From assembly GCA_000091205.1 (NCBI GenBank), contig AP006491.2: a stretch of DNA of 64,000 bases. The stretch is one strand, 5' to 3'. This document shows positions 1-64,000 of this stretch, piece after piece. Numbering within the stretch: the stretch's first letter is position 1; each line of letters starts with the position of its first letter. The notes under the pieces were generated by a model. The model saw only the letters and a list, made by a program, of their open reading frames with translations. It searched no databases and was not told the origin of the DNA. The DNA comes from Cyanidioschyzon merolae (lineage: Eukaryota). A program made the translations under genes and the position numbers.

Positions 1-1189
1 AAAGTTCAGGATAACATCCTCGACGCCGATTGAGAGCACCTCGCACAGCTCGTTCAACAACGCCATTAACGCGACGGTATCCGTTTCCGTGTTGCCCTCC
101 GTGGTCAAGCTGCGCAGCTCGCTCGCGATGCGGCGCAGTCTTGCGGGGACGCTCGAGCCGCCAAAGCCCCCATGGCCAAACGATGGCAAAATCTCGCTCA
201 GACCGGCTCCTAGATGCCGTAGGAGGCCTTGAAGTGTTCCGCCAGTCTCGGGCGGAAGCGACGAAGGCCCCCGCGGTGATGCCCCGCGACGGCGCCCGCT
301 TTGGTGCTCTAGGGGAAAGCCCAGCGACGAGGCCTCGGGTATATCGTCGTTCGTTTCGAGCGGCAGCGAAGCGCTCGTATTAGGCTCTGTGTGCCGTCGG
401 TACCTCGAGTGGTAGCGCCGGCGGCTCCGGCTCTCGCTTGAGTTGATAGAGCTCAGGCCGTCGTTATCCGCTCCTGTACTATCTGAGCCGCCCAGCATTC
501 CGGCCGTGGCCTCGCGCAACGCCCGCTGACGTGAACGGCTCCGACGCATTCGCTTGGATCCTTGGCGCGTTGTTGCCGCGTGTGGTTCTTCCGCAGCGAT
601 TTTCGACTCACTTCTCGTTTCCAGCACTCTACCTACAGGTTCCTTCTCTAAACAAGCACTCCTGCGTTTCCGGTAGCGATGCCCGTCCAACGCCTGACTC
701 TCCACCGCGCGTTGAGTGTTCCGCGCAACCTCCGTTTTCTCGAGTGCAGCACTCTCTACAGCTCCTGCGTGCTGTCCACTCTCTACAGTTGTGGTCTCTG
801 CCTCTTGCCTTGCGAGTCCTGCTGCTCTCTTGGCCACGTTCGCACCCTCAGTGACGGTCTCTTCCCGTGCTCCTGTGTTCCGCTCCACGTGCTGCTGCGC
901 TCTGCTCAAGGCCGACCTTCTGCGACCCCGTGCCATCGACGCAGGGGCCCTTCTCGCCCTCAAGTCCTGACACGGAGAGTTCCTCGACTAAGCGCCGCTG
1001 GAACGCACCACAGCTCCTGTCCAGCGTCTCGTGGTTGTTCCCAACCGCACCCGCCGTAGAACAGCTACAGCGCTAAACGTCACAAACAGAATAGTCACAG
1101 CGAGCGCCGCCGCTGCTCCGAGAATAAAGCCGAGTTGAGCGTGCTTTTCGATCCCAGAAACGAAAGCGATCCGGAGGTGGCGCCGCACC

Positions 1190-1400
1190 CGCACACATAC
1201 ATACACGCATACACACATACACACATACACACATACACACATACACACATACATACATACACACATACATACACACATACACACATACATACATACACAC
1301 ATACACACATACACACATACACACATGCACACATACACATATACACACGTACACGCATACACACATACACACATACACACATACACACATACACATACAG
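1190..1400. repeat. (CACACATA)n / (CA)(TA)-type compound microsatellite, ~210 bp
   Basis: Read directly; it generates the YVCMCVC and HTHIHTY pseudo-ORFs on both strands. Confidence 0.95.
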
Positions 1401-2753
1401 ATTGATAGAGACAGATAGATGGAGTCCGAGAGAACTGCCAGTGCCGCAGCAGGCACAGGCGTTCATGCTGCTGCCTTCTGGACACGTGTGGATACAGGGC
1501 CTCTCATCAGCATCGTTCTGGGGTCCAGGAAGCCTCCGCATGGCGTATTCAAGTGCGAAAACGAGAGAGGTGGTGTTCTGAGGATGAGGAAGCGTTTTTG
1601 CGCTTTCAGCGAAGGCGATGTGTGGCGCCCAGTCCTGTGATTTCCCGCATGGAGCACAGCGGCGCACGGACGCCCCAGTGCCTGGGGAGCGCTCCATGCA
1701 TGCCGTACTTTCGGTACAAGGGCGGCGCTGCGGATAGCGTCGTTCGCGCATCCGCGATTGCCTTGAACTCCATAGAAAAGAGGCCAAACTCCTCCAGCCT
1801 TGGCGAGGTCTCGACGAAAGCGGCTACAGCGCCGTGGACATGCGGACACTGGAGCTGTGCAGGGGTTACCATGAACGCTGCGCTGACCTGCAGATTGGGA
1901 GCGGACGCTTTGCACCAGGGCCTCGCCAAATTCTATGCAGTGCAGCATCGATGTATCGATCCGGACTTGTAGGGGTGTGGGATTGCTGTCCGTATCCGGG
2001 GAAGCGACCGTCGTGCGGCTCCGCGCTTTACCGTTTCCCTTTCGTATCTTTGCCTCGGGGTTGAGGGCGAGATCGATCGAACAGTATGGCTCCACCCGAT
2101 GCCGAGTTTGCTGTGCGCGTGCATTGCACTCCTGGATGCGTTGCCCTAGACGCCATCACGCAGAGAAAGAACAGCTCTCCGCAGCCTCAATAGGCGTCGT
2201 CTCTAGACGGGTCATGAGCGGTACCCATTTCCCGATACGTCGCGCTCGCTTGTGCATACTGGGCGAAGTCGTCATCGGGCAGACGGTGCTCGCTGACTCG
2301 CGTTGCTATCGCGTTCTTCGGACCGTTCTGCATGCGCACTGAAAAGGCAGGCTCCCGAACAATCGCGTCTTTCATGTTTAAGCTTGGAATCGAGGATAGG
2401 TCTCTTGTCTGCCGATGCTCGCTGAAAAGTGGTCAAATCCGCAGCGTATTACAATGCCATTGCCCATGAGTGCATGCCTCTCACACGCGACACCCTGAAC
2501 GTATGCAGACAGCATGTTATCCTGCGCTTTGCCATAGTCTTTGTATTCCGTGCATATGCGGAACCAATGAAAATGACTGCCAAAATGCTCTCCATGAACG
2601 AACCGCATGCCACGGCACGTGAGGGGATCACAGGCTATCTTCGCCCCCGGTGCCTGTCATCCGATGCGGATGCATATCTTCAGAACGCTGGTGCGCAGGG
2701 AGGCTATGCTGCAGCTTCTCCAAAGGGGCGATCTTTCAACCTATTTCGCAAGT

Positions 2754-4148
2754 TTACCTCTTTTTCGAGGAGGATTTTTTCTCTGCTAGTTCGCGCAGCA
2801 TTGAAGCGCGTTTTCGCCGAGACTGCAGCGTATTCTCGGCAACTGCCGAGCCCCGCGTTTCGCTGAAGGGCTTCTCGAGAACAACTTTTGCTGCAGCGAA
2901 ATCCTGTGCTGGAGCGGCACCTGAGGTTTGCACGTCGAGTGCCTGTTCAGTGCCCAAGGTACCCTCCGCGGCCGCCGCGAGCGCTCCCTCTGCAAGTGTG
3001 TTGACTCGCGGCATGGTTCGGGTGACGTGGAACCGACGAACGTGATGATTCCGGCTCCATATGACCCGCGCCAGCAGCCGCAAATAGGCGAGACGCTCAT
3101 CCGGCGAGAGGCTGTACTTTTCTGCGTTGCGCACAAGCTCGACAAGGATGTAGAGAAAGCTCGCATAATTCGATACGACGGGCAACACGCGAACTCGTTT
3201 CGTCCCATATGCCGAGAGACTCGGTCTACCGCCTGGGCCTGGAACGAGCCCCGAGGGCGAAGCGGCGGAAGGCGCCGGGCTAGCACCTTCGACGAAAAAA
3301 TTCGTGGATAAGAGCACGAACGGCATATAGCTACCAATGAATGGGTTCGCACTCGACGCATCGTCTCTGCGGACAAGAATCAGACTTTGTTTCCGCGGTA
3401 AGAATGCTTCGATCCCTAAAATTTTGGCATTGAATCCGCCTCGCTTGAGCGATGCCACGCGTCCGAACAGGAACCGTGGCTTGCCTTCATCAAGCTCCTT
3501 TTCTTGGTCAGCATCTGGCGGCGGCTCCCAAAGGCGATATCGCTCCGCCACCAGCAGTGGCTTGTAATACTGTCCAGAATAGTCTAGCACGGGTTCCTGG
3601 AAGTCGTCCTCTGTGGCGATGAGAGGCATAATCACTTCGTCCCCAACTCGACCCTCACCGAGCACCTCCGCAGGCAGAAACGGCACTTCACGTTTCAAAC
3701 CAAAGTCAACGCGAATGTAAGGTAGTTCCGCAGCCACAATCCGCCCCCGCAGAAGCGTCCCGCTTTTGATCTCTGCGGCCATTGGAGAGCCCTCGAACGC
3801 GGTTCCAAAGTCAGTGGCGTCCGCCGCGTCATCGACAAACGACAGCGCGTTTTCGGAGGCGGCGCTCGACTCCGCCGCGGTGTCAGACAACCGACCTGAA
3901 GACGGAAACGTTCGCTCTGAGGGCTTCACCTCTTGAGCGGGCTCCGATGTAGCCTCCGAGCCTTGTTCGATCGATGAGCTGCGCTTGCTACCGTGGCCCC
4001 CAGCGGACTTCCCACTGTCGCTGTTGCTACTGCTACTACAGCGAAATCGGAACCAGGTATCGTACACGCGCCTCGATCCCAGACTTGTGGCAGCACAGCG
4101 GGTTCCAGTTCTCAAGTAAAGCGATGTGATAACCTTGCCGAGTACCAT
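2754..4148 (-). CDS. S1 RNA-binding domain protein (ribosomal protein S1-like, possibly organellar), hypothetical
   Basis: 464-aa ORF with two S1/OB-like segments (LLRGRIVAAELPYIRVDFGLKREVPFLPAEVLGEGRVGDEVIMPLIATED; FLFGRVASLKRGGFNAKILGIEAFLPRKQ) and a basic Ser/Lys-rich C-terminus. The family call rests on motif resemblance only. Confidence 0.35.
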   Translation of the reverse strand: MVLGKVITSLYLRTGTRCAATSLGSRRVYDTWFRFRCSSSSNSDSGKSAGGHGSKRSSSIEQGSEATSEPAQEVKPSERTFPSSGRLSDTAAESSAASENALSFVDDAADATDFGTAFEGSPMAAEIKSGTLLRGRIVAAELPYIRVDFGLKREVPFLPAEVLGEGRVGDEVIMPLIATEDDFQEPVLDYSGQYYKPLLVAERYRLWEPPPDADQEKELDEGKPRFLFGRVASLKRGGFNAKILGIEAFLPRKQSLILVRRDDASSANPFIGSYMPFVLLSTNFFVEGASPAPSAASPSGLVPGPGGRPSLSAYGTKRVRVLPVVSNYASFLYILVELVRNAEKYSLSPDERLAYLRLLARVIWSRNHHVRRFHVTRTMPRVNTLAEGALAAAAEGTLGTEQALDVQTSGAAPAQDFAAAKVVLEKPFSETRGSAVAENTLQSRRKRASMLRELAEKKSSSKKR

Positions 4149-6196
4149 GCCTCATCGTTCTTTGTGGAGCAGGCGTTCGCACACGTCGCCACGCAGCAAC
4201 ACGCGATCGTTGAATTCGGCGCATGATCGACGCGCTGGTGGTGCTGTTGACGACCCCCGACTTGAAGTTCGCACAACTCCTGGGGTACGAAGCGGATTTC
4301 TGGTCACTTGTCTCGAAGCAGATAGCATTCACATACTCTGCAGATCCCAAGTAGGGCTCGTATGGTCTGCATCATGAAGAACTAGGCACGGGATTGTGAT
4401 GCTACTCGCGCATACATACGTAAACCATCGGAACTTTTTTTGCAAAAGGTTGTGGAATCTCTTCATCGGGCTGGAAAGCCTGTGTTGCACCCGGACATGT
4501 GAATGACCGATCGGAGCTCGGTTTGCAATCGTAGTGTGGCCTTTTCAGTGCGACGAGTAACATCCCCGATCGCTGGAGCGCGTTGTTCACGCTGCTATCA
4601 GAACGGTGCTATCGAAAACGATAGAGCAACAAAATGGTGACCTGTGGCGCCAATCGCCTGCGTGTTCAAGGCACAAACGCTATACTCGTGCAGACTGAAA
4701 TGAAGTACTGTAGCGGTCGCTCTGTTCTTGCATTGAAATCTTTTCCGATTTTCCTCATGCACGACCTCGACAATCGTGGTGCAGCAATAAAGGCGCACGG
4801 ATTCATTGACAATTTTATGAATCTCGGTCGTTTTTGGCGGGCCTTGTGCGACGCGTTGCCGTTCGAATTCGTTAGGTCACCAAAATTGATATGATTCGGG
4901 AAGTACTCGAAAAAGGATTCATGAAAGAACCGACATCAATATCGAATTCATGCGCGTACGCGTCCAACCTTCTCGTTTCGTTCCGTATGGCATCCTGAAG
5001 TTCAGCATGCTTCAAATCTTCGTTCTTTCGTTTTGAAGGCAACTCGTGCACTGATCAATTCGCGCAGCTGAGTAGACAAGGGAACGAATTCGACGTCGTC
5101 CCTTGACAACTATTTCACAAGCTTATGCCGAAAGTTCACTAGAATTTCACCTCAAACAGTCAAATTCGCTTGAAAGACAAATGCTGCTCTCTCTGCGGCC
5201 ATCGACGTATTGCCATTCGACGGCAGCATGATACCCTTCATGGGATATTCTCCCAGGGGCAAATGTCTCCCCTGTTTGCATACGAGATGGCGTTGGAATC
5301 GAACTTGAGTCCTTGCTGTAATCGCTTCTGGTGGAGCGCGCGTCGTCATTTTCCATGAATGGAACGTCGATCGATCGAAATTTCTCGATCTCTTCTCTAG
5401 CCTGAATTTTGTCTACCTGAACTCGACTCGTCATGGACGAACTACTGTTCCTCTTATCCTCGGTCGAATGGAAGAGCGTCCATTGGCGCCTGGGGCGGAG
5501 CGCGCACTCGCCGACGGGATCGCCCAGACGAGACCCGTGATCGCTGGCAACAGCACCGGGCGCAGCACCGGAGAAATGCATCGAAGCAAGCCCCCGTCCA
5601 GGTCATGGGCGTGTCGCGAGCGATGAGGCCCGCGTTCACACGCATGAGGGCGATCCTCGCTGGAGCAGAACGAGGACAGCGAGTGTTGGATACATAGAAG
5701 CACCGGGCCAAAAGCCAGTGACACCTCTGGAAAAGGCGCACCTCGGCTGTACGCAACGAAGATTCCCTGATCGCAACTGGCAACTGCGCATCAACGGTGC
5801 TGACAGCAACCGAAAGCTGCGAAATAGGGGCTTTAACGCTCCCGTGAACATCCTTCGACTACTGACATTGACGCTACACGCACAGGACACACACTGGTAT
5901 GGAGAATTCCAGAGAAAAGAGAACGGAAAAGGAATCAGGTGCAGAAGAAACCGAAATGGTCGCGGGTACGTCCGAGTTAGCTGATGTGTCCAGTTTTATC
6001 CGAAAATGATTAGAGTTACAGGCAGGCGCAGCGCCATACACCGTTCCGAGGGCGACGCGCGATCGCATTGCCGCTGTGTTCCGCTACGGTGGGCGAGTCT
6101 CGCCCCAGTGCGATCGCTGGCCTGAGCGAGTGCTTCGGAGCGTACGCGCCAGGTTCTCTTCTGAGCGGGGTTTGCGTCGGGCAATCGCAGGAGACC

Positions 6197-6529
6197 ATGG
6201 CTTGGGTAGCTCGTCTTTCGCACGTATTTCACGAGTTGCGAGTCGTTTACAACGCGCGCGATGCAGCCTCGGCAGGCGTGCGGCAGTTCCTGGAGGAATA
6301 CTATTCATTTGTCAAGGAGCTCAATCCGGGACTCCCTGTGTACGTGCGTCCGTTCGATGGCGTTCGAGAACCTTACGTGGCGGTGCGGCGTAGCGACGGG
6401 AGCTACGCGACGCGTCAGCTCACGAACTTGAGCGCGCGCGCAGTACTGCGCCAGATCAAGGAGCTCACAGACGTAGCGTTGCCGCTGGACCCCGTTGTGC
6501 GTCGACGCCAGCTAGCAGATATTGTATAG
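6197..6529 (+). CDS. NDUFA2 / complex I B8-like (L51_S25_CI-B8 thioredoxin-like fold) protein
   Basis: LRVVYNARDAASAGVRQFLEEYYSFVKELNPGLPVYVRPFDGVREPYVAVRRSDGSYATRQLTNLSARAVLRQIKEL follows the NDUFA2/MRPL43 pattern (G.R.F.E..Y..LK..NP.LP..IR...GV.P...A.Y..G.E....L.N.SA..V). The track ORF starts at a TTG at 6068; the first ATG is at 6197. Confidence 0.55.
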   Translation: MAWVARLSHVFHELRVVYNARDAASAGVRQFLEEYYSFVKELNPGLPVYVRPFDGVREPYVAVRRSDGSYATRQLTNLSARAVLRQIKELTDVALPLDPVVRRRQLADIV

Positions 6530-7513
6530 CGCTGTGAGGGCGGGCTTGCGTCTTGTTTACCCAAGGCCAGAGAGGAGTGGTGTTTCCCCCAACCTGAAAC
6601 TTACCGCAGAAAGTATCCGCTGAGGGCGTGGGACGAGATAATCTCCGGCGAGCGGGTGCCTCGAGCCTCTCGTCGCTCGCTCGCTCGCTCGCTCGCTGAG
6701 ACTGGCCGTCGGCTTGCTCTCGCGCTAGTTCGGGGGCGAGGAGGCTACATACACGTAGGGTTCCGCGTAAACATTCCGCTGTCGCACTTTTGCAGCTAGA
6801 ACCCCTAGGTGGGCAACTCGGATTGCACTGCCTCAATCAGTATCGAAGATACATGCGCGCGTGGAATAGAAACGACGCATACGAGCGACAGCCGCGCATC
6901 AAACACCATGGCCGGGTACCGGCCTCAACTTTTGCGCGTAGACTACGAAGCAGGCGGACTGCGCTCCTCTGCCAGTGAACAGGGAACACATTGGTGTAGC
7001 ACCGGTCAGTGCGGCATTCGCAGAGCTCATGGATGCCTCTGAAAACGCTTGCACAATGCCCAACTGCAGGCTGTAATCTGATCGAAGTTTCTAGGGGAAA
7101 GCCACAGTTGTACAGGCCACAGCAAATGTGCAGAGTGCATTGAGCAAGTTGTCGCGGCGGTCAGAGTGCCCATGCTACAGATATTTTCGATGTTTGCGAA
7201 TGCAGACGCTGTTCACGGGTATCAAAGCGATCGCTCGCCTGAACGCGCCAACGCGGAAGACACGTGCTGCCACGCTAGTATGATCGATGGCAAGAGCGGG
7301 TATCGCGCCACCCGCTTCCATTCTATCGTGACTACCTTGCTCGCCCATGCCCGCTACACGAAGAAACCTTGATAGGATCCCAGCGATGGCAAGCCTTGTG
7401 CATCCTAACGTCCATCGCAATCAAAGACCGCATGAAATCCGCGTGCGGATTATGAACGCAAAATGGCGCGCGCTGTGTCGACGACGTCGCACGGCGAGCG
7501 GGCCGATCGGATT

Positions 7514-8626
7514 CTAGTCAGCAGGCGATGCAGATGAACCTGCCGAATGGGGCCGCTTTGGTGGTGCTTTCGCTTGCTGTACTGCCTGTCTCATTTCAAG
7601 CAGATTCTGCATATCCTGTTCAATGTAGCAATATCCGCTCGCACGATCGATGTGCTCCAAAACTTGTAAAATCGAGTACGGGTCACGTGCACTGGCAGTC
7701 TCGAAGCGAACTAGACCGTAGTCGCCGAGAAGCTCTGCGATCGCTCGACTCAGTTTGGTACCTGGGTCATCGCCCTCTGCAATGAACATCAACGGGTCCT
7801 CGCTGTCTGCGTAGATGTCCAACTGGTACAAAAGTTGGGACGGTACGAGATTATCGCCTTCTGGACCACTGGCAGCGTCGTCGCGCAAGGTCCCGTCACG
7901 GGCGCACATCTCCGTTTCGCTCTCCAGTTCAACCAATCTTCGTTCGTACTCCGCCTGAAATAAATCCGATTTCATGAGCACGTTCACATGCGGTAGACCG
8001 AAATTCATCATTGTCATCAGGGAGATTACGGATGCCGACATGAATTTATGAGGATCCGTGCAGGTTTGAGCATCAACGATATTCACCACCACAGCTCGCA
8101 GATCAGACCAGCGCCGCTTTGGATCGTGCATCGTTAGGTAATGAATAACCTTTCGCGTTGCATTGTGATGCACAAACAGTTCGACCTGGCCCGGCATATC
8201 AACGATAACATAGTTTGCGCTGGCGTCTTTCTCGCGACGAGGCTGCGCGTCCATCTCTGGAGTGGTGCTGCGGGCGGTGTCCGACCCGTGATCGCTGCCC
8301 TGGCCATCATATATGTCTCGCAGTGCACCTTCCAGCCAATCAATGTTTTCCCAGAGATAATCCATGCAGTAGAGGAGTGCTCCGTTCGGGCCGAGCTGGA
8401 AGCGTTTCATCACGTTCTCGCAGACCACCAGCTCGCGAATGTCTATATCTGGTTGATAGGGTAGCACTTCCGTACTGCCGACACCGGGATCGAGATTGAC
8501 GAGCGCGTGCGCCCGCCCGATGCCAAGCAGAACGCGAGAAACTGCGGCACAAAAGGTGGTCTTCCCGCTGCCTGGCGGCCCCGTGACGAGTTGCACGAAA
8601 AGCGGTCGCTTGCCTGAGGGTTCCAT
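7514..8626 (-). CDS. GPN-loop GTPase (GPN1/XAB1-like)
   Basis: P-loop LVTGPPGSGKTT and the diagnostic GPNGA motif (FQLGPNGALLYCMDYL); ~371 aa with an acidic C-terminal tail. The track start at 8665 is a GTG; the first ATG (MEPSGKRPLFVQLVTGPPG) is at 8626. Confidence 0.8.
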   Translation of the reverse strand: MEPSGKRPLFVQLVTGPPGSGKTTFCAAVSRVLLGIGRAHALVNLDPGVGSTEVLPYQPDIDIRELVVCENVMKRFQLGPNGALLYCMDYLWENIDWLEGALRDIYDGQGSDHGSDTARSTTPEMDAQPRREKDASANYVIVDMPGQVELFVHHNATRKVIHYLTMHDPKRRWSDLRAVVVNIVDAQTCTDPHKFMSASVISLMTMMNFGLPHVNVLMKSDLFQAEYERRLVELESETEMCARDGTLRDDAASGPEGDNLVPSQLLYQLDIYADSEDPLMFIAEGDDPGTKLSRAIAELLGDYGLVRFETASARDPYSILQVLEHIDRASGYCYIEQDMQNLLEMRQAVQQAKAPPKRPHSAGSSASPAD

Positions 8627-9149
8627 TACCTCAAGCAACTCTCGGTACACTCGCGTCTCCAGCACCGGTCTTTCGGAAACAAGTCCAGCGAGTCTTCGCT
8701 CGGATTCCCGAGAACCGTAAGGCGACAGCTTCCGGTTCCGAAGCAGCGTTCATAAACTTGAAGGACTCGGGAGTCCCCTGCGGAACCAATGGACGTTTCA
8801 GACGCCCTCCAACAGTTCCGTTATCTGGCGCTTCCAACGCGTACGCAACGAGTCACTACTGCACCATGGCAGTCATACGTTTGCTGCGCGTTTCACTGAA
8901 GCGGCAGATATCGTGCGCTCGTAGCAGGCGCCCGAAGCGCACGTTCATGGAGCCTGGCGTTTCGCTGTCCTGCTGGGCGCGTACGATCAAGTACAAAATT
9001 AACCAATAAAAGAACTAAAATTAAACGTTTCTCCCCAGATGGGTGGAAACTTGGAGAAGCGCCGGCGAGGTCCCGCGCGCCGCCCTCCATTCCGCGACTC
9101 GTTTCATTGAGCATTTTCTGAAACACTCGTTACGACCGAGCGCTGAACC
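8627..9149. promoter_or_regulatory. Putative bidirectional promoter region between divergent GPN-loop GTPase and RPS15a genes
   Basis: A ~520-bp gap between the two divergent start codons; inferred from gene arrangement only. Confidence 0.3.
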
Positions 9150-9542
9150 ATGACTCGTGTGAACGTCTTGTCTGATGCCCTCAAGAGTATTACGAACGCT
9201 GAGAAAAGGGGAAAGCGCCAAGTCATGATACGCCCAGCGAGCAAGGTAATCATCCGAGTGCTGCGGCTGTTGCAACGCGAAGGGTACATCGGCGACTTCA
9301 CCTTCATCGACGATCACCGCTCAGGGAAGATCGTGGTTCAGCTAATTGGTCGCTTGAATAAAGTGGCAGTCATTTCTCCGAGATATGACGTCGCGATAAG
9401 AGACTTGCAGAAGTGGTGCGACGCTCTGCTCCCGTCAAAGCTGTTTGGGGGTCTGATCTGCACGACCAGCTCGGGAATCATGAACGACGCAGAGATGCGA
9501 CGCCGCCACGTCGGCGGTAAACTGATTGGTTTCTATTACTGA
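9150..9542 (+). CDS. RPS15A: 40S ribosomal protein S15a (uS8)
   Basis: 130-aa single exon; [35 protein letters not shown]...[23 protein letters not shown]...GGKLIGFYY aligns residue-for-residue with the eukaryotic S15a/S22 consensus. Confidence 0.93.
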
Positions 9543-9865
9543 GCATATCTGCCTGCAAGGTTCATCGTCGACTTTGTTTTATCGGCGTCTTGTTAGGACC
9601 AATACAGCCGGTGCCGAGAAGCATGCTGGACCACAGCGAAGCCTCGACGGTCGCAGACTAGCCTGAGCCTTCCAGTGGGCGTCGGTTTTTGAGGCGGGTG
9701 CGTGTTTCGCAGGAGCTGCCCCATCGTTCTTCAGATGGGACCAAAGGCCATCATTCCAGAAGCGGGGAAAAGTTTTTGACGGAAACTGGTCGATTTAAGT
9801 CAAATTGCACGATACAGAGGAAACTCGAGCGCGTAAACGAATCCCACACACGTTCAAGTTATCGT

Positions 9866-11350
9866 TCAGCGCCCGAAAGGGTTTTCGCTCAGCATGAACG
9901 CGACGTCGGCCGGTGGCGTACGAGCAACTGTGCACCACGCCTCGCTACCGTACTTCTCAACAATGCTCCTGAGCTGAAGAGCGTCGTTAGGAACGGGGTC
10001 AATTTCCAGGCGATCGGCAGTAAGAGCTTTCTGCCAGAGTTTGATCATTCTTGCCGCTGCGAACTGGATTTCGCTGCTTTGCCGGGGATCTTGGATGCCA
10101 TGCAATGCCTGGGAGAGGCTTTCAGGCCATGACATCCTTGACGCAATCCAGACCGCGGCTGCTGCGCGAAAACTTGGCAAAATGCGGACACATAAAGGGT
10201 AGTCGACGAGGGCCAGTTCACACAGAAACAGCGCTAAACTGGCATGTTCCCGGTCAAGGCCGGCAAGGCCTGCATAACGACGCCAAAATGGGAGCGCAGT
10301 CACATCACAGAGCTCGAAATTCAAGCCCTGCAACAGCTGCGTCTCCATGACCTTCACCTGTGCTCTCGAGTAAGTTTCAGCACTGATAAACACAAAATCA
10401 TCAAGAAGCGGAACGGTGATTTCTTCCACTTTGGCTGCAACGAGCATGCACGTCATTCCGACCAATTGCAGAACCTCGCGTGATACAGGTTGCAAGGAGA
10501 GGTACCGATCAAGGTAGCAGACAGAGAGATGAAGCGTCTCGGTACTCAACTGGAATTCACTCGCAACCTCTGCGAGCCAGTCAACGAGGATCGCTCGCAT
10601 TCGAGCGTTGATGTGCGGCTCCTGAATGGCTTCGATATAGTCAAGGCGCGGTCGCCGCCTCGACTCCAGCTCATGGAGCGTCTCGTAAATTTCATCCGTC
10701 TCCTCTGCGCAGCAATGGATTGCCATGTTGGTCAAGTGCAACTCGGCTGGATCCGAGAGCGGGTCCGATGCCGCTTTCTCCGCTGCGAAAAGAGCATTGA
10801 TCATCGGTGAATACGAGCCCTGGCGAAGGCGAGCGCACGCAGCATGCGGACAACTTGTTGAAAGCGATCTTCTTGGACACCGAACCTGGCTCAGAACTGT
10901 GCTCGGTTGCGACACCTCAAGGTCAGCTCGCTCGGCCACGCGTGTTTCGCAGGTCGCCTGCATCGCGAGCTCGGTTCCTGCGCCGAGGCGAACGGATCCA
11001 TCCTTCTCGCACGAGACATATTCCTGAGTGGATATCCGAATGGCCTCCGTGCGCTTGCGCCATCGAGCGTATGGTGCGTCCGGCTGCGGCAAAAGCGACG
11101 GAATTCCCGACCAAGATGCGTTCGGCTCTGTGCCAGTGCATTCGGTTTTCGAGGCCTCAATGGAGACGCGACTGCCATGGCTGAGCGATGGCGCGCGTGC
11201 GCTTGCACTAGGCGGGCAAGTGCTCTCAACTCCGCCCCGTCTCGGTGGCTGGTTAGTCGACGCGATATCTCGACGCGGAACTGGTGGATCAATGGCTCGT
11301 CGACTGGCTCTCCCACGCCGCGGCTCCCGTCCACTACGAAGAGATTGCAT
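9866..11350 (-). CDS. Cyclin (A/B-type cyclin box) with long low-complexity N-terminus
   Basis: Cyclin-box signature MRAILVDWLAEVASEFQLSTETLHLSVCYLDRYLS followed by a second cyclin fold (LCELALVDYPLCVRILPSFRAAAAVWIA); 494 aa. Confidence 0.8.
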   Translation of the reverse strand: MQSLRSGREPRRGRASRRAIDPPVPRRDIASTNQPPRRGGVESTCPPSASARAPSLSHGSRVSIEASKTECTGTEPNASWSGIPSLLPQPDAPYARWRKRTEAIRISTQEYVSCEKDGSVRLGAGTELAMQATCETRVAERADLEVSQPSTVLSQVRCPRRSLSTSCPHAACARLRQGSYSPMINALFAAEKAASDPLSDPAELHLTNMAIHCCAEETDEIYETLHELESRRRPRLDYIEAIQEPHINARMRAILVDWLAEVASEFQLSTETLHLSVCYLDRYLSLQPVSREVLQLVGMTCMLVAAKVEEITVPLLDDFVFISAETYSRAQVKVMETQLLQGLNFELCDVTALPFWRRYAGLAGLDREHASLALFLCELALVDYPLCVRILPSFRAAAAVWIASRMSWPESLSQALHGIQDPRQSSEIQFAAARMIKLWQKALTADRLEIDPVPNDALQLRSIVEKYGSEAWCTVARTPPADVAFMLSENPFGR

Positions 11351-11973
11351 CCGGGCTAATATATAGTTAGCCTACCTCGGGTATAAACTTGGCAAAGGGG
11401 CAAAGCAGCGGCTGCTCTGTGGCGTTCAGTTGCGGTATACCGCAAAGCCCAGCCGAGGCAAGCCACTGCAACGCCCGCGGCGTGCAAGCCACCACGAAGC
11501 CGCCAAAAGCCAATAGCTCCTCTGTTAACCCACCGATATCTTTTCGCAGCCACAAGCTCGTGATACCACGCTAGATCTAGCTCAGACTTGAAAAAGAAAC
11601 AACGAATAGCGGCAGCTGAAGTGCAACGCCGCCCCAGCTCGCGGAATACGCGGGATGCACACACGAGCCATGGCGGACGCATCATGGCGCCTTCGGCTTT
11701 GGCGCGCCTTCTGGCTCCGCAGCCAAGCGGATTTGCGCCGCTGCGCCGCTGCACCTGGCGGCGATCGGCTGTGCAGGCGCGTTGCCGCCAGCGCTACCGT
11801 TCGATTTGCGGATCGCCGACCGCTGGTGCGCTGTGCTGCGGTGAAACGCGCACTGCGTCCATCGCTCTGCGCGACGTACAACGCCGGGGCAACGGCGAGT
11901 GCATACATGCGTGCGTGTGCGCTTTACAGTTGCCCGGTAGACTAAACAAGTACACTGTAGCGCAGCTGCGTTC
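11351..11973. promoter_or_regulatory. Putative bidirectional promoter region between divergent cyclin and UMP-CMP kinase genes
   Basis: A ~620-bp gap between the divergent starts; inferred. Confidence 0.3.
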
Positions 11974-12783
11974 ATGTTCGTCAATGTTGCCTTGTTTGGG
12001 CAGTGTGTTGAAAACAGGTCCACTTTCGAGAACCGAATAACGCGTGGGCCGGCGCGAGCGCTACCGCGAAACAGTGCGCAGTCGCGAGGCAGGGATCACG
12101 CACGTCGCTGGCGCGCCTGTTCCACGCTGCACTGGACGCAACGCCTACCAGACCGAGGTGTGGTGTCGGCGCGGTATACGCTGCCAACTTTGGTGTTTGT
12201 GCTCGGCGGTCCAGGTTCGGGTAAAGGCACACAGTGCAGACGCCTTGCGGAGGAGCTGAACTGGGCGACGGTTTGCGTTGGGCAGTTGCTTCGGGAGGAG
12301 GCCACACTTCGTCGAAAAGAACCTCGCGGTGCATACCTTGAACACCTCCTGAGCCGCGGTGAAATAGTGCCGGGGCATATAACCATTGAGCTGCTGCTGG
12401 ATCGCTGCGCCGCTTTTTCCGGGAAGAGTGGCGGCATTCTTGTGGACGGGTTTCCGCGGGCCCTGGAGCAGGCCGAGGCCTTCGAGCGAGCCGCTGGCGC
12501 GTCGTGCGCGTTTGCCGTTTTCTTTGCGTGTAGTGAAGATGTAATGATCTCACGTTTACTAGAGCGTGGGAGAACAAGCAACAGAACCGACGATAACCTC
12601 GAAACCATTCAACGACGACTGATAACCTTCCGACATACCAGCATGCCGGTGATTGAAAAGTACCGGCAGCTCGGAAAACTGGTCGAAATCAACGCCGACG
12701 CCGACGTCGACTCGGTTGCAGCAGCAGTACGCCGAGAATTTGCGATACGCGGTTTTACACGAAATGTAAATGTAGAGATTTGA
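11974..12783 (+). CDS. UMP-CMP kinase / adenylate kinase family, with ~75-aa N-terminal extension
   Basis: P-loop LVFVLGGPGSGKGTQCRRLAEEL; NMP-binding GEIVPGHITIELLL; GILVDGFPRALEQAEAFE; lid RTSNRTDDNLETIQRRL. No internal Met precedes the P-loop, so the extension is probably a targeting sequence. Confidence 0.75.
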   Translation: MFVNVALFGQCVENRSTFENRITRGPARALPRNSAQSRGRDHARRWRACSTLHWTQRLPDRGVVSARYTLPTLVFVLGGPGSGKGTQCRRLAEELNWATVCVGQLLREEATLRRKEPRGAYLEHLLSRGEIVPGHITIELLLDRCAAFSGKSGGILVDGFPRALEQAEAFERAAGASCAFAVFFACSEDVMISRLLERGRTSNRTDDNLETIQRRLITFRHTSMPVIEKYRQLGKLVEINADADVDSVAAAVRREFAIRGFTRNVNVEI

Positions 12784-13018
12784 AAAGGGATTCGCGGGCG
12801 TGTGCCGCTGCCGTCCAGCTGATCCACAGCACCGCTGCGTTCCCTACCCGCACGTCGATCCACGGGGCTCCCAGTGCGGGCGTAGAACGCCATACGAGGC
12901 CTGTCGCTAGCCACGCGATAGCGCAGGACGCGCCCGCACACACCAAGGACGCTCCATAGGCCATAACCGGTCAAACTGGTTCGCCGCTCGCAGTCGCAGC
13001 GGCATCGCGCAGAACTGT

Positions 13019-13444
13019 CTATTTTTTGGGTTTTGCTCCGGCCCCGCTGCTGTTGCCGCTGCCAGCACCACCACTACCTTGCTGTCGAGCCTTGATTTCC
13101 TTGAGTGCTGCAGCTCGCGCTGCTGTTTTCACTTGCGCCCGCGGGGCTTGTCGTTTCGCTCGAAGCACTTCAATAGACGCACCCTCGACCGGCTTTTGCA
13201 CCGTCTTTACAGCGCGCCTCCTAGTACGCCTCTTCTCCTGCTCCTCCTGGCCCTTGCGGTGCAACCGCCTGTAGATGTACGTCCAGTTCAGAGACGCAGG
13301 TTTGCGACGCATGTGGAACGACGACTTGCACTTGGAGTTGGCGAAAACAAACACTTTGCCGTCAGACCGGACGAACGTAGAGCCGTGGCCAGGGTAAATA
13401 CGGAAACCCGAAAAGTTGCAGATTTGTGTACGTACCACCATGGC
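13019..13444 (-). CDS. RPL24: 60S ribosomal protein L24e
   Basis: MVVRTQICNFSGFRIYPGHGSTFVRSDGKVFVFANSKCKSSFHMRRKPASLNWTYIYRRLHRKGQ matches the L24e N-terminal TRASH/zinc-ribbon region, with a basic C-terminal tail. The track ORF extends upstream to 13525; trimmed to the conserved Met. Confidence 0.9.
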   Translation of the reverse strand, partial: AMVVRTQICNFSGFRIYPGHGSTFVRSDGKVFVFANSKCKSSFHMRRKPASLNWTYIYRRLHRKGQEEQEKRRTRRRAVKTVQKPVEGASIEVLRAKRQAPRAQVKTAARAAALKEIKARQQGSGGAGSGNSSGAGAKPKK

Positions 13445-13771
13445 TGGGTTTCTGCACAGAAGAGAGCCGGTTGTTGGCGCATAGCCGATGGTACGCCTGC
13501 ACCAAATGACGCCGTGCCGCGCCACCGCCGCGCGTTCGATGAAGAAACGGAACTATATGGGTTATTTCTATATTTTTAGGGAAAATATGAACAGGCCTGC
13601 GAGCGCGCGCATCAGTGCGAAAATCAGCGCCTGAGCATGGGTCTAGGATTCCGAGATTCCCGCTGGACCTCCTGATCCCGAGTGCGCGTGGACGCTTATC
13701 AGCGTTCAGCTGAGGCAGTTCCTGATCGAAACCCTCTTCCCGGAACGCTTCCGTGTGAGAAAAGCGCCTTC

Positions 13772-15916
13772 TTAGGCAGGGGGGGTTTGTGCAGGGACCG
13801 CTTCCGTGGCGTCCAGCTTCTTCGCTGTTGCCGCGGCGTAGTGCAAGGCGGCAACGAAGAGGCGACAAACTTCCCACGAGCTCTGGTTTGCGCAAACTCT
13901 CCCGAGCGGTATGATGTCTTCGTTGCACCTAGCGTCGTGCACGAGTTTTGTGACGCGCTCGACGTATGTGGGGATAGAAAAGTTGGGCCGCTGCTCCGCA
14001 GCCGCCAGACGGGGTTGCAGCTCGGCTTGCCAGGTTGCTACTCGCTGATGGAGAGCGTTTTCTTCTTCAAGCCGTCGCCAGGCTGCGGCTGTTTCGTTCA
14101 GGTAGCGCCGACAGATCTGTTCAAAACTTTCGACAAGAGCTTGGGAATCGACGCCGGTCGCTTCGTGCTCCCCAAACAAAAACGCTCCTTGTTCCTCAAA
14201 CGGGTCAGGGCCGAGTGCGTCCAATGCACCCAGCATTGCGTGACTTGCGTCACCGGCATGATAGGGGGTTCCCGTCTCAGTGACCGGCCCGATAGAGGCG
14301 TTTGTATTCAAATCGCCCGGGATGCGCTCCAACGATGAGCTGGGATACTCCACAGAGCTAGAGTCATCTTCGTCGCTGTCATCATCGATGGATTCGTACG
14401 CATCATTAGCGATGGCCTTTTTCTTTCCGCTGGAACACACTGAGCACCGAACGCGCTCGCATGCGCGCAGTGCGCGAATGCTGGCATCCAATGGTGGGAA
14501 CAACGACCCTCGAAAAATGATGTGCATCCAGGCACGCGCCCATTCGCTGCCTCCCGAACTTGTGACGAATGACGCATCGCCCAAATGCGTTTGAGTGTTC
14601 ACAAGATCGGAGGGCACCCCAGGAATGCGCTTCCGATAAAGGACCCAGTTTTGATACGCTTCAAAGGCAGAAACATTTGGTACGGCTCGACATGAGGTGT
14701 GTCGGCGGCCTTTTCGAAAGGGTCGCTCTCGGTCCACGACTTGTTGATCTGCAGGATCTCTCGTGTCATCCTTGTCGGGGAACATTTCCAGAAATTTCCA
14801 TTGCCTCTCTGGAGACCCGCCGTGGACCCGGTTCTTCCGTCGCTGTCGCCGTCGCTCTCTCTGCTGTATGCTCGTATCGCGCAAGGTAATCTCTAGGGTT
14901 GGCATCAGCGCCTCCTGGGAGAGGTTCAATGGCTCTGCACCAAAGCCCCACTCTACATACTGAGCATCTGCGTCCTCCATCGCATTCGGCGTTGCGTCTC
15001 TGATCTCCACAGCGGGCTCGAAATCGCCCAGTGTTTGCGCCGTTTCCTCGTAAATTAAATCTTCAGGAGCAATACCCAGAAGGAGAGCACCACTGCGCCC
15101 ATGGATCTGGGACCACCTCACCCACAGACGGTCCAAATCGAGTAGGTCTACGTCTTGTACCGGAATCGAAAAACCCGGCAGATTCCAAGGCGCCGTCGCA
15201 ACGGAGTTGGAGGCCGACACGCTAGCATTGCTCGCAGTCCGCGAAGCTGGCGTCCGCCAGCCAGGCGTTCCTGGCGTTGCAACCGTGATCGTACGTGTCT
15301 CCTGGCCGTTGAGCCCTAACCGATAACTACTTTCATCCGCGCATGCGCTCAAGTATTCTGAATCGGATTCGGCGGCTTCTGGATATTGGAATCCGGGCTC
15401 ATCCAAGTCCAGCGTTTCGAGTCGGGCGTAGGGCACGAGTTCGGCGATGTCCTCGAAGGCTCGCTCAGCCGCCACATATCTGCGATATGCCGCCATCGTG
15501 AGTGCCCCGCGCACAGCGCCACTGGCTGGGTTCAGCCCCCGAGCAGTGGGCAACGGCTCCGTTGCGGACGCAGCACTGTCACCTTCTTCGGTGCCGTCGA
15601 CAGATCTGCGCTTTCCGCGCTGCTTGTTCTGAGTCTCTGCACGCTCAGCAGACTCCGAGACGAAAGCTTCTAGAGCCTGGTACACAAGCTGGTAAAGATG
15701 CTCCACTTTGCGCCCGTAAATATCAGCCGAATGCTGCACAAGAACAGCAGCGTCAGCAAAGCGCAGTCGAGCCTCCTCTGGGAGAAGCTCGAGACTTTCC
15801 ACGAACTTTTCCAACTCTGCGGCAACATCAACCGACCAGTTCTCTGAAAGCTCCTTAAGCGGTTTCAGGAGTTGGCACCAGCGTGTCTCCAGCGAAGCGT
15901 CTCCCATGGGAGACAT
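13772..15916 (-). CDS. NCAPH2: Condensin-II complex subunit H2 (kleisin CAP-H2)-like
   Basis: N-terminus RWCQLLKPLKELSENWSVDVAAELEKFVESL...AAVLVQHSADIYGRKVEHLYQLVYQAL parallels the conserved CAP-H2 N-terminal domain ([24 protein letters not shown]...[27 protein letters not shown]); 714 aa, acidic and low-complexity in the middle. Confidence 0.6.
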   Translation of the reverse strand: MSPMGDASLETRWCQLLKPLKELSENWSVDVAAELEKFVESLELLPEEARLRFADAAVLVQHSADIYGRKVEHLYQLVYQALEAFVSESAERAETQNKQRGKRRSVDGTEEGDSAASATEPLPTARGLNPASGAVRGALTMAAYRRYVAAERAFEDIAELVPYARLETLDLDEPGFQYPEAAESDSEYLSACADESSYRLGLNGQETRTITVATPGTPGWRTPASRTASNASVSASNSVATAPWNLPGFSIPVQDVDLLDLDRLWVRWSQIHGRSGALLLGIAPEDLIYEETAQTLGDFEPAVEIRDATPNAMEDADAQYVEWGFGAEPLNLSQEALMPTLEITLRDTSIQQRERRRQRRKNRVHGGSPERQWKFLEMFPDKDDTRDPADQQVVDRERPFRKGRRHTSCRAVPNVSAFEAYQNWVLYRKRIPGVPSDLVNTQTHLGDASFVTSSGGSEWARAWMHIIFRGSLFPPLDASIRALRACERVRCSVCSSGKKKAIANDAYESIDDDSDEDDSSSVEYPSSSLERIPGDLNTNASIGPVTETGTPYHAGDASHAMLGALDALGPDPFEEQGAFLFGEHEATGVDSQALVESFEQICRRYLNETAAAWRRLEEENALHQRVATWQAELQPRLAAAEQRPNFSIPTYVERVTKLVHDARCNEDIIPLGRVCANQSSWEVCRLFVAALHYAAATAKKLDATEAVPAQTPPA

Positions 15917-17722
15917 CGGCTTTAACGTCCGCTCCCACCGAGTAACACAGACGCTGTGCTTTGTTAGGGGCTTTCAAAAATTGCGCCACAGCGATCCGCA
16001 GGCGCGATGGGTACAGCACCTCTCGCGCCTGCGTGCGTGCGTGCGTGCGTGCGTGCCTGCCTGCCTGCCGATTCGTATTGCGCAGGAATCGAGGGGAAGC
16101 CTCGGAAATGCCACTTCTCCGACGGCAAGGGTGCTTTATGGATTCTATCAGCCAGAGGAATGATTTTCCGCGTTTTCCGGTTGCTCGAGATCATGCATAA
16201 GCCGCAAAGTTCGCTCTGCAGGGATCCGTGTCCTGCAGCAACACCTTTGGCCTCGTTGTGTTCCTCAGTGATGACAGATGTTGTTTGAACATGCTGCGTT
16301 GTGCTGGGCGAGTGCGATCAGGCACCCCGCAGCTAGTGAGTTGCCCAGAAAGCGCTTTGATTCGTGCAATCTTTTCAGCGAAGCTGCTCGGCTCTAGAAA
16401 TGGTAAGGACATAGCGGGTCTTAGAGCTACATACCCGCTCGACCCTGGTGGAAGCACCAGGAGCAGAAGCGTGGGTTGTAAGCAGGTGTGTGTTTTCTCT
16501 TGCCAAAGGGACGATCGGCGCGAAACGAAACCTTTAGATGGTGGCCCGCTTCGCGGCCTTCACACGCGCTTCCTGATGGGGCGAAGCTGCTGTTCCAGCA
16601 TCTGGTATCACAGGAAAACGCAGTGATGAAGACCCGACAACTGCCCTGAACATTGTCGATTCCCAGAGACGAGGTACGCGCCCTCATTCGAGTGCGGACC
16701 GCTTGGCATAGAGTCGGTTACGCGTTGCTGGTACGCATATGACCAGTACACGCACTGCGAACGCTGCTGCACAATAAAATAGCGGCACCTAGCGCCTTAA
16801 CAGCGCTCGCGGCCGCGTACTGTACCAACGAGTTTCACGAGACCGTGCAAACGTCCCTGGAAGCTGGATGGCAACGACAGTCTGGCATCACGGGGCTGTG
16901 GACGGTTGGGCGCTCAAGGATGCTGGACGTAGGCGCTATCGAATGTAGAAAGCCTTCACGGATACTGGTTCCGCGTGTATCGTACGTGCCATATTAGTGC
17001 CGACGCACCGGCTTCAACGCGAATCCACCGGTACCAAGAGGCATGATTTTGCCGGGAGCATTTTTGTGGCAACCACACCACTTTTCATGGACTAAGATAC
17101 TGTCACCACGCCGCGCTGGACCTCATTCTAAAGTTACCCTCAGCAGTGCAGCAGACAGCTTGTCGGCCAACAACACGCTCTGATTCGAGCGTGCCTTGTC
17201 AATTTACTCGGATAGTGCCCTTTGTCGGTCAACTCCCCAGCAAAACTAATCCAACAACCCGGTGAACAGAGTCGTCGAAGACGCTCCTGTGCCCACAGAG
17301 CTGCTCCTGGAACTGGACTCGCGGCGCTGTCCGAGCGGGTGCGGTAAAGGTCGTCGCGTTCTGCCGCAGTAGCTTGAAACCTCACTCGCAACGCACTGCT
17401 AATGCGCTACGGCACACTCTACTCGAGCAGAGACACTGCATACGTTCTGTAAACCCGCGACCCCAGAACAGGCTTCCAGCTTCACGGAGGCAGGGCTTTG
17501 GAGGAACAGCGTTTCCATCAGCACAGCGTCGAGCGGAACGCAAGTGCGCCTCGGACGCAGGGCGCCTCGGACGCAGGCAACTCGTTTCATGGTCTTCGTA
17601 CCGCGGCGCTGCACAACGGACGACATACATACTGCGGTTCTGTTCCAGTGCGGGTATCGCAAAGACGATCGACGTCTTCATTGTGTGCCTCCTGCACTAC
17701 TCTCGAGAGTCATTAGCACTTC
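15917..17722. promoter_or_regulatory. Putative shared upstream region of divergent condensin-II H2 and TAF5-like genes
   Basis: A 1.8-kb gap with no convincing ORF; contains the (GCGT/GCCT)n microsatellite at ~16020-16080. Confidence 0.25.
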
Positions 17723-19774
17723 TTGGTGCTGCGGGCAATGAGTGGCGCCGAGCAAGCAGCCAGCGAGCTGCTTCGGAGCCGTGGCGTCGATGTCGACGGC
17801 CAGCGAAGAGGAAGGCAAAACGGAGACGATTCTGCGAGAAACATCTTCTTTTTCATCGAGAACCAGGGACATCGTGCTGATCCAGTAGCAGTTAGTGAAC
17901 AGTATCGGTCGCTTCGCAGCTGGGTGGAGAACGCACTGGACATGTACAAGGGCGAGCTCGTAAGTGTCTTGTATCCGCTGCTGGTGCATAGCTTCCTGGA
18001 CCTGGTCGAGCAAGGACACCAGGAAGCTGCGGAGAGTTTTCTTAGGCGCTTCGGCAGTGAGTTTCAGGATCGTGGACATCGTGACGAGCTTATTGCGCTC
18101 TCCAGCGTCTCCCTACCGGAGCATATCGGCCAGAATGAAGTGGCTCGCCTGTTTCGGGAGAACAGGTATCAGCTGCAGTTTTCTGCCTATGGATGGCAGC
18201 TCTTGGTGTCTTTCCTACGAGACTCGGGAGGCTTCTTTTTCCTGCGCATACTCAACGAGCACACCCGCGTTCAGATCGAAACCGTCGGCACAGATCCACT
18301 AGCGGATGCTGCCGGGGTCACGGTGGATGCCAAAGCAACGGACGGCTTTGTGGGGGCAAACGAGCGCACGTCACTGCTGCGCATTCCCGTGCAATGGGGC
18401 CTCCTCCGTGAATCAGACTACGTCACTGAGGATACCGAAATTGACATCGATCGCGCCTACTTGGAGCGAATGGCTCGCGAGCGCGATGCGGAGCGTGCGG
18501 TGGCGGATACAACCGGCTCCACGGCGGCCGCCGAAACCAAACCGGGCCCTGCGCCTTCGGGGAAGACTCCCGGAAGCGAACGAGACAAAGCATCGACCGG
18601 CCGCAAGAGCGGTGCTAGAGCAGCCGCGATGTCCAGCCGCGGAGCGGACGGCACCGGAAAGACCTCCGACGCGAGCGGCGGATTTCTAGACATGTCGCAG
18701 TCGATACCGGTGCCTAGAATTTGGCGCTCCTCTGGGATGTTACCGTCACTGGAGGACCTGCGAAAGCGTGTTCAAGTGTCAGCAAACGCGCTCCCATCGG
18801 TGCTCTTCTACACGCTCCTGAACTCCCATGGGTTGGTGAATGCGATGGATATTTCGAACGATGGCTCTCTGCTCGTCACTGGCTGCGATGACTCCGTTCT
18901 GAGACTCTACAAGGTTCGACAGGAGCTTCAGAATACAAGCGAGTCGGACAAGGACCGCGGAACCAATCTTTCTGGAGAGATTCCCTCGCTTTCCGTTTCG
19001 CAGGTCCTGGTGGGCCACGCTGGCCCTGTCTACGCGGTCCATACCTCCGCTGACGGGCGCTACTGCATATCGAGCTCCGAGGACGGCACCGTTCGCCTAT
19101 GGGATCTTCAGCTCGGCACAGACCTCGTAGCGTACCCCTGCCACGAATCACCGATATGGGATGTTCGGTTCGCGCCTCTGGGAAGATATTTTGTGACTGC
19201 CTCACACGATCGCACTGCGCGTCTGTTTTGTACGGATCGACTGTCACCGCTTCGTTTGTTTGCCGGGCATATGACCGATGTAGACTGCGTCAGCTGGCAT
19301 CCTAACTGTAACTATGTGGCAACAGGTTCAAGTGATCGTAGTTGTCGTTTATGGGACTGTCGAACGGGCGACTGCACGCGGATCTTCTTGGGCCATAGGG
19401 CGCCGCTGACGGCGTTGGCGTTCTCTCCAAACGGTCGTCTTCTGGCGACAGCGGATTTCAATGGCACGATTTTGCTCAACGATATCGCTGAGGGTCGCCT
19501 TCTTAAGCGATTCTCTGAGCATACCGATGCCGTTTGGTGCTTAGACTTTTCGCAAGGCGATGGTTCGATACTGGCCAGTGGCGCTGGTGATAACTCCATT
19601 CGGCTGTGGCCGGTGCTTACAAATACGCTGGACGCTTCGGGTTCTTCCGTAGATGCTGTGCATGATTCAAGTTCGTTGCGCGTGATGCGAACAAAGAGCA
19701 CGCCGGTGTTGGGTCTGCGCTTTTCATGGCGCAATTTGTTGCTTGCAGGTGGCTCGTTTCGTGCGTTGACCTAG
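17723..19774 (+). CDS. TAF5: TFIID subunit TAF5-like WD40 protein
   Basis: TAF5 NTD2-like segment (YRSLRSWVENALDMYKGELVSVLYPLLVHSFLDLVEQGHQEAAESFLRRFGSEFQ), then six or more WD40 repeats (VYAVHTSADGRYCISSSEDGTVRLWDL; SWHPNCNYVATGSSDRSCRLWD; ...). 683 aa, single exon. Confidence 0.6.
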   Translation: MVLRAMSGAEQAASELLRSRGVDVDGQRRGRQNGDDSARNIFFFIENQGHRADPVAVSEQYRSLRSWVENALDMYKGELVSVLYPLLVHSFLDLVEQGHQEAAESFLRRFGSEFQDRGHRDELIALSSVSLPEHIGQNEVARLFRENRYQLQFSAYGWQLLVSFLRDSGGFFFLRILNEHTRVQIETVGTDPLADAAGVTVDAKATDGFVGANERTSLLRIPVQWGLLRESDYVTEDTEIDIDRAYLERMARERDAERAVADTTGSTAAAETKPGPAPSGKTPGSERDKASTGRKSGARAAAMSSRGADGTGKTSDASGGFLDMSQSIPVPRIWRSSGMLPSLEDLRKRVQVSANALPSVLFYTLLNSHGLVNAMDISNDGSLLVTGCDDSVLRLYKVRQELQNTSESDKDRGTNLSGEIPSLSVSQVLVGHAGPVYAVHTSADGRYCISSSEDGTVRLWDLQLGTDLVAYPCHESPIWDVRFAPLGRYFVTASHDRTARLFCTDRLSPLRLFAGHMTDVDCVSWHPNCNYVATGSSDRSCRLWDCRTGDCTRIFLGHRAPLTALAFSPNGRLLATADFNGTILLNDIAEGRLLKRFSEHTDAVWCLDFSQGDGSILASGAGDNSIRLWPVLTNTLDASGSSVDAVHDSSSLRVMRTKSTPVLGLRFSWRNLLLAGGSFRALT

Positions 19775-21039
19775 GTTTCCGGTACAACAAGGCAGTCGTA
19801 CCAGTGCGTTAAAGTATAGTGCACCAACTTGTTTTGTCGTCATCGCCAATGCGATACCGTTTTAGCATTGCGTTGGCGATCGGGAAGAGGTATAGAAACA
19901 AGAGGAAGCGTATGCGGATGTTGCTCATGGTAGAGGTTCTGTCACATGGACAGGTGTCGCACTATTTCGAGGGCGCGAGATCCACGTTTTCGATCAAGAA
20001 TGCGATGGATTCAATTTCTTGCGTCGTGCGCGGGGTTTGAGGAACAGCAGAGATCCCTCTCTCTTGGTACGTATGCCTTTCCGGAATCCACTCGATGAAC
20101 CCAGCTTGATGATGGGTTTCACGGGGCGAAATTGCTCCACGAAGCATCATCTCTTCCCTGGCTGGCTGTTGACCAAGTTGACAGCGAATAATTCCAGGAT
20201 AGGAGGTCTCATTTCGTCGACGCAGCCGAGAAGAGCGCGTCTTGAGGAAACGCGGGCGCTCGGGTTGCATGCGCATGCGACGGGACACCAAGATGCCGCT
20301 ATACTCAGGCAGCTTCAATACGTCATCCCATGATACTCGGGGATGTGCCTAGTCAGGGTCTCTTGCATGCTGCGGATACATGCGCGACTTCCGCAACGAG
20401 GCGCTGGATGACGCTCGTCTTTGTTTTGCTTCGCTTTTGGCAGGAGACGCGTCAGTCTCGCATCGACGGACCGCTGGGCGTGCATCCCCATGAACCGGAC
20501 GGGCGCATGCGAGCCAACGTGGACATCAGCCCGCGAGATAGACGGCGTGCATCGACGAGCGGAATAAAGCCTGCAAGTACACCAGCACACTTGTTCATGA
20601 AGAAGCGTATACGTGCGTATACGCGTGAGCGACGGCCTGTTGACGCGCACTGGTGCACACCCGTGGGCCCCATACACGCTGACACGAGCGTACAGCGATA
20701 CACCTCTGGTGTGTGTGTTTGTATGTGTGACACTGGGTACACGTCTCTGTTGGCCTCGACGTCTCCTAGTGTCCGTTCCCGCACGCACAAGCACGATCGC
20801 AGCGTTTCGACTCGTGAACACACATATCGCTAGCACGACATGCTTGCCTAGAACACAGTTCATAGCTGCCCATTCCCTGATCGTTGGCGTATGTTTGCAA
20901 AGCGGCGCATCGCATGACATTGCATCATAACGCACAGGGCGTTGCGCGATGATAATGACACGTCTCCGACCGAGACAACCCGGTACGCTGTACTGCGTCG
21001 CGCCTGCAAAGCGATGAATACTGAATCCTGAGTCATGAG

Positions 21040-21240
21040 TCATGAACGATGCGACGCCACCATCAGCGATCGATCGATTGATTTGACATAGTGTGGCGCT
21101 GCGTGCGCGCGATGCGGCGCCACCATCACCGATCGATCGATTGATTTGACGTAGTGTGGCGCTGCGTGCGCGCGATGCGACGCCACCATCAGCGATCGAT
21201 CGATTGATCTTTGATACTGAGCGCTGTCCTGCAGGTGCAC
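21040..21240. repeat. Tandem repeat, ~61-bp unit x 3
   Basis: Three near-identical copies of ...gatcgatcgattgatttgacgtagtgtggcgctgcgtgcgcgcgatgcg(a/g)cgccaccatca(g/c)c... Confidence 0.85.
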
Positions 21241-21839
21241 ACCGGCGCTGGTGATAGCCTTCTACTTGTGGTCGGTGTAGGTCTTCTTGTCGCCCGTTCG
21301 GAACAGTGTTGAAACTCATAAAAGGTGCACTGTGTTGGTGAGGCAAGTTACTGGGCAGCGCGACTCGGAAAGGTCCTTTGCGATGTGCCGTCTGCAGCTG
21401 CGGGGTGCCGGCTGACGAGAAGCGCTGCGCTCGCAGGATCGAGGCTGGCTACCTGGCCTTGTTTGCTGTTGACAGCTAGCCCTGCGGAACAGGCCTCTCG
21501 CGAGCGTGTGGGCGAGAGCTGTACCGGTGGTCGCGATACCGCGCTTGACAGTTCGAGGGCGCGTCTTGAGCGTGAGCGAGTGATCGAGTCAACGGGTCAA
21601 TCAGGGCACACACCGCTATTGTCTGCTGCGCGGGACGCCTATTGAGTTGCAGGGGTAACCCGGAGTCGAACGGCATCAGACAGTCGTCAACCTTTCCCCA
21701 GCAGCAGCGGGCGTGCGAGCAGCACCGTGTCCCGGCACTCTGTCGGATTCCTCGCTCGGGAGGCGTTCGAAACGCACGCACCGCGCTTTGCCCCTGAGCG
21801 GCGTTTCCGCGCACATCCACAGACGCAGCGTGAAGCGCA

Positions 21840-22877
21840 ATGGACGAACGCGACGTTCTTCGGGTAGGCGTCTGCGCAATGCCGAAGAAAGTCGAGTCTG
21901 AGCCGATGCAGCGGATCCTCGCTGCGCTCACCTCGAGCCGCGTTGCGCACTTCGAGCCGATGATCTTCGATGCGAAGACGCTGTTTGAGCGGCCGATCCA
22001 CGGGTGGCCTGTGTGCGATGCGTTAATTGCGTTCCACTCGGAGGGCTTCCCGCTGGAGCGTGCCATAGCGTACGCGGAACTACGGCGCCCGTACTGCTTG
22101 AACGGCCTGCGCGAGCAGCGGATGCTGCTGGACCGGTCCAAGGTGTACGAGGTGCTGGCACGTGAGCGGGTGCCAGTCCCGCGGCACATTGTTGTGCGCC
22201 ACGACGGAGCCGATGTTGGCCGGACGGATACGCGATTTGTCGAGCACGACGACTACATTGAGTACTGCGGAGAGCGGCTGTTCAAGCCGTTTGTGGAGAA
22301 GCCGATTGACGCGGAGGACCACCGCGTATGCATCTACTACGCACGGCCCTTGTACGGGCGCCGGCGGCTATTTCGGAAGACGGCGAATCAGAGCTCTGTG
22401 TTTGAGCCCGGGTGGCGCCGTGTCCGTCGCGAGGGCGCCTTCATATACGAGGAGTTTATCCCGAGCGAGCACCAGAGCGACATCAAGGTTTACGCTGTTG
22501 GGCCGGAGTACGCGTACGCGGAGCGGCGAAAGTCACCCGTGGTGGACGGTATCGTTGAGCGGAACGCGCACGGCAAGGAGCTGCGATTCCCTGTTGAACT
22601 GAGCACCGCGGAGCGCTGCGTGGCGGCGACGATCACGGCGGCTTTCCGGCAGTTTGTGTGCGGCTTTGATCTCATTCGGCACGCCGACGGCAATGCTTTC
22701 TATGTGAACGACGTGAATGGCTTCAGCTTTGTGAAGGGATCCCAGTCCTACTATGAGTCTTGCGGGCGTATTCTGGCGGAGCATCTAGCCCGCGAGTGTG
22801 CGCGAAGCGCTGCGGTGGATGGCGAGCGACCTCGCAGTGCCCAGCGCTGCAGCGCATCGGACGGGAGCACGCCCTAA
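21840..22877 (+). CDS. Diphosphoinositol-pentakisphosphate kinase (PPIP5K/VIP1) N-terminal ATP-grasp kinase domain only
   Basis: VGVCAMPKKVESEPMQRILAALTS...WPVCDALIAFHSEGFPLERAIAYAELRRPYCLNGL...FKPFVEKPIDAEDHRVCIYY...IYEEFIPSEHQSDIKVYAVGPEYAYAERRKSPVVDGIVERNAHGKELRFPV...FVCGFDLIRHADGNAFYVNDVNGFSFVK is collinear with the human PPIP5K kinase domain. The ORF stops after 345 aa with no histidine-acid-phosphatase domain. Confidence 0.8.
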   Translation: MDERDVLRVGVCAMPKKVESEPMQRILAALTSSRVAHFEPMIFDAKTLFERPIHGWPVCDALIAFHSEGFPLERAIAYAELRRPYCLNGLREQRMLLDRSKVYEVLARERVPVPRHIVVRHDGADVGRTDTRFVEHDDYIEYCGERLFKPFVEKPIDAEDHRVCIYYARPLYGRRRLFRKTANQSSVFEPGWRRVRREGAFIYEEFIPSEHQSDIKVYAVGPEYAYAERRKSPVVDGIVERNAHGKELRFPVELSTAERCVAATITAAFRQFVCGFDLIRHADGNAFYVNDVNGFSFVKGSQSYYESCGRILAEHLARECARSAAVDGERPRSAQRCSASDGSTP

Positions 22878-24210
22878 CGGCGTGTAAGTTCGGGTTGGAT
22901 GGAGTACGCGCTGCATCCGGCAGACAAGAATCCTGTAAAGGAACATGTTTATGGGAGCGTAACTCGGAGCCCGTTGCGCTGAAATGCCGCTAGCATCACT
23001 CGGGATTCATTGATACCTAATGCGGGATATCGTGCAAACGCCTTTCGCGGCAGACGAGAGTACGCATGAGCACTGGGTAAATGGATCATAGAATCGGAGA
23101 GACCGCCTTGTGCCGTCGTGTGTTCAAGAGATCGCCGTCTGGTTTCCTGTAGCCAACGGCAATTGCAGCTGATGCGCCCGCCGCTGATGTATGGCACGAA
23201 CATCGTCGCATAGGCGCTCGGCGAAAATAACTGCTTACTGTTTTCCGATTTAGTCGCCAGTTCCGCGCACTTTGCTGAGCAAAAAAACGTTCAGCAATGC
23301 GTCGGCGATTCCAGCACCTCCTCAAATGTAAAAGCGAAGCGCTTGCGCACATAAAAGCATCGATGATGTGTTCCACGTATGCGATAGATGGGCCTTACGC
23401 ATACCAAGCGGCGTCAAAGCAAGGATCGTTCGCGTTTACGACTAAACACAGTGGTAAAGTGTCGTAGCCATGAGGCGCAGCTGTCGCCTCCGTGCGCATT
23501 CGTTCCCGCAACGCAACGATGGCGACAGCACACCTACGATAGCAATGCAGGTCTCCATTATCACAGCGCATGGGCTTGTGCAAACTTCACGCCTGCCCCA
23601 TGCCGACCTCAGATAGCGCCTGTCTCCTAAGCAGAGCGCTCCACCGAAGCAGCGCACGCTGAACAACACAACAAAGTAGCAGCAACCAGTTCGCGCCTCA
23701 GATACAGTGCCTACCCTACTTTGGCGATATCAACGCAAACGAAGATGCCTGCGCGCGCAAATGCACGGACACACGCACACGGATGCGCCGCAACGTGTGC
23801 CCTCACGCGTGCGCATTGCCGTGCAGCGATGGTGCGTGTCCGATGAGCGCGTGAACGCCGCACGATCCGCGATTCGAATCTACCGGAATGACGTGCACGC
23901 AGCGGTGCGCATGCGTGCCGGCTCGATGCGCCTTATTTCTTGGTGATTCGCGAGCGCCCTCGTTCGAGCAGTCGGCACGATGCTCGCCCAGCTGCACGCC
24001 GATCACTCAAACGAACAGCCAGCGGGGGTTCTGCGCGCGCGCTGCGGCTGCGGCCCCCGAGCGCCATCTCCGAGGCGCAAAGCGCGGCGATCGCTGCATG
24101 CCCGTCCGAGCACCGTGCCGTGTCACGCACATGCGGCGACTGCTGCGCCAACGACATTCAAGAAGCGACTGGAGCAACTGTTCCAGCAGCAGCAGTAGTT
24201 GCAATGCCTA

Positions 24211-24966
24211 TCACTTGTTGCACGCAAAGGTCATATCCGCCTCGACGGCAAGTTCGCCATCGACGTAGCCTCGCCCGCGGCACTTAGCGATGCCAAAGCG
24301 CTTGCGTAGCGCCATCACCTGGCACTCCATCACGAGCACGTCACCCGGACGCACCGGCCGCCGCCAGCGCAGATTCTCCACCGAGGCAAACAGAAACAGC
24401 CTCCCAGGCTCGCTGTCTGGACCGCTCAACAGCATAAGGCCGCAGCACTGCGCGAGCGCCTCGAGCTGCAGCACACCAGGCATAATCTTGGCAGACGGGA
24501 AGTGGCCCTCGAAGAACTGCTCGTTGTACGTGACGTTCTTCACCGCCACGATCCGCTGCTCGGCCGCACACTCCAAAACCTTGTCCACCAGTAGAAACGG
24601 GTAGCGGTGCGGGAGCACGCGCTCAATGGCCTCGGCGTCCAGCACCGCTGCAGGCAGCGCAGAGCGCCGCGACAGCTCCGCTACGTCCGTGGGCGTCGAC
24701 GGCGCCGGCACTGCACTCGTCGCGCTGGGCGCTCCGCCGTTCGCAGCCACCTGCTCGGCGCTGGCGCGTGGCCCGCACCACCGCCGCTGGCGCGGCTGTG
24801 TGCGTACACCGCAGTCAGCCTGGGCAGCGCTCGTCCTCTGGCACGGTCGCAGCAGCAGCAGCGGCGGCGGCTGCAGCCTCGCAGTGGGGCCGAGGCAGAC
24901 CTCTCGGCAGTTGCGCCTACGAGCGAGCAATACGCTGTCTGCTCGTCCAGTTGAACAGAGAAACAT
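24211..24966 (-). CDS. fabZ: 3-hydroxyacyl-ACP dehydratase FabZ (type II FAS, hot-dog fold) with ~100-aa Arg/Ala/Pro-rich N-terminal presequence
   Basis: VLPHRYPFLLVDKVLECAAEQRIVAVKNVTYNEQFFEGHFPSAKIMPGVLQLEALAQ matches the FabZ active-site region (HRYPFLLVD...NEpFFqGHFP..P.mPGVL..EA.AQ). Confidence 0.75.
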   Translation of the reverse strand: MFLCSTGRADSVLLARRRNCREVCLGPTARLQPPPLLLLRPCQRTSAAQADCGVRTQPRQRRWCGPRASAEQVAANGGAPSATSAVPAPSTPTDVAELSRRSALPAAVLDAEAIERVLPHRYPFLLVDKVLECAAEQRIVAVKNVTYNEQFFEGHFPSAKIMPGVLQLEALAQCCGLMLLSGPDSEPGRLFLFASVENLRWRRPVRPGDVLVMECQVMALRKRFGIAKCRGRGYVDGELAVEADMTFACNK

Positions 24967-25093
24967 GTACGAGGCCTATGTTGGAGCAACACACTGTATA
25001 ATCGAGGGTGTTGCGCACAAGCCTAGCGGCGCTCAAATACTGAATACGTGTGCATACCCAAAATCGCAGGCGATAAGTGTCGGTCGATGCGCG

Positions 25094-25270
25094 TCACGCA
25101 ATACGCGTCATGCGATCTGCGCAGTGCGATGTGCGTAGGTCGATACGCATAGTGCGATGCGTGTAGTGCGATGCGTGTAGGTCGTTACGCGCAGTGCGAT
25201 GCGTGTAGTGCGATGCGTGTAGGTCGATACGCGCAGTGCGATGCGTGTAGTGCGATGCGCTCATGCAGCC
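25094..25270. repeat. Tandem repeat (15-bp gtgcgatgcgtgtag subunit within a ~45-bp unit, ~4 copies)
   Basis: Read directly; it produces the ASHYTHRTARIDLH peptide repeats in the spurious ORF 25094-26059. Confidence 0.85.
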
Positions 25271-26933
25271 TCGACAGCAGAGGCGCTGAACACTGGCAGC
25301 GGTGCTGATACTAGCCTTCGCAATCAACTGCATACCAATGCTGGTCATCAGGAACGATGCGCTGGCTGCTCGCAGCGTCAAGTGCTCCTGGCCGGCACCG
25401 AGCTGCTGGCGAGCATCCGTGCGCGCGCGCAGTCGACCGCCGCGACGCCACCGAGGCCTGCCAGTGTCCAAGTTCCAGACGCGCCGCTCAGGCGACCGCG
25501 GCCTCCTGCAACGTCCGAACCTCCCCTGGGGGCACAGATACGGGACCCCGCGGCACACGCGCCTCGCCGGAAGGCAGGTCCATAGGAGCGCCCACCGCGC
25601 CACCTCTGGTGACGGATACCGCTCCAGGTACAGGAGGCAATGGGGTTGCGGCACGCGTAGCAGCGCAGCGGATCCATTTTTAGGCTCGTGCTTGTGAATG
25701 CGCTCCCGAGACGCCGACGAGTGCCTCTGAACTGCATGCAGTCGATGTGCTTGCGCGCTCCCGACCTGCTCCCGAGTCGACAGCAACGCCAATCCTCTGG
25801 CTGGAAAGCAGCGCACTCGGGGCGAGGTATTCCAGCGGCAGAAGTGTGTGCCTGCATAGCGCCGTTGCTGCAGGCGCGACACCGCTGCGCCGAATCGCCC
25901 ACTGTGCTGATGCCGGTCCCGCTGCAGTCCTGCGCTTCGGAAAAGGCGCCCAGCCTCATCTTTGATGCCGTTCCTCATGAGCGAGTGCGACCAGAGATAG
26001 CACTGCACGTCACCGCAAGAAACATCACTGCATTGGCCTGCTGCACGAAAATCAGCCAAAATCGCGCACAGTCCGCGTCGCTACACCATTTGCGGACTCC
26101 ACGCGTGCCTTGGGTTCTGGAAATGTGCATGCTACGCGCCGAGGCATCCAGGTCAGCGCTGGCAAAGGCCTGCGAACCAACCGACAGCCGGTGCTACAAA
26201 CGTGGGCGCAGGTCGCTCATGGGCATGCGCTCGCGTTCGTGACGCTTCTCCAGTCGGTGTCGCGCGCTGCTCGTCATCGCGCACACGTTCTCGCGTAACC
26301 GCTGGAGGCGTGGATCGCAGCTCGCCATCACCGTAGTCGACAGCGAACAGCTCCCGCTCCACGAGTGTCGCCCGCCAGGGCATCGGCGCATTCATACGAT
26401 CGCAAAGCGCCGCGAACCCGCACAGCCATGTCAAAGAAACGGATCGCCTCCACTTGCCGAACTCGGGCGTGCAAATTAAGGTTTAGGTCTCTGCCCAGTG
26501 TCACGAACAGCAGCTTCTGCAGGCTTTCTCTGCGACTGCCTCCTTTTCCCATTTCTTTTCCGGATTCACATACGCCAATATCTCCGTTGCTTGTAACTCC
26601 GTTTACGCTGTCGAAGGATGTTGATGGCAGCGTTCAAGCTCGATTTCGACGCTCCGGATTGTTCTTGACGCATTTCGTGTACAGGCAGAAGTTGCGAACG
26701 ACAGCCGGCTTTGCCATTTTCATCTTCCTTGCATACATACTCGATGCCCTTGGACGCAGCGGTGTATCTTGACTGTGGCCAGATGGTCGCGAAGGTACCC
26801 CAAACTTCGCATTCCGGGTGCTGCTGTGTATCGGCGAAGCGATCGCTGCGTCGCTCGGGAAATGCCGGTGACAGGCAGAGAAAGCTTTCACCGATGCCGA
26901 CCGCGTTTCAGCTGCCGCTGTCGTATGCGGCGA

Positions 26934-27638
26934 TCACGTCTTTCTGCTGCATGATTCTTTTGAAGAGCTATCTGTCTGCTGCATACGCAAGCGCAAACTG
27001 TTCCATATGATGGACAATCTGTGGAAGCTGATTTTGTCCATGACGAAGTAACCATCAGAAGGATACCTCAGACCGGAGTACAAATCGATAAATCTTGATC
27101 CGTCTACGTTCTCTTCGTTCAGCGCTACGACGCACTCTGCACTGGAAGCGATCGCTGCGGTGACTGGTCTCCAAGTCCAATAGTCTTTTCTACTGTGAGC
27201 AGAACAGACGGGAGCCCTGTGGCAGCATGCACCGCGACGAGTATGAAACTGTTCGTGAATGCCGTTTCTTTGATGACCATAGAGAGGGGCGGATTTCTCC
27301 TTCGAACCAAGTCGATACTTTTTCTTGATAAGTGCTCTGTACTTTCGACATGTTGTTATGAACAAGTCGTCAGGGGCCCAAGTCCTATAGTTTACGTCGT
27401 TCATCCAGCGCCGCGAATCGCTGCGCGCATGAGTTGCATGGAAACAGAAAGATCGAACAGTTGAAGAACGCGTGACTTGAGCGTATTGCGCTTGAGGAAA
27501 ACAGAAGAATAGAGGCTTGTATTTATGAATCGAATAATGATTTAGGTCATTTTTACCAATCCTCATTCGATGTTTTCCTGAATCATCTTGTTCCCGATGA
27601 CGTTCCAAATTCCAACCGCCAAGTGTCAAAAGAGTCAC
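26934..27638 (-). CDS. Hypothetical protein in an AT-rich island (possible family with ORF 56340-57101)
   Basis: 234-aa ORF in an AT-rich block next to a Fanzor-like fragment. Weak by-eye resemblance to the 56340-57101 ORF (RFIDLYSGLRYP vs RFMIRAVFARYP; ALNEENVDGSRF vs NLKNHSTMNLERF). Confidence 0.2.
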   Translation of the reverse strand: MTLLTLGGWNLERHREQDDSGKHRMRIGKNDLNHYSIHKYKPLFFCFPQAQYAQVTRSSTVRSFCFHATHARSDSRRWMNDVNYRTWAPDDLFITTCRKYRALIKKKYRLGSKEKSAPLYGHQRNGIHEQFHTRRGACCHRAPVCSAHSRKDYWTWRPVTAAIASSAECVVALNEENVDGSRFIDLYSGLRYPSDGYFVMDKISFHRLSIIWNSLRLRMQQTDSSSKESCSRKT

Positions 27639-28135
27639 CCCGAGAACACGACCGGGAATCCCTAAACGAAATATGAATCCATAAGCCCATATTGCTGCAC
27701 TTTCATGTCAAGGCTATCCCTGGAGAGCATGCTCGGAACAAAAAATCTCGTGGTACGAACAGAGCGATCAGTGCTGTGCCACTTTAATCTCATATGCGCT
27801 GATAGACTTTCACATGCATTGCGTTCCACACCCAGGGGAATGGCATCAAATGCTTCTTCACGGTTGATAGTGGATGCGTTCGAAGTGCGCTCAGTTGAGG
27901 AAACAAAAATTCAAGGGAAACTTATGGACATGAAAGTCGGGGATCCTGGAGCCCGATCATCGCCGAGCGCCGACTAAAAACGAGAAAACCCTCTCCTCGC
28001 CGATCGTCGAGTGAAAAAGGGCAAGCGACAAAGAAGAAGAGAAGGAGAGCTTGACGAGAAAAGTGCTTTGCCCGAGGAGACAATGACGAGAATGCAGTGG
28101 CCATGAGGGCACCAGCTTGAGGACGCCTTGCACTG

Positions 28136-28348
28136 GTGAGTTCAAACAGCGACAATGAACGCAAGGAGTTCGTGAACCGAGACTTCACCGCCGCTATCTA
28201 TCTCAGAAGATGTGTGGAGCTGACCACGAGACCCGAGGAGCTGACGCCATCCAACTTCCTGGGTTACACTCTAATGCCCGCAGCGCACAAGGAAAAGCTG
28301 AAACCGTTCGCAGCGGGCCAGTCAAACAAGTCTAGGAGGCGTCCGTGA
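28136..28348 (+). pseudogene. TnpB/Fanzor-like RuvC-III C-terminal fragment (5'-truncated copy)
   Basis: KEFVNRDFTAAIYLRRCVELTTRPEELTPSNFLGYTL...KEKLKPFAAGQS parallels the C-terminus of the 55055-56128 ORF (MEFVNRDFNAASNIRRCAV...PELTRVNFVGQPL...GKLKPFVWGRS). An in-frame stop lies just upstream, at 28118-28120. Confidence 0.5.
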
Positions 28349-28360
28349 TTACATATGTAT
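28337..28360 (+). repeat. Perfect 10-bp-stem hairpin (GTGATTACAT-atgt-ATGTAATCAC) overlapping the stop codon of the Fanzor-like fragment
   Basis: Palindrome read directly from the sequence. Confidence 0.6.
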
Positions 28361-28457
28361 GTAATCACCATGGTCGTGGAGATTTTTTCGTTTTACTGAT
28401 CACCCGTACCCGCCCGCGCCTTGCGGAGCTCTCGCCCAAATCGCTGTCGTTTGCGCT

Positions 28458-29138
28458 GTGGTCCACGTACCGACGGTTCCAAGAACTGTCGCTCTACGGA
28501 GCGGGCGTTTTCGCGCTCCCTGGCACAGTGAATACGCTTCTTTGTTGAGAAGGCTGATGGAGCGGCACCTGGGTCGCTCGCAACCGTGCTGGGTTCCAGC
28601 ACCTGGATATCTCCTGCGCTGGCACGCGCAGTTCGGCAGTTTCCAGTCTACTGTACGCCAACGAACCGCTATCGTTCCGACAAAACGTCTGCAGCGGCAG
28701 TTTCTCATGCTGCACGAGTTCCTACCGAGCACCGTCGGCACGTCGTCACGCGCCACAGGCGAAGCGAAAGGAGCTGCGTTCGACTGGTTGAACGCAGCGA
28801 TGCAGGCTCAGGAGGCATGCCACGTGTTCGCCGAGTCACCGACGATTTGCCGCTACATGAACGAAAACCGCCAGGATCACCTGATATCTTACTTACGTCG
28901 CTTTGGCTCGGGGGATCTCGCAGCAAGCCTTGATGAACTGGAGCGCGTTGAAATGACCCAGGTCGACGAATACGGGTTTGAGCTTGACCTGATCATGTGC
29001 AGTCAAGCCCGCAACAATTGTGTGTGCGTTCACGAGCGCCTCTCGTGGCCAGATGGGGGTCACTGCGACACCGTTGAGCAGTGTGTCGAGAAGCTGTCGG
29101 ACATGTCTCAGAGGTGCGGTCTTGGTGAGCTGAAGTGA
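28458..29138 (+). CDS. Hypothetical Cys-containing protein (no family recognised)
   Basis: 226-aa ORF with GC3-rich codon usage typical of the neighbouring genes; the likely start is the internal MERHLGRS. No recognisable motif. Confidence 0.25.
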   Translation: MVHVPTVPRTVALRSGRFRAPWHSEYASLLRRLMERHLGRSQPCWVPAPGYLLRWHAQFGSFQSTVRQRTAIVPTKRLQRQFLMLHEFLPSTVGTSSRATGEAKGAAFDWLNAAMQAQEACHVFAESPTICRYMNENRQDHLISYLRRFGSGDLAASLDELERVEMTQVDEYGFELDLIMCSQARNNCVCVHERLSWPDGGHCDTVEQCVEKLSDMSQRCGLGELK

Positions 29139-29442
29139 AGCAGAGCTTGGCTCAGGGCCTGGTGAACGCCCAGCACCACATTCGGTTAATGACGAGCGCA
29201 TCCTAGTGACATCGGTTGCCGTTCCGTGCACATCGCAGTGAACTCCATCCTGCACCATTGCAGTCGCAACGGCAGCATGCGTCTACAGGGGCGTTGGGCA
29301 GCGCTGGGCCTCTACTCGGTACAGGGGTATTCTATCACGGGCATTTAGACGCTTGGGAAGTTTAAAGCGTTTCACACGAGTTTTTTTTCAGGACGTAACA
29401 TTTTCGTCTGCATATGCGGGATAACGCCGACAAGCGGGGTTC

Positions 29443-30195
29443 TTGTGTGCAGGCGCGAGCTACGCGCAAGAAAACTTCCAGGGCGCTGGCGCGAGTAGCG
29501 CATTACGAGGTACGCTCGCCGTTCTGCTCCCGTTGAACGGAACGTGCCGTTGTCATATGTGGGTTCCAGCTGCGGTTCCAGGCAGGACTCGGAGGCTAAT
29601 GCCGGCTGGCAACAGCACCACAACCACTACCGCCAACAACAACAACAACAACAATACCAACAGAAACAACCGGGTTCGGCTCAGCGCGCGGAGCAACGAG
29701 GAGCAGGGTGCGGGCTTTCGGCCTGCTGAACGCGGGCGGCAGCGCTGGCGACGACCTCGCCTCAGCTGGGAGCAGCTCGAGTCGGAGGCACGCACAAACC
29801 CGTCGGAGTTTCGCGTTGGAACGGTCAAGTTCATCAAACCATATGGCTTTTTAGTGGACATAGGCGCAGAGCGGCTCGGTCTCGTACCGCTTCGCGAGGT
29901 TGCGGACCACTTTGTGCGCGACCTGTCCGCGGAGGCCGCTCCCGGGGACCGCGTGCTTGTTCGCATTCTCAGCGTCGATCGAGATCGGGGCCGCATTGCG
30001 CTCAGCATGCGTGACCCGTCGCGTACCAGAGAGCGCCGACCGACTCCAGCGGAAAAGTACGCAAGCGCACTGCGAACCTTGGGCGAGTGGGGTACACCAG
30101 CCTGGGCAACAGAACCCGTACCTTGTGCGGGGCTGGTAGAGGCGCAACGTCCACTCGACCAGGGTGCAAGTCCTCGGGATACCATGGAGTCGTGA
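29443..30195 (+). CDS. S1 RNA-binding domain protein with Asn/Thr-rich (AAC microsatellite-encoded) N-terminal region
   Basis: S1/OB motif GTVKFIKPYGFLVDIGAERLGLVPLREVADHFVRDLSAEAAPGDRVLVRILSVDRDRGRIALSMRD; (AAC)n at 29620-29665 encodes NNNNNNN. Confidence 0.45.
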   Translation: MCAGASYAQENFQGAGASSALRGTLAVLLPLNGTCRCHMWVPAAVPGRTRRLMPAGNSTTTTTANNNNNNNTNRNNRVRLSARSNEEQGAGFRPAERGRQRWRRPRLSWEQLESEARTNPSEFRVGTVKFIKPYGFLVDIGAERLGLVPLREVADHFVRDLSAEAAPGDRVLVRILSVDRDRGRIALSMRDPSRTRERRPTPAEKYASALRTLGEWGTPAWATEPVPCAGLVEAQRPLDQGASPRDTMES

Positions 30196-30201
30196 TGGGC
30201 T

Positions 30202-32184
30202 TTACTCGTCTGCCTTCCGTGTACGGGATGTGCGTTTGCGAAGCGTGCCGCTGCCAGCGCCCGATGAGGAAACGTCGGCATCGTCGTCCGCGTCCGCATC
30301 CATGACCTCTTCCGAGCCCTTCCCGGGCGCACTTTCTTTCTGCGATGTTGATGCTGGGCGAGTCGCGTTGTCGTTTGATGTTGACCGAGAGGTAGCGGCA
30401 CCAGCTGCTTGGTCGTCTTCCTCGGTTTCATCGCGCTTCTTGCGATGCGCAGCGGAAGCACGGCTCGACAGGCGCTTCCTCCCCAGGGCATTACTAACCA
30501 CTAGCATGATGCTCACAATCACCGGTGGTATGAGTGCAGCCAAGATCATCGGCTGCCGCTGGAAGAGTTCGATCATTCTATGGACCGGCTCTTGGACGCC
30601 GGCGCGCGCCAGGAACTGGTCGATGACGTCCACTAACGACTCGATCTTGCCGAGCACCACCTCAACACCGTCGAGGAGTTTCATGCGCAGCGGCCCGAGC
30701 TCGTTTCGATCATCCGTTGCCTTTGGCTTGCGCGATTCCTCACGCTCCTTTTCCACTTTGACCTTCTTTGCCCAGGTCTGAACAGCGAATTCGTCAGCAA
30801 CCTGCGCGGCCTCTGAACCCGACAGGAAAAGGATGTTATCAAACGCGATGCCCTGATCCATCGTCCAAATTTCGATACCCACCGCTGTCACAGGCTGCAG
30901 CTGAATTTTCTCAACCCGGTAATACTCTGGATTTGGGATTTTCCGTGGTTGCCATTGCCCCTTGTAGGCGGGATTCGGTATCAGCGGCGCCTTCCATTTG
31001 CCGCGATACGACGGATTGGGGATCATCGGTGGCTTCCAGGCACCGCATCCGGGCGCGGTTGCGCATTTTGGATTGGGGATCATCGGTGGCTTCCATTCAC
31101 CGTCCTCTTCATCGTTCCAGGCTGCAGGCTTCACCGCGTCCGGATCGGGTATGAGTTTCGGCTCATCGTCAAGCCACCCAGGTGGTTTCGTGACATTCGG
31201 ATCCGGAATCTCGCGGGGAGCGTTCTCGTCCCAGTCGGCCGGTTTGGTAGCCGCCGGGTCGGGTATCATCTTTTCATCCACCCAGTCTGAAGGCTTCTTG
31301 TCTTCCGGATCATCGATCTCTTTGGGCGGCTCGATGGGTGGATCAAAATCTTCCCGCAACGACCCGCTGCGTTTCAGCTCCTTGTCCACGAAAACTTTGT
31401 AGATCTCTGAAGTCGGATCGACAACCAGTGTGTACAGGTGCGTGTTTCCTGTAGTGTACGGCATCGTTGGCGGACTACGCAAATGATGCTCGACGCTTTT
31501 GCCGGACTTCGGATTCACCGTCTTGATAATAAAGTGGACCTTGTTCGTTTCACCGCACTTGTCCGGACCGAACATGATAGAATACGGAGAGGTGTTATCG
31601 AGCTTTTCGAGTGGAATCTCTGTACCGAAGGGCTGCGTCAGGAGCTTGAGGTACGCTCCGCCGCAGGTGTGGCCATCCTCGTGCCGCACCTCGTACTGAA
31701 CAACAAAGGGTTTGCTACTCAGGTCAACATTCTGCGTTTTTCGCGCGATCCCGTACCTATGGGCTTTTCGGGTTACGAGCAGCGCTTTGTCACCGGCAAG
31801 CGGCGCGTTCTTTCCTCCGCCAACCGCCCAAACGCCAGTAAACTCCGATGACGTAGATCGCACCCAGCGTTCGAAAACGGATGCCTCGTCGTCCTGGAAC
31901 GATTCGGCGATGTGCACGACAAGTTTCTCCTCATCAAAAGTCTGTGGCAACTGACACGCATAACTGCCTCCTCTTGCCGCGGGATCGACAGTGGCGCTTG
32001 GCTCGGGTGTCGCGTCTCCCGCGCTGGCCCCTGTGGCTTGATCCGCTGACACCTCTGCGGCCGCGCTGTCACCAGCAGCCACACCTGCCACCAAACCCAG
32101 ACCTATGTTCAGGTGAGTCGTGATTGCTCCCAACGCGAGACATATAGCCAAAATAAACAGAATAGGACGCCCAAACTTTACCAT
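30202..32184 (-). CDS. CNX: Calnexin (ER lectin chaperone, type I membrane protein)
   Basis: Signal peptide; lectin-domain motifs (GGAYLKLL, IMFGPDKCG, HFIIKTVNPKSG, THLYTLVV); P-domain repeat motifs (IPDPxAxKPxDWDD x4, then GxWxPPxIxNPxY x4); C-terminal TM helix (LIPPVIVSIMLVVSNALG) and a charged cytosolic tail. 660 aa. Confidence 0.88.
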   Translation of the reverse strand: MVKFGRPILFILAICLALGAITTHLNIGLGLVAGVAAGDSAAAEVSADQATGASAGDATPEPSATVDPAARGGSYACQLPQTFDEEKLVVHIAESFQDDEASVFERWVRSTSSEFTGVWAVGGGKNAPLAGDKALLVTRKAHRYGIARKTQNVDLSSKPFVVQYEVRHEDGHTCGGAYLKLLTQPFGTEIPLEKLDNTSPYSIMFGPDKCGETNKVHFIIKTVNPKSGKSVEHHLRSPPTMPYTTGNTHLYTLVVDPTSEIYKVFVDKELKRSGSLREDFDPPIEPPKEIDDPEDKKPSDWVDEKMIPDPAATKPADWDENAPREIPDPNVTKPPGWLDDEPKLIPDPDAVKPAAWNDEEDGEWKPPMIPNPKCATAPGCGAWKPPMIPNPSYRGKWKAPLIPNPAYKGQWQPRKIPNPEYYRVEKIQLQPVTAVGIEIWTMDQGIAFDNILFLSGSEAAQVADEFAVQTWAKKVKVEKEREESRKPKATDDRNELGPLRMKLLDGVEVVLGKIESLVDVIDQFLARAGVQEPVHRMIELFQRQPMILAALIPPVIVSIMLVVSNALGRKRLSSRASAAHRKKRDETEEDDQAAGAATSRSTSNDNATRPASTSQKESAPGKGSEEVMDADADDDADVSSSGAGSGTLRKRTSRTRKADE

Positions 32185-33665
32185 ACTACCTTCCCTCTAG
32201 GCACTCAACGACTGTTGTCGATAACGAGCGTGCACCAGCGCACAGCGCAGAAGCATCGATTCGCTTCCGCCGCGCACGCATGAGAGGCACCCGCGCGTGC
32301 ATCCATCGTCCTGCATGGAGGACGTGTCACGCGCGTGCGGATGCAATCGGGGGCGTAGGCATCGCTGCGGGGATGGGGGGGGGCCTAAAGCGGCATCGCG
32401 CCCCCGCACTCGTGACAGATAAACGTGGGACACTGACCTGCTCCGCATGGTCACGTTTTTTGAATTTCCCCTTAAACATTGTTTTAAATTTGTAGCCTCG
32501 ACATTCGACGTGCTTTGAAATGGCCGAGGGACTCCCACGTACTTCGGAGATTCTTGGTCGTGCTTTTTTTGGAGTGGCGCGACTGACACTTTTCTGCTAG
32601 AAATTGTAGAGTCACCGGAGTCAAGATTATTCGCGACGCTCCTGAACACGGGGTCGTAAAACAGCCGATATCCGTATCCGATGCACACGCGCAAGCCTCC
32701 GCGCTTCTCAGTTCCTCACATGTAGCATGCTCAAATCATACTTGCTTTAGGTTTCGGCGCTTCATATTCCAGGCAACTCGTGGACGCTGCAGTTCGCCCC
32801 ACGTGATTGACGAGAAACGGTACTCGGCGTCGTTCGCTGACACGTTCCTCACAAGCCCATGCCGAACGTTCTTCGAACCACTCACGTCAAATTAGACTGG
32901 AGCCCGTTCGAAATACAAATCATCAGCTCTCTGCGGGCATCAAAGAAACGGAATTCGACAACTGCATGGTACCTCTTATGAAATATGCGATCGGAGGCTC
33001 CCGTCTCCTCTGTTCACGTGGAACATGAGATGCTGTGCGTGAACCGCAGCGACCTTCTGAGCATGGAATTTTCGGACCGGAACGGGAGGCAGTGAAGCCG
33101 GGACCTGAACCCTATCACCAACATCCCTCTACTGCTTAATTCGAGCTGGATGGGCATCGGCGACCAGCATATCTACAGTCTGAGAGAAAAGAGAGCAAGC
33201 CGAAGCAGATGCAGTGCAAATCCTGCACTGCTTGGTGTTCATCACAGCATGAAGAGACCCGAACGTTAGCATCTACACCCGAATGATGTAGGTGGACTCA
33301 TTCAACTTTGTCCTGACTTTGGTACGGATCGCGAGTTGTGGCGACACCAGAGGCGATTTTTTCGGTCTCACAGCACGTTTCCACGTAGAGCAGAGATTCC
33401 CTCGTGCGCGCGTCGCATCAGGACCCGGAAAAGCGTGCATCATTCCAAGCCCTATTTCCAAGATCCACGATCCAAACCTCCCTTTGGAGGAACGGGTCGT
33501 TTCCCACGTTCCACCGTGTGCCGAGCCTACAGGAAGCGTCTATGGTAGTCGTTGAACCGTCGGTGCCGACGCAGCACAGATACAGAACGGCTTTGGTAGA
33601 CCGTTGCGGGAGTCGGCTTCAGAACGCCGCTCGCTGAAGCACGTTCGGCGCTTGAGCAACCTAGT

Positions 33666-35402
33666 ATGACCACCGAAATAGTAAAGAAGCAGCCGTCGAG
33701 AGAGGAAGCTTCACTAGACGGCGAAGGAGTGGACGTCGTCATCAACGGTTCCGATCTTCCGCAAGTGATTTGTGCTGCGTCCCTTGCGGGCCTGGGGTAT
33801 AAGGTGCTTCTTCTGGAGCCGAGCGAGACGTACGGCGGCTGCACGAGCGGACCACTTTCTGCAGCGCTGCTCTTTGGGGATCTTGACTCGGCCACGGATA
33901 ACAAACATCTCAAGGGCCCTGTACGCGTCGTAGCGAATGGCGGGAACCGGCTGACGGAGCTGCGAAGCCAAGCGCTTGCAAACGCCTCCGCCTTTGTCCT
34001 CGAGTTGCAGCCGCGCTTCTATTTCGCGGCTGATGCCTTCCTGGACCTTCTCGTCGGCAGTGGGGCGGCTTCGTACCTGTTTTTCCAGCCAGTAGACAGC
34101 TTGTTCTGGTTGCAGGCTTCAAGTAACACGGTTGCAGACACTGTCGTTATCGACGTGCCGTGCACCAAGGCCGCCATAGCGCGCTCCCATGACCTCGGAC
34201 TGACGGAGAAGCGCCTGCTCATGCGTTGCCTGCGCTCATGTTTTGTACTGAGTTCCGCGGCGACCGAGTACGATCCGCATAGCCCTGCAATGGATATAAC
34301 TGATGAGGAGCGACGAGAAATGAACCGGCGTTGGTCCGCGGCGGGAGACTCGGCCACGTTGCTTCAGCAACTCGAAGAAGCGTTCGCGTCGGCGCCCTCA
34401 GACCAACAATGGAAACGCGTTGCGGCGCTAGTACATGATATCTACGCTTGGGGCATCGAGGACATGCCGACGGCTCCCGCGACCTGGCGATGCAGTATCG
34501 ACCGCCTGGAGCGCTTCATTCAATCCGTCATGCGCTTCCACGCTGCAACGCCGTTTCTCTGCTGCAAGTACGGGAGCAATGAGATCATTCAGGCGTTCGC
34601 GCGCAGATGCGCTGTCAAGGGTGGCATCCTTGCAATGGACCGAAGCATTATGGCTTCAGCGGCTTGCGATGCGGAGCAGGGTCCAGACGAGAATGGCGCT
34701 GGGTTCGTAGTAGAGACGAATCACGGTGAAAGAATTTTCTGCAGGATCGGAGTCATCTCACCACAGCACGATTCAAATATCCATGTAGACGCGAAACTGG
34801 TACTTCGCTTCGCCGGGCTCACGAGCGAAGCGCTGCGACTTGGCGAACCAGGGCGTACGAATCGCGCTGCCACTGGCCACGCGTTTTTCATCGCTCGATT
34901 CAACGAGGGCGCGCTCGCCGCAGCGTCATCGTATTCGTCTGCCACGCTGTATATCTGGCAAATCAGTTCTGCGGCGGGTATCTGTATGCCTGGCTATTAT
35001 GTGGTCTATGCGGAATGTGATCTGCAGCGGTTGCCTCGTCAGCAGGTTGCAAATACCGAGTCGACAGCATCCGCTCTGCACACCTTCCGGGGCATGGTGG
35101 CGCACGTGCTTCGCTGCATCGCGCCCGCCGCGTGCGAGGCGTGCGATGACGACGTGGCCGTGCTCGAAAGCGTGTTTGCAGCATATGCCTTTTACGAGGC
35201 TCCCGCACCACCGTCTGGATTTTCCGTTCAAACACGTGATGGCTCAGCGAACGTGTCGGTTCCGTACTCGTACGCTCGGATGGACAGGATCCCGCACGCC
35301 ATCCGTCAAATCCTGGAGCATATCGTAGGCGACGACCAAAGAGCAGCATCATCCTTGGATGTGTTCTTTGGTATATCGCCGCCACCAGAGGGCTCCTCGT
35401 GA
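33666..35402 (+). CDS. Rab GDP-dissociation inhibitor / Rab escort protein (GDI/REP) family protein
   Basis: N-terminal dinucleotide-binding-like VDVVINGSDLPQVICAASLAGLGYKVLLLEPSETYGG and the GDI SCR region (ASYLFFQPVDSLFW...VIDVPCTKAAIARSHDLGLTEKRLLMRCLRS); 578 aa. Confidence 0.6.
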   Translation: MTTEIVKKQPSREEASLDGEGVDVVINGSDLPQVICAASLAGLGYKVLLLEPSETYGGCTSGPLSAALLFGDLDSATDNKHLKGPVRVVANGGNRLTELRSQALANASAFVLELQPRFYFAADAFLDLLVGSGAASYLFFQPVDSLFWLQASSNTVADTVVIDVPCTKAAIARSHDLGLTEKRLLMRCLRSCFVLSSAATEYDPHSPAMDITDEERREMNRRWSAAGDSATLLQQLEEAFASAPSDQQWKRVAALVHDIYAWGIEDMPTAPATWRCSIDRLERFIQSVMRFHAATPFLCCKYGSNEIIQAFARRCAVKGGILAMDRSIMASAACDAEQGPDENGAGFVVETNHGERIFCRIGVISPQHDSNIHVDAKLVLRFAGLTSEALRLGEPGRTNRAATGHAFFIARFNEGALAAASSYSSATLYIWQISSAAGICMPGYYVVYAECDLQRLPRQQVANTESTASALHTFRGMVAHVLRCIAPAACEACDDDVAVLESVFAAYAFYEAPAPPSGFSVQTRDGSANVSVPYSYARMDRIPHAIRQILEHIVGDDQRAASSLDVFFGISPPPEGSS

Positions 35403-36064
35403 GCTGCCGGTGCCCCAGCGCGAGAACATGGTTTCCCAGTATGTGTCTGTTTTGAATCGCGATGATGAAGCCGCGTGTGCAGATAGACGCCTAGGCTTGT
35501 AAACTTTACGAAATAGTTCCTAATTGCTCAGCGAGGCGCATGCGTTGGTCGGTGCGTGTCCAGCGAGGCCGATGGCTACACGCATGACGGCATCTCGACC
35601 CCGGATCAGGGCCGGGAGCATTCGTTCAAACTGCGGAACGCTCGAGGCGAGGCAGCGCAGGCGGTGATGCAGCCTAGCGTGCGACGCACAGGAGGTACCG
35701 TCCTGTCGTGCTTCCGCGAGTGCATGCGGGTTCCTGGCGGCGACATGCCCCATGGCGCCGCAGGCACGATGCAGTGGCGGTCACCAGCCAATGCATCAGA
35801 CTTCGAAACGACGTTTCATTAAACATCGCTCGAAGCTGGTGCTTGGCCCGCTGAGCGCGTCTTGAAGCGACCGCTTGATCATTACGATCGCTTAATGCTA
35901 CCCTACTGACCATAAGCGGGGGTTCGCGACCCCACTCAGTATGAAGCGAACCTGCACCGAGTTGCAGGACGGCAACGAAAGTTGGTCTCGTCGACGTACC
36001 GGGTGCTTCAAGGGATGGACCTGCAGCGCGAAGTACCAGGCCGCGTCGCGTGCTGAGCTGCCTC

Positions 36065-36343
36065 TTACTGTTTCTTGACCATTCGCTGCATGATAAACAG
36101 CGATGCGTCAAGGAAGCGCTCGGCACAGTTCGATAAACATTCTGTCTCCGAGCTCGACAGTTTGCTGCCAGGCTTTTGGACGCATTTGTCCCAGCAGAGC
36201 TCTGTGAGCTTCGCAATTACTGCTTGCACAGCAGCCTTTTGGTTTTCTTGCTCTAAAAAGTTGCTAAACTCTTGCTGCGCGGGGCTAGACGGCGAATCTG
36301 ACAGATCCCCAAACCCACTCGAACTACTTGAACCAAAAGACAT
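36065..36343 (-). CDS. Small TIM (Tim8/Tim13 family) mitochondrial intermembrane-space chaperone
   Basis: Twin CX3C motif CWDKC-x15-CLSNC (AKLTELCWDKCVQKPGSKLSSSETECLSNCAERFLDASLFIMQR); ~92 aa from the MSFGSSS start. Confidence 0.6.
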   Translation of the reverse strand: MSFGSSSSSGFGDLSDSPSSPAQQEFSNFLEQENQKAAVQAVIAKLTELCWDKCVQKPGSKLSSSETECLSNCAERFLDASLFIMQRMVKKQ

Positions 36344-36579
36344 GACTTGCGGACAGTTCGGGTGATACGGCCGCTTCCAGCGGGTCACAGGAGCGAAGGC
36401 TCTCGACGACCGCCGGGTAAATGAATATCCACGCGCCGATCCCTGCCAGCCCTTTTCGACCGGCCGCTTCTATCGGTTTGCGTTTATCTCGAGGCACACT
36501 TCGAGCGTTAGAAGCTGCCGGACGAGGTTGGCTCCCGTCAGCTCCGCGGGTCTCGTCGTCAGCTCCGCAGGTCTCGTCG

Positions 36580-36822
36580 TCAGATATGGCTGGCGGGGCT
36601 AAAGTCTCGGTTCACGAACTTTATGCGTTTATCGCCACTGGTTGAACTCATCAATGCAAGGAGTCCTCGAACTCGTGCCCTCAGTGCCATGTGCTGCTCT
36701 GACAGCTCTGTGTGCTTTTCTACCGCCGAGGCGCTCCGCTGGCTTCTCTCTATCTCGATCTTCTCAGGTGTAGAGCCCAGATCACTCCTTGGACTTCTCA
36801 TCTCTTCAAAAAATGAACCCAC
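36580..36822 (-). pseudogene. TnpB/Fanzor-like RuvC-III fragment
   Basis: ALRARVRGLLALMSSTSGDKRIKFVNRDFSPASHI parallels ERRAKMRRLLESVSTINDKKLMEFVNRDFNAASNI in the 55055-56128 ORF. Short ORF with no upstream RuvC-I/II. Confidence 0.45.
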
Positions 36823-36899
36823 ATGTTTATGCCGTTAGGTAAGGACCTTACCGGATGGAGAAGGACTTGCACGAGGAAGACTGCACGTGCCCCGGTGTG

Positions 36900-37640
36900 T
36901 CATCGTGTGCTGAACGCTTCAGCGATTCGCTCAGAGGAGCGATCATTACGTTTCACGATAGCAAACACTCCCTCGACGCGGTTGAACGTCGAAGCGTACG
37001 GAGGAATGAAAAGCAGCTCTACTTCCCGATAGAATCGGCAAAAGCTCGAACGCAAGGGCGATTGGTGAAATGCTACGTTGTGTGATAGGTGGACATCACC
37101 AGATGTCAGGCGGAGAGTCTTTAATGATTCGACAAAGTGATTGCTGTCGTATGAGCCTTCTCTACGAGCGAAACTGAGGTCGCCAAATATATCCACTGCA
37201 GCCAGAACGGAGAATATCATTCTTCTCTTCGAGTTTGATCTCTCATATAGCGAGTTGTCCTCTCTGCGAGTAGCCATATACGCTTCGATCGTTTCGTCCG
37301 GAGAAAGTCCAATTGACTGAAAAAACAAACCGTCGTCCCTGTGCTTCTCACCGATCGCGACATTCCAGGAATTCTGTCGTTGCGATTTCGGTGGAGGATG
37401 TTCTCGCTTGAACTAGGACTCTTTTTTGCGACTGTATTCCAGTGTTTTCAGGATCACACGTACATCCTGTTGAGAAACATAGAAGCCCGCGGCGGCTGCC
37501 ATCGTCGCTTTTTCCTTCCGTAACGTGTTCAACGGATCATATTCTACATTGACCGCAGGCACACTTTGAGCATATCGGTCCTCGGCTCGAAGCGCATTTC
37601 CTTCTTTGTTTCGGTGTTCCCGAACCATCTGAGTACAGAG
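36900..37640 (-). pseudogene. Degenerate DDE transposase (Tc1/mariner-IS630 DDE_3 superfamily) remnant
   Basis: C-terminal motif ELLFIPPYASTFNRVEGVFAIVK resembles the DDE_3 tail (LLFLPPYSPDLNPIExVW..VK). The upstream SWNVAIGEKHRDDGLFF resembles the first-D region (W..V.FSDES.F) but with GEK in place of DES. The ORF is broken, and the track starts it at a TTG. Confidence 0.45.
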
Positions 37641-39599
37641 ATATGACCGACCCCGAGGATGAATGCAGTCCTCCTTTCGCTGTTCAGTAAAGACTGTATC
37701 CTACAGACACTTCGTCTACGATCTATACGGTACAATGCATCCTGGTTTTTCTGATTTCCTGCTGTGCACTGTGCGAAAGCATACGACTGCACGCAGCGGG
37801 GTTGAAACGACCTCGAGTTCGTTGAAAGACGACAAGTGCGCACTCGGCGACACCGCGCCAACGGCACTTGTACGGGTCTGTGTGCGTTGCTTCGGATGCT
37901 GCTCGTACAGGTTCCATCGCGAGACGAACGCGCCTCTGGTACCCGCGAACCGACATACGCTGATGTTCACGACACCCGGGACATGACACTTGATTCTTAC
38001 GACGCTTCAGCCGTGACAAGACTGGATACATATGCATCGGATTATGGACGAGGAAGAGATCGCTCACGCTCGAGTCGCCTTTGCATGGGATGGTGCACCT
38101 GGAGCGCGCTAGAGTCGTGGTGCGACGCAGCGTATGACACCACGCACTGTCTCCATTGGGCGCTGCGCGAAGACCCATCCATGAGAACGTCCACGCGTGC
38201 AAACAACTCTGTTTTCTGATGCGGCCGGGAGTGCTCGTGGTTGCGCGTATCGCACGCAACTGCTGCTGCGCTCCGGTTGCTCGAAGCAACTTGTTTATGT
38301 TGAATTTGCTGAGCGTCATACAGGATCGGGCTCGAGTGCCAAGTGAATAGGAATTGCACAGACAGGTGTGCTCCGGATGCCGCGATCGGTGCCGCATGTC
38401 GTCGCCAGCGAGCGTCTAGCATAATCTCTCGGCCTATTTCATTGGTTTCCTAAGGATAAAGCAAGTGCCCAGTGACTTGCAAATGCCGTTGTGCGATTTG
38501 AATTCCTTGCATATACAGAAACAGGCTCCTAACTCGCCGTTGAATGAGGTCGCGCCCGTCCAGCAGTTCCGATTTTTACGAAGCCACTGCATGCAGCACG
38601 TTCATGAGGCGCGCAGCCGCCAGACGTCGAGATCCCATCCATGGAGCGCGATCCTGTGAGCCCGGCAGCGTATATATGCTCGTTACGTAGAGACAGAGTT
38701 ACCAGTCATCGATCATGCACCCAGATGGAAACGAAAGCAGACCCAGCAACCAAGCGTCTGCGTCGACAGGGGAAGCAGCGTGTACCTCACGTGTCGCTGG
38801 CTTCAGTTGAGAGCGAATCCATCCTCCAAGCGTGAGGAATCCGTCACGGCCTTGTGGATTTGGCTCCAGCTGGTGACCTGCGATCTGAAGACCCGCTCAG
38901 ACGATCTTCGGGACTGCGGCGTACATACACTGTGATGATTCGCGGTTCTGCGCGTGACCAGGAGTTTCCATCAGCATTGTCGGTCGTCGGAAGAGGCATC
39001 GGCCACGGCCGCGGCATGGTCCACGACGCTCCGTTCGGAAGCACAACGCGTAGCAATTCGAAACGCGGCCGAGTCGCCCGGCGTACAAGCGTGCGCACAC
39101 CGCCCATCGTCCGCGGTCAGGATGTACAGAAGCCCACCGAGTTCACGCGCTCTTCTACCAGGAAGCTGTCCGAGTGTAAAGGTTAGTGACTGTCCAAAAC
39201 CAGTGATTCTTCCAAACGGCTGCGTACTGGCGACCACCGGTGTGCGATTGCCTTGCACTCAGAAGTAGTGACAAGAGATGATCCACTATTTGACTCTGTC
39301 AGCGCTTTGGGTAAGAGCCCTAGCTCCGAGAGATTCCCAGTTCGAGCGTACTCATCTTCGTGCAAGTGCAAGTCGTTCCAGATCGCCAACGCGAGAAGCT
39401 TCACTTACGCTCTCAAAACACGAACACTAGTTAAAGTTGCCCACACACCGAGGAAACAAAGAGCCTCCTGGGAATCCGAGTTATACGTACGCTTCACAGA
39501 ACGTCCGTGTAATGCAGGGGAGCTTGCCGGTTAGGGTCGCAGCGGTGCGTCCCCGGTGAAACTACTGGGAAGCGGCGCGCGCATGCAGATCCGAACGTG

Positions 39600-39775
39600 C
39601 GCCAGCGCATGCGCATCGCGTCCGGGATCGGGCGATGTCCAGTTCGTCCCATTGTTTACACTATAGTACATGATCGCGTCCGGGATCGGGCGATGTCCAG
39701 TTCGTCCCATTGTTTACACTATAGTGGATGATCGCGTCCGGGATCGTGCGATGTCCAGTTCAACTCATCATAATC
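39600..39775. repeat. Minisatellite, ~57-bp unit x 3
   Basis: catgatcgcgtccgggatcgggcgatgtccagttcgtcccattgtttacactatagtaca repeated three times with minor variation. Confidence 0.85.
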
Positions 39776-41184
39776 CATGACTGTATCATGGCATGCGCAG
39801 CTTCGAGGCGCGCATGGATCAGCCGCAAAGCTGTCTCCCCAGTGAGCAGCAAACGCAAAGTCGCTGCACCGATCGAACCCCAATTCCATAACAGGACCGT
39901 GACTATTTTGGTCTCTGCAGAGGCAAAGCATGCGCTGAATCGCGAAGTCCATAGCGTTGTAGTCGGCAGCTCGATTGCATCTGAGAGCATCCGCTTCCGG
40001 GCATGCCTCCTAGACCAAACCAGACCCGCAACAGACATCGATAGGTGCTGCCACGTTCTCCGTACTGCGTCTAGGGGTAGAGATCGGGGCTGAAGCATTG
40101 GTGCCTGGGGCGAGCCTGCTGTTGCGGCTTGCATGGACGCTCATCATTTGGCACAGTTGCTTATCGTGGCTGGGCTAGTCGCCAACACGAATGAACCTGG
40201 ACAGAGGCGCGGGCGGTCCTCTTTCCACTTCGCATCGCATGCGCAAATCCCGAGACCAAAACGATCCTCCTTCGTACGCATGGGGCGCATACTCCAGCTT
40301 ATATTGCCTCGGCTGATGAGAAAATGCTTCGCGCTCTGAATTCGTCCACATCCGACAATCAGTTTGAGGTACTACACATTGAAGCCCGCATCGCCTCGGC
40401 TGATGAGGCAAATGTTCCACACTTTCAAAGCATCCACGTATAACACTCCATATGAACGCCCACGCGCTCTTTGGACTCAAGCAACCCGCGCCTTCCCGAC
40501 CGTTGCCAGCGTAGCAGCGATACCAGTGGATCACCTCATCGACAGTGACCACCATTCATGGTTGCCACACCCTTAAAAGCGCGTTTCGCGGAGCCACGAT
40601 GCTGCGCACCTCGCTTCCTCAGTGCAGCGTCGGCTTCTGATCTGACACACCTGCCAACACCGGCAAGCGTCTGCGTTCATCGAGCGACGTTGTCGCCTCT
40701 GTGGCGAACGCGCATCAATCCAGCGAGTATCGCGTGTCGCCACGGACGCTTCCGGCACGCTGGACGAACGATAGAGCGTAAGGTATGTCCAGTTTCTCCG
40801 AACACAAGTATGGATATTCGAGCTTGGAACTAGGATACAGAACGACGAACGCTTTCCCAGATGCGGATATCGATCGCTCCGTCCGAGTTCCCGAGCCTGT
40901 CAAACAGAAACAACCCAGCGTCGCTGTGCGCCAATTCGAGCCGCGCACGCTGCGGGCGAAATCGCGGCAGTCGCCCGGGAGTCCGGCGCCGCAGCCGTGC
41001 ACCCGTCCGTACCCATCCACTCGTACTGGGAAGGTGCGCTCGACTGGAACACGCCTCGCCTCGCCTCGCCGTACGGCAACATCGGAGAGTTCTTCAGTCG
41101 GCAGTCTCCCGGAATACTGGAAAGTTTTCTGCTGTCAACTGGTGCGTAGGTAAGGTTTTCGAACCGGGCCTCAGGGAAGGTTTG

Positions 41185-43806
41185 ATGAACAAACGGCCAT
41201 GCTGCTGGTACTGTGGCACCCCAACGGCGGCAGGGGCGTCAGCCTCGGGCGCGTGCCAAGCAGCGGCGCCTGACGTCAGCAGTGCTGCTGCTGCTGCTGC
41301 TGCTGCTGACAGCGAGCACTTGTCGTTCAGCGCTCTTCTGATGAACTGGAGTCGGGCTGTTGTTTGCAGAGGCTGTCAACGAGTTCTCGCCGAGCGAGTT
41401 GTTGACCTCTGCGAAGCGCCGTGCACAAGTTGGTGCGGGCTGCACGCCTGGAACCTCACTAGTGAGCCGGGTGCACCAGAAGTGGGAACTGGCCGAGAAA
41501 GACTCAAAGCGTCTGAGGGCGAGGGGGGAGTTTCTGGCACGGCAGAGTCTGTTGATGCCGCTGCAACGGTGCTGGAAAAGTCGCCGGCGTTGGGGTCCGA
41601 GCTGCTCGAGCTCGGCGACGTCGCCGGAGCCGACCCCGCCGCCGACCGCCTCTTTGAGCACTTTGTGGTAACGCCAGATATGCACTCTGAGCCGTATAGC
41701 TTCCTCGGGTTCACCGGAGCGCCGGAGGATCCGTTTGCATCGCAGGGACTGATCACTTCCGCGTGTTTTCTGCTGCCCCGAGTGGACGCATTTCCGCTCG
41801 TTACGGTACACAAAGTAAGCGGTGCGCTTGCCGAAATGGAGCGCTTGCTCAGCTTTCTGGGGACTTCATCGACGCATTCATCCGTCGTCAAAAACGAACA
41901 CGATCGGGGAACAATGTCTGCCTCGAGTGCGGTGCTGGTGACGCCAAGTCGGTCGCAGACGCCGCTCGAGGATAGCGACCCGTCGGAAGACGAGAACGAC
42001 CTGGAGGCGCAGGAACCTGTGCAGCCCGCTGAGGTGTCATCCTCTGTCTCGACGAGGGGTCAGGCTGGTGCGGAGGGGCGACCATCGCCGGCGATCTCCG
42101 TCCTGCTCGATGAACAGAGCAGCAGCGCCTTTGGGGATGAAGACGCAGCCGCCGGAGCACTGCTGCGCGCCTACGTTCGCGTCTACTTTGTGATTCTGGA
42201 CGTGGTCTACGCGCTCCAAATGGAATCCGAGGCGCTCGAGAAAGAGCTGATCGAGACTGCGCTCGCGATGTACAGGGTTTGCGTCGAGCGCATCTCGCTA
42301 CGAAACCGCATTCCCGAGGCGTTTGCTGTGGCGTGCATCCTCTTGGCATGGGAACGGGTGGTTGTCCGCCATACGCACCGGGTACCCGCGGGGCAAACAA
42401 GCCCCACAGACGGCTGCACGCCCTCGGGTATCGAATCGGAATCTCTGCTCCAGTACCGAGGATGGAATCCAGTCTTCGTGCGACGTGTTGTTGAGGCGTC
42501 AACTCCAGTATGGCCGCAAGCGAGTATTGCACTGGTTTACGATTACATGCGACGGGTTCTGAATACGCTGTTGGAGCGCCGACCAGATACCGTGGAGGCG
42601 ATCAGTCACGAAATGCCGAAATACTGCGCGCTTCTTGGAGTCAGTGCAGCGGTTGCCGATCTCGCGCACAGCATTGCGGAGCAGGCAGTCATCCACGGTG
42701 TGTGCGCTCGGCGTACAAGCGTCAGCGTTTGCGCTGCAGCCATTTATTTGGCGAATCATTTGGAAGACGCTCGACGCATGCCCAGTGGTGCCTCGAACCG
42801 AACGCAGAGCATGGACGGGAGCGCACATGCTGCCGTCGTCCACGATCCCGTCCGGTTAAAGCAGCGTGATATCGCCGAGAAGCTACAGCTGTCGGAAGTC
42901 ACCCTGAGAAAGGCCCATAAGGAGATTCTGACACATCTGGATGTTGTGCTGCCAGCTGGCTACCGGCCATCGGGGGTGCTCCGGCGATGTCTGCCGCCCA
43001 GCTATCAGCGCGTTGCCGCAAGCGCACTTCAGCGACTGGCAACGCAAGAAGCACTCGACACAAGTGGTCAGAAACTCGCGAATACGGGCGACGGTATCGC
43101 TCGCGGCCCAGGAGCGCCCACAGATCCAGCAGCCACCACCGCCAACACCGGCGAGCACAGGACACACGTCCTGCCCATGGACGCCAACGTCGCTGCTTCG
43201 CGTTCGTCGCCAGCGTCTCTGGAAGCAACGTTGGACACGTGTCGCGAGACGTCCATCCAAGCCTCCCAGCAACCGGTGCACATGGTGCAAGCATCGAACG
43301 AGCACCAGTGCAGCGCTTTGGCAGTCACAGGGGCGCCCCCAGGTACACCGTCCACTACCGAGGATTCGGCCGCCAGCGTACAAGCGCTGCCACGAGCACT
43401 CGGGCCGGCGGCGTTGTTACGCCAGTGCCGTATCACAACGTTGCCCCATACGCCTGGTGCCGCAAGCTTGCGAGCGCTTCTGTACCAGGTCGGCTTATCA
43501 ACGCCGCTCGTGGATGCTATTGTTGACGCCGCCCTGGCGCGAACGTTGCCTGTTCCGATTGGGTTGCTGTTGAACCTCATCGACAGCGGCTGGGTACCCG
43601 TCTGGGCACAGGCGTCTGCTGCGACCTGCAACCGGACACTCGAGGACGCCACACAAACCGCCAGCGAGCGTCATGCCCGAGAAAGCTGTCTAGCACCGCC
43701 AGCACCGCCACCGCCACCGCCACCGCCACTACCGCGCTTGCCGAGTGCTCGCGCCAGACTCACCCCCATCCGTGACCAGTCTGGCGCGCTAAACACGAAT
43801 CCATGA
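41185..43806 (+). CDS. TFIIB-related factor (Brf1/TAF1B-like) with zinc ribbon and two cyclin-like repeats
   Basis: N-terminal CxxC...CxxC (CCWYCG...VCRGCQRV) split by an Ala-rich insert; TFIIB-type cyclin repeats (ELIETALAMYRVCVERISLRNRIPEAFAVACILLAWE; KYCALLGVSAAVADLAHSIAEQAVIHGVCARRTSVSVCAAAIYLANH); long Pro- and Ala-rich C-terminus. The ATG at 41185 (MNKRPCC) was chosen over the track start at 40861. Confidence 0.45.
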   Translation: MNKRPCCWYCGTPTAAGASASGACQAAAPDVSSAAAAAAAADSEHLSFSALLMNWSRAVVCRGCQRVLAERVVDLCEAPCTSWCGLHAWNLTSEPGAPEVGTGRERLKASEGEGGVSGTAESVDAAATVLEKSPALGSELLELGDVAGADPAADRLFEHFVVTPDMHSEPYSFLGFTGAPEDPFASQGLITSACFLLPRVDAFPLVTVHKVSGALAEMERLLSFLGTSSTHSSVVKNEHDRGTMSASSAVLVTPSRSQTPLEDSDPSEDENDLEAQEPVQPAEVSSSVSTRGQAGAEGRPSPAISVLLDEQSSSAFGDEDAAAGALLRAYVRVYFVILDVVYALQMESEALEKELIETALAMYRVCVERISLRNRIPEAFAVACILLAWERVVVRHTHRVPAGQTSPTDGCTPSGIESESLLQYRGWNPVFVRRVVEASTPVWPQASIALVYDYMRRVLNTLLERRPDTVEAISHEMPKYCALLGVSAAVADLAHSIAEQAVIHGVCARRTSVSVCAAAIYLANHLEDARRMPSGASNRTQSMDGSAHAAVVHDPVRLKQRDIAEKLQLSEVTLRKAHKEILTHLDVVLPAGYRPSGVLRRCLPPSYQRVAASALQRLATQEALDTSGQKLANTGDGIARGPGAPTDPAATTANTGEHRTHVLPMDANVAASRSSPASLEATLDTCRETSIQASQQPVHMVQASNEHQCSALAVTGAPPGTPSTTEDSAASVQALPRALGPAALLRQCRITTLPHTPGAASLRALLYQVGLSTPLVDAIVDAALARTLPVPIGLLLNLIDSGWVPVWAQASAATCNRTLEDATQTASERHARESCLAPPAPPPPPPPPLPRLPSARARLTPIRDQSGALNTNP

Positions 43807-43879
43807 GCGAGCGTCCCAGGCGCAAACTTTTGGACTCGTGCGTATGTATGTATGTATGTATGTGTGTGTGTGTGGCGCC

Positions 43880-46417
43880 CTAAACATTCAGCGAGTCGAG
43901 TGGCGGCAGCGTAACCCCTCGCTGCTGGATCTCCTGACGCAGCTGACGCATGTAATCGATACGAGATCCGCGTAAACAGGTCTCGTAGACGATTTCGTAG
44001 ACAAGCGGCGACGGCTGGTACCCATAGCGGACACCGTATTCATGTAAAAGATTCATAGCAGTCTCGGCAGCGGCTGCCTTGCGAAGGCACTGGAACAGGG
44101 CGAAGAATGCTTGTTCGCTCGGCATAGACGCCTTGAACGGTACACCGTCGCTGGACACGCGCTCCGGCGACTCGCAACCGAGTTCACGTTCGAGCGCTCG
44201 CATCCAGTTCAGTGCCGCCTGGACGTCACCACGACTAGCCGCTAGCTCCAGCATCGCCACATATGCAGTTTCGGTCGGTTTGAGGCCAGATCCCATGCTC
44301 CGAATCCGCTCTATCGTTTTCACTGCTTGCTCCTCGTTTCCCACTTGAGCCCAGTAGCGCACCAGAAGCGACAAGGTTTCCGCGTTCAGCGACGTGCTCT
44401 CCTGGCGCTGGGCAAGGTCCTCGAGCACAGCCCGCGCCGTCGCCGCATGACCCCGATCCAAGCACAGCTTAATCAGCGCGTTCGCAACTGGAACTGAAAG
44501 CGGCATATTCCGTTCAGCCATATGGATATGGATCGAAAGCGCCCGCCGAATGTCACCGCCCGAGATACAGGCCAACATCAACTGTTGCAGCAGCGCGCTC
44601 GAGGGGCGTATGCGGCGTCGTCGAACCTCCTTGAGAACCGACATGGCACGCTCGGCTCGTTGCTCTGCGGGCGGAGCAGTGCTGACGGCACGTGCGATCG
44701 CCGTAAACACTTCCAAATCGAAGCGACACGCTGTTGCATGCAGTAAATGCTGGTAAAGGTGAAAGATAATGTCCAGGTTGAGCGCTGGCAGCGTAATGCG
44801 CTCAAAAGTGTGTCCCGCTCTGGCGGTGGAACGCAACGCCGGTTTGCGCGTTGCCCCCGCTCCGCCGGCAAGCTGCGCTTCCTGACGTCGAGCAGCTTCT
44901 GCAGCGGCATTGAAAATGTGCGCAACATCCGATGGTCGAATCCGGTAACCGAGCGCTCTCGAGTGGGCCATGACCTCGAGCGACTCGGTGACGAGGCCCT
45001 CGTCCGCGCAACGTTTCAGCAGTGTTCGCAAGAGAACGCGCGACGGCGGATGAATTCCCTTGAACGGGGCCGGTCTCTCACCCGGTCGATATTCGACAAG
45101 GAGATCGGTCGCCTCAACAATTTGTCCCAGGCGGATGGCGGCCGACATTGCACTCTCCAGAACGAGCACTGGCAGCTGGAGCAGCGGATCCACCACCGCT
45201 GTCGACGACGTCGCTGCTACGGGAGCAGCATCGCCGCTCCTAGCGGGAGCAGGAACAGACACCGCGGCTGTCTTTGTATCCACAGATTCCGGTAGCTGCC
45301 GTGCAGGTGGCACGACTTGGCCTCTATCTAGCGCCTCTTTGGATGACGCGAACTGGTCAGTGGCGGTTGTAGCCGCTGGTGCTCGCGACGTCTCCGCGAC
45401 GCGCAGACGCTGCATCACCCGTGCATAGCGCTTGAGCACTTTCGCTACTGTCCATCGAAACCAGTGCATGATGCGTTCGTCTGCAATTGGTCTCATGTGA
45501 TCGGGAAACAAGGCGACACCGAGTTCTGCAATGTATCGGAAGGCTAGGTAGCGAGCCTCACGCGTGACCTGTTCCAGTTCGGAAGCGACATTGTTTCGGG
45601 CGGCTTGCTCGAGCGCCGTCGTCATCATCCGAACGATTGCATCACTGAAGCGAAGGTATAGAGGAGCGTGCCTTTCCACACAGAGTCGAATGAACTCGGC
45701 TAGACAGCCGACGCTGGGTGCTGTTCCCGTGAGTGTTGGCAAGGCTTGCAGCAAACGAGCAGCCCCGACGAGCCCGGCCCGAGAGCGATCACAGCGCTCG
45801 ATGATTTTTTGCACCTGAGTGACCTGGGGGAACTGCGGTACGTCTGTTGCGAGTGCACGCTCCTGATATGCAGCCAGGAGTGCACGAGCACCCTGGTTGG
45901 TACCACGCCGGCGGCGCCCGTGCAAGAGCAGCTCCAGTTGCGCCCAAATGGCACTCGCTGGAGACGCTGGCTGGTTTGTTTCCAAGCGGTCAGCTGGTCC
46001 CGCTTCTGCCGCGCCTGTTCGCCGTGCTGCTTTTCTTGCTGCTTTACGCGAGGGTCGCTGCGCACGTTGCCACCAGTGGTACCATCTGGAGCCAAGTATC
46101 GTTGCCAGTGCAGCACTGTCGTCGGGCTCGGCGAGTTCACGCGCCATGGCGGCCACGGCTCTGCCGTGTTGACGGTACTTTACGCTTCGCTCGTCGCGGT
46201 GCAGGTACCGAAGCAGGTCCTGCAACTGGCGAACATCGAGTTTCGCGGGTAAGATGCCTTCATCAGCGCCACTGGAAAGCTGCTTCGCTCGCTTGGCACT
46301 CCTCGATGCACTTCGAGTCAATAAACCCGACGCCGAGGCCACGGGAAGTACTCGGGGCCAGTGCGTCACCACCAGGGACGGCAGGCCTCGACAACAACAG
46401 CGTCGCAGGACGCACAT
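43880..46417 (-). CDS. PPR/TPR-like helical-repeat protein (candidate organellar RNA-binding protein)
   Basis: 845-aa Ala/Leu/Arg-rich ORF with repeated ~35-aa helical hairpin units (e.g. AYVAMLELAASRGDVQAALNWMRAL; LLQQLMLACISGGDIRRALSIHIHM); family assignment by repeat pattern only. Confidence 0.4.
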   Translation of the reverse strand: MCVLRRCCCRGLPSLVVTHWPRVLPVASASGLLTRSASRSAKRAKQLSSGADEGILPAKLDVRQLQDLLRYLHRDERSVKYRQHGRAVAAMARELAEPDDSAALATILGSRWYHWWQRAQRPSRKAARKAARRTGAAEAGPADRLETNQPASPASAIWAQLELLLHGRRRRGTNQGARALLAAYQERALATDVPQFPQVTQVQKIIERCDRSRAGLVGAARLLQALPTLTGTAPSVGCLAEFIRLCVERHAPLYLRFSDAIVRMMTTALEQAARNNVASELEQVTREARYLAFRYIAELGVALFPDHMRPIADERIMHWFRWTVAKVLKRYARVMQRLRVAETSRAPAATTATDQFASSKEALDRGQVVPPARQLPESVDTKTAAVSVPAPARSGDAAPVAATSSTAVVDPLLQLPVLVLESAMSAAIRLGQIVEATDLLVEYRPGERPAPFKGIHPPSRVLLRTLLKRCADEGLVTESLEVMAHSRALGYRIRPSDVAHIFNAAAEAARRQEAQLAGGAGATRKPALRSTARAGHTFERITLPALNLDIIFHLYQHLLHATACRFDLEVFTAIARAVSTAPPAEQRAERAMSVLKEVRRRRIRPSSALLQQLMLACISGGDIRRALSIHIHMAERNMPLSVPVANALIKLCLDRGHAATARAVLEDLAQRQESTSLNAETLSLLVRYWAQVGNEEQAVKTIERIRSMGSGLKPTETAYVAMLELAASRGDVQAALNWMRALERELGCESPERVSSDGVPFKASMPSEQAFFALFQCLRKAAAAETAMNLLHEYGVRYGYQPSPLVYEIVYETCLRGSRIDYMRQLRQEIQQRGVTLPPLDSLNV

Positions 46418-47556
46418 GTTCAGGCTTGAGCCGGAACCGGCTCAGTGCATGCCGCTCTCGTCGCACAGCGCATAGAGAGGTCACCGGAGACCTCGCAGGG
46501 TGGCACGCGCCACACCCGTTGACGACCCGTTTCGCACGCCCGCTCGCTGTGAAAAGTTGACGGCACGCGCTGCTGCGGTGCGTTGCGCTCCCGCAGTCCA
46601 CAGCGCAGTCCAGCGGTCCACTTGGTTGCGAGACTGCTCTGTTCTGGGCACGAGACCCATATCGAAGAGAGATAGAACGGGTACTAGTTTATTAACTCGA
46701 GTGTACACACTAATATTTGAATATCTTCCAACGATTATCAACTTTGGTATTTGTAGGCGCTTTCTGTGGCACCCTCCTTTGCTTCCCTCGCATCTCCGAA
46801 TGGACATAGGGCAATCTTTCCTGCATCGCTGGCTCTGTTGTCAGCAGTCGATGGATGTTGATGGCAGCGTGCAAGTCGGGTATTCTCCGATTCTGGCTCA
46901 TGCGGAAGCATTGAATGCACCGGTGGTAGCCATGAAATCGGGACGCGAATGCGATCATCAGTACGCATCGACTGTTGGCAACGTAACGGACTTGGCTCGC
47001 GTGACCCGCGCCTGCGGGAAGCCGGACATTAGAGCGGAGAAAGGAGTATCCGACGCAGAACAAGGCCGCAAACGCTGATGCTGAATGACAGAGGAAAGAA
47101 ATACAAACATTAGATTGTACACTCGAGTTCGTGAAGTGGTGCCCAGCCCATTCCACGCCCGCGTTGGTGTAAAAAGTCGAAAAATCTATGCGATGGACGC
47201 AGTAGCAGCTGCGTTCGTAGACACCTCGACTGGGTGCCTGAACGGTCGTGCAGAAGCGTCCATTTGGAGATCATCTGGATCCCTGTACAAACAAGTCATT
47301 TAAGTACACTATTGTAATCACTGAGTCATCTTGGACTCGAGCGTACCACACCCGCGAGCGACGCCCTGATGCGCCCGCGCAGTCGGAGCGCAGGCAGCGA
47401 TTGGTGCAGGGATTCGCAAGCAATGGACGCAAATCACTTTGCTGCTCATCGCTTCCGGAAGTATCGTTGGTGGACGCAACTGCACGATAGTGTCCGGCTG
47501 CCAGCGTACATCTATCGAGGAAGCATTGCGCCTTTTTCATTTGATTAACTATTCAT

Positions 47557-49092
47557 ATGGGCGTTAACTGGCGTTTACCAGAGACCAGAGCTTTTGTCGT
47601 AAGCTCTGCACCGGTTTCACGCGCTGCAAGCAGGTCACCGTGTACCATGGGCAACCGCTTCTCGAGTTGGGTCTGGTCTGTCGCTCCGCTGCGTTTCTTG
47701 CGCTATCCATTGACGTCGCGGCGTTCTCTGGAAACCCGTATGAGCCAGCAGGATAGCGGACGGTCCTTTTCGGTTCATCGCACAGGCGAGCGCGCGAGCT
47801 CGAGCGTCGCCACTGCGGAGCGGATTCAGCGGCGTCCGATCGAGGTTGAGCCTCAAGGCGACGATATCGAACCGCCGGAGGGATTTATCGCACCGGAACC
47901 GCGGTTGTTTCGCGTGCGAAATGATCACTTTATGGACTTTTTCACCGGGGCGTTAGCAAGTCTCGTCCGTGGCGGTAGCGGCGCCTTTGTAACTGGTTAC
48001 CGTCTACGCATCCGCGACAACGCACAGGCCCCAGCGCGTTCATCATATGAAACAGGGGATCGGTACGGTACGACGACGAGCACGACGTCAAGCGAGCGTG
48101 ACGTTGGTGCACAGATGCTGGAGCGTCTCTATGCACGAATCGAGGAGTCGTCGGCGTTTCTGCCGGCGTCGCGCCCGGCGGCAGGCACGCTCAAGCTGTA
48201 CGAGTTCGAGGCGTGTCCGTTCTGTCGCAAAGTTCGCGAGGCCATGTCAGCGCTCGATCTGGATGTACTCATGTTTCCGTGTCCGAAAGGCGGTGAGCGA
48301 TACCGTCCGTTTGTGCAGCAACGCGGTGGCAAGGCCCAGTTTCCATTCCTCATCGATGAGAATACCGGGTTTGAAGGATACGAATCGGATGCGATCATCC
48401 AGTATCTGTTCAAGACGTACGGTGATGGGCGTGTGCCGCTGCCGTTGGCGCTGGGGCCGGTCACGAACGTCAGCGCCGGCATGGCTACCATGATGCGCGC
48501 GGGGCGGGGCATGCGCAAGGCGGGTCCATGTGCGGTGCCGCGATATGCGCTGGAGCTCTGGGCCTACGAAGCATCGCCGTTTTCGAAACTTGTTCGGGAG
48601 CGTCTCGTTGAGTACGAGTTGCCTTACGTGCTGCATAACGCAGCGCGGGGCTCTGTGAACCGAGAAGTGCTGCGCAACCTCACCGGGCGCGTTCAAGTAC
48701 CGTACTTGATTGACCCGAACACGGGCATTTCCATGTTCGAATCTGCTGAGATCCTCGATTACCTCGATATGACGTATGGTCCGAATAGCAAGAATGTTGG
48801 CAAGCGCAGGAATCGCTCTAGCAGCACTGGGCTGAGTTCCAGTGCACCGCACCAGCAGACGAAGGCCACTGGAACCGCATCGGCAGCGATGGGCGTAGAT
48901 GCCTCGGCTGCCGCCACTGCAACTGGTGCAGCGGCAACCGCGGTTGCATCCACTGGTAGCAGCAGTACCGCATCTGAATCCAAGCCAACGAATCTGAATC
49001 CGGATATTACGCCCAAGGACGAGAAGCTGGAAGCGTACTGCGCAGATCCTCAGAATGTAGACTCGGATGAATGCCGCGTCTATGATGATTAG
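47557..49092 (+). CDS. Tandem glutaredoxin-2/GST-N (thioredoxin-fold) domain protein
   Basis: Two GST-N/Grx2-like modules (LKLYEFEACPFCRKVREAM...FPFLIDENTGFEGYESDAIIQYLFKTYG and LELWAYEASPFSKLVRERL...VPYLIDPNTGISMFESAEILDYLDMTYG); Ser/Thr/Ala-rich C-terminus. Alternative starts are MGVNWR (47557) and MGNRFSS (47647), the latter resembling an N-myristoylation site. Confidence 0.55.
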   Translation: MGVNWRLPETRAFVVSSAPVSRAASRSPCTMGNRFSSWVWSVAPLRFLRYPLTSRRSLETRMSQQDSGRSFSVHRTGERASSSVATAERIQRRPIEVEPQGDDIEPPEGFIAPEPRLFRVRNDHFMDFFTGALASLVRGGSGAFVTGYRLRIRDNAQAPARSSYETGDRYGTTTSTTSSERDVGAQMLERLYARIEESSAFLPASRPAAGTLKLYEFEACPFCRKVREAMSALDLDVLMFPCPKGGERYRPFVQQRGGKAQFPFLIDENTGFEGYESDAIIQYLFKTYGDGRVPLPLALGPVTNVSAGMATMMRAGRGMRKAGPCAVPRYALELWAYEASPFSKLVRERLVEYELPYVLHNAARGSVNREVLRNLTGRVQVPYLIDPNTGISMFESAEILDYLDMTYGPNSKNVGKRRNRSSSTGLSSSAPHQQTKATGTASAAMGVDASAAATATGAAATAVASTGSSSTASESKPTNLNPDITPKDEKLEAYCADPQNVDSDECRVYDD

Positions 49093-49844
49093 CGACTGCC
49101 GTGCGATCTCGCACCGTTGTGACTTGGGGTCTTTCGGTGAAGCCAAACTACCCTAAAGGTCGGTGTATATCAACGATTCCCGAGTCTGGATGAGCACTGC
49201 CCCAGCGGACGCCTGCTTGAACTCCGGATCGCGGGGTCCGTTCGGGTCCTGCTCGCTCGGGCTTGTCGCAAGGAAGTTGCAGGTAACCCGGAATGATCGC
49301 ATCCTCGTGATGCGTACGGGATTAGCTGGCGTGCCCAGTGTCGTAGAGAAACCAGGTGCTCTCACAGGGATGCCAAGATACGCCAAGATACCGCAGCGTT
49401 CACGATCGCTGCATCAGGACACCATCAGGTTTCTCTCCTGAGCCGAGCATTCACGGCAAGTTGATGCGCTGGGCTACGGCTTGCAAGGCGATTCAGCACG
49501 TACGTTGAGCGCATTGCGTATGCTGATGTCAAAGCGACGCCCTGGCTGCAGGGTCAGAGTTCGATGCACGTGCGCGTGCTGCTGCGCTTGCAGCGCAGGG
49601 AGACTTCCATCAAGTTACCTGCGGCCTCGCTTACTATTCATAGCACCATACTTGATGCGCAGATACACGATATGCACACGGCGCTCAGATATGTTCAACG
49701 TTCTACGCCGATGGCGCCGCGTTGTGCTGTGCAATTCTTCACGAAAGTGGTAAGCAGCACGGTGTTGAGCAGCATACAAGAGTGCCATCGACGCTGCCAT
49801 TGGCAGCGTCGATGGATCCATGCAGTGCAGTGATGCGGTTCACG

Positions 49845-49845
49845 G

Positions 49846-49882
<37 letters not shown>

Positions 49883-49890
49883 TGCATCAG
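49845..49890. repeat. (GCT)n microsatellite
   Basis: ctgctgctgctgctgctgctgctgctg read directly. Confidence 0.9.
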
Positions 49891-50039
49891 GGTGTGAAAA
49901 TGCCGCTTCAGGGAAGCTACCGCTGTGCTCCTCGATCTTGAAGCATATGTGGACACTAAAACGATAAACGCTCGGCAAACCGTAGCGTGCATAGAGACAC
50001 CCAGTCACAAACGCTTCCCAGCAAAAATTGCCAGCTGCC

Positions 50040-50260
50040 TGTTGTCGACTTCAGGTTATCCAGGAGCAGAACGAGCCTCAGAGGCTGCACCACAAGTTTG
50101 GATTGCGACAGCGCCTCGAGTCCCGTCTTCGGCACCGCACATTTTTCGGATATGAATGGCGGCGTCCGGGTTGCGGTTCGCGACCTCCATGCGTTTTTTG
50201 CCTCTGGTTCAACGCCTTAACGCAAGGATTGCTAGAACTCGTGCCCTATGTGCTACTACA
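50040..50260 (-). pseudogene. Highly degenerate TnpB/Fanzor-like RuvC-III remnant
   Basis: Reverse-complement translation gives GKKRMEVANRNPDAAIHIRKMCGAEDGTRGAVAIQ, parallel to MEFVNRDFNAASNIRRCAVMAKRAPELTRVNF. The adjacent DNA (50196-50250) is ~75% identical to 36640-36690, the equivalent part of the 36580 copy. Frameshifts are present. Confidence 0.35.
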
Positions 50261-50664
50261 GTCTCGTCATCGTCCCATCGGACAAACATCGGTCCTCTCC
50301 TATCTCTCGTCTCCATCTTCTTCTTCTTCGTTACTTGCTCCTCTCTGCTATATGGTCAGCGACACGAGGATTTTTTCTTTTTGTTTCTGTTGAATCCAGC
50401 GACATCGAATCCTCTGGGATCCGCGACTTCTACGTCCATACATTTCCCCTGGATTTCCATTTCTTCAAATCAAGGCACTTGCATTGCGTCAGCTATAGTA
50501 CGCGAAATAGCATCTGACGACACGCACCTCAGCGTGGCGCCTCGTGGAAATGAACGCTTGTAGAAAGAATCGGCGTGCGAACGTATCGACTCGGTGGCGT
50601 AGACGCCGTCGCTGGCGCTCCGGTTAGCCGGCGTCGCGCAGCAGCGCCTGCGCCACATGAGCTT

Positions 50665-51180
50665 TCCGCTCCCGGGAATCGACATAAACGTTGTCTGGGG
50701 TACGCTAAGATTACCGTTGCTCTGCTCCTGATTTCTGTATTTCTGTATCTGGGAATTTGCGTATTCGCGTATCGGGGAATCGACATAAACGTTGTCTGGG
50801 ACACGCGTAGATTACCGCTGCTCTGCTCCTGATTTCTGTATTTCTGTATCTGCGAATTTGCGTATTTGCGTATCGGGGAATCGACACAAACGTTGTCTGG
50901 GACACGCGTAGATTACCGTTGCTCTGCTCCTGATTTCTGTATTTCTGTATCTGCGAATTTGCGTATTTGCGTATCGGGGAATCGACACAAACATTGTCTG
51001 GGGTACGCTAAGATTACCGTTGCTCTGCTCCTGATTTCTGTATTTCTGTATCTGCGAATTTGCGTATTTGCGTATCGGGGAATCGACATAAACGTTGTCT
51101 GGGGTACGCCTAGATTACCGTTGCTCCGCTCCTGATTTCTGTATTTCTGTATCTGCGAATTTGCGTATTTGCGTATCGCC
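50665..51180. repeat. Minisatellite, ~100-110-bp unit x ~5
   Basis: Repeating unit gggaatcgacataaacgttgtctgggg/acacgc(g/t)tagattaccgttgctctgctcctgatttctgtatttctgtatctgcgaatttgcgtatttgcgtatcg, with a few SNPs between copies. Confidence 0.85.
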
Positions 51181-51939
51181 AGGGTCGAGCGAGTATGCTA
51201 CCCAAGCATCCGAGGGTGCACGACAGCGCAGGCACCGATGCTACCTGCCACGTCACCGCGCTGACCTGATGCAGACCGGTACGCCTCCTCAAGCAGGCAG
51301 CCTTGCGCACACAAATCACCGTCGCAGGCTGGCGGTATTGATCGAGCTCTGTTTCCCAACGGACTGCACAACGGGTGTACTCCGAATATGACGCCCGTGT
51401 CGCTAGCGCATATGGAGCTCGGAGAACGACATGGATTCGCTAGCGTCTGCAGACGGCCTCTCAGCAGGGTCCAGCATATATGCACGTTGACAATCAGGGA
51501 TTCGCGCCAGGGCAGGTGCGTGCACCGTCGGCACGCCTGCTGCTTCATCTACCTATTTGGCTGCGTTTTCAGCGCAGATGCTAGCACAATTTAAGCCACA
51601 CGCGTTGCCTGATGCGCACACAATGTAGCAGCGGGTGCAATGCATTCATTAGCACCCTGAATGTTATCCAGGAACCTGGCGAGTACGCCCACTTGCCCAG
51701 TCCTGTTCATCGGCACGCCAGCGACTGGAATCTTTCGTAGCGCCGCAGCGCTCGACGCGAGTCGATACGGAAGGCGCGCATCGCCTGTGCATACGCTGCA
51801 TGGACCTGTGAGCGTTGCGTCTGTTTTTGCTTCGTGAGGCTTTGTGTACACCGCCTGCGTACGCTCTAGACACCGCCTGAGTGTGCCTTGCGTGCCCCGC
51901 GACGTGCGTCCACAGCCGACTCGGACACAGCGTCTACAT

Positions 51940-52320
51940 ATGGCACCGGACGCGTTCCCTGGGCGACGTTTCTCGGCGGAGCACTCGATTCGAGTCGCTG
52001 CCGCTTTCATAGGCATTAGCTTTGTGCTAGCGTACGCGTTGCGAGAGTGGATCCGCTCGTCGCCGAAACTGGTTCTCGCGACTGGCGTTTTGGCGTCCCT
52101 GTGGTCAGTCTACACGCTCAGTCTGTGCAGCGCCTGCCGCGTAGCGCTGTTCAGCACTGCAAACGAACGCCGTCGCACGAAGCCGCTGGGGTGGATCGCC
52201 ACCGTACTAAGTGGGGCGTTCGGAGGTCTGCTTGGTTCCCGAATCCACGCGGTCTGCTTCACCACTTCGGTGTTGCTGTACGCGGTCTGGGTCTGGGAGC
52301 TACAGATACCAGAGCAGTGA
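51940..52320 (+). CDS. Hypothetical small 4-TM membrane protein
   Basis: ORF with four hydrophobic helices (VAAAFIGISFVLAYAL; LVLATGVLASLWSVYTLSL; WIATVLSGAFGGLLGS; VCFTTSVLLYAVWVW), from the internal Met MAPDAF. No homology recognised. Confidence 0.25.
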   Translation: MAPDAFPGRRFSAEHSIRVAAAFIGISFVLAYALREWIRSSPKLVLATGVLASLWSVYTLSLCSACRVALFSTANERRRTKPLGWIATVLSGAFGGLLGSRIHAVCFTTSVLLYAVWVWELQIPEQ

Positions 52321-52992
52321 CGCTTGAATACAGCAGCGCGCAGCGCGTGCGCCCTCATGCCAACCTTCAAAAGAAGCACCGGCCGATGCTGGAGCGGCTT
52401 TGCAACTTGCGCTTGCACAGCCCGAGTCTGGACTGACTTGCCGATCGGGATAGTGCCTATAGCTGCAGGCATGGGAACACTGTCCCCGCGGTTCACGATG
52501 GTGCGTTCGAAGCTTGCGTCGCCAGGCTGCAACTGCAGCGTCCCGGGCCACTCAGCGGATTGCGCTTCCGCTACGTATCCGGAGCGGGACCAGGCTGAGG
52601 ACGCGGAAACACCGGGCGCCGCCAGCGTCTCCCAGTCTAGACACCAAGTTGTTCCATTCAGGGAAAGCTGGCCGTGTTCGCAGTGAGCGCGATGAGCGTT
52701 TGCGACGCTTTCGCCATGGAGCGCTGCGGGCGAGTCAGCACTAGGACGCAGAGACGAATCCCAGTGCAACCAGGAGCTGGGATGCGTTTCGTCGATGCGG
52801 CATGGACTTCTGCATCGACAGGGACGGCGAATGGGGACCGTTTCGTTTGATTTATAGCCTTCTGCGCTTATGATGCACGACTCGTATGATGCCACGCGGC
52901 ACACTCGATGCTTCCTGGTAACTGGGGACGCGATCAATTCGACCTAAAGCGCATCGGGTGACCGACATTCCGCCGCCAGCCAGTGCACGGTA

Positions 52993-54666
52993 CTAAAACG
53001 TTGCAGAGTCCTCTAGGTCGTCGTCCGGCAACGCCACGAGATCTCTGTACCCGCTCAACAAATCCGCGAAGCGTTGCCGCTGCCGAATGATGCGCCAACG
53101 ATTACCCTGAACCATGAGCTCGCCCGGTAGCACCTTCATATTGTAGTTGCTCGCCATGGACATGCAGTATGCTCCGCTGTCCATTACAGCGAGACCCGTG
53201 CCGGGTGCGGGTAGCGGAAGCACCCGCGCTTTTCCCAAGAAATCACTCGATTCGCAGACTGGCCCCACGATGTCGTATGTCGCCATTTGCTCGCCGGCTA
53301 CTCCGGGCTCAGTCAGGGTGATCAACTGGTACGCTCCGTACAGCGCTGGTCGAATCAGCTCCGCCATCGATCCGTCGACGACGATGAAGCGCTTATCGCC
53401 ATTCCGTTTGACTCCAATGACCCTACACACCAGGATGCCGGCATTCCCAATGAGGGAACGCCCCGGCTCAATGATGAGGGTTAGGTCGCGTCCCGCTAAA
53501 CACGGCCGAATCGCATCGATGAGCTCCTGCGGGGTCGGGATGCGTTCGCCTTTCCGCTCATAATCGATCCCGAGACCACCACCGATATTCAGGAAGCGAA
53601 TACTGTGGAAACCACGTGCACTGATTTCGTCGATCACTTGAAGCATGGTCACAACATTGTCGTGAAAAAGTTCCACTTTTTTGATGGTGGACCCCAGATG
53701 CGAATGGACACCGACCAGCTCGACCTGTGCTTCATTTTGTCTGATTCGATCCAGAAACCAGCGCAGTTGATCGGTGCGAATACCAAACTTGCTCGTTGCA
53801 AGCCCAGTGCTCACATACGGATGCACCTGGGGATCGATGTCAGGGTTGATGCGGAGCAGGACGCGTGCCTTGCGTCCTTCGCGCTTCGCCGCCGCTAAAA
53901 TATTCTCGAGATCGAACTCCGAGTCGACGTTGATGAGACACTCTGCTCGAACGGCAAGGGCGATTTCCTGAGGCGTTTTCCCGTTTCCGTTGAAGACCGT
54001 GCGTCGCATATCGAAGCCGGCGAGTCGCGCTAGGCGCAGTTCGTTGCCACTCACCAGAACTGCCCCACATCCGCGTTCACGCACAAGCTGCATAATCATC
54101 AAGTTGTTGTTGGCCTTGACAGCGTAGCCGATGATGGCATCCATACCTGCCAGCGCTTCCTGGTACGCTCGCACGTTCGCCTCAATGCGGCTCTGCGAGT
54201 AGAGGTAGAATGGCGATGCCTCAGGTCCCAGGGCGTCTTGAATGTCCTTCACGCGCACCTCCTCGCAGTACAGGAACCCGTCGCTTCCCACTTCGAACTG
54301 GGGTGCTGGATTCTGCACCGCAGGCGCTGCAACGACCTGCATTCGAAGCAGCTGCGAGGCCTGCAGGCCGCTAGACGAGGCTTGACTCTCGACGCCGTGA
54401 AAAGGTCGACGGCACCAAGCCCCGATCGTCCTCCGTCGCCGTCGTGAGCACGCACCCGACCCCAGACGCAACCAAGACGCCGACGCCTTGGCGTATACTC
54501 CTACTGCAAACATAGCCGCCCGAAGCAAGTCCAGTGCGGCTATAAAACGAACGTTGTGACGAGTTGGAAGCGTAGGCACACGCGTCCTGCCGTGTCTACC
54601 AAAAGCGAAATTTGCGCTGCGGGTGCGCGGCGCCGGTTTTTTTTTCATTGGACAAAAGGTTGCCAC
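52993..54666 (-). CDS. lysA: Diaminopimelate decarboxylase (LysA; PLP-dependent Orn/DAP/Arg decarboxylase family) with N-terminal extension
   Basis: PFYLYSQSRIEANVRAYQEAL...IGYAVKANNNLMIMQLV (PLP Lys in YAVKAN), GSG..VVSGNEL, HSHLGSTI, GGGLGIDY, and the C-terminal beta-barrel EPGRSLIGNAGILVCRVIGVK...CESSD. 557 aa. Confidence 0.8.
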   Translation of the reverse strand: MATFCPMKKKPAPRTRSANFAFGRHGRTRVPTLPTRHNVRFIAALDLLRAAMFAVGVYAKASASWLRLGSGACSRRRRRTIGAWCRRPFHGVESQASSSGLQASQLLRMQVVAAPAVQNPAPQFEVGSDGFLYCEEVRVKDIQDALGPEASPFYLYSQSRIEANVRAYQEALAGMDAIIGYAVKANNNLMIMQLVRERGCGAVLVSGNELRLARLAGFDMRRTVFNGNGKTPQEIALAVRAECLINVDSEFDLENILAAAKREGRKARVLLRINPDIDPQVHPYVSTGLATSKFGIRTDQLRWFLDRIRQNEAQVELVGVHSHLGSTIKKVELFHDNVVTMLQVIDEISARGFHSIRFLNIGGGLGIDYERKGERIPTPQELIDAIRPCLAGRDLTLIIEPGRSLIGNAGILVCRVIGVKRNGDKRFIVVDGSMAELIRPALYGAYQLITLTEPGVAGEQMATYDIVGPVCESSDFLGKARVLPLPAPGTGLAVMDSGAYCMSMASNYNMKVLPGELMVQGNRWRIIRQRQRFADLLSGYRDLVALPDDDLEDSATF

Positions 54667-54764
54667 AGGCCAGCGATCCCCGACTAGGCCTTTTTATCAG
54701 CACGCGGTGAAGCAGCCATCGATCCACGCCCTACTTCCAAGTTCCAAAACCCATAGATCTTCTC

Positions 54765-54810
54765 GGGTATGCTGGTGGTTTCATAATGTCTATCGTACGC
54801 CGAGCCTGCC
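54765..54810. repeat. ~45-bp dispersed repeat copy (left boundary of the AT-rich island)
   Basis: gctggtggtttcataatgtctatcgtacgccgagcctgccgtgagcg is ~75% identical to 57676-57722 (tctggtcgtttcatacgtcctagcatgtgccgagcctaccgaaagcg). Confidence 0.5.
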
Positions 54811-55054
54811 GTGAGCGTTTAAAATAGCGCGTAAAGCACCTCTGCAGTCGTGGCACGGAGACAGAACTGGGTTGCCATACCAGAGAGGGCGTCGGCTCGA
54901 GACCAAGCTCATCCATGCCAAAGCACACTAAGCCTATCCGAAACTGCGCCCTTGACCACCACCACCACCAGCAGCAGCAGCAGCAGCAGCCGCGAACGCT
55001 TTCCAAGCATCAAACGCTGCATAACCGGTGCACAGTAGCGGCGACCGACGCGAC

Positions 55055-56128
55055 CTAGACGAAATATCTCCCGCCGACATGCAGACGCCTAAAGGTCTTT
55101 AACGACCTGCCCCATACGAATGGCTTCAGCTTCCCCTTGTACAATTCGGCCCTGAGAGGTTGTCCAACAAAGTTGACTCGTGTCAACTCCGGGGCTCTCT
55201 TTGCCATTACTGCACATCTCCTGATATTGCTGGCGGCGTTAAAGTCCCGGTTCACAAACTCCATAAGTTTCTTGTCATTGATTGTACTTACTGATTCAAG
55301 TAGCCTTCGCATTTTCGCCCTCCTTTCCATTTGGTCGTCTGTCAGCCGTCCGTACTTTGCTATATCCTCAGGGCTCCGCTGGCACTTTTCCATATCGACC
55401 CTCTGGGGTGTACAACCCAGTTCATGGTGCGTATACGATGTTCGGAACTCATCTACAGGTATTGTAACAAAACGCCGTGCGCACTCTATGTACGTTCTCG
55501 TAGTTCGAGCTGGTGTACACCCGTTTTGGGTCTTCCAGCGCCCTGCTCCGTATGCTACTACGAGCCTCTGACTTTCATCCTCTTTGAGGGCACTCAACGG
55601 ACTGAAAAAGTTCGCGAACGCCCGCTGCCTCCCACAGCATAGATTCATACGCAAACGAGCACACCGGGGCTTTGTATACTCTTTCCACAGCGCCTCCCAG
55701 TGAGCAGCACGAACTTCACTGAACTCCCGAAAAGCATCAAAGTCCGCTCCGCGGCTCGTCACCTCGCTCAAGGCTTCCAGGTGATCCTTCATTCCTGAAT
55801 TCCATGTCTCAGTTTTCTTTCTTGCATTCCTTGTACCGGATTCTCGATAGTACCTTGCTCTCGAGAACCTCAACAGACGCATGTCTTTCTGACGCAAGTT
55901 GCCGGCAGTACCATCTTCCGCACGTTTGGGTACTGCGATGGTTATGATATTTGTGTTTCCGGGGTTCACACCTACCGCAAAGTCGTCACCGTGCACTTTC
56001 TGCATCGCAGGATCCGCCACCTTCTCATCTTCATGCTTTGTCACGGGCGCAGCCGAGGGCGGAACTGGACGATCCGCCTTCAAGCGCCGATAGCGTACAC
56101 ACATGGCTACTCCATCGGTTTCGATCAT
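55055..56128 (-). CDS. TnpB/Fanzor-like RuvC nuclease-fold ORF (eukaryotic OMEGA/IS605-OrfB homolog); RuvC-I Asp replaced by Asn
   Basis: RuvC-I-like FAVGVNPGNTNIITIA (cf. GIDPG); bridge and RuvC-II region LVVAYGAGRWKTQNGCTPARTTRTYIECARRFVTIPVDEFRTSYT (cf. vaiGdw...V..VdEyrTSk); degraded Zn-finger (GCTPQ...KCQRS); RuvC-III MEFVNRDFNAASNIRR (cf. nRDvNAAiNI). Sits in a distinctly AT-richer ~2.8-kb island. Confidence 0.55.
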   Translation of the reverse strand: MIETDGVAMCVRYRRLKADRPVPPSAAPVTKHEDEKVADPAMQKVHGDDFAVGVNPGNTNIITIAVPKRAEDGTAGNLRQKDMRLLRFSRARYYRESGTRNARKKTETWNSGMKDHLEALSEVTSRGADFDAFREFSEVRAAHWEALWKEYTKPRCARLRMNLCCGRQRAFANFFSPLSALKEDESQRLVVAYGAGRWKTQNGCTPARTTRTYIECARRFVTIPVDEFRTSYTHHELGCTPQRVDMEKCQRSPEDIAKYGRLTDDQMERRAKMRRLLESVSTINDKKLMEFVNRDFNAASNIRRCAVMAKRAPELTRVNFVGQPLRAELYKGKLKPFVWGRSLKTFRRLHVGGRYFV

Positions 56129-56339
56129 CCCAGTGAGTACTTTTGTTTGCTCACTTTGAGACGTTTGAAATCGAAGATATGCTTCCAGTACGTCTCCCGG
56201 TTTTCACCGGAGAACTCCTACCTGTTAACATTGAACTCGGGACTGGTCTCCTTTATGATGCCTTGGAGGACTCTGGAGCTGATAGTCACAAAATGTGACT
56301 TGATGGTGCACAACGGAACGCCATTGAAGCGCTTACCCA

Positions 56340-57101
56340 TTAGGAGAGCCTTCCGTCCCTCCCACTCTTCATGTTTTCCTCTCTCAGCTTCATCTCCGCC
56401 TTGCGTTCGAGTTCTCGATTCAGGAATACGAAATAGAGCAGGATGATGTGATAACATCTTTTATCATCTTTTTTTTTCATATCTGATGCCTTTTCTGCTG
56501 GATTCGCCATTCCCAAGACTGGACAGTGCTCTTGTACAACCGCACGGATTACAGAAGCTTCATTCGTGCTCTCGTTTGGCGCCTTCTTGTCGACAAAATC
56601 GATCTCATCTTCATGCTTGCGATCGTTCGTGATGCCGTTGATAATCGCCCATATTCCTTTGCGAGAGATGCACGGGTAACGTGCAAACACGGCGCGTATC
56701 ATGAAACGTTCGAGGTTCATAGTCGAATGGTTCTTCAGGTTCGTGATGTACTTCATCGTTCCGTATATGTAAATATGACGGTCACCCCTGTATCGAGTAC
56801 CGTTGAAGCTGTAGAAGGGATGTTTTTCGTGGAGGGCGTGAACCCACTCATTTTCCTTTCGCGTTGCCTCTGTAGCAAGCATGAGGTGACGAATAAAGAT
56901 CATGTCGAAGAACTCGTCCGGAATCTCGACCGTTTCCATGTGCTTCACGTCGTGATACATCTCACTCCCCGAATGCATCAGTCCTGACGACGCCTTGACG
57001 ATGGTCTTGGAGTACGAGTCGACACGGTTCCTAATGGCCTCTCGCAACTTTTCCTTGTACGGATCCTGGATATGTTCAAGAAGAAAGCTTTTCGCCACCA
57101 T
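56340..57101 (-). CDS. Hypothetical ORF directly upstream (same strand) of the Fanzor-like ORF; possibly its N-terminal part separated by an intron or frameshift, or an accessory gene
   Basis: 253-aa ORF with the same AT-rich composition as the Fanzor-like ORF; KLREAIRNRV weakly recalls the TnpB WED-domain (R.vyN..l) motif. By-eye similarity to ORF 26934-27638. Confidence 0.25.
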   Translation of the reverse strand: MVAKSFLLEHIQDPYKEKLREAIRNRVDSYSKTIVKASSGLMHSGSEMYHDVKHMETVEIPDEFFDMIFIRHLMLATEATRKENEWVHALHEKHPFYSFNGTRYRGDRHIYIYGTMKYITNLKNHSTMNLERFMIRAVFARYPCISRKGIWAIINGITNDRKHEDEIDFVDKKAPNESTNEASVIRAVVQEHCPVLGMANPAEKASDMKKKDDKRCYHIILLYFVFLNRELERKAEMKLREENMKSGRDGRLS

Positions 57102-57662
57102 CTCGTCGTACAGCCGTCTTTCTTGTCGCCTTCGACATAGGGCCTCTCCCGTTTTGATTCTTTCTCTCTTCCGTTTCTTCTGGACTTGGAATTTTTTTTG
57201 TTTTTTCTGGTAGCCGGCGACACTGGGCCTCCAGGATTGTCGACTTGCTCCTACATAACTTTCCTTTTTTAGTTTTTTTAAAAAGAATACTCTTTAAACG
57301 CTTCTCTTATATACTGCGAAAAAACACTCGAGTATTTTTACTTGAGGGTTGAAACAGAAATGAACTGAAAACTATACTTTGCTACGACCTCAACGGAAAT
57401 CCGACTTTTACAGCTGAGCAACACGCTCCTGCTCAGGATCACGTTTCCCTTCAACAGCGGCTTACGTGTCGCGTCTCACGCCTGCCTGATCCCCCAGTTG
57501 CGCTCACCGGGCGCGATTCTCTTTTTCATAGACAAGACGTTTACTTGTGCCAGCATTCTCCGATTACGCGCATTTTTCTTTTCTTACCATTTTTTATGTG
57601 TTTTTTTCAGTGTGCGGTGACGTATCCATCAACCCCCTACTCCCAAGTTACATCATCTAAAC

Positions 57663-57722
57663 TTCTTCTCTGATATTCTGGTCGTTTCATACGTCCTAGC
57701 ATGTGCCGAGCCTACCGAAAGC
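57663..57722. repeat. ~35-45-bp repeat: direct with 54765-54810, inverted with 61130-61197
   Basis: acttcttctctgatattctggtcgtttcatacgtcctag has a reverse-complement match at 61160-61197 (acttcttctcGgatattctggtcgtttcatacgtccta, 1 mismatch in 37 bp). Confidence 0.7.
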
Positions 57723-57749
57723 GACAGCAATGGCGCCTATAGAACATGC

Positions 57750-60700
57750 GCTGCAATGCATTGCATGCGCCGCCAAGACCAAGCCCGGAGACTAACCAAC
57801 AAGTCACTTGCAGCCTTCCGAGAAATGATAACGAATTATCAGTACATTAACGAAGAAGAGACACCAATAGAGGACTGTACAATAGGAAAAGAGACCCAAC
57901 CAGATACGGAGAAGGAGGCACAAAGTCCTCATGATCCACTTAGATGCAAAATATCCAGAGAGAGCAGCTCAGGAAAGAGCCCGAAGAAGAAGAAGGCCAA
58001 CGAGAAAAAATAGATGAATAGAAAAAAGAACTCCCGAACGAGCCCATCACAACTTATTCCCCGGAAAGAGCACCCCAGCGGGAACTCAAGAAAACCGTCA
58101 CCAAACCCAGTCACCTGCTCACAGCGCTGAAGATCCGAAATGCCGTGCATGCAAATCTTTAGACCAATTGGCACGCGAGTTTGTAGATGGGAATCAGAAG
58201 ACTGCCAGAGAACTGGGACTGCTTGCACCAGATCGCAACAGTTTCAAACCTCAGTACCTCAAACGACGTACCAAAACTCGGATTGTTGAATGCTACCGAC
58301 TCAACAAGATCCTCAACCGCACCGACATACGCACCAACGCCGGAGACAAGGAAGCGAAGGCAGCGCTACCGGCGCTACAGGCACAACATGAGGACGCTAT
58401 CAAAAGAAAGAAGAAACTTTCCAGAGAAGACAAACGAGAGGATCGAAACCGCAAAATCGACTCCCTGACGGAATTTATGCTCGAGAGCACCAACGAAGAT
58501 GAGACCTGGCGCTCCATTCGATCGAGACTGGACCCACCAAAAAAGTGCCTGGGGCTCACACCAATCGTTTATAAGGAAGCGCTGAGGACGGAGCGTGCCT
58601 CAGTGAATGAGGCCTGGACGGACCACGGCACAGAGCTGCATGAAGACGCAACTGGGCACTGCCGAAACCGAATCTATTGGCACCAATATGCTGCACAACT
58701 ACCGCGCCTCGACCCGGTACCGGAATGGAACGACCCAATCTTCTGGCCTGAATCTGTTCGGGCCCTGCTATGCTCAAGCAACCGCAAAACACCTGGCATT
58801 GACGGTATCCCTGCGGAGTGGATGAAACTGGTGACCCCAAAAGACGAGACAACAGGGACACCATCGATACCAGATGAACCTGACACAATCTTAGGCAAAC
58901 GCCTTGTGGAGCTCATTCAACGTATGTTCGAAGAAGCGTACATCCCTGATATATGGAGGACTGTCGAGGTCGCACCGATCCTCAAAAAGGACTCCCACAC
59001 ACACAAAGACATGAACATCTACCGGACTATTCGCCTCATCCTGTCAATCATGAATCTACTTTGCGCCATGCTCACGAACCGGATCCAGAGGCGCCTCGAG
59101 GAACGCAAGTTCTTCGCCCCAGAACAGGCTGGATTCCGGAGCCGCGATGAGTGCATGAACCATGCCCTGACCCTCATTGAAGTGGCGCAACGTCGCTTTA
59201 TTCGTGACCGACAACCAACTTACGTATGCTTCACCGACTTCCGAAAGGTCTTTGACACGGTCCCGCATGATGCTCTCTTTTTGAAGATGGAACGAGCCGG
59301 AGTCTCCAGAAAGTGCTTAGCGTTCTTCCGTGCGCTCTATGCAGACTCGTGGATGCGCATCCGACTGGGCGACAGCTCAAGAACCCCTTGTATAAGAATA
59401 CGCCGTGGACTACAAAAGGGCGAGCGCGCATCCCCGCTCCTTTTCAACATCTTCATCAACGATCCGCTGAAAAACTGCAGACAATACGGGCTTGAGGTGC
59501 CGTGGATAGACTGGGGAGATGCCCGATGAGGAGCCCTCACATAGGAACCGCCTCGCAGGCCTTCTACTTGCGGACGATGTCGTGCTGTTGGCACCCGCCC
59601 CGGAAACGCTTGCGGCTAGCATGCAACAAGTCAGCACCTGGGTCGATCGCTGGGAGATGAACGTAGGAGCATCGAAGTGCGGCGTCATGGCCATCCATGG
59701 AGACTCGCAGCGCATTCGCAATCGCTCGTGGCGGTTGCAGAATCAGGAAATTCCGATCGTGGAAAACTATCGCTACCTGGGGGTCGGTCTAACGCCGACG
59801 CTCGACGAAAAGGCACACGTCGACGAGATGATCGCCAAGATGCATAGACGTACAGCGATCGCACGTCCATTCCCATCCGACCCCTCTATCTGCATAGCAA
59901 TTCGTACCAGGGCACGAAGGATGTGTATCATCCAGCCTGCGACCTGGGGTGCTGAGTGATGCGGCATGAACCACACAAATGCCTCGCGTCCGCAGACAGC
60001 CGCCAACAGGGCAATGCGACTCGTTGTCGTTGTTTGATGCTCAGTGCAGAGCAGAGCAACCACCGCGCTGGCACTCGGACTTGAACTCCAAATACCCTCG
60101 ATAGAAGCGATAGCAGCAGGCTGCCGGGCACGTATATGGGCCAAAAGGGTCCACCAAGCGCACCTGGTTCAGTCGGAGTTTCATGCAAACCCCAACGCAC
60201 CGCAAGATCACTTGGATGAAACCAACGCATATTTGGCTGAAGCGCCTCTTAGGCGAAAATGCGCTCGAATCGTTCCCCAGGAATGTAGAAGACTTCAGAC
60301 GCCTGAAGCGAACGGTCCAAACGCCAATATGGGAAAGTAGACACGGTACCAGTCGCGCGAGTAACGCCGGCTTGACTCTATACCGGAAATAGAACCTATT
60401 ATACACATGCAAGTACTGGTTGGAGGCGCTGGAATTCCCCGGACTTGCTCGAGGTACCCAGTGGCTCGCCAAAATCCGCGTTGGTGGCTTCTGGCTACCA
60501 GCACCGGCTCTAAGCCGTATAGGAATACTGGAATCGCACTGGGAGTCACACTGTCCCTGCTGTGGAGACGAGAGCCCCCGAGACGCTGACACATTTAGGC
60601 CTACAGTGCCCGCACTGGAAGCAGGAGCGCAGCGAGCTCCTTGGAGGACAGCAGCAGCTGGGCATCACCATGATAGTCGAAGGCCGGACACTCACTCTGA

Positions 60701-61100
60701 GTGTAGCACTGGCAACTGGTGGTCCGCTAACGGAGCCTCAGCGCTCATTAATGGCGAACAAACGCAAATGCTACCTTCTAGGCGGAAGGTCCAACGAATC
60801 GGATGCGCATACGGGTCCAGTGCTCTCTGCGTCTACCCACTGTGGTGGGTTTCAAGCACAAACCCGCATTGCCAACCGACAACAACGCGCTCCATGCATG
60901 ACCAGGAAGGAGAGAGGCAGCTCCCAGAATTCATCCTAACAACCAAGTTTCTCCAGCGTGTCGTGCAGCGAAGGCAAGCCTCCATCCGCAGACTGTCCGA
61001 GCACGAACTGACGACGAGACCCGATTCTACGTCGGGTGAAGCACGTCTCGAGCCGACGCCCTCTGAGGTATAGAAAAGCTGTTCTAGCTCTATGAACTAT
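57750..61100 (+). mobile_element. Non-LTR (LINE) retrotransposon remnant, 5'-truncated and frameshifted
   Basis: Contains RT ORFs 58168-59529 and 59519-59959 (next entry) and a C-terminal Cys/His motif in ORFs 60420-61073 and 60562-60939 (HCPCCGDES; ETLTHLGLQCPHWKQERSEL, cf. the non-LTR ORF2 tail E..EH.L..CP....R). No APE endonuclease is visible upstream. Confidence 0.75.
58168..59959 (+). pseudogene. LINE reverse transcriptase (RT domains 0-7) interrupted by a frameshift near 59520
   Basis: RT motifs: TPGIDGIPAEW (motif 0/1), ILKKDSHTHKDMNIYRTIRLILSIMNL, FFAPEQAGFRSRDECMNHALTL, VCFTDFRKVFDTVPHD (motif A), RGLQKGERASPLLFNIFINDPLK (motif B), LLADDVVLLA (motif C, FADD-type) in the next frame. 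Confidence 0.8.
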
Positions 61101-61129
61101 CTGCTCCAGCATTTAAGGCGCAAAGGCGG

Positions 61130-61197
61130 ATACGGAGGGGCAGGTACAAGGCACACACAATAGGACGTATGAAACGACCAGAATATCCGAGAAGAAG
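61130..61197. repeat. Inverted copy of the 57663-57722 repeat (right boundary of the LINE-containing segment)
   Basis: See the 57663-57722 entry. Confidence 0.7.
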
Positions 61198-61421
61198 TAT
61201 AGGTAATCTAACTTGGAGGGAGGGGGTTTTATGGATACTTCGCTGCGCACTGTAAAAAAAAGTGAGCAAAGAAAAGTGTGAAAAGAAACATACGCCCATT
61301 CGCCTCCACAAAGGCGCTGCGCGCACACAATACAGCGGCTGCAGCGGCTGCAGCATCATCCGCAGCGCTTAACGGCCTCTGTTCGTGTCCTCGGTGTGAC
61401 GATTCTTGAGGTACGGTATCC

Positions 61422-63164
61422 ATGTCGTCACTGCCAACTTCGTCACGGCTTATGAGTTTGAGGGAACGTACGGAAATACCGGTGGTCGGAGATGACGGGA
61501 GCCATATCGACCCGTCAAACTCGTGTTCACCAAGGCGGAGCCTGTCCAACAGCAGTCGTGGATACGAACGAGCATCCCGGGGTCTGACACGGGTCGCGTC
61601 CGCGTCGTCAGCGCTGTCGCTTGTGTCGAACCCGAACCTGTCGCTGTTGGACTCTGAGCTTCAGGTTGTAGAAGACTGTAAGGAGTTCCCGGTCGTGGTC
61701 GTTGTGGTCGGTGCATCAGGAGATCTGGCCCGCAAGAAGACGCTGCCGGCCTTGTTCTCGCTCTTCTACCACAACCTGCTGCCGCTCAGTTTCGCAGTCG
61801 TCGGATATGCCCGCTCAAAGCTCTCCGTAGAAGAGTTTCGAAGTTCAGTGAGCTCGAATCTAGTCTGTCGCGTCGGAGATCGCGAGTGCTGTGAGGCGAA
61901 GACGAGGGCCTTTCTCGAACGCTGCTTCTACTTCTCTGGGCAGTATGGCTCTCTGGAAGACTGGTTGAATTTTGATCGCTGGCTTTCCGAAGACATCGAG
62001 CCGCGTATGAACCAAAGCGACACAGCAACTCGGGGGGCACGACGCGCGCCCGGGCGTCTGTTTTACCTGGCGATCCCGCCGTCGGTATTCGCGGAAACGC
62101 TGCGCAGTATCAGTCGCGGCGCCATGGCACCCGAGGAGCTTGGCGCCTGGACCCGAGTCATTGTCGAGAAACCATTTGGGCGAGACTCAGAGTCCTACAT
62201 GGCGCTACGTGACCTAGTCGCAGAATGCTTTCCGGAGGAGGCACTTTACCGCATTGATCATTACGTGGGCAAGCCACTGGTTGCGAACCTGACGACACTT
62301 CGACTTGGGAACTTTGTTTTTGATGCACTCTGGAATCGCCACTGCATTGAATCCGTGCAAGTGGTGTTCAAGGAGGATTTCGGGGTCGAGGGTCGCGCCG
62401 GCTACTTCGACGCATACGGCATCATTCGAGATATCCTCCAAAACCATTTGCTGCAGGTCCTCAGCATTATTGCGATGGATCCGCCGGCGTCGCCGCACGC
62501 TGCCGATATCAACGAGGCAAAACTCCGGCTACTGTACGACATCAAACCGTTGCATGCGAAGGATTTTATCATCGGCCAGTACGATCGATATCGGTCGGAG
62601 CGAGGCGTGCCGAAAGACTCGTGCACCGCCACGTTCGCAGCGTGTGTTGTCCAGATCGATAACGAACGCTGGCGAGGTGTCCCTTTTGTTATGCTCGCTG
62701 GGAAAGCGCTCGACGAGCGGAAGGTTTACGTGAAGGTCGCGTTCCACGAGACACCGAATCATACGTTTATACCGGAGGAACTGCGTGACAAGCGCAACAC
62801 GTTTTACATTGAAATCCAGCCGCGTCCCGCGGTCGAGCTGAGCTTTATCACCAAAACTCCCGATCTGGAGGGACGCGTTGTCCAAACCAAGCTCGACTTG
62901 GTCTACAACGAGAGCTTCAGTGCGGAAGCCCAGGACATGCCGGACGCCTACGAGCGGCTCATTTCGGACGCCATTGTGGGCGACCGCACACTCTTCATCA
63001 GCGACGCCCAGATATCGCGCGCATGGGAGCTGTTCGACCCTGCCCTGAAAGAACTGGAGCGAGATCCACCAGTTCAGCCAGTTATCTATCCGTATGGTAG
63101 TAAGGGACCGATTCTGCCCGAGACGCTGATCAAGAAATACATGGCAGGCAGGATGCAAGACTGA
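61422..63164 (+). CDS. G6PD: Glucose-6-phosphate 1-dehydrogenase with ~70-aa Ser-rich N-terminal extension
   Basis: NADP-binding VVVVVGASGDLARKKTLPALFSL; YARSKLS; substrate motif RIDHYVGKPLVANL; C-terminal NELVIRVQPDEAVYLK-like IEIQPRPAVELSFITK, YERLISDAI. 580 aa, single exon. Confidence 0.9.
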   Translation: MSSLPTSSRLMSLRERTEIPVVGDDGSHIDPSNSCSPRRSLSNSSRGYERASRGLTRVASASSALSLVSNPNLSLLDSELQVVEDCKEFPVVVVVVGASGDLARKKTLPALFSLFYHNLLPLSFAVVGYARSKLSVEEFRSSVSSNLVCRVGDRECCEAKTRAFLERCFYFSGQYGSLEDWLNFDRWLSEDIEPRMNQSDTATRGARRAPGRLFYLAIPPSVFAETLRSISRGAMAPEELGAWTRVIVEKPFGRDSESYMALRDLVAECFPEEALYRIDHYVGKPLVANLTTLRLGNFVFDALWNRHCIESVQVVFKEDFGVEGRAGYFDAYGIIRDILQNHLLQVLSIIAMDPPASPHAADINEAKLRLLYDIKPLHAKDFIIGQYDRYRSERGVPKDSCTATFAACVVQIDNERWRGVPFVMLAGKALDERKVYVKVAFHETPNHTFIPEELRDKRNTFYIEIQPRPAVELSFITKTPDLEGRVVQTKLDLVYNESFSAEAQDMPDAYERLISDAIVGDRTLFISDAQISRAWELFDPALKELERDPPVQPVIYPYGSKGPILPETLIKKYMAGRMQD

Positions 63165-64000
63165 TCCGCGTCGGCGGTAACGCCAAACTGATAGCCGTCA
63201 CTCGGACAGCGTTCTTTTTCAGGGAGCGCAGCGCACACGCGTATACAGGATGATTCCAGTGGCGCGTGTGTGCTGCAGAGAGCACACGCGCGACTCGTGA
63301 TATCTAGATGCGTGTTTGCACCGCCATTGTGTTTGTATATGACCAGGAACAGTCAAGCGTTTTTTTGCAATAGATCATGCTACAAAAGAGAACCCATCAT
63401 CACTATGGTGAATTGTTTCTCGTCGTCCGCCCGTCGAAAGCGATCCAACGCTGCGGTGACGGTGAGCAGCACCGCGCCTCCAGCGCGATGTGCACACGTC
63501 CCGCGGATGCGGATGCGTTTGCGGCAGCGGCGGTGTTTATGGATTGCACTGCGCTTAGTTTTCAGAATCGGGTAGAGCAGCGCTATGCTGATAACCACCG
63601 AAGAGAAAGACTATGCACGCACGCCCGCCCGTAGACGGCAATGCGCAACAGCCGTTCCGGTCGTCGGTACCAGGCGATCGGTCGTTGTGCAGCACAATGG
63701 TACGCCGCCCTTGGCAACGCTTCCGCGGATATCCGGATGCTGGCGCCCGGGCACTTGTAGCGATGCCCTCCATCGCGTGTCTGTGTACAATGGCGCGCAA
63801 GGCTGCCCCGCAGCACCGGATCGCAGAGCACTTGGTGCGGGGAACGCGTCCGCGGCCGGCGGCCGGCGGCGATGGCGATGCGCGTTCTCCTCGGAGCCGT
63901 TTTCTGTGCCTTTCTGCTCTGTATCCGAATTTCGACGGTTGACAATTTTTACGCTGTTGATGCTGTAAACCATGCGCACGAGTGCCCGGGAGCAATGGGT

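Follow-up and report, generated by a model that had tools for sequence, protein, structure and literature searches.

The window analysed here is a stretch of 64 kb of Cyanidioschyzon merolae DNA. It contains a complete, intronless gene for a PPIP5K/Vip1-type kinase, which is flanked upstream by a gene for a TAF5-like WD40 protein and downstream by a convergent gene for a FabA/FabZ-type dehydratase (Table 1). An exact-sequence look-up showed that the kinase product is identical to the C. merolae 10D protein BAM80081.1 / XP_005536367.1, which is deposited on an 810-kb record. This protein is annotated as "hypothetical protein, conserved", and its UniRef name is 'ATP-grasp domain-containing protein'. 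The locus is a genuine nuclear gene of C. merolae 10D and encodes the kinase half of PPIP5K/Vip1 only.

The coding span runs on the + strand from the ATG at 21840 to a final codon at 22872–22874 and is closed by a TAA at 22875–22877. The initial annotation had placed the stop at 22878–22880, one codon (three bases) too late. The six-frame ORF around the gene opens at 21834 and the homology to PPIP5K2 starts at residue 4 of the protein. The in-frame TGA just upstream of the ATG rules out an N-terminal extension of the ORF, and we thus regard the N-terminus as complete. For the upstream neighbour, the TTG start of the TAF5-like ORF was assigned mechanically and the true start may differ.

Table 1. 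Features at and around the PPIP5K/Vip1-type kinase gene (positions in the window).
Feature	Position	Strand	Evidence
TAF5-like WD40 protein (TFIID_NTD2 and WD40 repeats), upstream neighbour	17723..19774	+	Pfam, Cyanidiococcus gene table
In-frame TGA, two codons 5′ of the ATG	21831..21833	+	Direct sequence reading
PPIP5K/Vip1-type kinase gene, complete, intronless, 345 aa	21840..22877	+	ORF list, sequence, exact-sequence look-up, Pfam, PDB sequence match
PPIP5K2_N alpha/beta domain, aa 8–98, including substrate-contact K16/K17 (human K53/K54)	21861..22133	+	Pfam PF18086, residue mapping
ATP-grasp catalytic core, aa 99–324	22134..22811	+	3T7A alignment, residue map, Pfam RimK at aa 200–300, model fold match
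Short C-terminal tail, aa 325–345, predicted disordered, without homologues, species-variable	22812..22874	+	pLDDT, Cyanidiococcus comparison
Intergenic spacer of 1.33 kb, stop codon to 3′ end of the FabZ-like gene	22878..24210	.	tblastn, HMM, motif scan, blastn, gene tables
FabA/FabZ-type dehydratase, convergent downstream neighbour	24211..24966	-	Pfam FabA 9.9e-29, gene tables

The protein was assigned to the PPIP5K family on several grounds. The Pfam domain PPIP5K2_N (PF18086) was detected with E=2.3e-31 (108 bits, cut-off 35) over profile positions 2–90 of 90, and the family HMM scored 454 bits. The crystal chain of the human PPIP5K2 kinase domain, 3T7A, was matched with E=1e-92 and 47% identity, query residues 4–324 aligning with chain residues 6–318 of 330. 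As this alignment covers nearly the whole chain, the kinase domain is complete. The Pfam result and the full-span match to 3T7A are in good agreement with the initial description of a 345-aa ORF ending after a complete ATP-grasp kinase domain. In the AlphaFold model (pLDDT 80) the tail falls below a pLDDT of 50 at residues 329–345, and the Cyanidiococcus orthologue is 14 residues shorter at the C-terminus, with a different tail sequence. The best PDB matches of the model were the kinase domains of PPIP5K2, Vip1 and Asp1 (TM 0.82–0.91), with TM 0.85/0.91 and an rmsd of 2.1 Å for the PPIP5K2 kinase-domain structures. In the fold search PPIP5K2 was found at TM 0.85 and 45% identity. Judged by this model, the product has the full PPIP5K2-type ATP-grasp fold. 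An identity as a RimK- or ITPK1-type enzyme was considered and rejected: the Pfam RimK score of 24 bits lies just above the cut-off of 21, and the two folds were matched at TM 0.5–0.6 with 11–18% identity. RimK, ITPK1 and D-Ala-D-Ala ligase have the general ATP-grasp fold in common with the protein but are much more distant from it and lack the PPIP5K2_N signature.

The residues that contact ATP, metal and substrate in the human enzyme were mapped onto the protein. Human K53/K54, R134 (R99 in C. merolae), H194 (H161), R213 and K214 (R179/K180), K248 (K216), R273 (R241), R281 (R249), N323 (N293) and K329 (K299) are all identical, as are the metal ligands D309 and D321 (D277 and D291). The functional weight of these positions in Asp1 and PPIP5K2 is known from mutagenesis (PMC9239264). 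All 12 active-site positions mutagenized in Asp1 are identical in the C. merolae protein, including the five essential residues H204, R223, K260, D321 and D333. On this residue map, every residue by which the human and fission-yeast enzymes bind ATP, two Mg2+ and the inositol phosphates is kept. Differences are seen next to the substrate ligands: a threonine (Thr181) follows R179-K180, the loop before D214 is one residue longer, and Y226 replaces His258. A threonine after the R-K pair was found in none of the 85 bifunctional forms examined. These differences from the bifunctional enzymes make an altered specificity possible.

The ORF stops 21 residues past the kinase domain, and the C-terminal histidine-acid-phosphatase-like domain (PF00328), with its RH[G/A]xRxP active site, is not fused to it. 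In a library search most of the best 150 PPIP5K representatives were 900–1300 aa in length, much as the initial annotation had it when it put canonical PPIP5Ks at about 1000 aa or more. The phosphatase half was searched for by three approaches. With eight full-length PPIP5Ks as tblastn queries against the 64-kb window, the best match outside the kinase ORF had E=0.27. A profile HMM built from 30 PPIP5K phosphatase domains and run with filters off on the six-frame translation of the window gave nothing better than E=5.1. No match to the regular expression RH[AGS][DE]R occurred in any of the six frames of the 64 kb, which extends to the whole window the earlier observation that no RHGDRTP-like motif occurs in the downstream 1.3 kb. 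By tblastn, HMM and motif scan the spacer shows no phosphatase-domain coding potential in any frame. The phosphatase domain is likewise absent from three orthologous loci, comprising about 50 kb of related sequence. During the tblastn searches weak matches to several distant homologues were obtained at 46500–47078 (+), with a best E of 0.008 and a pairwise E of 4e-5. The family HMM (filters off, E up to 10) and Pfam were both blank there, and we dismiss this candidate second kinase-domain relic as a chance similarity.

The searches just described spanned 64 kb plus the ~50 kb of related loci, and the C. merolae genome measures 16.5 Mb. A split enzyme could accordingly be imagined, with the phosphatase half of the Cyanidiaceae encoded by a separate gene elsewhere and operating either in trans or as the kinase's partner in a complex. 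Such a split would be mechanistically feasible, since the two domains of full-length enzymes are catalytically autonomous according to PMC7196807. We consider this arrangement unlikely. In addition to the lack of any trace of the phosphatase half in the window and in the three orthologous loci, the genomes of the Mycetozoa, the sole documented kinase-only lineage, contain no related phosphatase gene (2026 review). A scan of JGI metagenome contigs with the phosphatase-domain alignment found 484 loci. Among the best 80 of these none came from the hot-spring metagenome that holds the 153-kb contig of a close relative, which is at most a slight hint against a separate gene.

A comparison with related species, which had been suggested as a check, showed the same kinase-only ending throughout. 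The orthologues of Cyanidiococcus (331 aa), of Cyanidium caldarium and a matching ENA contig (374 aa) and of hot-spring metagenomes (345 aa) all end just past the kinase domain, so that the ending is shared by three cyanidiophycean genera and a metagenome relative. Both the stop and the length of 345 aa recur in a separately assembled metagenome and in most members listed for the cluster; three members have 329 aa. The related loci have the gene order PPIP5K – DMRL synthase – FabA – S41 peptidase in common. The FabA/FabZ gene serves as a synteny anchor common to Cyanidiococcus, the Cyanidium-type contig and the metagenome relative, and the WD40 gene, also found upstream of the Cyanidiococcus orthologue, as another. 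On the Cyanidium-type contig the next gene begins 140 bp past the PPIP5K stop, on the opposite strand. The dN/dS of the kinase gene against Cyanidiococcus is 0.11. By these comparisons the short form has been kept across the Cyanidiaceae under purifying selection.

The same data bear on whether the short ORF is an artefact or a product of decay, that is, whether the stop is an error of sequencing or assembly, whether a frameshift conceals the phosphatase part, or whether the gene is a truncated pseudogene. One observation could be taken to point in this direction. A rearrangement breakpoint lies 8 bp past the stop: the sequence departs from that of the close metagenome relative from 22886 on, and by blastn 22886–23286 stands in place of a 1.77-kb segment that carries the DMRL synthase gene in close relatives. 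Against this, the stop and the length are repeated in the independent assembly, more distant genera likewise stop directly after the kinase domain, the DNA 3′ of the stop has no phosphatase similarity in any frame, and the low dN/dS and the intact active site speak against decay. Because the orthologues share the ending and the synteny, and because of the dN/dS, we regard an assembly, frameshift or hidden-exon artefact as refuted as far as sequence data allow, and we give the whole idea of artefact or decay hardly any credence. The assembly error, frameshift or downstream exon that the initial annotation had offered as alternatives are therefore set aside.

We conclude that the gene product is probably a stand-alone kinase domain of the PPIP5K/Vip1 type, to which no phosphatase partner is fused and which would work as follows. 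By homology and by analogy with the Dictyostelium enzyme, it would phosphorylate InsP6 and, by preference, 5-InsP7 at the 1-phosphate with the gamma-phosphate of ATP; the predicted products are 1-InsP7 and 1,5-InsP8. We infer this 1-kinase activity on InsP6 and 5-InsP7 from the conserved residues together with data on the Dictyostelium enzyme and on the kinase domain of Asp1, which is active by itself when isolated (PMC9239264). Of the 1,5-IP8 synthase without a phosphatase first proposed for the locus, the kinase-only part is borne out by the conserved architecture, the dN/dS and the active site, and the product is assigned by homology. In the absence of a histidine-acid-phosphatase domain there would be no built-in futile cycle of kinase and phosphatase and no Pi-inhibited phosphatase switch. 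The level of InsP8 would instead be set by the supply of substrate and ATP and by separate hydrolases. C. merolae carries PPK1 (PMC3680246), and a candidate hydrolase is the DIPP-type Nudix domain reported as fused to it, a PPK1-Nudix fusion that PMC12526157 mentions by citation. DIPP-type Nudix enzymes are 'not found in protists' according to the 2026 review; as this conflicts with the reported fusion, the Nudix hydrolase is no more than a candidate. Two SPX-domain proteins have been reported from C. merolae (PMC8717665), and these would be the readers of the InsP8 signal.

The protein might alternatively be a re-purposed kinase, in which the PPIP5K fold has shifted in substrate or positional specificity and makes, for example, another InsP7 or InsP8 isomer or acts on another polyphosphorylated substrate. 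The identity to the human domain is 47%, Thr181, the longer loop before D214 and Y226 flank the substrate ligands, and Dictyostelium shows unusual PP-InsP isomers overall. The direct ligand residues, on the other hand, are all identical to those of the bifunctional enzymes, and the kinase-only enzyme of Dictyostelium still makes 1/3-IP7, as the mammalian one does. We therefore think a change of specificity improbable and retain the reading as a stand-alone 1-kinase.

Short forms that end just past the kinase domain were also found in glaucophytes (Cyanophora paradoxa, 373 aa; Gloeochaete wittrockiana, 316–325 aa) and in Heterolobosea sp. BB2 (360 aa), known from gene models or transcriptome ORFs. 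They are 46–52% identical to the C. merolae protein and share with the Cyanidiaceae the signature of a threonine after FRK and the +1 loop. We found no discussion of their architecture in the literature. Red algae are missing from a eukaryote-wide kinase survey (PMC8024741), which left PPIP5K domain loss outside its analysis, and the Lotus VIH2 paper used sequences from Galdieria, Porphyridium and Cyanophora, kinase domains only. A database search with a short-form profile added the dictyostelids Acytostelium, D. discoideum and D. citrinum and no additional named red algae.

In neighbour-joining trees the proteins of dictyostelids and Cyanidiophyceae were placed together in a loose group of short forms, and one tree contained a 14-member clade of short forms only. 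The sister group of the Cyanidiaceae was entirely kinase-only in 82.5% of 200 bootstraps, with each exactly defined clade reaching at most 2.5%; the commonest sisters were the short forms of glaucophytes and Heterolobosea sp. BB2. The HMM preference is small (+8 to +17 bits), the threonine after FRK is missing from the dictyostelids, and no column passed as discriminating when at least 80% conservation in long forms and at least 70% difference in short forms were required. The short forms of red algae, glaucophytes, the heterolobosean and dictyostelids thus tend to group, a tendency that may be due to an old stand-alone lineage or to an artefact of the trees. It is a speculative and rather doubtful idea that they represent one ancient stand-alone kinase lineage, a LECA-era paralogue or a pre-fusion form marked by the threonine after the R-K pair and the one-residue longer loop, and not independent losses. 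If true, the 'universal, ancestral' PPIP5K fusion would have an old sibling with a single function, and signalling by InsP8 in the absence of a built-in Pi-sensitive phosphatase would be an ancient alternative design. As Dictyostelium and C. merolae both carry PPK1, this design may be tied to polyphosphate synthesis by PPK1, not VTC.

PPIP5K/Vip1 is viewed as a two-way switch, whose Pi-inhibited phosphatase half is thought to let InsP8 report phosphate status. A kinase-only enzyme that is conserved in the Cyanidiaceae, and seemingly present in glaucophytes and one heterolobosean as well, suggests that cells can dispense with the phosphatase half in more groups than the slime moulds. The genome of C. 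merolae is very small, completely sequenced and almost free of introns, and its genes can be targeted efficiently. With its two SPX proteins and PPK1-based polyphosphate, the alga could be used as a natural minimal system in which to study how InsP8 is controlled and read without an internal futile cycle. For annotation, a gene deposited as a hypothetical protein gains a clear identity as a PPIP5K kinase.

Compared with known systems, the kinase domain is orthologous to those of human PPIP5K2, S. cerevisiae Vip1, S. pombe Asp1 and plant VIH. The C. merolae protein differs from this bifunctional family in having neither the phosphatase domain (RHxDRxP) nor the regulatory and disordered regions, at 345 aa against ~900–1300 aa. 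The closest parallel in architecture is Dictyostelium discoideum Ppip5k (DDB_G0284617), which likewise consists of a kinase domain without a histidine-acid-phosphatase, and the 2026 review names slime moulds as the sole group lacking the PPIP5K phosphatase half. The two proteins are 39% identical (E=3e-81), with the whole kinase domain aligned. The Dictyostelium protein is longer (475 aa, or 56 kDa according to PMC8885430), with a low-complexity C-terminal extension, does not have the threonine after FRK and belongs to another eukaryotic supergroup. Its characterisation is experimental; the C. merolae protein is described here from its sequence. The Dictyostelium enzyme, which has no phosphatase domain, makes 1/3-IP7 and rescues yeast vip1-delta (PMC8885430). 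A kinase-only PPIP5K is thus already documented as functional, and the arrangement in C. merolae is not unprecedented; it adds modestly to a known oddity and is not a new kind of system.

The start and stop codons of the PPIP5K kinase-domain ORF and the other features of the window are listed in the table. As an in-frame TGA lies upstream of the first Met, this Met is the sole possible start of the ORF. The initial annotation had placed the stop at 22878-22880, which is one codon too far. The product is identical to a deposited entry of C. merolae strain 10D (BAM80081.1 / XP_005536367.1, on an 810,151-bp record). Its PPIP5K identity is not apparent from the public names, "hypothetical protein, conserved" at NCBI and "ATP-grasp domain-containing protein" in UniRef (M1UR61); near-identical metagenome copies are annotated automatically by JGI as inositol hexakisphosphate/diphosphoinositol-pentakisphosphate kinase.

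Similarity to PPIP5K starts at residue 4. Pfam PPIP5K2_N (PF18086) matches at 108 bits (cut-off 35, E=2.3e-31) over profile positions 2-90 of 90, and the RimK ATP-grasp model matches weakly. The top PDB sequence match is the human PPIP5K2 kinase domain (3T7A/3T54, E=1e-92), with query residues 4-324 aligned to residues 6-318 of the 330-residue chain at 47% identity over 312 aligned positions, followed by the kinase domains of S. cerevisiae Vip1 and S. pombe Asp1. An AlphaFold2 model built from a nine-sequence alignment (mean pLDDT 80, pTM 0.78) is disordered only in residues 329-345 and a few loops. In a Foldseek search of the PDB, the kinase-domain structures of PPIP5K2 ranked first (rmsd ~2.1 Å; TM 0.85 when normalised by query length, 0.90-0.92 by target length), then Vip1 and Asp1, with RimK, ITPK1 and D-Ala-D-Ala ligases far lower (TM 0.5-0.6). 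Together, these matches show that the kinase domain is complete with only a 21-residue tail added, in agreement with the complete ATP-grasp domain originally recognised in the 345 aa.

When the PPIP5K2 transition-state structure was mapped onto the window protein, the following residues proved identical: human K53/K54 (window K16/K17), R134 (R99), H194 (H161), R213/K214 (R179/K180), K248 (K216), R262 (R230), R273 (R241), R281 (R249), D309 (D277), D321 (D291), N323 (N293) and K329 (K299). Alanine at H204, R223, K260, D321 or D333 (Asp1 numbering) abolishes Asp1 kinase activity, and PPIP5K2 R213 and K248 have been shown to be essential (PMC9239264); all five Asp1 and both PPIP5K2 positions are kept. 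Compared with human PPIP5K2, the window protein has a Thr after the R-K pair, a Tyr where the human enzyme has His258, and one extra residue in the loop before D214. These differences adjoin ligand positions but never fall on them.

The same short form, ending just after the kinase domain, is found in the orthologues of Cyanidiococcus yangmingshanensis (331 aa, 76% identity) and Cyanidium caldarium with a matching ENA contig (374 aa, 60% identity), and many hot-spring metagenome contigs carry 345-aa copies at 99% identity. A Nei-Gojobori comparison with the Cyanidiococcus gene gave dN 0.16, dS ~1.4 and dN/dS 0.11. The gene could in principle have been cut short by an assembly error, a frameshift or a missed downstream exon, as the initial annotation had allowed. 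The same end point in four independent assemblies, the strong purifying selection and the intact active site exclude these alternatives as well as a pseudogene, and support the kinase-only PPIP5K that it had preferred. The locus thus encodes a PPIP5K kinase domain that is complete, conserved and selectively maintained; its active site is intact and no phosphatase is fused to it.

The gene order in Cyanidiococcus is WD40 gene, PPIP5K, DMRL (lumazine) synthase (minus strand), FabA, S41 peptidase and AOX. It is the same in the metagenome relative, whose PPIP5K gene DNA is 98.9% identical to that of the window; in the Cyanidium-type contig the DMRL synthase gene starts 140 bp past the PPIP5K stop on the opposite strand. 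In all three, the DMRL synthase gene lies on the minus strand between PPIP5K and FabZ. In the window, 401 bp of unrelated sequence, starting 8 bp past the PPIP5K stop, take the place of this 1.77-kb segment, and tblastn finds no DMRL synthase within the 64 kb. Further downstream, the last 78 residues (425-502) of the relative's S41 C-terminal processing peptidase are found at 98.7% identity. Similarity to the relative stops abruptly at 26389 and the remainder of the peptidase gene is absent from the window; this position is a second rearrangement breakpoint, <4 kb from the first. Several repeats were also seen. In the spacer that precedes the PPIP5K gene, the 63-bp repeat falls within an ORF without a Pfam match; the counterpart of this ORF is among the genes called for the metagenome relative. 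An ORF with a reverse-transcriptase domain is probably a retroelement remnant, as G+C is reduced (0.47-0.54) and AT skew is strong in the stretch around it (56-60 kb).

Features of the window and compared segments (L001, Cyanidiococcus locus; L002, hot-spring metagenome contig of a close C. merolae relative; L083, Cyanidium-type contig locus)
Feature	Position	Strand	Remarks
PPIP5K kinase-domain ORF	ATG 21840 to last codon 22872-22874	+	345 aa
Stop TAA of PPIP5K ORF	22875-22877	+	
In-frame TGA upstream of ATG	21831-21833	+	
Sequence replacing DMRL synthase segment	22886-23286		401 bp
Segments compared with 22886-23286	L002 2523-4288; L001 11941-12651; L083 9265-9957		
FabZ-like gene	24211-24966	-	convergent, downstream of PPIP5K
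S41 peptidase C-terminal part	26156-26389	-	
ORF with 63-bp repeat	20315-21346	-	343 aa
63-bp tandem repeat	21047-21208		2.6 copies, 94% matches
14-bp / 42-bp tandem array	25056-25279		~10 and 3.8 copies, just upstream of FabZ-like gene start
8-bp-period tandem array	1151-1461		~300 bp
101-bp tandem array	50663-51178		~5 copies, 91-93% identity
~110-nt dispersed repeat	28098-28210, 36577-36689, 50146-50253, 55220-55327	both	four copies, 69-78% identity
Regions resembling L002 10039-10587	27823-28251, 49958-50537		~65-67%, adjoining ~110-nt repeats
Intergenic ORF	46500-47078	+	
RVT_1 ORF	58168-59529	+	1.3e-13

The lack of a phosphatase motif in any frame downstream, reported from the first inspection, was borne out by every search of the window. 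Beyond the ORF, tblastn with 120 homologues (some with up to 280 phosphatase-region residues) gave no credible match, and with eight full-length enzymes (912-1161 aa) the best E outside the ORF was only 0.27. With an HMM from 30 phosphatase domains and all heuristic filters off, the lowest E over every stop-to-stop frame of ≥30 aa was 5.1. The active-site pattern RH[AGS][DE]R has zero matches in the six frames of the 64 kb. Moreover, the 1.33 kb from the PPIP5K stop to the FabZ-like gene is insufficient for a 450-700-aa domain. In 28 other large window ORFs, Pfam scans detected neither a His_Phos_2 nor a NUDIX nor a dual-specificity phosphatase domain. The phosphatase half might instead be encoded separately elsewhere in the genome. 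A metagenome scan with a phosphatase-domain alignment yielded 484 loci, and none among the best 80 of these came from the metagenome of L002. We regard such a split gene as unlikely and give it only a slim chance. The intergenic ORF was considered as a kinase relic (BLAST, 28% over 130 aa to the central PPIP5K kinase domain of distant species); the similarity is unsupported by the family HMM and Pfam and is probably due to chance.

In a set of 229 homologues whose kinase domain is complete, the short proteins, which end within 80 residues of this domain, include those of Cyanophora paradoxa (373 aa), Gloeochaete wittrockiana (316/325 aa, transcript ORF flagged "complete"), Heterolobosea sp. 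BB2 (360 aa, "complete"), Cavenderia fasciculata (388 aa), Acytostelium subglobosum (348 aa), D. discoideum (475 aa) and D. citrinum (456 aa). A BLOSUM62 neighbour-joining tree placed Cyanidiaceae inside a 14-member clade exclusively of short proteins. With Kimura correction and 200 bootstraps, Cyanidiaceae were monophyletic in 100% and larger exactly defined clades reached ≤2.5%; the Cyanidiaceae sister group was all kinase-only in 82.5% of replicates; short forms make up less than a third of the taxa, and many are fragments. A Thr after the FRK motif is shared by Cyanidiaceae, both glaucophytes, the heterolobosean and four metagenomic short forms. All 85 forms that extend ≥400 residues past the kinase domain lack it, and dictyostelids have Val or Ile there. 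The one-residue-longer loop is found in 33 short forms, and also in three long and two intermediate forms, at least one of these fungal. An HMM of eight non-cyanidiophycean short forms gives the Cyanidiaceae 8-17 bits more than do HMMs built from eight random bifunctional forms. For bifunctional controls, the short-form HMM gives scores that are 45-60 bits lower. These observations are suggestive of a shared origin of the short forms. However, long-branch attraction among fast-evolving sequences would produce the same pattern, and we regard common ancestry as rather improbable.

We infer that the window protein would phosphorylate the 1-phosphate of 5-InsP7 to give 1,5-InsP8, and InsP6 less well to give 1-InsP7, as do the Dictyostelium enzyme and the Asp1 kinase domain in isolation. 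Without a phosphate-inhibited phosphatase, InsP8 would be set by the supply of ATP and 5-InsP7 and by separate hydrolases. C. merolae is reported to have two SPX-domain proteins, the usual InsP8 receptors (PMC8717665), and has a bacterial-type PPK1 (PMC3680246), which PMC12526157 cites as a PPK1-Nudix fusion with a role in polyphosphate accumulation. Its Nudix portion is a candidate for PP-InsP hydrolysis; a 2026 review (PMC13573052) states that protists lack DIPP-type enzymes. The tractability of C. merolae and a possible old stand-alone lineage somewhat raise the interest of the gene.

Bifunctional PPIP5K is ancient in eukaryotes according to the same review's summary of Randall et al. (2020), where the entry "lost from/not found in" for the histidine-acid-phosphatase family names Mycetozoa alone. 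A eukaryote-wide survey (PMC8024741) includes no red algae and leaves domain loss in the PPIP5K family unanalysed, and our literature search found no report of a red-algal or glaucophyte kinase-only PPIP5K. Kinase-only PPIP5K is thus already known, and the cyanidiophycean case appears to be undescribed. PPK1 is also used in Dictyostelium, the other kinase-only case, where polyphosphate does not depend on Ppip5k (PMC8885430, PMC3680246). Both kinase-only lineages with published information are among the few eukaryotes reported to have a bacterial-type PPK1; Capsaspora has PPK1 and a bifunctional PPIP5K, so this correlation is not strict. The 56-kDa D. discoideum Ppip5k "completely lacks the phosphatase domain" (Desfougeres et al., 2022, PMC8885430), and its authors suggest that the loss may abolish a proposed futile cycle. 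In yeast vip1-delta, the Dictyostelium protein corrects both the biochemical and the PHO phenotypes, and its product is 1/3-IP7, as for the mammalian enzyme (PMC8885430).

Follow-up and report, generated by a model that had tools for sequence, protein, structure and literature searches.

Open reading frames beside Fanzor-like sequences in Cyanidioschyzon merolae as probable remnants of two unrelated transposable element families

Described Fanzor elements and the two reading frames

CMe-1A of Cyanidioschyzon merolae is an element of about 3 kb, present in about 150 copies that each share about 80% identity with the consensus (Bao and Jurka 2013, Mob DNA 4:12, PMC3627910). Its consensus of 3169 bp encodes CMe-1, a Fanzor1 protein of 734 aa, and in 2013 this was the one Fanzor family listed for C. 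merolae, with its classification left open (PMC3627910). PUl-1 of Pythium ultimum, 3620 bp in length, has terminal inverted repeats (TIRs) and a TA duplication, and it carries a transposase together with Fanzor1 (PMC3627910). A pairing of a transposase with an RNA-guided-nuclease-type gene is also found in the TnpA–TnpB systems of IS200/IS605 and IS607.

Here, we analyzed two open reading frames, orfA and orfB, in a stretch of 64,000 nucleotides from C. merolae contig AP006491.2, hereafter the window. The first, orfA, occupies 26934–27638 on the minus strand and has 234 codons, starting from GTG, with the first ATG at codon 25; orfB, of 253 codons, occupies 56340–57101 on the same strand. The original prediction, made from the sequence alone, had given these positions and strands for both frames, which we confirmed, and had described both frames as lying in low-GC islands, which also holds: GC is 0.47 around orfA and 0.49 around orfB as compared to about 0.57 in the window, or, by stretch, 0.47 at 27–28 kb and 0.46–0.52 at 55–58 kb. 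It had further noted no recognizable domain in either frame, and a direct Pfam scan of orfA, orfB and the Fanzor ORF downstream of orfB indeed gave nothing useful; neither orfA nor orfB had a match, and orfA had none at E<=1.

Transposable elements (TEs) are very scarce in the C. merolae genome. The window is part of a red-algal chromosome, gene-dense, nearly intron-free and about 57% GC, and three of its long ORFs are identical to the glucose-6-phosphate dehydrogenase, calnexin and GDP-dissociation-inhibitor-like protein of C. merolae 10D. The GC-rich window also contains other spurious ORFs, longer than 300 codons.

We consider it very probable that orfA and orfB are unrelated remnants of two old TE families, which lie in TE-tolerant intergenic islands of lower GC. 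They do not make up a new accessory-gene family, and orfB is part of a protein that was already published in 2013.

The 55–57 kb frame and the CMe-1A Fanzor1 pseudogene

By BLASTP, orfB matches residues 53–293 of the published CMe-1 protein with 74% identity over 242 aa (E=2e-127). It lies within a copy of the CMe-1A Fanzor1 element at 54999–57515 on the minus strand, which is 84% identical to consensus positions 648–3166 by blastn. As the original prediction described, orfB is directly upstream of a Fanzor ORF on the same strand; this C-terminal ORF (55055–56128, minus strand) keeps the RuvC-II motif VDEFRTS and the RuvC-III motif NRDFNAA intact. A query for the locus that joined orfB, a short middle-frame ORF and the Fanzor ORF found 58 relatives, and the full-length ones, P0042 (752 aa), P0086 and P0091, span 95% of the joined query as a single protein. 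An HMM of the 58 homologues is colinear with the minus strand from position 3 to position 671, unbroken and in three frames, with positions 3–263 at 56367–57152, positions 259–340 at 56137–56382 and positions 328–671 at 55148–56176.

The suggestion that orfB is the N-terminal exon of the Fanzor gene was right about the protein, since orfB does encode its N-terminal part, and wrong about the exon. A working, intron-containing gene, with orfB as a 5' exon spliced to the downstream Fanzor ORF, would agree with the common strand of the two ORFs, with the gap of 210 bp between them and with their matching one protein. However, coding homology continues across this "gap", and HMM positions 3–671 correspond to 668 codons of DNA; an intron is excluded because there is no extra DNA between the colinear pieces. 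The breaks are instead small indels of 1–2 nt and two in-frame stops. In alignment to the published consensus, on the minus strand, the copy has its first stop in the start region, as codon 2 (57251–57253), followed by indels at about 57201 (-2 nt), 57151 (+1), 56378 (-1) and 56141 (-1), and a second stop at codon 346 (56218–56220). In addition, the RuvC-I aspartate, Asp431, is now asparagine at about 55966, where GADPGNT has become GVNPGNT. Taken together, these defects make a spliced, working gene extremely improbable.

The gene reads as three separate ORFs because of the frameshifting indels and in-frame stops, and the 1-nt deletion at about 56378 accounts for the early end of orfB. Neither an intact reading frame nor a complete RuvC D-E-D triad is found in this copy. 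Judged from these alignments, orfB is shown to be the N-terminal (first) third of a known Fanzor1 gene turned pseudogene. The copy differs from the CMe-1A consensus in this pseudogene state and also in lacking its own first 647 bp, in place of which it is flanked by TE-N2_CMe-like pieces in the other orientation.

The CMe-1 family profile had a sole match among PDB sequences, the Guillardia theta Fanzor1 (9cer), which was weak (E=0.51) and confined to the RuvC-I region; full-length CMe-1 relatives had no match in Pfam, and P0086 had none among PDB sequences. RNAalifold on 18 distinct Fanzor 3' ends, whose old copies align poorly, returned no consensus structure.

The 27 kb frame and the inverted-repeat element around it

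In a word-indexed search of 5.8 billion proteins, orfA has one cluster only, P0100, at 97% identity. The source of P0100 is metagenome contig L001, which is syntenic with the window and 98.99% identical to it, so that the cluster represents the same locus. Within the window, decayed orfA paralogs with stops lie at 4.9–5.4 kb and 32.8–33.0 kb and are part of a DNA repeat of about 1.3 kb. An exhaustive HMMER search with orfA found 60 short, decayed predicted proteins with 26–47% identity; Pfam DDE_3 (PF13358) matches 8 of them (best E=9e-7), the NCBIfam IS630 transposase model matches 4, and the majority protein consensus of these relatives matches DDE_3 with E=2e-9. A profile search with the family alignment (A1) added almost nothing from the word-indexed database, and the family profile had no match among PDB sequences.

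The repeat that contains orfA, which we call family X, is a TIR element. A census by consensus peptide gave 68 loci on related metagenome contigs and, among them, 33 distinct copies; these come from Cyanidioschyzon-like algae, not necessarily strain 10D. There are 3–4 copies in the window. The ends of all X copies are sharp and lie about 320 bp upstream of the protein match and 400–480 bp downstream of it. The DNA consensus, built from 29 copies, has TIRs of about 25 nt, in which the 5' end CACCCGTGTCAGATTAAAATGGAAC agrees with the reverse complement of the 3' end CACCCATGTCAGAATAAAATGGAAC at 23/25 positions; a search of single copies found no TIRs, which are visible only in the multi-copy consensus. 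TA stands beside both ends of the consensus, while individual copies are too decayed for a target-site duplication to be read. Duplication of a TA target site is expected for Tc1/mariner elements.

The X consensus contains a transposase ORF of 261 codons with helix-turn-helix regions and the motifs AIDETAF and IMDNIAFH, ending in ...YSPRGSPRRSP. It matches DDE_3 with E=1.3e-10 and 41.7 bits (cut-off 28.6) over profile positions 3–113 of 146. Its catalytic triad is incomplete, with the aspartates of AIDET and IMDN kept and the third residue missing, because the transposase stops at "YSP", at profile position 113. Immediately downstream, in another frame, is a Fanzor part that reads VIVGYG...VVDIWEHLTTAKCHRC...RLCMKC...RNRDLNAAINIL. 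This part matches PF07282 with E=2.7e-7 and 31.1 bits (cut-off 26.3), with CHRC...CMKC followed by the RuvC-III sequence RNRDLNAAINIL; PF07282 is the Cas12f1-like TNB domain, formerly OrfB_Zn_ribbon. The order, strand and spacing of transposase and Fanzor part are fixed in all X copies examined. Comparing the X copies in six frames did not by itself identify the coding frame.

In 29/29 copies, the X Fanzor part consists of the last ~155 codons, with RuvC-II, zinc ribbon and RuvC-III and without WED/REC and RuvC-I; it is a fragment, not a gene. It is distantly related to CMe-1 (E=3e-5), and its peptide had no match among PDB sequences.

The copy that contains orfA, copy A, is a full-length element of about 1.37 kb at 26423–27800 on the minus strand, in which the four consensus segments (5' end, transposase, Fanzor part and 3' end) follow each other unbroken. 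Decayed relics of its TIRs lie at about 27776–27800 (5') and at 26423–26442 (3'). Downstream of orfA, on the same strand, is a TnpB/Fanzor-type C-terminal relic (26482–26902) that matches the X consensus peptide by tblastn with E=2e-11 and 2e-7. It retains remnants of RuvC-II, zinc ribbon and RuvC-III, including "LNAAINILR" at about 26611–26637, and it has frameshifts and has lost the RuvC-III aspartate. Two other copies in the window lie on the plus strand: C5 (4684–5952) is decayed, with several stops and frameshifts, and C32 (32407–33323) is internally deleted.

Comparison with the ancestral transposase frame explains how orfA comes to be open. Residues ~1–29 and ~140–234 of orfA are in the transposase frame, whereas residues ~30–135 are in an alternative frame. 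The transposase frame of copy A reads MVIKETAFTNSFI across the alternative stretch, with at least four stops; orfA escapes these stops because two indels splice the open alternative frame between the in-frame stretches. Its last ~95 residues, back in the transposase frame, read WTWRPVTAAIASS...VMDKISFHR. The first catalytic motif of copy A is IKET, which is mutated and out of frame in orfA. As a mosaic across two frames, orfA would therefore have no function of its own.

Could orfA nevertheless be a real gene, either a domesticated transposase fragment or one born new from TE sequence? It offers 234–257 open codons in DNA of 47% GC, its frame is open in the related strain as well (P0100, 257 aa), and its 234 codons, or 257 from stop to stop, make it joint longest among the open runs of 29 X copies. 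However, the two frame changes relative to the ancestor, with the region of the first catalytic aspartate mutated and out of frame, argue against a gene, and stop-free runs of at least 200 codons are found in 4/29 copies. Across the 29 copies, open runs are equally long in sense (median 141 codons) and antisense (median 147). Between the window and the L001 strain, orfA differs at 7/705 nt, and 5 of these changes are non-synonymous as compared to 2 synonymous; this rate of divergence equals that of the flanking non-coding DNA. In calnexin, 3/1980 nt differ between the same strains, all synonymous. A GTG start in a eukaryote, the absence of orfA from the NCBI protein set of 10D and the makeup of its cluster, which holds JGI metagenome calls only, also speak against this reading, which we regard as very improbable. 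At the level of sequence, orfA is shown to be a frame-hopping relic derived from a decayed IS630/Tc1-mariner transposase, and it bears no sign of constraint.

Two other candidate origins of orfA were rejected. One was that orfA is an ORF antisense to the degraded remains of a Fanzor N-terminal half on the plus strand; neither full-length Fanzor proteins nor the Fanzor HMM have a match at 26.4–28.0 kb on either strand. A kinship with the non-LTR RT element at 58–61 kb was hinted at by a weak tblastn match (E=0.11), and more sensitive blastn did not support it.

The Fanzor-like RuvC-III segment described at 27–28 kb lies outside family X. It belongs to D1, an internally deleted CMe-1A derivative at 27802–28390 on the plus strand, in which consensus positions 787–1062 are joined to 2818–3081 (blastn); Fanzor HMM positions 586–671 match at 28025–28279. 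Derivatives of the D1 type are present again at other loci. The layout noted in the original prediction, with orfA on the strand opposite the Fanzor-like segment (28136–28348), is correct, and of the explanations that it offered, coincidence is the one that fits this pair. A CMe-1 trace occurs within 2 kb of X in 6/28 distinct copies with adequate flanks, as compared to 24% expected from trace density (0.067 traces per kb at the loci and 0.0625 per kb across the window), and side, strand and distance (163–1614 bp) all vary between the neighbors. The adjacency is coincidental because the proximity of X and CMe-1 matches the density expectation and the arrangements vary; orfA and the opposite-strand CMe-1 fragment are shown to be independent insertions side by side. 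Two abundant families have therefore met in TE-tolerant intergenic DNA.

These results bear on the central proposal of the original prediction, that a single family of unknown ORFs accompanies Fanzor copies, perhaps as an accessory gene comparable to TnpA beside TnpB. Both ORFs lie in TE islands with Fanzor-like segments and both lack a direct Pfam match, as such a family would have it. However, the weak mutual similarity that had been reported is at chance level. Pairwise alignment gave no significant similarity, the best BLASTP HSP having E=0.66, and the stretch of the proposed common motif, RF[IM]x5[LA]RYP, gave E=5.3. The "RYP" is a private substitution in each of the two ORFs and ancestral in neither family: the orfA family consensus reads SKFLDLFSSLDFP at this site and the published CMe-1 protein reads ERFMIRAVFALYP, so the short motif is missing from both. 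Moreover, orfB is a piece of the Fanzor protein itself, the orfA family consists of DDE_3 transposases, and X copies do not track CMe-1 traces. The one-family claim is refuted because orfA and orfB are not homologous and belong to different repeat families, and a new accessory-gene family is left with almost no probability. The comparison with TnpA survives in part, as orfA does descend from a DDE transposase; this was, however, the transposase of an independent TIR element with its own Fanzor remnant.

Family Y and the origin of the transposase–Fanzor link

A second link between a transposase and Fanzor sequence is found at 36–38 kb, in a copy of about 1.44 kb that we assign to family Y (36385–37835, minus strand). 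Here, an IS630/Tc1-type DDE_3 transposase relic (36903–37547) lies upstream of a CMe-1 fragment of the last ~115 codons (36431–36784) on the same strand. The Y consensus encodes a complete small DDE_3 transposase (E=5e-20) with the D, D, E triad in VDET, LLDNVAFH and NPIE. The transposase is followed by 40 bp resembling a Fanzor 5'UTR and start codon, and then by the CMe-1 end, whose ~115 codons are 80% identical to consensus positions 2737–3092. At about 10 loci, the Y transposase is directly upstream of the CMe-1-derived piece on the same strand, and at least two different deletion breakpoints exist among the loci. The Y transposase is a homolog of the one in X (26% identity, E=4e-15). We sought the TIRs and ends of family Y, and none were resolved.

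We infer that X and Y arose from composite mariner–Fanzor elements by internal deletion. The ancestor would have been a cut-and-paste transposon with the order TIR, transposase, Fanzor gene, TIR, in which the DDE transposase would have moved the composite element with the Fanzor gene as cargo; internal deletion would then have produced X and Y. A search of 0.86 Mb of related sequence found no full-length composite parent, with a transposase and a complete Fanzor gene between TIRs.

The missing parent is also what one would expect if X were a chimera, in which a Tc1-like element was joined by chance nested insertion or recombination to a Fanzor element unrelated to it, the product being amplified afterwards. 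The junction in X is abrupt, with the transposase "YSP" running straight into the Fanzor "VIVGYG", and nested insertions do occur (P0113). On the other hand, Y has the same order and orientation as X, with a complete transposase, a 5'UTR-like stretch and a deleted Fanzor ORF, and it has at least two breakpoints at different loci; the transposases of the two families are related; and composite mariner–Fanzor1 elements are documented (PUl-1 and PGv-1; PMC3627910). A chimeric origin of X thus seems unlikely, though it is a more serious contender than the gene-based readings of orfA and orfB. We tentatively propose, with somewhat less than even weight, that Fanzor1 genes in Cyanidioschyzon were carried and mobilized by Tc1/IS630-type transposons, of which X and Y are what is left.

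The arrangement in X and Y resembles PUl-1, in which the DDE_3 transposase is likewise upstream of the Fanzor sequence on the same strand, and X shares the presence of TIRs, of about 25 nt, as well. The X transposase matches the PUl-1 transposase with E=1e-6, and the X Fanzor part matches the C-terminus of the PUl-1 Fanzor1 with E=2e-8. In contrast to PUl-1, X and Y are only about 1.4 kb long and keep the last 115–155 Fanzor codons, X lacks the end of its transposase, and all X and Y copies are decayed, with about 60–70% identity to each other. With IS200/IS605 and IS607, they share the combination of a transposase and an RNA-guided-nuclease-type gene in one mobile element. However, the X/Y transposase is neither a Y1 nor a serine recombinase: it is of the DDE class and IS630/Tc1-mariner type, in elements with TIRs, and the X/Y pair survives only as deletion derivatives.

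The papers searched gave no description of Tc1/mariner-type elements in C. merolae. A by-product of our analysis is an annotation of decayed IS630/Tc1-mariner elements in this alga with a DDE transposase physically linked to Fanzor sequence, which would place the C. merolae Fanzor1 family among mariner-borne Fanzors. The X and Y consensus sequences can be used for masking and for tracing the spread of Fanzor nucleases. The case of orfA also illustrates how frame hopping can produce, as an artefact, a long open frame within a TE island. If X and Y did carry Fanzor1 genes, the CMe-1 Fanzor, unclassified in 2013, would gain a transposase partner, and the C. merolae genome would hold a second Fanzor lineage. 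The Fanzor 3' end, kept in X, in Y and in the 580-bp D1 minis, would then suggest a cis-acting right-end/guide-RNA module, not a leftover.

A small derivative of CMe-1A

Two sequences of approximately 580 bp, at 27802-28390 (+) and 49949-50537 (-), are copies of D1, an internally deleted derivative of the Fanzor1-encoding element CMe-1A in which consensus positions 787-1062 are fused to ~2818-3090. Further D1 loci were found on related metagenome contigs (L002, L003, L014, L030, L033, and L052). D1 recurs at several loci with an identical 5' boundary and therefore behaves as a small non-autonomous family, with the Fanzor 3' end retained. A tandem array of five 101-bp units (50674-51178; head to tail, ~95% identity) adjoins a D1 copy, and shorter tandem arrays are located at 1184-1413, 21047-21208, and 25070-25259.

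CMe-1A 5' pieces and an adjoining retroelement

Positions 1-635 of the CMe-1A consensus, equated with TE-N2_CMe (Bao and Jurka, 2013; PMC3627910), are represented by pieces at 33426-33618 (+), 40743-40891 (-), 54651-54901 (+), 57636-57739 (+), and 60772-61240 (-). Such pieces border the CMe-1A copy as well as the degraded retroelement that immediately adjoins it (58168-61073, +). This element is apparently of the non-LTR type, and its RVT_1 reverse transcriptase (E=1.3e-13) is broken into several ORFs.

Transposase–Fanzor repeats of families X and Y

The family Y copy (36385-37835, -; ~1.44 kb) carries, in order on one strand, a complete relic of an IS630/Tc1-type DDE_3 transposase (36903-37547, -) and the last ~115 codons of the CMe-1 Fanzor gene (36431-36784, -). 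This layout is repeated at approximately 10 metagenome loci, where the deletion breakpoints differ. Family X, a decayed transposase–Fanzor element, is also represented by two mutually inverted fragments of its Fanzor-like 3' part, at 46655-46929 (-) and 46925-47108 (+), which are without the transposase part.

The family X consensus contains a second frame of ~335 codons without a stop (nt ~385-1393; about 26480-27490, minus strand, in copy A), overlapping the transposase frame by ~170 codons. This frame, which is read by residues 30-135 of orfA, the ORF inside copy A, and by many database “proteins”, is taken as a putative effect of codon composition. In P0113, a 342-aa gene-caller ORF, a CMe-1-type Fanzor C-terminus runs directly into family X sequence; this junction implies an insertion of one family into the other at a different locus.

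Follow-up and report, generated by a model that had tools for sequence, protein, structure and literature searches.

Tail-only copies of a Fanzor1 family in Cyanidioschyzon merolae as probable relics of internally deleted, non-autonomous elements

Introduction

Fanzor1 is an already solved and characterised RNA-guided nuclease, and one family of it is known from the red alga Cyanidioschyzon merolae, the genome of which is compact and intron-poor with a G+C content of ~57%. This family, CMe-1A, was described as having ~150 copies with ~80% identity to a consensus of ~3 kb, as lacking terminal inverted repeats (TIRs), and as being of unknown classification (Bao and Jurka, 2013, Mob DNA 4:12, PMC3627910). 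The supplement of that study provides a consensus of 3169 bp and a protein of 734 amino acids, and the study further noted purifying selection on the full-length copies and found the first 635 bp of CMe-1A to be 95% identical to a second repeat, TE-N2_CMe. A C4 zinc finger between the [TS][TS] and RD residues forms part of the Fanzor motif described there, and two mariner-type elements that carry Fanzor1, PUl-1 and PGv-1, were reported to possess TIRs of 24-33 bp and TA target-site duplications (Bao and Jurka, 2013, PMC3627910). In other Fanzor and TnpB elements, the omega-RNA is encoded in the 3' end region (2023, PMC10432273).

The window considered here is a stretch of 64,000 nucleotides from contig AP006491.2 of C. 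merolae (assembly GCA_000091205.1), within which eight long open reading frames (ORFs) are identical to annotated proteins of C. merolae 10D (BAM80075-BAM80094). An original prediction made from the sequence alone had recognised a Fanzor-like ORF of 357 residues (55055-56128, minus strand) and three further loci with the same RuvC-III tail, and had taken them for a repetitive and at some point mobile family. It is evident that this view was right and that the family is the one already published as CMe-1A with its ~150 copies (Bao and Jurka, 2013, PMC3627910). Organism and sequence family are the same, the published copy number, identity of ~80% and lack of TIRs all fit, and the identification is to this extent a rediscovery. 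The three tails align to the last 260-350 nt of CMe-1A before the 3' UTR. While the published account covers full-length CMe-1A and the TE-N2_CMe repeat that matches its 5' 635 bp, it mentions neither derivatives in which a 5' part is joined to the 3' tail nor a transposase (Bao and Jurka, 2013, PMC3627910).

The results presented below leave the understanding of Fanzor biology unchanged. They suggest, however, that the tail-only loci represent two amplified lineages of deletion derivatives and not random debris. Two further points are new: one of these lineages physically ties a Fanzor gene to a mariner-type transposase, which offers a modest lead on the classification of an unclassified family, and the published 3.2-kb consensus appears to be composite at its 5' end. 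All three should be of use mainly in annotating the repeats of this model red alga, whose genome is tiny and well finished, and would also help in reconstructing an active CMe-1 Fanzor together with its guide RNA.

Identity of the parent family

Taken singly, the 357-aa reference ORF returned nothing relevant in Pfam, NCBIfam and PDB sequence searches, which means that the Fanzor label originally given to it had come from motif recognition alone. A shallow profile of 32 sequences of the family likewise returned nothing relevant in these searches, and an exact look-up of the ORF in public gene collections gave no record. Relatives are nevertheless plentiful: 302 close ones were found in public metagenomes, many of the protein matches being partial, and a search of 1.8 billion cluster representatives yielded 1395 representatives of 50%-identity clusters. 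Detection of the homology to Fanzor1 required a diverse family profile of 80 sequences. Against the solved structures, this profile matched PpFz1 of Parasitella (9cf0, 2.8e-20), SpuFz1 of Spizellomyces (8gkh, 2.8e-13) and GtFz1 of Guillardia (9cer, 7.8e-8), and no nuclease family in the PDB was matched besides Fanzor1. In the corresponding alignment of 80 diverse members (A4), the catalytic triad is readily recognised, with D176 and E348 invariant and D417 conserved in at least 90% of the members; these residues are the RuvC-I aspartate (DPG), the glutamate of VDEFRT (near [TS][TS]) and the aspartate of NRD (the RD of RuvC-III).

Structure prediction leads to the same assignment. The AlphaFold2 model of the protein P0006, computed with the 80-sequence alignment, reached a pLDDT of 80.4 and a pTM of 0.75, and a prediction from a shallow alignment of 41 close paralogues reached a pLDDT of only 37.8. 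When the P0006 model was compared with the PDB by Foldseek, ranks 1-7 were all Fanzor1 (E = 5e-10 to 2e-6, probability 1.0) and the next places were taken by Cas12 variants. Profile homology and predicted fold are two independent tests, and their agreement supports the parent family of the tails as a true Fanzor1 with a predicted TnpB/Cas12-type fold and a split RuvC domain; the original label holds on both counts, as the family profile matches solved Fanzor1 proteins and the best PDB matches of the predicted fold are Fanzor1.

The likeness to the solved proteins SpuFz1 (8GKH), PpFz1 (9CF0) and GtFz1 (9CER) extends as profile homology from the TDG motif through RuvC-I, DEFRTS and NRD, and the fold is the same, but the identity is only 12-17%. 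Two features set the CMe proteins apart. First, they lack a clear CxxC…CxxC zinc finger between DEFRTS and NRD: the segment from [TS][TS]/DEFRTS to NRD reads FRTSYTHHELGCTLQRVEMEKCQRSPED… and holds two histidines and two cysteines without CxxC pairs, so a canonical C4 zinc finger is not evident. One distant relative gave a sub-threshold match to a Cas12f1-like TNB/zinc-ribbon domain (E=0.0023). Second, unlike the solved Fanzor1 proteins, they carry an internal repeat of ~22 residues in variable number before RuvC-I. This tandem repeat (…VVDxxKHEEKKEAxPATQEVEDND…) lies just N-terminal of RuvC-I, at columns ~290-400 of alignment A2, and occurs from once to about six times depending on the copy; in the window ORF 55055-56128 it is found around residues 30-45.

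The full-length copy and the three tail loci

The 357-aa ORF is the last part of a longer gene (Table 1). From comparison with longer relatives, the upstream ORFs 56218-56457 and 56340-57101 are parts of this protein as well. Its true start codon, at 57254-57256, is upstream as in the published CMe-1 protein and directly followed by TAG; the frame is broken twice, into 56340-57101, 56218-56457 (56218-57457 region) and 55055-56128. The RuvC-I motif reads GVNPG, with the aspartate changed to asparagine, where most family members have GADPG. The stop codon is at 55055-55057 and the 3' UTR runs to ~54993-54997. This copy is, as read from its broken frame, a pseudogene. Immediately downstream of it lies a gene for a diaminopimelate/ornithine decarboxylase with a long N-terminal extension (52993-54666, minus strand).

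Table 1. Fanzor1-related features of the 64,000-nucleotide window, with the evidence for each
Feature	Position	Strand	Evidence
Copy A, short internally deleted derivative, ~620 bp	27782-28401	+	nhmmer, two adjacent matches; consensus mapping
Residual 70-aa ORF inside copy A (…EFVNRDFTAAIYLRRC…KLKPF…)	28136-28348	+	ORF; tblastn
Copy B, composite element, ~1.4 kb	36383-37800	-	nhmmer hmm2103-2450, E=1e-53; Pfam DDE_3
Degenerate Tc1/mariner/IS630-type transposase gene, head of copy B	~36787-37800	-	Pfam DDE_3
Copy C, same short type as copy A, most decayed	49951-50559	-	nhmmer; blastn; consensus mapping
Near-full-length CMe-1A Fanzor1 pseudogene	54993-57534	-	consensus 646-3169 aligned at 57517-54993

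All three further loci with a RuvC-III tail are present, with a similarity far above chance by tblastn, blastn and a nucleotide profile. Searching the window with the 357-aa ORF by tblastn recovered 28127-28357 (plus strand, E=1e-13) and 36583-36783 (minus strand, E=1e-12) and gave no match at the third locus, ~50040-50260. The latter was missed because it is too decayed, with a frameshift, mutated motifs (MEVANRNPDAAIHIRK / CAVPKTGLEALSQSKLVVQPL) and NRD turned into NRN; it is found by blastn, in which 36502-36687 matches 50072-50253 (E=1e-17). All three are detected with nhmmer when a nucleotide profile is used that was derived from 158 matches to the element in related contigs: copy B at 36784-36431 (minus strand, E=1.2e-53), copy A at 28098-28345 (plus strand, E=4.4e-38) and copy C at 50248-50008 (minus strand, E=3.9e-21). 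The similarity originally noted between the copies at 36580 and 50040 is real, but in place of ~75% over ~55 bp it amounts to 70% over 186 nt (B against C); copies A and B are 77% identical over 166 nt, and copy B and the reference 67% over 289 nt. The loci, too, had been correctly placed, although the true features (Table 1) extend well past the predicted intervals of 28136-28348, 36580-36822 and ~50040-50260.

Of the motif EFVNRDF.AA..RRC..PEL..NF.G..KLKPF, which all three loci had been thought to encode, the tail as such stands, and it is intact only in copy A. Copy B reads KFVNRDFSPASHI, followed by a stop, a frameshift and, in another frame of the six-frame reading, a duplicated TTRPAEL segment. 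Copy C can be read only with a frameshift and carries NRN in place of the NRD of RuvC-III. Copies A and B keep only the RuvC-III aspartate of the catalytic triad. The absence of RuvC-I and RuvC-II from these loci was correctly predicted: profile positions 434-2100, covering REC/WED, RuvC-I and RuvC-II, are undetectable by nhmmer at A, B and C.

Copies A and C share a short, internally deleted structure

Copy A consists of two parts of the full-length element brought together. Its 5' part (27782-28097) corresponds to CMe-1A consensus positions 785-1069, that is, the leader and the first ~54 codons with the start-codon motif at 27924-27951, and its tail (28098-28345) to the last ~91 codons including RuvC-III, followed by a 3' end of the short family's own to ~28401. 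The junction, 28097|28098, is marked by two adjacent nhmmer matches, hmm134-434 ending at 28097 and hmm2198-2445 starting at 28098. Just upstream of the residual 70-aa ORF, a TGA stands in the ancestral reading frame. Copy C is built in the same manner: its 5' part (50554-50267) corresponds to consensus 794-1068, the junction lies at ~50250 and the 3' end at ~49951, and the profile matches it in two pieces, 50539-50315 and 50248-50008, the second being the frameshifted tail. In published coordinates, consensus ~785-1069 has been joined to ~2836-3080 (~1069|2836). With the real start codon at consensus 906, the deletion is internal to the ORF and takes out approximately codons 55-643 (~589 codons), with REC/WED, RuvC-I and RuvC-II. 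The reading of the 5' part as an untranslated leader was rejected, as the true start codon lies upstream and the deletion falls within the ORF.

The same two-piece structure is found in L024 (=L063), L030, L041, L057, L058, L062 and L065, which together with A and C makes nine independent loci. These related loci are metagenome contigs, two of which (L003 and L083) are 99-100% identical to the window; they presumably belong to Cyanidioschyzon-like algae, as was verified for some. A multiple alignment of the short copies shows one common junction (…GACGAGACTGTAGTGGCACAG|AGGGCACGAGTTC…) and a common 3' end, with flanks that are unrelated between loci. The consensus of the short family is open in frame through the junction (…DDETVVAQ|RARVRGILALMS…FVNRDFNAAINIRRC…; also written …DDETVVAQ|RARVRG…). 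An open frame in the consensus is what would be expected of a fresh in-frame deletion and is thus not evidence of function. The three possibilities originally offered for the tails, truncation, introns and internal deletion, can hence be narrowed: internal deletion stands, given that the 5' region abuts the 3' tail and that the junction recurs at unrelated loci, simple truncation does not, and nothing supports introns.

Both copies contain an inverted repeat in which a segment ~100 nt upstream pairs with the start-codon region, 27805-27819 with 27924-27938 in copy A and 50428-50447 with 50546-50565 in copy C; the sequences differ between the two, and the pairing over 15-20 nt is kept. A tandem array of five 101-bp units that are 95% identical (50674-51178) lies ~115 bp from the 5' end of copy C and is unrelated to the Fanzor element.

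Copy B joins a Fanzor tail to a DDE transposase gene

Copy B is of a different make. Its Fanzor tail (36784-36431) holds the last ~122 codons, begins ~95 nt earlier in the profile (position 2103) than the tails of A and C, and ends at ~36383; a 21-bp duplication at 36536-36583 lies within it. The Fanzor 5' part was not detected here by the nhmmer profile. At the junction, ~36784, the element passes from just before the Fanzor start codon to approximately codon 612 (consensus ~903|2741). In L041, L024/L063 and L030, the short elements are preceded by sequence with ~71% identity to the 1 kb upstream of the B tail (36787-37800); this head is present at five loci, four of them other than B, and the B junction is also found in L011/L026. 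Copy B was considered as a simple 5' truncation, and this was rejected because the upstream 1 kb is common to other short elements. The flanks outside the unit differ among B, L041, L063 and L030, which indicates that the transposase and the Fanzor remnant were copied as a whole.

Within the head, the ORF 36900-37328 matches Pfam DDE_3 (PF13358) with 39.1 bits against a gathering cutoff of 28.6. A transposase consensus stitched by hand from four copies raises the DDE_3 score to 51.9 bits and adds weak but correctly ordered matches to HTH_Tnp_IS630, HTH_33 and HTH_Tnp_Tc3_2. Judged by these profile matches, the head is a degenerate transposase gene of the DDE_3 type (Tc1/mariner-IS630) with N-terminal helix-turn-helix domains; it is a pseudogene in every copy. 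A search for an intact relative returned only B's own orthologue, and among ~65 full-length copies there is no full-length Fanzor beside a DDE_3 gene. Like PUl-1 and PGv-1, copy B and its relatives carry a DDE transposase gene of the Tc1/mariner superfamily 5' of a Fanzor gene, on the same strand and within one mobile unit. In contrast to PUl-1 and PGv-1, neither of the two genes is intact, each being a pseudogene, and of the Fanzor part only the tail is left. Moreover, where PUl-1 and PGv-1 have TIRs and TA duplications, neither was found at copy B and its relatives in an inverted-repeat scan of 36250-38050 and in alignments of the 5' ends of four copies and the 3' ends of eleven.

Ends of the elements

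For the A, B and C types of copy alike, inverted-repeat scans and end alignments defined no TIRs or target-site duplications; the original prediction had suggested looking for the latter. Between the last ~70 nt of the short family and the 3' end of the full-length copies there is only a partial match, and on the 5' side the A/C type has its boundary ~140 nt within the full-length element, so that the short elements do not have the exact termini of the full-length copies sampled. Non-autonomous DNA elements that arise by internal deletion include the Ac/Ds type and the precursors of MITEs. The short C. merolae units resemble these in that both end regions of a longer element are combined at a single deletion junction, in their amplification to many sites and in their lack of coding capacity. 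They differ from the Ac/Ds type in that their termini are not demonstrably those of the longer element and in that TIRs and target-site duplications were not found.

The 3' end of the full-length copies (…GAAAGGCG) is at many loci followed by T/G-rich simple-repeat tails (tttgttgttg…, gtggtggtg…), and in the window the 3' flank of the full copy (~54950-54992) is (CTG)n(GTG)n. Such tails could reflect a target preference, could be added on insertion or could be part of the element.

Decay and lineage of the short copies

Mismatches to the full-length consensus were counted by codon position over the tail region. The nine short copies show 0.35/0.29/0.39 mismatches at the three positions, and frameshifting indels occur in 9/9; in the 65 full-length copies the values are 0.087/0.072/0.172, with frameshifts in 8. 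The flat pattern and the frameshifts indicate that the short copies evolve neutrally. The full-length copies, by their codon-position pattern, were, or still are, under purifying selection. Identity to their own consensus is 75-82% (mean 78%) for the short copies and ~85% for the full-length ones. The short copies reach only ~65% against the full-length consensus, and they thus form an older, separate lineage.

The contig L083, from a 99%-identical strain, carries both the A and the B insertion and so offers no empty site for either. In Cyanidiococcus yangmingshanensis, of the sister genus, the gene order DUF2470-S1-calnexin-GDI-Tim10-pBrp-PPR-GST is kept. Searches of the syntenic region with the nucleotide profile and by tblastn detected neither Fanzor nor DDE sequence, and both A and B are missing there. 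The spacer between Tim10 and pBrp measures 2.2 kb in Cyanidiococcus as against 4.6 kb in the window, the two genomes being too diverged for insertion boundaries at base level. Copies A and B thus appear to be lineage-specific insertions and not host exons.

Origin of the short elements

Overall, all three loci are very probably relics, evolving neutrally, of non-autonomous elements that arose by internal deletion within the C. merolae Fanzor1 family CMe-1/CMe-1A. An ancestral element lost ~589 codons (~55 to ~643), including REC/WED, RuvC-I and RuvC-II. The unit of ~600 bp left behind retains the leader on the 5' side, an N-terminus rich in lysine and arginine, the final ~91 codons with RuvC-III and the C-terminal tail, and a 3' end that bears a short hairpin, and it was dispersed with its single junction to many unrelated sites, A and C being two of these. 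Copy B derives from a related unit in which a DDE transposase gene of the Tc1/mariner/IS630 type is placed immediately upstream in the same orientation, with a separate deletion to approximately codon 612. None of the copies can encode a nuclease, and all have decayed since then without selection on the protein. The units may have been moved by proteins supplied in trans, those of the B-type lineage most likely by the DDE transposase. For the retention of the tail, the simplest reading is a geometric one: mobilisable derivatives must presumably keep the 3' terminus, the last 90-120 codons are no more than ~350 nt away from it, and the tail would survive only through this position.

A more speculative extension, which we offer tentatively, is that the C. 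merolae Fanzor1 family was originally the cargo of a DDE transposon of the Tc1/mariner-IS630 type, of which B and its relatives would be the last remnants, and that the mini-elements persisted since their 3' end, with its terminal hairpin and possible omega-RNA scaffold, was required in cis.

That the short elements are functional satellites which supply only a guide RNA, their 3' end being kept as an omega-RNA scaffold while full-length Fanzor acting in trans maintains or spreads them by RNA-guided homing, is unlikely, though several features of the 3' end would suit it. Every derivative retains the last 260-350 nt of the gene. The full-length copies end in a hairpin of 9-12 bp; it occurs with two different sequences, and each of them folds (mean z -2.4, with z < -1.5 in 33/48), and their 3' UTR has a further hairpin right after the stop codon; the short family has a terminal hairpin of its own, GTGAAACG-TTTAT-CGTTTTAC, with one compensated version in L024. 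The signs of constraint that such a role would leave are, however, weak or missing. Third-codon-position divergence is flat along the ORF (0.17-0.26) without a dip at the tail, and the divergence of the 3' UTR (0.18) is near that of the non-coding 5' region (0.20). Hardly any conserved structure is predicted by RNAalifold (-4.55 kcal/mol for the tail, -2.5 for the final 170 columns), and three consensus helices built by hand show no covariation, with 88.9% of cells paired as against 88.5% in shuffles. With a z-score of -1.74, the consensus tail folds little better than shuffles, the short copies are ~20% diverged from their own consensus with many indels, and no Rfam match occurs anywhere in the window. 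With the RNA tests weak or negative, the omega-RNA reading is retained as a minority alternative.

It is less probable still, and we would give it little weight, that the three loci are independent random fragments, each a full-length insertion that lost sequence where it stood, by truncation or deletion, while no deleted unit was ever amplified. The family is old enough for this (its copies are ~15-20% diverged from the consensus), fragmented copies are common, as the many partial protein matches attest, and no target-site duplications are available that would prove insertion of the short units as wholes. Independent decay would not be expected, though, to leave the same junction and the same diagnostic 3' end in A, C and at least seven other loci with unrelated flanks, nor to give B a junction common to L011/L026 and a 1-kb head common to four other loci, and the short copies cluster round their own consensus (78% mean) and not round that of the full-length copies (65%).

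The last alternative is that the tails belong, as exons or domains, to a conserved host gene family, the exon form being what the original prediction had named as the outcome that would overturn it, or that they represent a domesticated protein consisting of the tail only. This is largely refuted and seems extremely improbable: copy A does keep a 70-aa ORF with a well-preserved RuvC-III motif, and the short-family consensus is open through the junction, but an open frame is expected of a recent derivative of coding sequence, with a prior of one in three for an in-frame junction, and against a host gene stand the frameshifting indels in 9/9 short copies with their nearly flat codon-position pattern and lack of codon bias, the stops and frameshifts in B and C, the intergenic position of the loci beside differing neighbours, and the absence of A and B from the syntenic Cyanidiococcus region.

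TE-N2_CMe and other repeats of the window

The repeat similar to TE-N2_CMe (CMe-1A consensus 1-635) is represented in the window by six copies or fragments, at 61242-60767 (-), 54651-54911 (+), 33372-33623 (+), 40895-40718 (-), 57612-57745 (+) and 1975-2207 (+), of which that at 54651-54911 overlaps the 5' end region of the decarboxylase gene 52993-54666 (-). Of the matches in the window and the related loci taken together, 34/53 have a sharp end at consensus position 1; this end is always preceded by a T-run (gaTTTTTTTc|CGATGACAAAACGTTTAC), and the opposite one is ragged. Viewed from the complementary strand, these are the features of a retroposon (SINE/LINE-like) with an A-tail and a truncated 5' end.

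The sequence upstream of the start of the Fanzor core (TCGCGCTCGGTGAGCGCA) varies among copies (57517-57760 in the window; L078, L029, L072, L066/L002 and others). In some copies, including that of the window, an inverted TE-N2 abuts the core with its A-run; others have a third common module (tcggacacgtgtccttcatcgatcggtgaggcgtctcgcg) upstream of the core, and about a quarter have TE-N2 in the published orientation. Given these differing modules, the published 3169-bp consensus looks composite at its 5' end, and the 5' 635 bp of CMe-1A behave, in the copies sampled here, as an optional and separately dispersed repeat and not as a fixed part of the element.

Finally, further tandem repeats occur in the window at 1195-1395 (25 copies of ACACACAT), 21047-21208 (2.6 copies of a 63-bp unit), 25101-25259 (3.8 copies of a 42-bp unit) and 39615-39761 (2.5 copies of a 58-bp unit).

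Follow-up and report, generated by a model that had tools for sequence, protein, structure and literature searches.

Repeats around a Fanzor pseudogene in Cyanidioschyzon merolae as copies of a LINE 3' tail

Introduction

The window analysed here, a stretch of 64,000 nucleotides from chromosome 9 of the red alga Cyanidioschyzon merolae 10D, contains an island in which a short repeat stands in direct orientation on both sides of Fanzor-like gene fragments and in inverted orientation on both sides of a reverse transcriptase (RT) segment, raising the question of which mobile element owns the repeat. All three repeats very probably represent the 3' tail of a single C. merolae LINE family, present here in three copies; the island is composed of a tail copy (A), a Fanzor pseudogene module, a second tail copy (B) and a degenerate LINE with its own tail (C). 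A and B seem direct, and B and C inverted, because these units stand head-to-tail and head-to-head.

The island and its flanks

The island (54637-61302) is made of four inserted units between two divergently oriented host genes. The left one codes for a diaminopimelate/ornithine-type PLP decarboxylase (52993-54666, minus strand; Pfam Orn_Arg_deC_N and Orn_DAP_Arg_deC), which probably starts further downstream than the GTG listed for it, and the right one for glucose-6-phosphate dehydrogenase (G6PDH; 61422-63164, plus strand), identical to BAM80094.1 of C. merolae 10D; a GDI/REP ORF elsewhere in the window equals BAM80086.1 of the same strain. The island had been described as AT-rich, which holds for 55-58 kb, the only part where GC is clearly low (0.46-0.52 against about 0.57 for the window), and not for the 3' half of the LINE, which is not GC-poor. 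On its own, the island is an ordinary nest of already catalogued mobile elements around a dead Fanzor gene in a well-studied genome.

Copies of the repeat

The repeat core is found exactly at 57661-57695 (plus strand) and, with one difference at its K position, at 61164-61198 (minus strand), as first described; the chance expectation for such a 35-mer was none in 100 shuffles. The copies are real, and the length first given to them (about 35-45 bp) falls well short of the similarity, the core being the conserved part of the 3'-terminal 220-530 nt of the LINE. B and C are 85% alike over 75 nt and 77% over about 150 nt (E=1e-26), A and B 69-70% over 122-149 nt (E=3e-18), and A and C 72-75% over 71-106 nt, the 35-mer core itself being matched only loosely by A. 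The real unit ends lie about 100-120 nt past the core, at a T9 run (54637-54645) for A and at 57520 for B.

The reverse complement of this tail sequence is already in Repbase, where it appears both under the name TE-N2_CMe and as the first 635 bp (from the 5' end) of CMe-1A, a Fanzor1 element. When the published 3169-bp CMe-1A consensus (Bao & Jurka 2013, Additional file 2, PMC3627910) was compared with the window by blastn, its nt 5-255 matched A, nt 84-189 matched B, nt 65-534 matched the reverse of the LINE 3' 470 nt and nt 648-3166 matched the Fanzor module. [quoted passage not shown] Copy B (57520-57745, minus strand) consists of about 225 nt from the 3' terminus of a LINE tail; the A-rich end (...GTCTATGAAAAAGA) is joined without a gap to the 5' end of the Fanzor module. 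Copy C (60772-61302, plus strand) is the LINE's own 3' tail, 64% identical over 481 nt to reverse-complemented TE-N2_CMe nt 65-534 (E=6e-41); it holds the core at 61164-61198, but the terminal ~41 nt and the A-run that a clean LINE copy would have at its 3' end are absent.

Consensus alignment also places two diverged copies outside the island. Copy D (33417-33618, minus strand, core sense plus) is a short LINE-tail retroposon with the same CTCGAGCCGACGCC start as A, with its 5' end on the upstream side of the GDI/REP gene ATG (33666), a few tens of nt away; copy E (40743-40891, plus strand, core sense minus) is a LINE-tail fragment that overlaps the listed start of a TFIIB-repeat ORF (40861-43806). 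A, B, D and E align to CMe-1A consensus nt ~5-257 (blastn). The core was rightly suspected to form a genome-wide family: the window has five copies, and hot-spring metagenomes have more than 120. The repeats, described as bounding and subdividing the island, are clustered insertions that do mark element boundaries there, while D and E lie beyond it.

The LINE and the spread of its tail

The LINE (57786-61302, plus strand) is a degenerate non-LTR retrotransposon of a 'beta' 5' variant, identified by its RVT_1 domain and its identity to annotated retroelements. Its RT ORFs (58168-59529 and 59519-59959, both with RVT_1, at E=1e-13 in the first) lie, as first described, between B and the inverted copy C; the element contains frameshifts, and a CCHC-like motif is found within 60562-60939. 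The element is 81-85% identical to annotated C. merolae retroelements ('retroelement, alive [C. merolae 10D]'), the next-best matches being Tx1/L1-like RTs. Its 5' boundary is shared with an independent locus (L088), and the 40-nt spacer that separates it from B (57746-57785) is absent from every other LINE copy compared. A search for an endonuclease domain (APE or REL) gave no Pfam match at E<=1 in any frame fragment of the ~4.2-kb full-length LINE copies, and only a 'SWNICG' stretch resembles, by eye, an APE N-terminus; loss of the endonuclease is possible, because all the LINE copies examined are degenerate.

The behaviour of the tail was followed in 130 metagenome loci retrieved with the repeat core, most comparison loci being metagenome contigs picked for carrying the repeat. 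At least one such contig (L092) is apparently chimeric inside the LINE. At about 45 distinct sites among these loci the tail ends in ...GTAAACGTTTTGTCAATG followed by A5-9, beside unrelated flanks, and for 15 of the 45 ends a stretch of >=10 nt from the 3' flank recurs 150-720 nt further upstream; six offset controls gave 2-6 such cases. These TSD matches extend to 12-15 nt (for example, ATGGTATACGAG in L042). In the short tail family, CTCGAGCCGACGCC always follows the TSD immediately as the 5' start, shared by A and D, and the 3' end is that of the LINE; solo tail copies have variable or family-specific 5' starts. Tail-bearing units spread by target-primed reverse transcription, shown for the family by the short A-run, the truncated or family-specific 5' starts and the 12-15-bp TSDs; among the window copies, no TSD was found for A, the Fanzor module, the LINE or the island as a whole. 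From its sequence, the short non-coding tail family is a SINE-like retroposon that shares the LINE 3' terminus and has a discrete length, an A-tail and TSDs, with a putative dependence on the LINE RT.

That the repeats belong to the ends of mobile elements was foreseen correctly, the repeat being a LINE 3' tail ending in an A-run, but their proposed role as terminal inverted repeats (TIRs) of a DNA transposon did not survive. A Fanzor-carrying DNA transposon with TIRs and one internal copy would account for the inverted arrangement of B and C (77-85% alike), and would fit the facts that Fanzor1 genes travel in TIR transposons elsewhere and that older Fanzor copies in this same genome stand beside DDE_3 transposase remnants. 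B and C, however, enclose the LINE and not the Fanzor, being parts of two separate tail-bearing units placed head to head; the repeat has the fixed polarity, A-run, TSDs of varying length (12-15 bp), 5' truncation and variable or family-specific 5' starts of the LINE's own 3' tail, and it is found at one end of the LINE and at one end of CMe-1A, which has no TIRs (PMC3627910). Moreover, Pfam detects no transposase in the island and the DDE_3-linked Fanzor copies lack the repeat, so that this reading was rejected as vanishingly improbable.

Another reading takes the repeat for a host cis-regulatory module (a promoter or 5'-UTR element), since A, C, D and E all adjoin gene starts. It is very improbable, as the A-runs, the TSDs, the place at a LINE terminus and the more than 120 dispersed copies are those of mobile DNA, and the genome is intron-poor and gene-dense, so that nearly any tolerated insertion falls near a gene start. 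Tail copies could have a secondary use as promoters.

The Fanzor module

With orientation and contents as first described, the direct copies A and B enclose the Fanzor-like ORFs. These belong to a CMe-1A Fanzor1 module (54999-57519, minus strand) without the usual TE-N2 arm, 84.5% identical over 2.5 kb to consensus nt ~636/648-3166, and now a pseudogene: the ORF is broken into fragments (57101-56340, 56457-56218 and 56128-55055), and tblastn with CMe-1 covers aa 1-733 in four frame segments with two stops and frameshifts. The remaining protein shares 74-79% identity with CMe-1, the published Fanzor1 protein, and keeps VDEFRTS and NRDFNAA, its RuvC-I motif being GVNPG against GADPG in the consensus. 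Neither a Pfam nor a PDB sequence match was obtained for it, and the family assignment rests on the alignment of Bao & Jurka (PMC3627910). Just beyond the 3' end of the module, the sequence reads as an (ACC)5(AGC)7 microsatellite (54955-54990) whose length differs among strains (variants in L075 and L024), and GT-rich low-complexity sequence follows the Fanzor 3' end in most copies. RNAalifold found no consensus structure of an omega-RNA in 31 diverged Fanzor 3' regions. The 3' ~290 nt are kept in internally deleted derivatives, which would fit a needed cis or RNA element.

DDE_3 transposase remnants, 33-55% identical to each other, stand directly upstream of old Fanzor copies at at least six loci, including window 36431-37328; no TIRs were recovered around these copies. 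The island Fanzor is in the younger, LINE-tail-linked CMe-1A family, the DDE_3-linked copies being older.

The direct copies A and B, 2.9 kb apart on either side of the module, might be LTR-like repeats of a tail-Fanzor-tail unit that moves as a block, and one further locus (L127) also has a short tail in the same orientation downstream of its Fanzor module. There, however, the intervening 1.2 kb is unique, carries a long ORF and is found only in orthologous contigs, and unrelated host DNA follows other Fanzor 3' ends. In the window, A is a complete member of the independent short family and is only about 70% alike to B, which makes such a block extremely improbable. An LTR retrotransposon was likewise rejected, as A and B, at 70% likeness, are separate units that enclose a Fanzor pseudogene instead of gag/pol.

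Junctions between Fanzor and LINE ends

The 5' end of full-length Fanzor modules almost always abuts a complete LINE-family terminus, which can be a LINE 5' end, a TE-N2 5' end or an A-tail. A tail A-run followed directly by the 5' end of a Fanzor module occurs at four distinct loci (the window, L022/L094, L026/L127 and L037/L046). Junctions of an A-run with Fanzor sequence lie at consensus ~636, ~700, 2223 and 3063. At two loci (L133 and L135), the reverse-complemented LINE 5' end meets the Fanzor 5' end at an identical junction within different outer flanks, their Fanzor parts being 94% and their LINE parts 99% alike. At another (L033), a head-to-head pair of tails (TE-N2), with 3' ends outward, is inserted inside another Fanzor copy. 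Such recurrent joining of Fanzor and LINE ends in C. merolae was not reported in the literature searched, and the junctions suggest that the CMe-1A Fanzor family may move with the LINE machinery.

The identical L133/L135 junction also bears on whether the island was once a single composite retrotransposon (an antisense Fanzor plus a LINE) that was later rearranged, with A and B secondary or with the B/C geometry produced by an inversion through recombination between inverted tails. Fanzor and LINE do have the same relative orientation in the window as at these two loci. Against this origin, which is unlikely, the window LINE is a different 5' variant, beginning at 57786, a boundary common to an unrelated locus; B and the 40-nt spacer lie in between; no TSDs are found at the window locus; and the contig that seems to hold its unrearranged state (L092) is probably chimeric.

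For the preferred reading of four separate units, namely a complete short tail retroposon (A), the CMe-1A module, the tail fragment B with its A-rich 3' end joined to the module 5' end, and the degenerate LINE ending in C, the B-Fanzor junction and the head-to-head placement of B and the LINE could have arisen through template switching, twin priming or insertion at A-tails, all by the LINE machinery, or else through a later inversion between tails. There is somewhat less than an even chance that the abundant CMe-1A family (150-250 copies) is propagated by LINE reverse transcription, either carried antisense on the 5' side of a LINE or LINE-tail element or copied as a co-template through template switching, or both, after moving from an older DDE_3 (mariner-like) transposon whose relics are visible. 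More boldly still, the LINE shows no endonuclease domain and so might make use of the nuclease that the Fanzor encodes.

Classification and significance

CMe-1A and TE-N2_CMe were left unclassified by their describers, with no TIRs and TSDs undetermined (PMC3627910); CMe-1A is probably also what Nozaki 2007 (PMC1955436) described as a novel interspersed element of 3.2 kb with 253 copies. TE-N2_CMe is shown here to be the 3' tail of a LINE in reverse complement, with A-run and TSDs, and the same holds for the CMe-1A 5' arm; this classification was left open in 2013. As the window LINE tail and TE-N2 are only 64% identical, TE-N2 comes from a related LINE subfamily and not from that of the window LINE; its 5' ~100 nt do not significantly resemble the 5' end of the LINE.

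The useful result is this classification, in which TE-N2_CMe and the CMe-1A 5' arm appear as a LINE 3' tail behaving as a LINE-dependent retroposon. If propagation by the LINE is true, CMe-1A would be the first case of a retrotransposon carrying a Fanzor. If the link between LINE and Fanzor is mechanistic, it would change the explanation of how RNA-guided nucleases spread in eukaryotes, because the logic of homing after excision is inapplicable to copy-and-paste elements, and C. merolae, being genetically tractable, would be a test system.

Comparison with known systems

In LINE/SINE partners of the 'stringent' type, such as eel UnaL2/UnaSINE1, a common 3' tail is recognised by the LINE reverse transcriptase. 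The short elements of C. merolae (~265-300 and ~635 nt) are alike in having the LINE terminus, an A-run and TSDs. They differ in that no tRNA-, 5S- or 7SL-derived head is evident and the short family is the LINE terminal ~265-300 nt, recognition of the tail by the RT being putative.

In the 5' inversions made by L1 twin priming, an inverted piece from the same RNA lies upstream of the direct piece, and template-switch chimeras are known, such as the U6-L1 pseudogenes. The head-to-head units with 3' ends outward (B plus the LINE, and the L033 TE-N2 pair) and the joining of complete 3' ends to 5'-truncated second sequences, as in the A-run-Fanzor junctions, recall these systems. Unlike in twin priming, the inverted piece here repeats the terminal tail once more, and the mechanism is read from junctions.

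Fanzor1 also occurs inside Tc1/mariner DNA transposons, such as PUl-1 (Bao & Jurka 2013, PMC3627910), and the old C. merolae Fanzor copies directly downstream of DDE_3 remnants offer a parallel, although they are unrelated to the 35-bp repeat and no TIRs were recovered for them. With TE-N2_CMe and CMe-1A, finally, the genome and the sequences are the same; relative to the CMe-1A consensus, the window Fanzor is joined not to TE-N2 but to a tail fragment of opposite orientation, at that fragment's A-tail.

Identity of the repeat

The 35-nt core predicted for the repeats of the island (54637-61302, between a decarboxylase gene and the G6PDH gene) is found at 57661-57695 (+) and, with a difference at the K position alone, at 61164-61198 (-), with zero matches expected by chance. 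A repeat length of 35-45 bp had been proposed, and the shared core is indeed present, but the similarity is far longer (75 to ~150 nt): the middle and last copies (B and C) align over 75 nt at 85% and over about 150 nt at 77% (E=1e-26), and the first copy (A) aligns with B over 122-149 nt at ~70% (E=3e-18). The predicted order also stands, with the Fanzor-like ORFs (55055-57101, - strand) between A and B and the RT ORFs (RVT_1) between B and C; of the AT-rich island that had been described, the 55-58 kb stretch only is distinctly GC-poor. A known RNA gene was ruled out as the identity of the repeat, because scans of the window for Rfam families and tRNAs were empty.

Nozaki et al. 2007 (PMC1955436) reported 26 retroelements of the non-LTR kind and 8 elements of class II in C. 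merolae, together with a 'novel interspersed element' of 3.2 kb that is present in 253 copies and whose ORF is WSV486-like. The C. merolae Fanzor1 family was named CMe-1A: its consensus is 3169 bp long, its ~150 copies have about 80% identity to the consensus, TIRs are absent, and the authors gave the TSDs as undetermined and the class as unknown; the 5' 635 bp of CMe-1A are the unclassified element TE-N2_CMe, of which there are ~70 copies (Bao & Jurka 2013, PMC3627910). When the CMe-1A consensus (Additional file 2 of Bao & Jurka 2013) was aligned to the window, nt 648-3166 matched 57515-54999 (minus strand, 84.5%), nt 5-255 matched copy A (54651-54901), nt 84-189 matched copy B (57636-57739) and nt 65-534 matched the reverse strand of 60772-61240 (64% identity, E=6e-41), which is the final ~470 nt of the LINE, copy C included. 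By these alignments to A, B and the LINE end, TE-N2_CMe is, on sequence, the reverse complement of a LINE 3' tail, and the repeat is its conserved core. The searched literature does not describe either TE-N2_CMe or the CMe-1A arm as a LINE tail, and the components of the island are all known and catalogued. The 5' ~100 nt of TE-N2 were suspected to derive from the LINE 5' end, an idea that was dropped because the similarity is not significant.

Behaviour of the tail outside the island

Two diverged copies of the repeat, D (33417-33618) and E (40743-40891), lie beyond the island, and a degenerate pattern made from positions invariant across the five window copies matched at least 120 stretches in hot-spring metagenomes. 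Among the matches listed, 130 loci (L-numbers, mostly metagenome contigs) were mapped against the CMe-1A consensus and the LINE. The true 3' end of the tail is '...GTAAACGTTTTGTCAATG' followed by A5-9, and about 45 distinct sites among the matches listed have such an A-run end against an unrelated flank. The 3' flank is repeated 150-720 nt upstream at 15 of 45 ends, compared with 2-6 in six offset controls, and these flank repeats (TSDs) extend to 12-15 nt, an example being ATGGTATACGAG, which flanks a 5'-truncated copy in L042. A short family of tail retroposons (~265-300 nt) always starts with 'CTCGAGCCGACGCC', directly after the TSD, and the same start is present in copies A and D. A-run ends, TSDs and the fixed start of the short family are hallmarks of target-primed reverse transcription and not of TIR transposition. 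Of the readings offered in the original prediction, that of repeats as the TIRs of a DNA transposon is wrong, and that of clustered insertions, with repeats marking element ends, is right. Membership of a TIR transposon or of an LTR element fails on the features tested.

Anatomy of the island and of the LINE

The island starts with copy A (54637-54903, minus sense), whose A9 end adjoins the 5' flank of the decarboxylase gene, followed by an unassigned stretch of about 50 nt, an (ACC)5(AGC)7 microsatellite (54955-54990) that differs in length between strains, and the Fanzor module (CMe-1A minus its TE-N2 arm; 54999-57519). In the module, residues 1-733 of the CMe-1 protein are split over four frame segments, and there are two stops and an Asp-to-Asn change in RuvC-I; on these grounds the module is classed as a pseudogene. 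Copy B (57520-57745, minus sense) has its A-rich terminus directly against the module 5' end and is separated by a 40-nt spacer from the LINE (57786 to about 61302), whose 57786 boundary is common to the independent locus L088 and whose tail, copy C, is missing its final ~41 nt and the A-run. The G6PDH ORF (61422-63164) and the GDI/REP ORF (33666-35402) match the C. merolae 10D proteins BAM80094.1 and BAM80086.1, respectively, at every residue. A TSD search around A, the Fanzor module, the LINE, the whole island and the L088 chimera gave nothing convincing, and the island by itself is ordinary. Outside it, copy D has its 5' end on the upstream side of the GDI/REP gene ATG (BAM80086; window 33417-33666), within a few tens of nt of it, and therefore the promoter or 5' UTR of this gene is probably inside retroposon sequence; copy E overlaps the listed start of a TFIIB-repeat ORF.

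The LINE has a full length of only ~4.2 kb and two 5' variants, 'alpha' with a 751-nt 5' region and 'beta', found in the window and L088, with a 41-nt alternative start (variant loci: L130 1475-5422, L133 1-3394, L135 2-1083 and window 57786-61302). No endonuclease was found in it by Pfam search; its '...IGFVSWNICG...' segment resembles the first APE endonuclease motif, with a Lys-rich region after it, as though an endonuclease domain had been deleted.

Junctions between Fanzor modules and LINE termini

Across loci, the Fanzor module behaves as one discrete unit. Its 5' end is fixed at consensus nt ~636 ('ATCRCGCTCGGTGAG...'); its 3' end comes shortly past nt 3169, and GT-rich low-complexity sequence separates it from host DNA. 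The 5' end stands against a complete LINE-family terminus in three arrangements: (i) head to head with the full LINE 5' end, in L133/L134 and L135, whose junctions are identical, whose outer flanks differ (SMC versus CcmE) and which are 94% alike in their Fanzor parts and 99% in their LINE parts; (ii) head to head with the TE-N2 5' end (L131/L132, L137, L114, L099, L110), the arrangement of the published CMe-1A consensus; and (iii) head to tail with the A-run of a tail, at four distinct loci, one of them in the window. Complete A-runs are also followed by Fanzor sequences that are 5'-truncated and begin at nt ~700, 2223 and 3063. Many loci are metagenome contigs picked for containing the repeat; of the six Fanzor loci picked independently of it (one in the window, five reached through protein look-ups), all but one have the 5' boundary of the Fanzor at a LINE-family terminus. 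One module, in L018, adjoins non-LINE sequence. The structural tie of the C. merolae Fanzor family to LINE termini is a worthwhile lead.

Complete ends on either side of the junctions would be the expected product if two RNA templates had been joined by template switching or twin priming; amplification of composites as LINE-type RNAs, with the Fanzor carried antisense, would fit as well. Divergence of the TE-N2 arm compared with that of the Fanzor part gave a star-like pattern, in 4 copies only. No TSDs of at least 8 nt were found around four complete CMe-1A copies, in line with Bao & Jurka. The 1.2-kb spacer of L127 is unique, ORF-bearing DNA, which led to rejection of a 'tail-Fanzor-tail' unit, and mimicry of the LINE tail by the Fanzor 3' end ('CGCTGGC...CGTTTT...TGAAA') was suspected and dropped, the alignment score being reached by 474 of 2000 shuffles. 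L092 was considered as an allele of the window locus with an intact LINE-Fanzor composite and set aside on its identity profile; it is probably a chimeric or collapsed contig, because it is 90-96% identical in the LINE versus 99-100% in unique DNA.

At the SMC-adjoining locus (L136 981-5891 versus L133 1-5975), the same Fanzor copy has different upstream partners between metagenome samples: the full LINE, head to head, in L133/L134, and, in L136, a second, inverted Fanzor copy that makes a palindrome (breakpoints nt 1038 and 775). The difference may be true structural variation or else a fold-back artefact of assembly. The flanks of a complete CMe-1A copy in L137 (~800-836 and ~4240-4270) contain a 9-nt inverted match (GAGTCCGCC / GGCGGACTC), probably by chance, and no direct repeat.

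Fanzor derivatives and older relics

Internally deleted Fanzor derivatives of ~600 bp are found at window 27802-28403 (+; CMe-1A match 27802-28343) and 50080-50535 (-) and in L018, L019, L020, L039 and L096. They join consensus nt ~787-1062 to ~2818-3136, are 63-70% alike and have common ends ('CTTTCA...' and '...TTTTTCGTNTCACTG'); the ~290 nt kept at their 3' side could be a needed cis or RNA element. An omega-RNA search with RNAalifold gave no structure, and the Fanzor ORF had no match among PDB sequences. The simple sequence after Fanzor 3' ends is GT-rich and copy-specific (54955-54990; L075, L024, L131, L063, L015, L038), being (GCT)n(GGT)n in the window and (GGCGGT)n, (GGTATC)n or (GGT)n elsewhere, and may belong to the element itself, be a tail generated by the RT or reflect a target preference. 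One CMe-1A subfamily (L038, L047, L023, L132, L136, L137) has an ~80-bp tandem duplication or triplication inside the Fanzor ORF (consensus nt 2117-2196).

An old Fanzor fragment (CMe-1A match 36431-36784) has directly upstream, on the same strand, a remnant of a DDE_3 (Tc1/mariner/IS630-type) transposase (36431-37328 for both, minus strand; Pfam E=8e-10). The order DDE_3, 80-120 bp, Fanzor from consensus nt ~869 occurs at at least six distinct loci, the pair being found elsewhere in L114 (6779-7431), L119/L026, L032/L099, L033/L101 and L039/L085/L041, with transposases only 33-55% identical across loci; a TIR search in these relics gave nothing convincing. They look like an ancient mariner-like Fanzor carrier, which is absent from the C. 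merolae listing of Bao & Jurka (PMC3627910). Since the older relics lie beside DDE_3 and the family is tied to LINE termini, a change of vehicle is suggested.

Comparison with known systems

In L033 (9851-10784), two tail elements lie head to head (forward TE-N2 nt 3-680 followed by nt 256-65 in reverse), their A-tails pointing outward, inside a Fanzor copy that they interrupt between consensus nt 2241 and 2245; the pair is a clean case of the twin-priming-like geometry seen for copy B and the LINE in the window. Twin priming of L1 and U6-L1 chimeras are known cases in which junctions are formed, and the head-to-head and chimeric junctions of C. merolae would work alike. Pairs of LINEs and SINEs sharing a 3' tail are also known, and the relation between the C. 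merolae LINE and its short elements would be of the same kind.

Follow-up and report, generated by a model that had tools for sequence, protein, structure and literature searches.

An open reading frame on the minus strand of a 64-kb stretch of Cyanidioschyzon merolae DNA, here called the window, raises the question of what has become of a predicted eukaryotic RNA-guided nuclease with an altered catalytic site. The frame, listed among the open reading frames of the window at 55055..56128 with an ATG start and 357 codons, was originally predicted to encode a near-complete TnpB/Fanzor-like protein in which asparagine replaces the first RuvC aspartate, and the copy was suggested to be inactivated, domesticated or decaying. 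Of these three, decaying is favored. The region 54995-57517 on the minus strand is very probably one dead copy of the Fanzor1 family CMe-1A, broken in three frames (Table 1).

The frame and the motifs quoted for it are present as predicted. GVNPGNT lies at residues 53-59 (window 55972-55952), VVAYGAG at residues 190-196, VDEFRTS at residues 225-231, and VNRDFNAASNI at residues 292-302. The asparagine in place of aspartate at RuvC-I is real, with the codon AAC at 55966-55964. The element was also said to sit in an AT-richer island, and the GC content is indeed 0.46-0.52 over 55-58 kb (0.515, 0.489, and 0.457 in the three successive kilobases) compared to about 0.55-0.62 in the rest of the window. 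The window is nuclear DNA, and six of its long frames match C. merolae 10D proteins exactly (BAM80075, 80078, 80085, 80086, 80090, and 80094). The Pfam domains of the neighboring genes (cyclin, condensin II H2, calnexin, G6PD, PPR, and diaminopimelate decarboxylase) are those expected of a eukaryote with few introns. The protein collection includes neighboring 10D genes but has no entry for the exact 357-aa product.

Table 1. Positions of the Fanzor1 copy, its catalytic residues, and the surrounding repeats within the window
Position	Strand	Feature	Basis
27846..28357	+	Fragment of the Fanzor1 family, older and internally deleted; a piece of the leader and the RuvC-III/C-tail remain; 48% aa identity	
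36549..36903	-	Fragment of the Fanzor1 family, older; from the TNB/RuvC-III region; 37-40% aa identity	
50120..50202	-	Short fragment of the Fanzor1 family, about 73-75% nt identity to the 3' part of the core	
54692..54904	-	Repeat R, third copy; lies between the 3' end of the Fanzor copy and the gene for diaminopimelate decarboxylase	
54995..55054	-	3' untranslated end; in relatives a small hairpin, ACTACTGTACAC, then a terminal hairpin of about 19 bp; degraded in the window	
55055..56128	-	C-terminal half of the Fanzor1 pseudogene (WED end, RuvC-I, REC insertion, RuvC-II, TNB remnant, RuvC-III, C-tail)	Homology, fold
55244..55246	-	Asp295, codon GAC, in VNRDFNAASNI; RuvC-III Asp, retained	
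55448..55450	-	Glu227, codon GAG, in VDEFRTS; catalytic Glu, retained	
55964..55966	-	Asn55, codon AAC, at the first catalytic Asp of RuvC (RuvC-I); family consensus GADPGNTN; corresponds to SpuFz1 D383	Alignment; SpuFz1 triad from PMC11423790
56129..56373	-	Middle pseudogene segment, second frame; flanked by 1-nt deletions (about 56373-56375 and about 56139-56141); in-frame TAG at 56220-56218	Alignment to full-length relatives
56374..57209	-	N-terminal segment, third frame, includes ORF 56340..57101; begins with the K/R-rich stretch QKKQKKFQVQKKRKRERIK	
57210..57517	-	5' leader of the repeated core unit, conserved; most other copies are no longer homologous upstream of 57517	
57514..57754	-	Piece of repeat R that also occurs in the 3' untranslated end of the neighboring LINE; directly upstream of the core, same orientation	
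57832..61295	+	R2-like non-LTR retrotransposon, decayed and lying head-to-head with the Fanzor copy	

Profile searches and a predicted structure place the family in Fanzor1. Searches with the window protein alone gave no match in Pfam, NCBIfam, or PDB, and a profile built from close relatives only (A1) had no match in PDB. Homologs are nevertheless numerous, well beyond chance: 302 proteins are 57-98% identical to the window frame, all of them from JGI/ENA metagenomes and some weakly tagged as PF26935 (DUF8286). In hot-spring metagenome contigs the related stretches number at least 419. When 1.84 billion cluster representatives were searched exhaustively with a profile, 1384 relatives reached E<=1e-3, many with lengths of 600-700 aa, and 76 diverse sequences among these were chosen for a second alignment (A2). 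The window frame is 65-98% identical to members of the family. Four residues of A2 are invariant or nearly so (D314, G316, E486, and D555 in the numbering of the relative P0029; n=76), and the conserved residues fall in GxDPGR, VDEFRTS, and NRDxNAAxNI. The only sequences in PDB matched by the A2 profile are three Fanzor1 proteins, those of Parasitella parasitica (9cf0, E=3.9e-20), Spizellomyces punctatus (8gkh, E=9.5e-12), and Guillardia theta (9cer, E=1.1e-6), and the motifs DPG(R/N), DE(F/Y)(R/K)TS, and nRD.NAA are in register in these matches. The window frame and its close relatives have no Pfam OrfB_IS605 or Cas12f1-like_TNB domain above the gathering score; PF07282 is present below threshold in two distant relatives (E=0.0023 and 0.071).

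The structure comparison suggested along with the original prediction points in the same direction. AlphaFold gave an unusable model of the window frame itself with a shallow alignment (pLDDT 39). With A2 as input, the relative P0029, which has 593 aa and is 67% identical to the window frame, was modeled with a pLDDT of 84.6 and a pTM of 0.79. The seven best Foldseek matches of this model in PDB are Fanzor1 chains (E from 8e-14 to 1e-9), with TM scores up to 0.61 over about 600 columns, and Cas12 and TnpB rank after them at E>=8e-3. The model has the parts of the Fanzor/TnpB fold: WED, REC, a split RuvC RNase-H core, and a TNB insertion. A TnpB/Fanzor-like identity had been proposed on motif order, and both a profile match to solved Fanzor1 structures and a Fanzor1 fold with a RuvC core have therefore been found for it. 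The RuvC triad is D-E-D in the family (D314, E486, and D555) and N-E-D in the window copy, so the window copy is a Fanzor1 member by descent and not a functional member. By homology, the ancestral protein would have been a RuvC DNA endonuclease that derived from TnpB and was guided by an omega-RNA.

The solved Fanzor1 proteins SpuFz1 (8gkh, 9ceu-9cez), PpFz1 (9cf0-9cf3), and GtFz1 (9cer-9cet) share the overall fold of the C. merolae clade, with TM scores of about 0.5-0.6 over the full length. They also share the D-E-D triad, with the glutamate in DE(F/Y)(R/K)TS just before the TNB. The homology is at the profile level, and sequence identity is only 13-16%. Prokaryotic TnpB (ISDra2 TnpB, 8h1j; IS200/IS605) has the same RuvC core and motif order, and TnpB elements resemble the C. 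merolae family in having a single nuclease gene, no terminal inverted repeats (TIRs), and hairpins near their ends. However, the fold match to TnpB is much weaker (Foldseek E=1e-2), and the C. merolae protein is about twice the length of TnpB with an N-terminal half of the eukaryotic type. Fanzor1 proteins can tolerate asparagine at their third catalytic position, where it is natural in GtFz1 (N658) and was introduced in SpuFz1 (D606N) (Xu et al. 2024, PMC11423790). In contrast, the asparagine of the window copy is at the first catalytic position.

One difference from the solved proteins involves the zinc ribbon. The solved Fanzor1 proteins have a CxxC...C..C ribbon in the TNB, and a C4 zinc ribbon between [TS][TS] and RD has been called strictly conserved in TnpB/Fanzor (Bao & Jurka, PMC3627910). 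The zinc finger of the window frame had rightly been described as a remnant, and the whole clade (1384 representatives, E<=1e-3) lacks the C4 ribbon. Of 58 relatives that could be scored, 56 have no CxxC in the 20 residues that follow DEFRTS, and the Cys positions of PpFz1 and SpuFz1 are replaced in the C. merolae clade. One Cys column (GLLWC) is common, being found in 54/76 relatives, and no other is. A distant member of the clade without the ribbon is known from the volvocine green alga Tetrabaena socialis (PNH08370.1). A large clade lacking a ribbon that was thought to be strictly conserved is a side result that may be of use for work on Fanzor evolution.

The Fanzor1 family of the window has been known since 2013. 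Bao & Jurka (Mob DNA 4:12, PMC3627910) described CMe-1A as one Fanzor1 family in C. merolae with about 150 copies that are about 80% identical to a consensus of about 3 kb. They found no TIRs, could not determine target-site duplications, and left its class unknown. Some copies were still intact, and the authors remarked on long-lasting coding capacity. The 5' 635 bp of CMe-1A is 95% identical to the repeat TE-N2_CMe. The window element is about 80% identical in nucleotide sequence to dozens of copies with one common 3' end, and it matches CMe-1A by description: the host, the Fanzor1-type protein, the high copy number at about 80% identity, a unit of about 2.5-3 kb, and the lack of TIRs and of determinable target-site duplications are the same, with no known difference, the window copy being one decayed member. 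Both also share their 5' part with another repeat. The high interest originally attached to the locus does not hold, since the family was already published. As one of about 150 decayed copies of an element in a fully sequenced model alga, the window copy matters little as such, and the change from Asp to Asn is ordinary pseudogene decay and no new catalytic variant.

The state of the window copy becomes clear when full-length relatives are aligned to it with tblastn. They align in three frames, and they carry a sense codon where the window has the TAG at 56220-56218. The description of the 357-aa frame as near-complete is right for the RuvC/TNB half and wrong for the protein as a whole, as full-length relatives extend over the upstream frame 56340..57101. 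No in-frame ATG was found upstream of the N-terminal segment (56374..57209). When the three segments are stitched together, the conceptual protein has 718 aa and differs at five of the ten columns that are invariant in A2 (D188S, F236L, D314N, K426R, and P467R). Many near-invariant columns are also changed, including H250R, W415C, Y423C, L500P, and G534R.

Another explanation is that the gene is intact, the frameshifts being introns, sequencing errors, or programmed frameshifts, and that a full-length Fanzor1 with asparagine at RuvC-I is made. The three segments are collinear and together give the conceptual protein, and both shifts are located in A-runs, where sequencing error or slippage is possible. 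However, the metagenome contig L004, which is an independent assembly of the same locus, matches the window at 99% identity through the second frameshift, with the same ORF start. The in-frame stop, the loss of many invariant residues, and the size of the deletions, which are single bases and leave no space for an intron, also count against an intact gene. Introns are very few in C. merolae. An intact gene is very unlikely.

The asparagine at RuvC-I is a derived state that arose by a change from GAC to AAC. Asp is the first RuvC-I residue in 62 of 68 relatives, and Asn is restricted to the near-identical copies of the window element and one other copy; this distribution indicates that Asn is derived. 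It had been proposed that the three other fragments in the window could show whether Asn is ancestral. All three fragments exist, giving four copies or fragments of the family within 64 kb. They span C-terminal and leader parts and do not reach RuvC-I, so the ancestral residue cannot be read from them and the wider family was used instead.

The closest sequences to the window copy show no sign of constraint. L004 and a second contig, L005, differ from the window at less than 1% of positions in the stretch of the 357-aa frame, and all nine codon differences are nonsynonymous (9 nonsynonymous, 0 synonymous). The frame is also open in both contigs. That a frame of about 1 kb stays open is somewhat unexpected for neutrally evolving DNA and counts against the pseudogene reading, although the two contigs are this close to the window. 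The 3' terminal hairpin has a folding z of +1.08 in the window, versus -2.7 to -5.3 in relatives. Taken together, the frameshifts, the TAG, the lost invariant residues, the 9:0 changes, and the degraded hairpin indicate a decaying pseudogene, and the window copy presumably gives no functional product. L005 (Ga0078972_1004566) is the closest other copy to window 54940-57407, at 5% distance, and shares the asparagine at RuvC-I. Upstream of the equivalent of 57407 its sequence is unrelated to the window, and it is either a recent 5'-shortened paralog or a rearranged ortholog.

Domestication is very unlikely. The 357-aa frame would then be expressed as an RNA-guided DNA-binding or regulatory protein unable to cut, with an adaptive inactivating change from Asp to Asn, like the nuclease-dead derivatives of TnpB. 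The open frame with an ATG in the window, L004, and L005 and the retention of the catalytic Glu and third Asp are consistent with this. However, the frame lacks the N-terminal WED/REC half, which sits upstream in other frames and with a stop. Several clade-invariant residues other than the Asp are lost, the recent changes are all nonsynonymous, and the 3' hairpin region is degraded. The asparagine is confined to near-identical copies and one other, and the window copy is one among about 150 that are similarly decayed (PMC3627910). 
In the favored reading, the ancestral element encoded a Fanzor1 of about 720 aa with a D-E-D site at GADPG, VDEFRTS, and NRDFNAA. Two single-base deletions have split the window copy into three frames, a premature TAG is present, and the surviving 357-aa frame represents the RuvC/TNB half only. 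The first catalytic Asp has become Asn as part of general neutral decay.

Across the family, third codon positions differ by 0.25 between copies, compared to 0.11-0.13 for first and second positions. This difference of about twofold indicates that much of the divergence arose while the protein was under selection, in agreement with the long-lasting coding capacity noted by Bao & Jurka. A complete frame was found in none of 80 metagenome loci; the best is L017, with an uninterrupted frame from the REC region onward. Distances between distinct copies are 13-18% and form a star-like pattern.

The 3' end of the family has two hairpins. The copies all end about 90 nt past the stop codon. In relatives a small hairpin (GGCGGG-TTT-CTCGCC) precedes the conserved ACTACTGTACAC, after which comes a terminal hairpin with as many as 19 bp (e.g. 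CACCGTTGGCGTCGTTCGA-CTT-TCGAACGGCGTTGATGGTG); a second sequence variant also folds. The terminal hairpin is located exactly where the homology between copies stops (L074:1770-1812, L083:7252-7292, L031:7096-7146, and others). The equivalent in the window is 54995-55030. The GGTG-rich sequence after the 3' hairpin was considered as a LINE-like microsatellite tail, and folding showed it to be the 3' arm of the hairpin of about 19 bp. The terminal hairpin may be an omega-RNA stem, a recognition stem for reverse transcriptase, or a rolling-circle terminator.

An omega-RNA at the 3' end, which had been suggested as something to look for, is a plausible candidate. In the hand-drawn hairpin 67.7% of cells are paired, compared to 35-52% when the alignment is slid. 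Covariation in this hairpin was not above that of shuffles, and RNAalifold gave no consensus structure for the 3' region. Rfam had no match for it, and no extra conservation of third codon positions, as an overlapping RNA might impose, was found near the 3' end. The strong terminal hairpin of the relatives at the end of homology is a side result that is possibly useful for work on Fanzor evolution. Directly after the degraded 3' end of the window copy is a microsatellite at 54950-54990, which reads (GCT)n(GGT)n along the minus strand and contains (CAG)7 along the plus strand. A repeat R fragment comes next, and beyond it the gene for diaminopimelate decarboxylase begins.

The 5' boundary of the core is sharp at 57517, with at least four different upstream modules (loci L002, L008, L013, L081, L063, L067, L078, L083, L041, and L012). 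The first is a LINE 3' end in tandem with the core, and the second a complete LINE 5' end that is head-to-head with it at one junction. The others are a TE-N2-like module with repeat R in the opposite orientation and an unrelated leader of 550-630 bp. Repeat R is probably shared with TE-N2_CMe. The LINE next to the window copy is 92% identical to a copy in L002. Its reverse transcriptase is split by a frameshift at about 59520 into 58168..59529 and 59519..59959, and the best PDB matches of this enzyme are R2 proteins. A C-terminal CPCCG motif lies near 60550, and the LINE ends in repeat R at 61009-61295.

These associations bear on how the family moves. CMe-1A could have spread by retrotransposition and not as a DNA transposon, either carried at or co-copied with the 3' end of the neighboring R2-like LINE, or mobilized in trans by the reverse transcriptase of this LINE through the 3' hairpin; this is a possible explanation, though a doubtful one. 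In its favor, all copies have one common 3' end at the strong terminal hairpin, there are no TIRs, and the reverse transcriptase of the neighboring LINE is R2-like. At five distinct loci (the window, L063/64, L067, L078, and L083) LINE 3' sequence adjoins the core on its upstream side, with the orientation of the core, and the points at which the LINE sequence starts differ among these loci (60214, 60472, 60773, at least 60061, and within R). At L078 the order is LINE 5' UTR, LINE C-terminus, and Fanzor core. A LINE 5' end is head-to-head with the 5' boundary of the core at the same junction in four to five loci, as twin priming of two RNAs would give. L005 can be added as a 5'-shortened close relative of the window copy.

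Other observations speak against retrotransposition. There is no poly(A) and there are no clear target-site duplications; a search at four well-bounded copies gave one weak candidate only, a 10-bp sequence matching at 8/10 positions in L083. In the window, the LINE stops at 61295 and includes no Fanzor part. The upstream modules, at least four in number, that meet the core at 57517 fit equally well with site-preferring insertion, either of other elements beside the core or of the core beside them. The star-like core distances are a further difficulty, since the LINE-linked copies are then not demonstrably one lineage. Several apparent 5' truncations are internal deletions, with the leader still upstream, and the interpretation of the variable 5' ends inside the frame as 5' truncations largely does not hold.

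No TIRs or asymmetric TIRs of the Helitron2 type were consistent across four copies. No empty site was found; every contig with the flanking G6PD gene breaks off at the repeat. The Helitron2-borne Fanzor1 elements of Chlamydomonas (CRe-1/2/3; PMC3627910) resemble the C. merolae family in having a 3'-terminal hairpin, in carrying a hairpin-forming sequence close to the 5' end of their core, and in lacking TIRs. However, their asymmetric terminal inverted repeats were not found in the C. merolae family, which has no RepHel gene near any copy and no recognized 3' end of the CTRR type.

The recurring LINE-Fanzor junctions could thus result from RNA co-mobilization or from site-preferring insertion. 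Their precision bears on how Fanzor elements without a transposase move. If spread with the LINE through an RNA intermediate is true, it would resolve the class of the family, which was left unknown in 2013, and a lineage of RNA-guided nucleases would then be found naturally paired with a target-primed reverse transcriptase.

Two other kinds of repeats were observed. Tandem acidic repeats of about 25 aa, in one to four units (e.g. KHEEKKEASLETQKVQDNVLVVDA), are found before GADPGNT in P0011, P0012, P0023, P0029, and L017, and the window copy has one unit upstream of RuvC-I. The AlphaFold model of P0029 is disordered at these repeats (residues 259-289). Elsewhere in the window, a 101-bp unit is repeated 5.0 times with 95% matches at 50674-51178. 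The orthologous contig L004 appears to have more of these units, so their copy number varies between strains.
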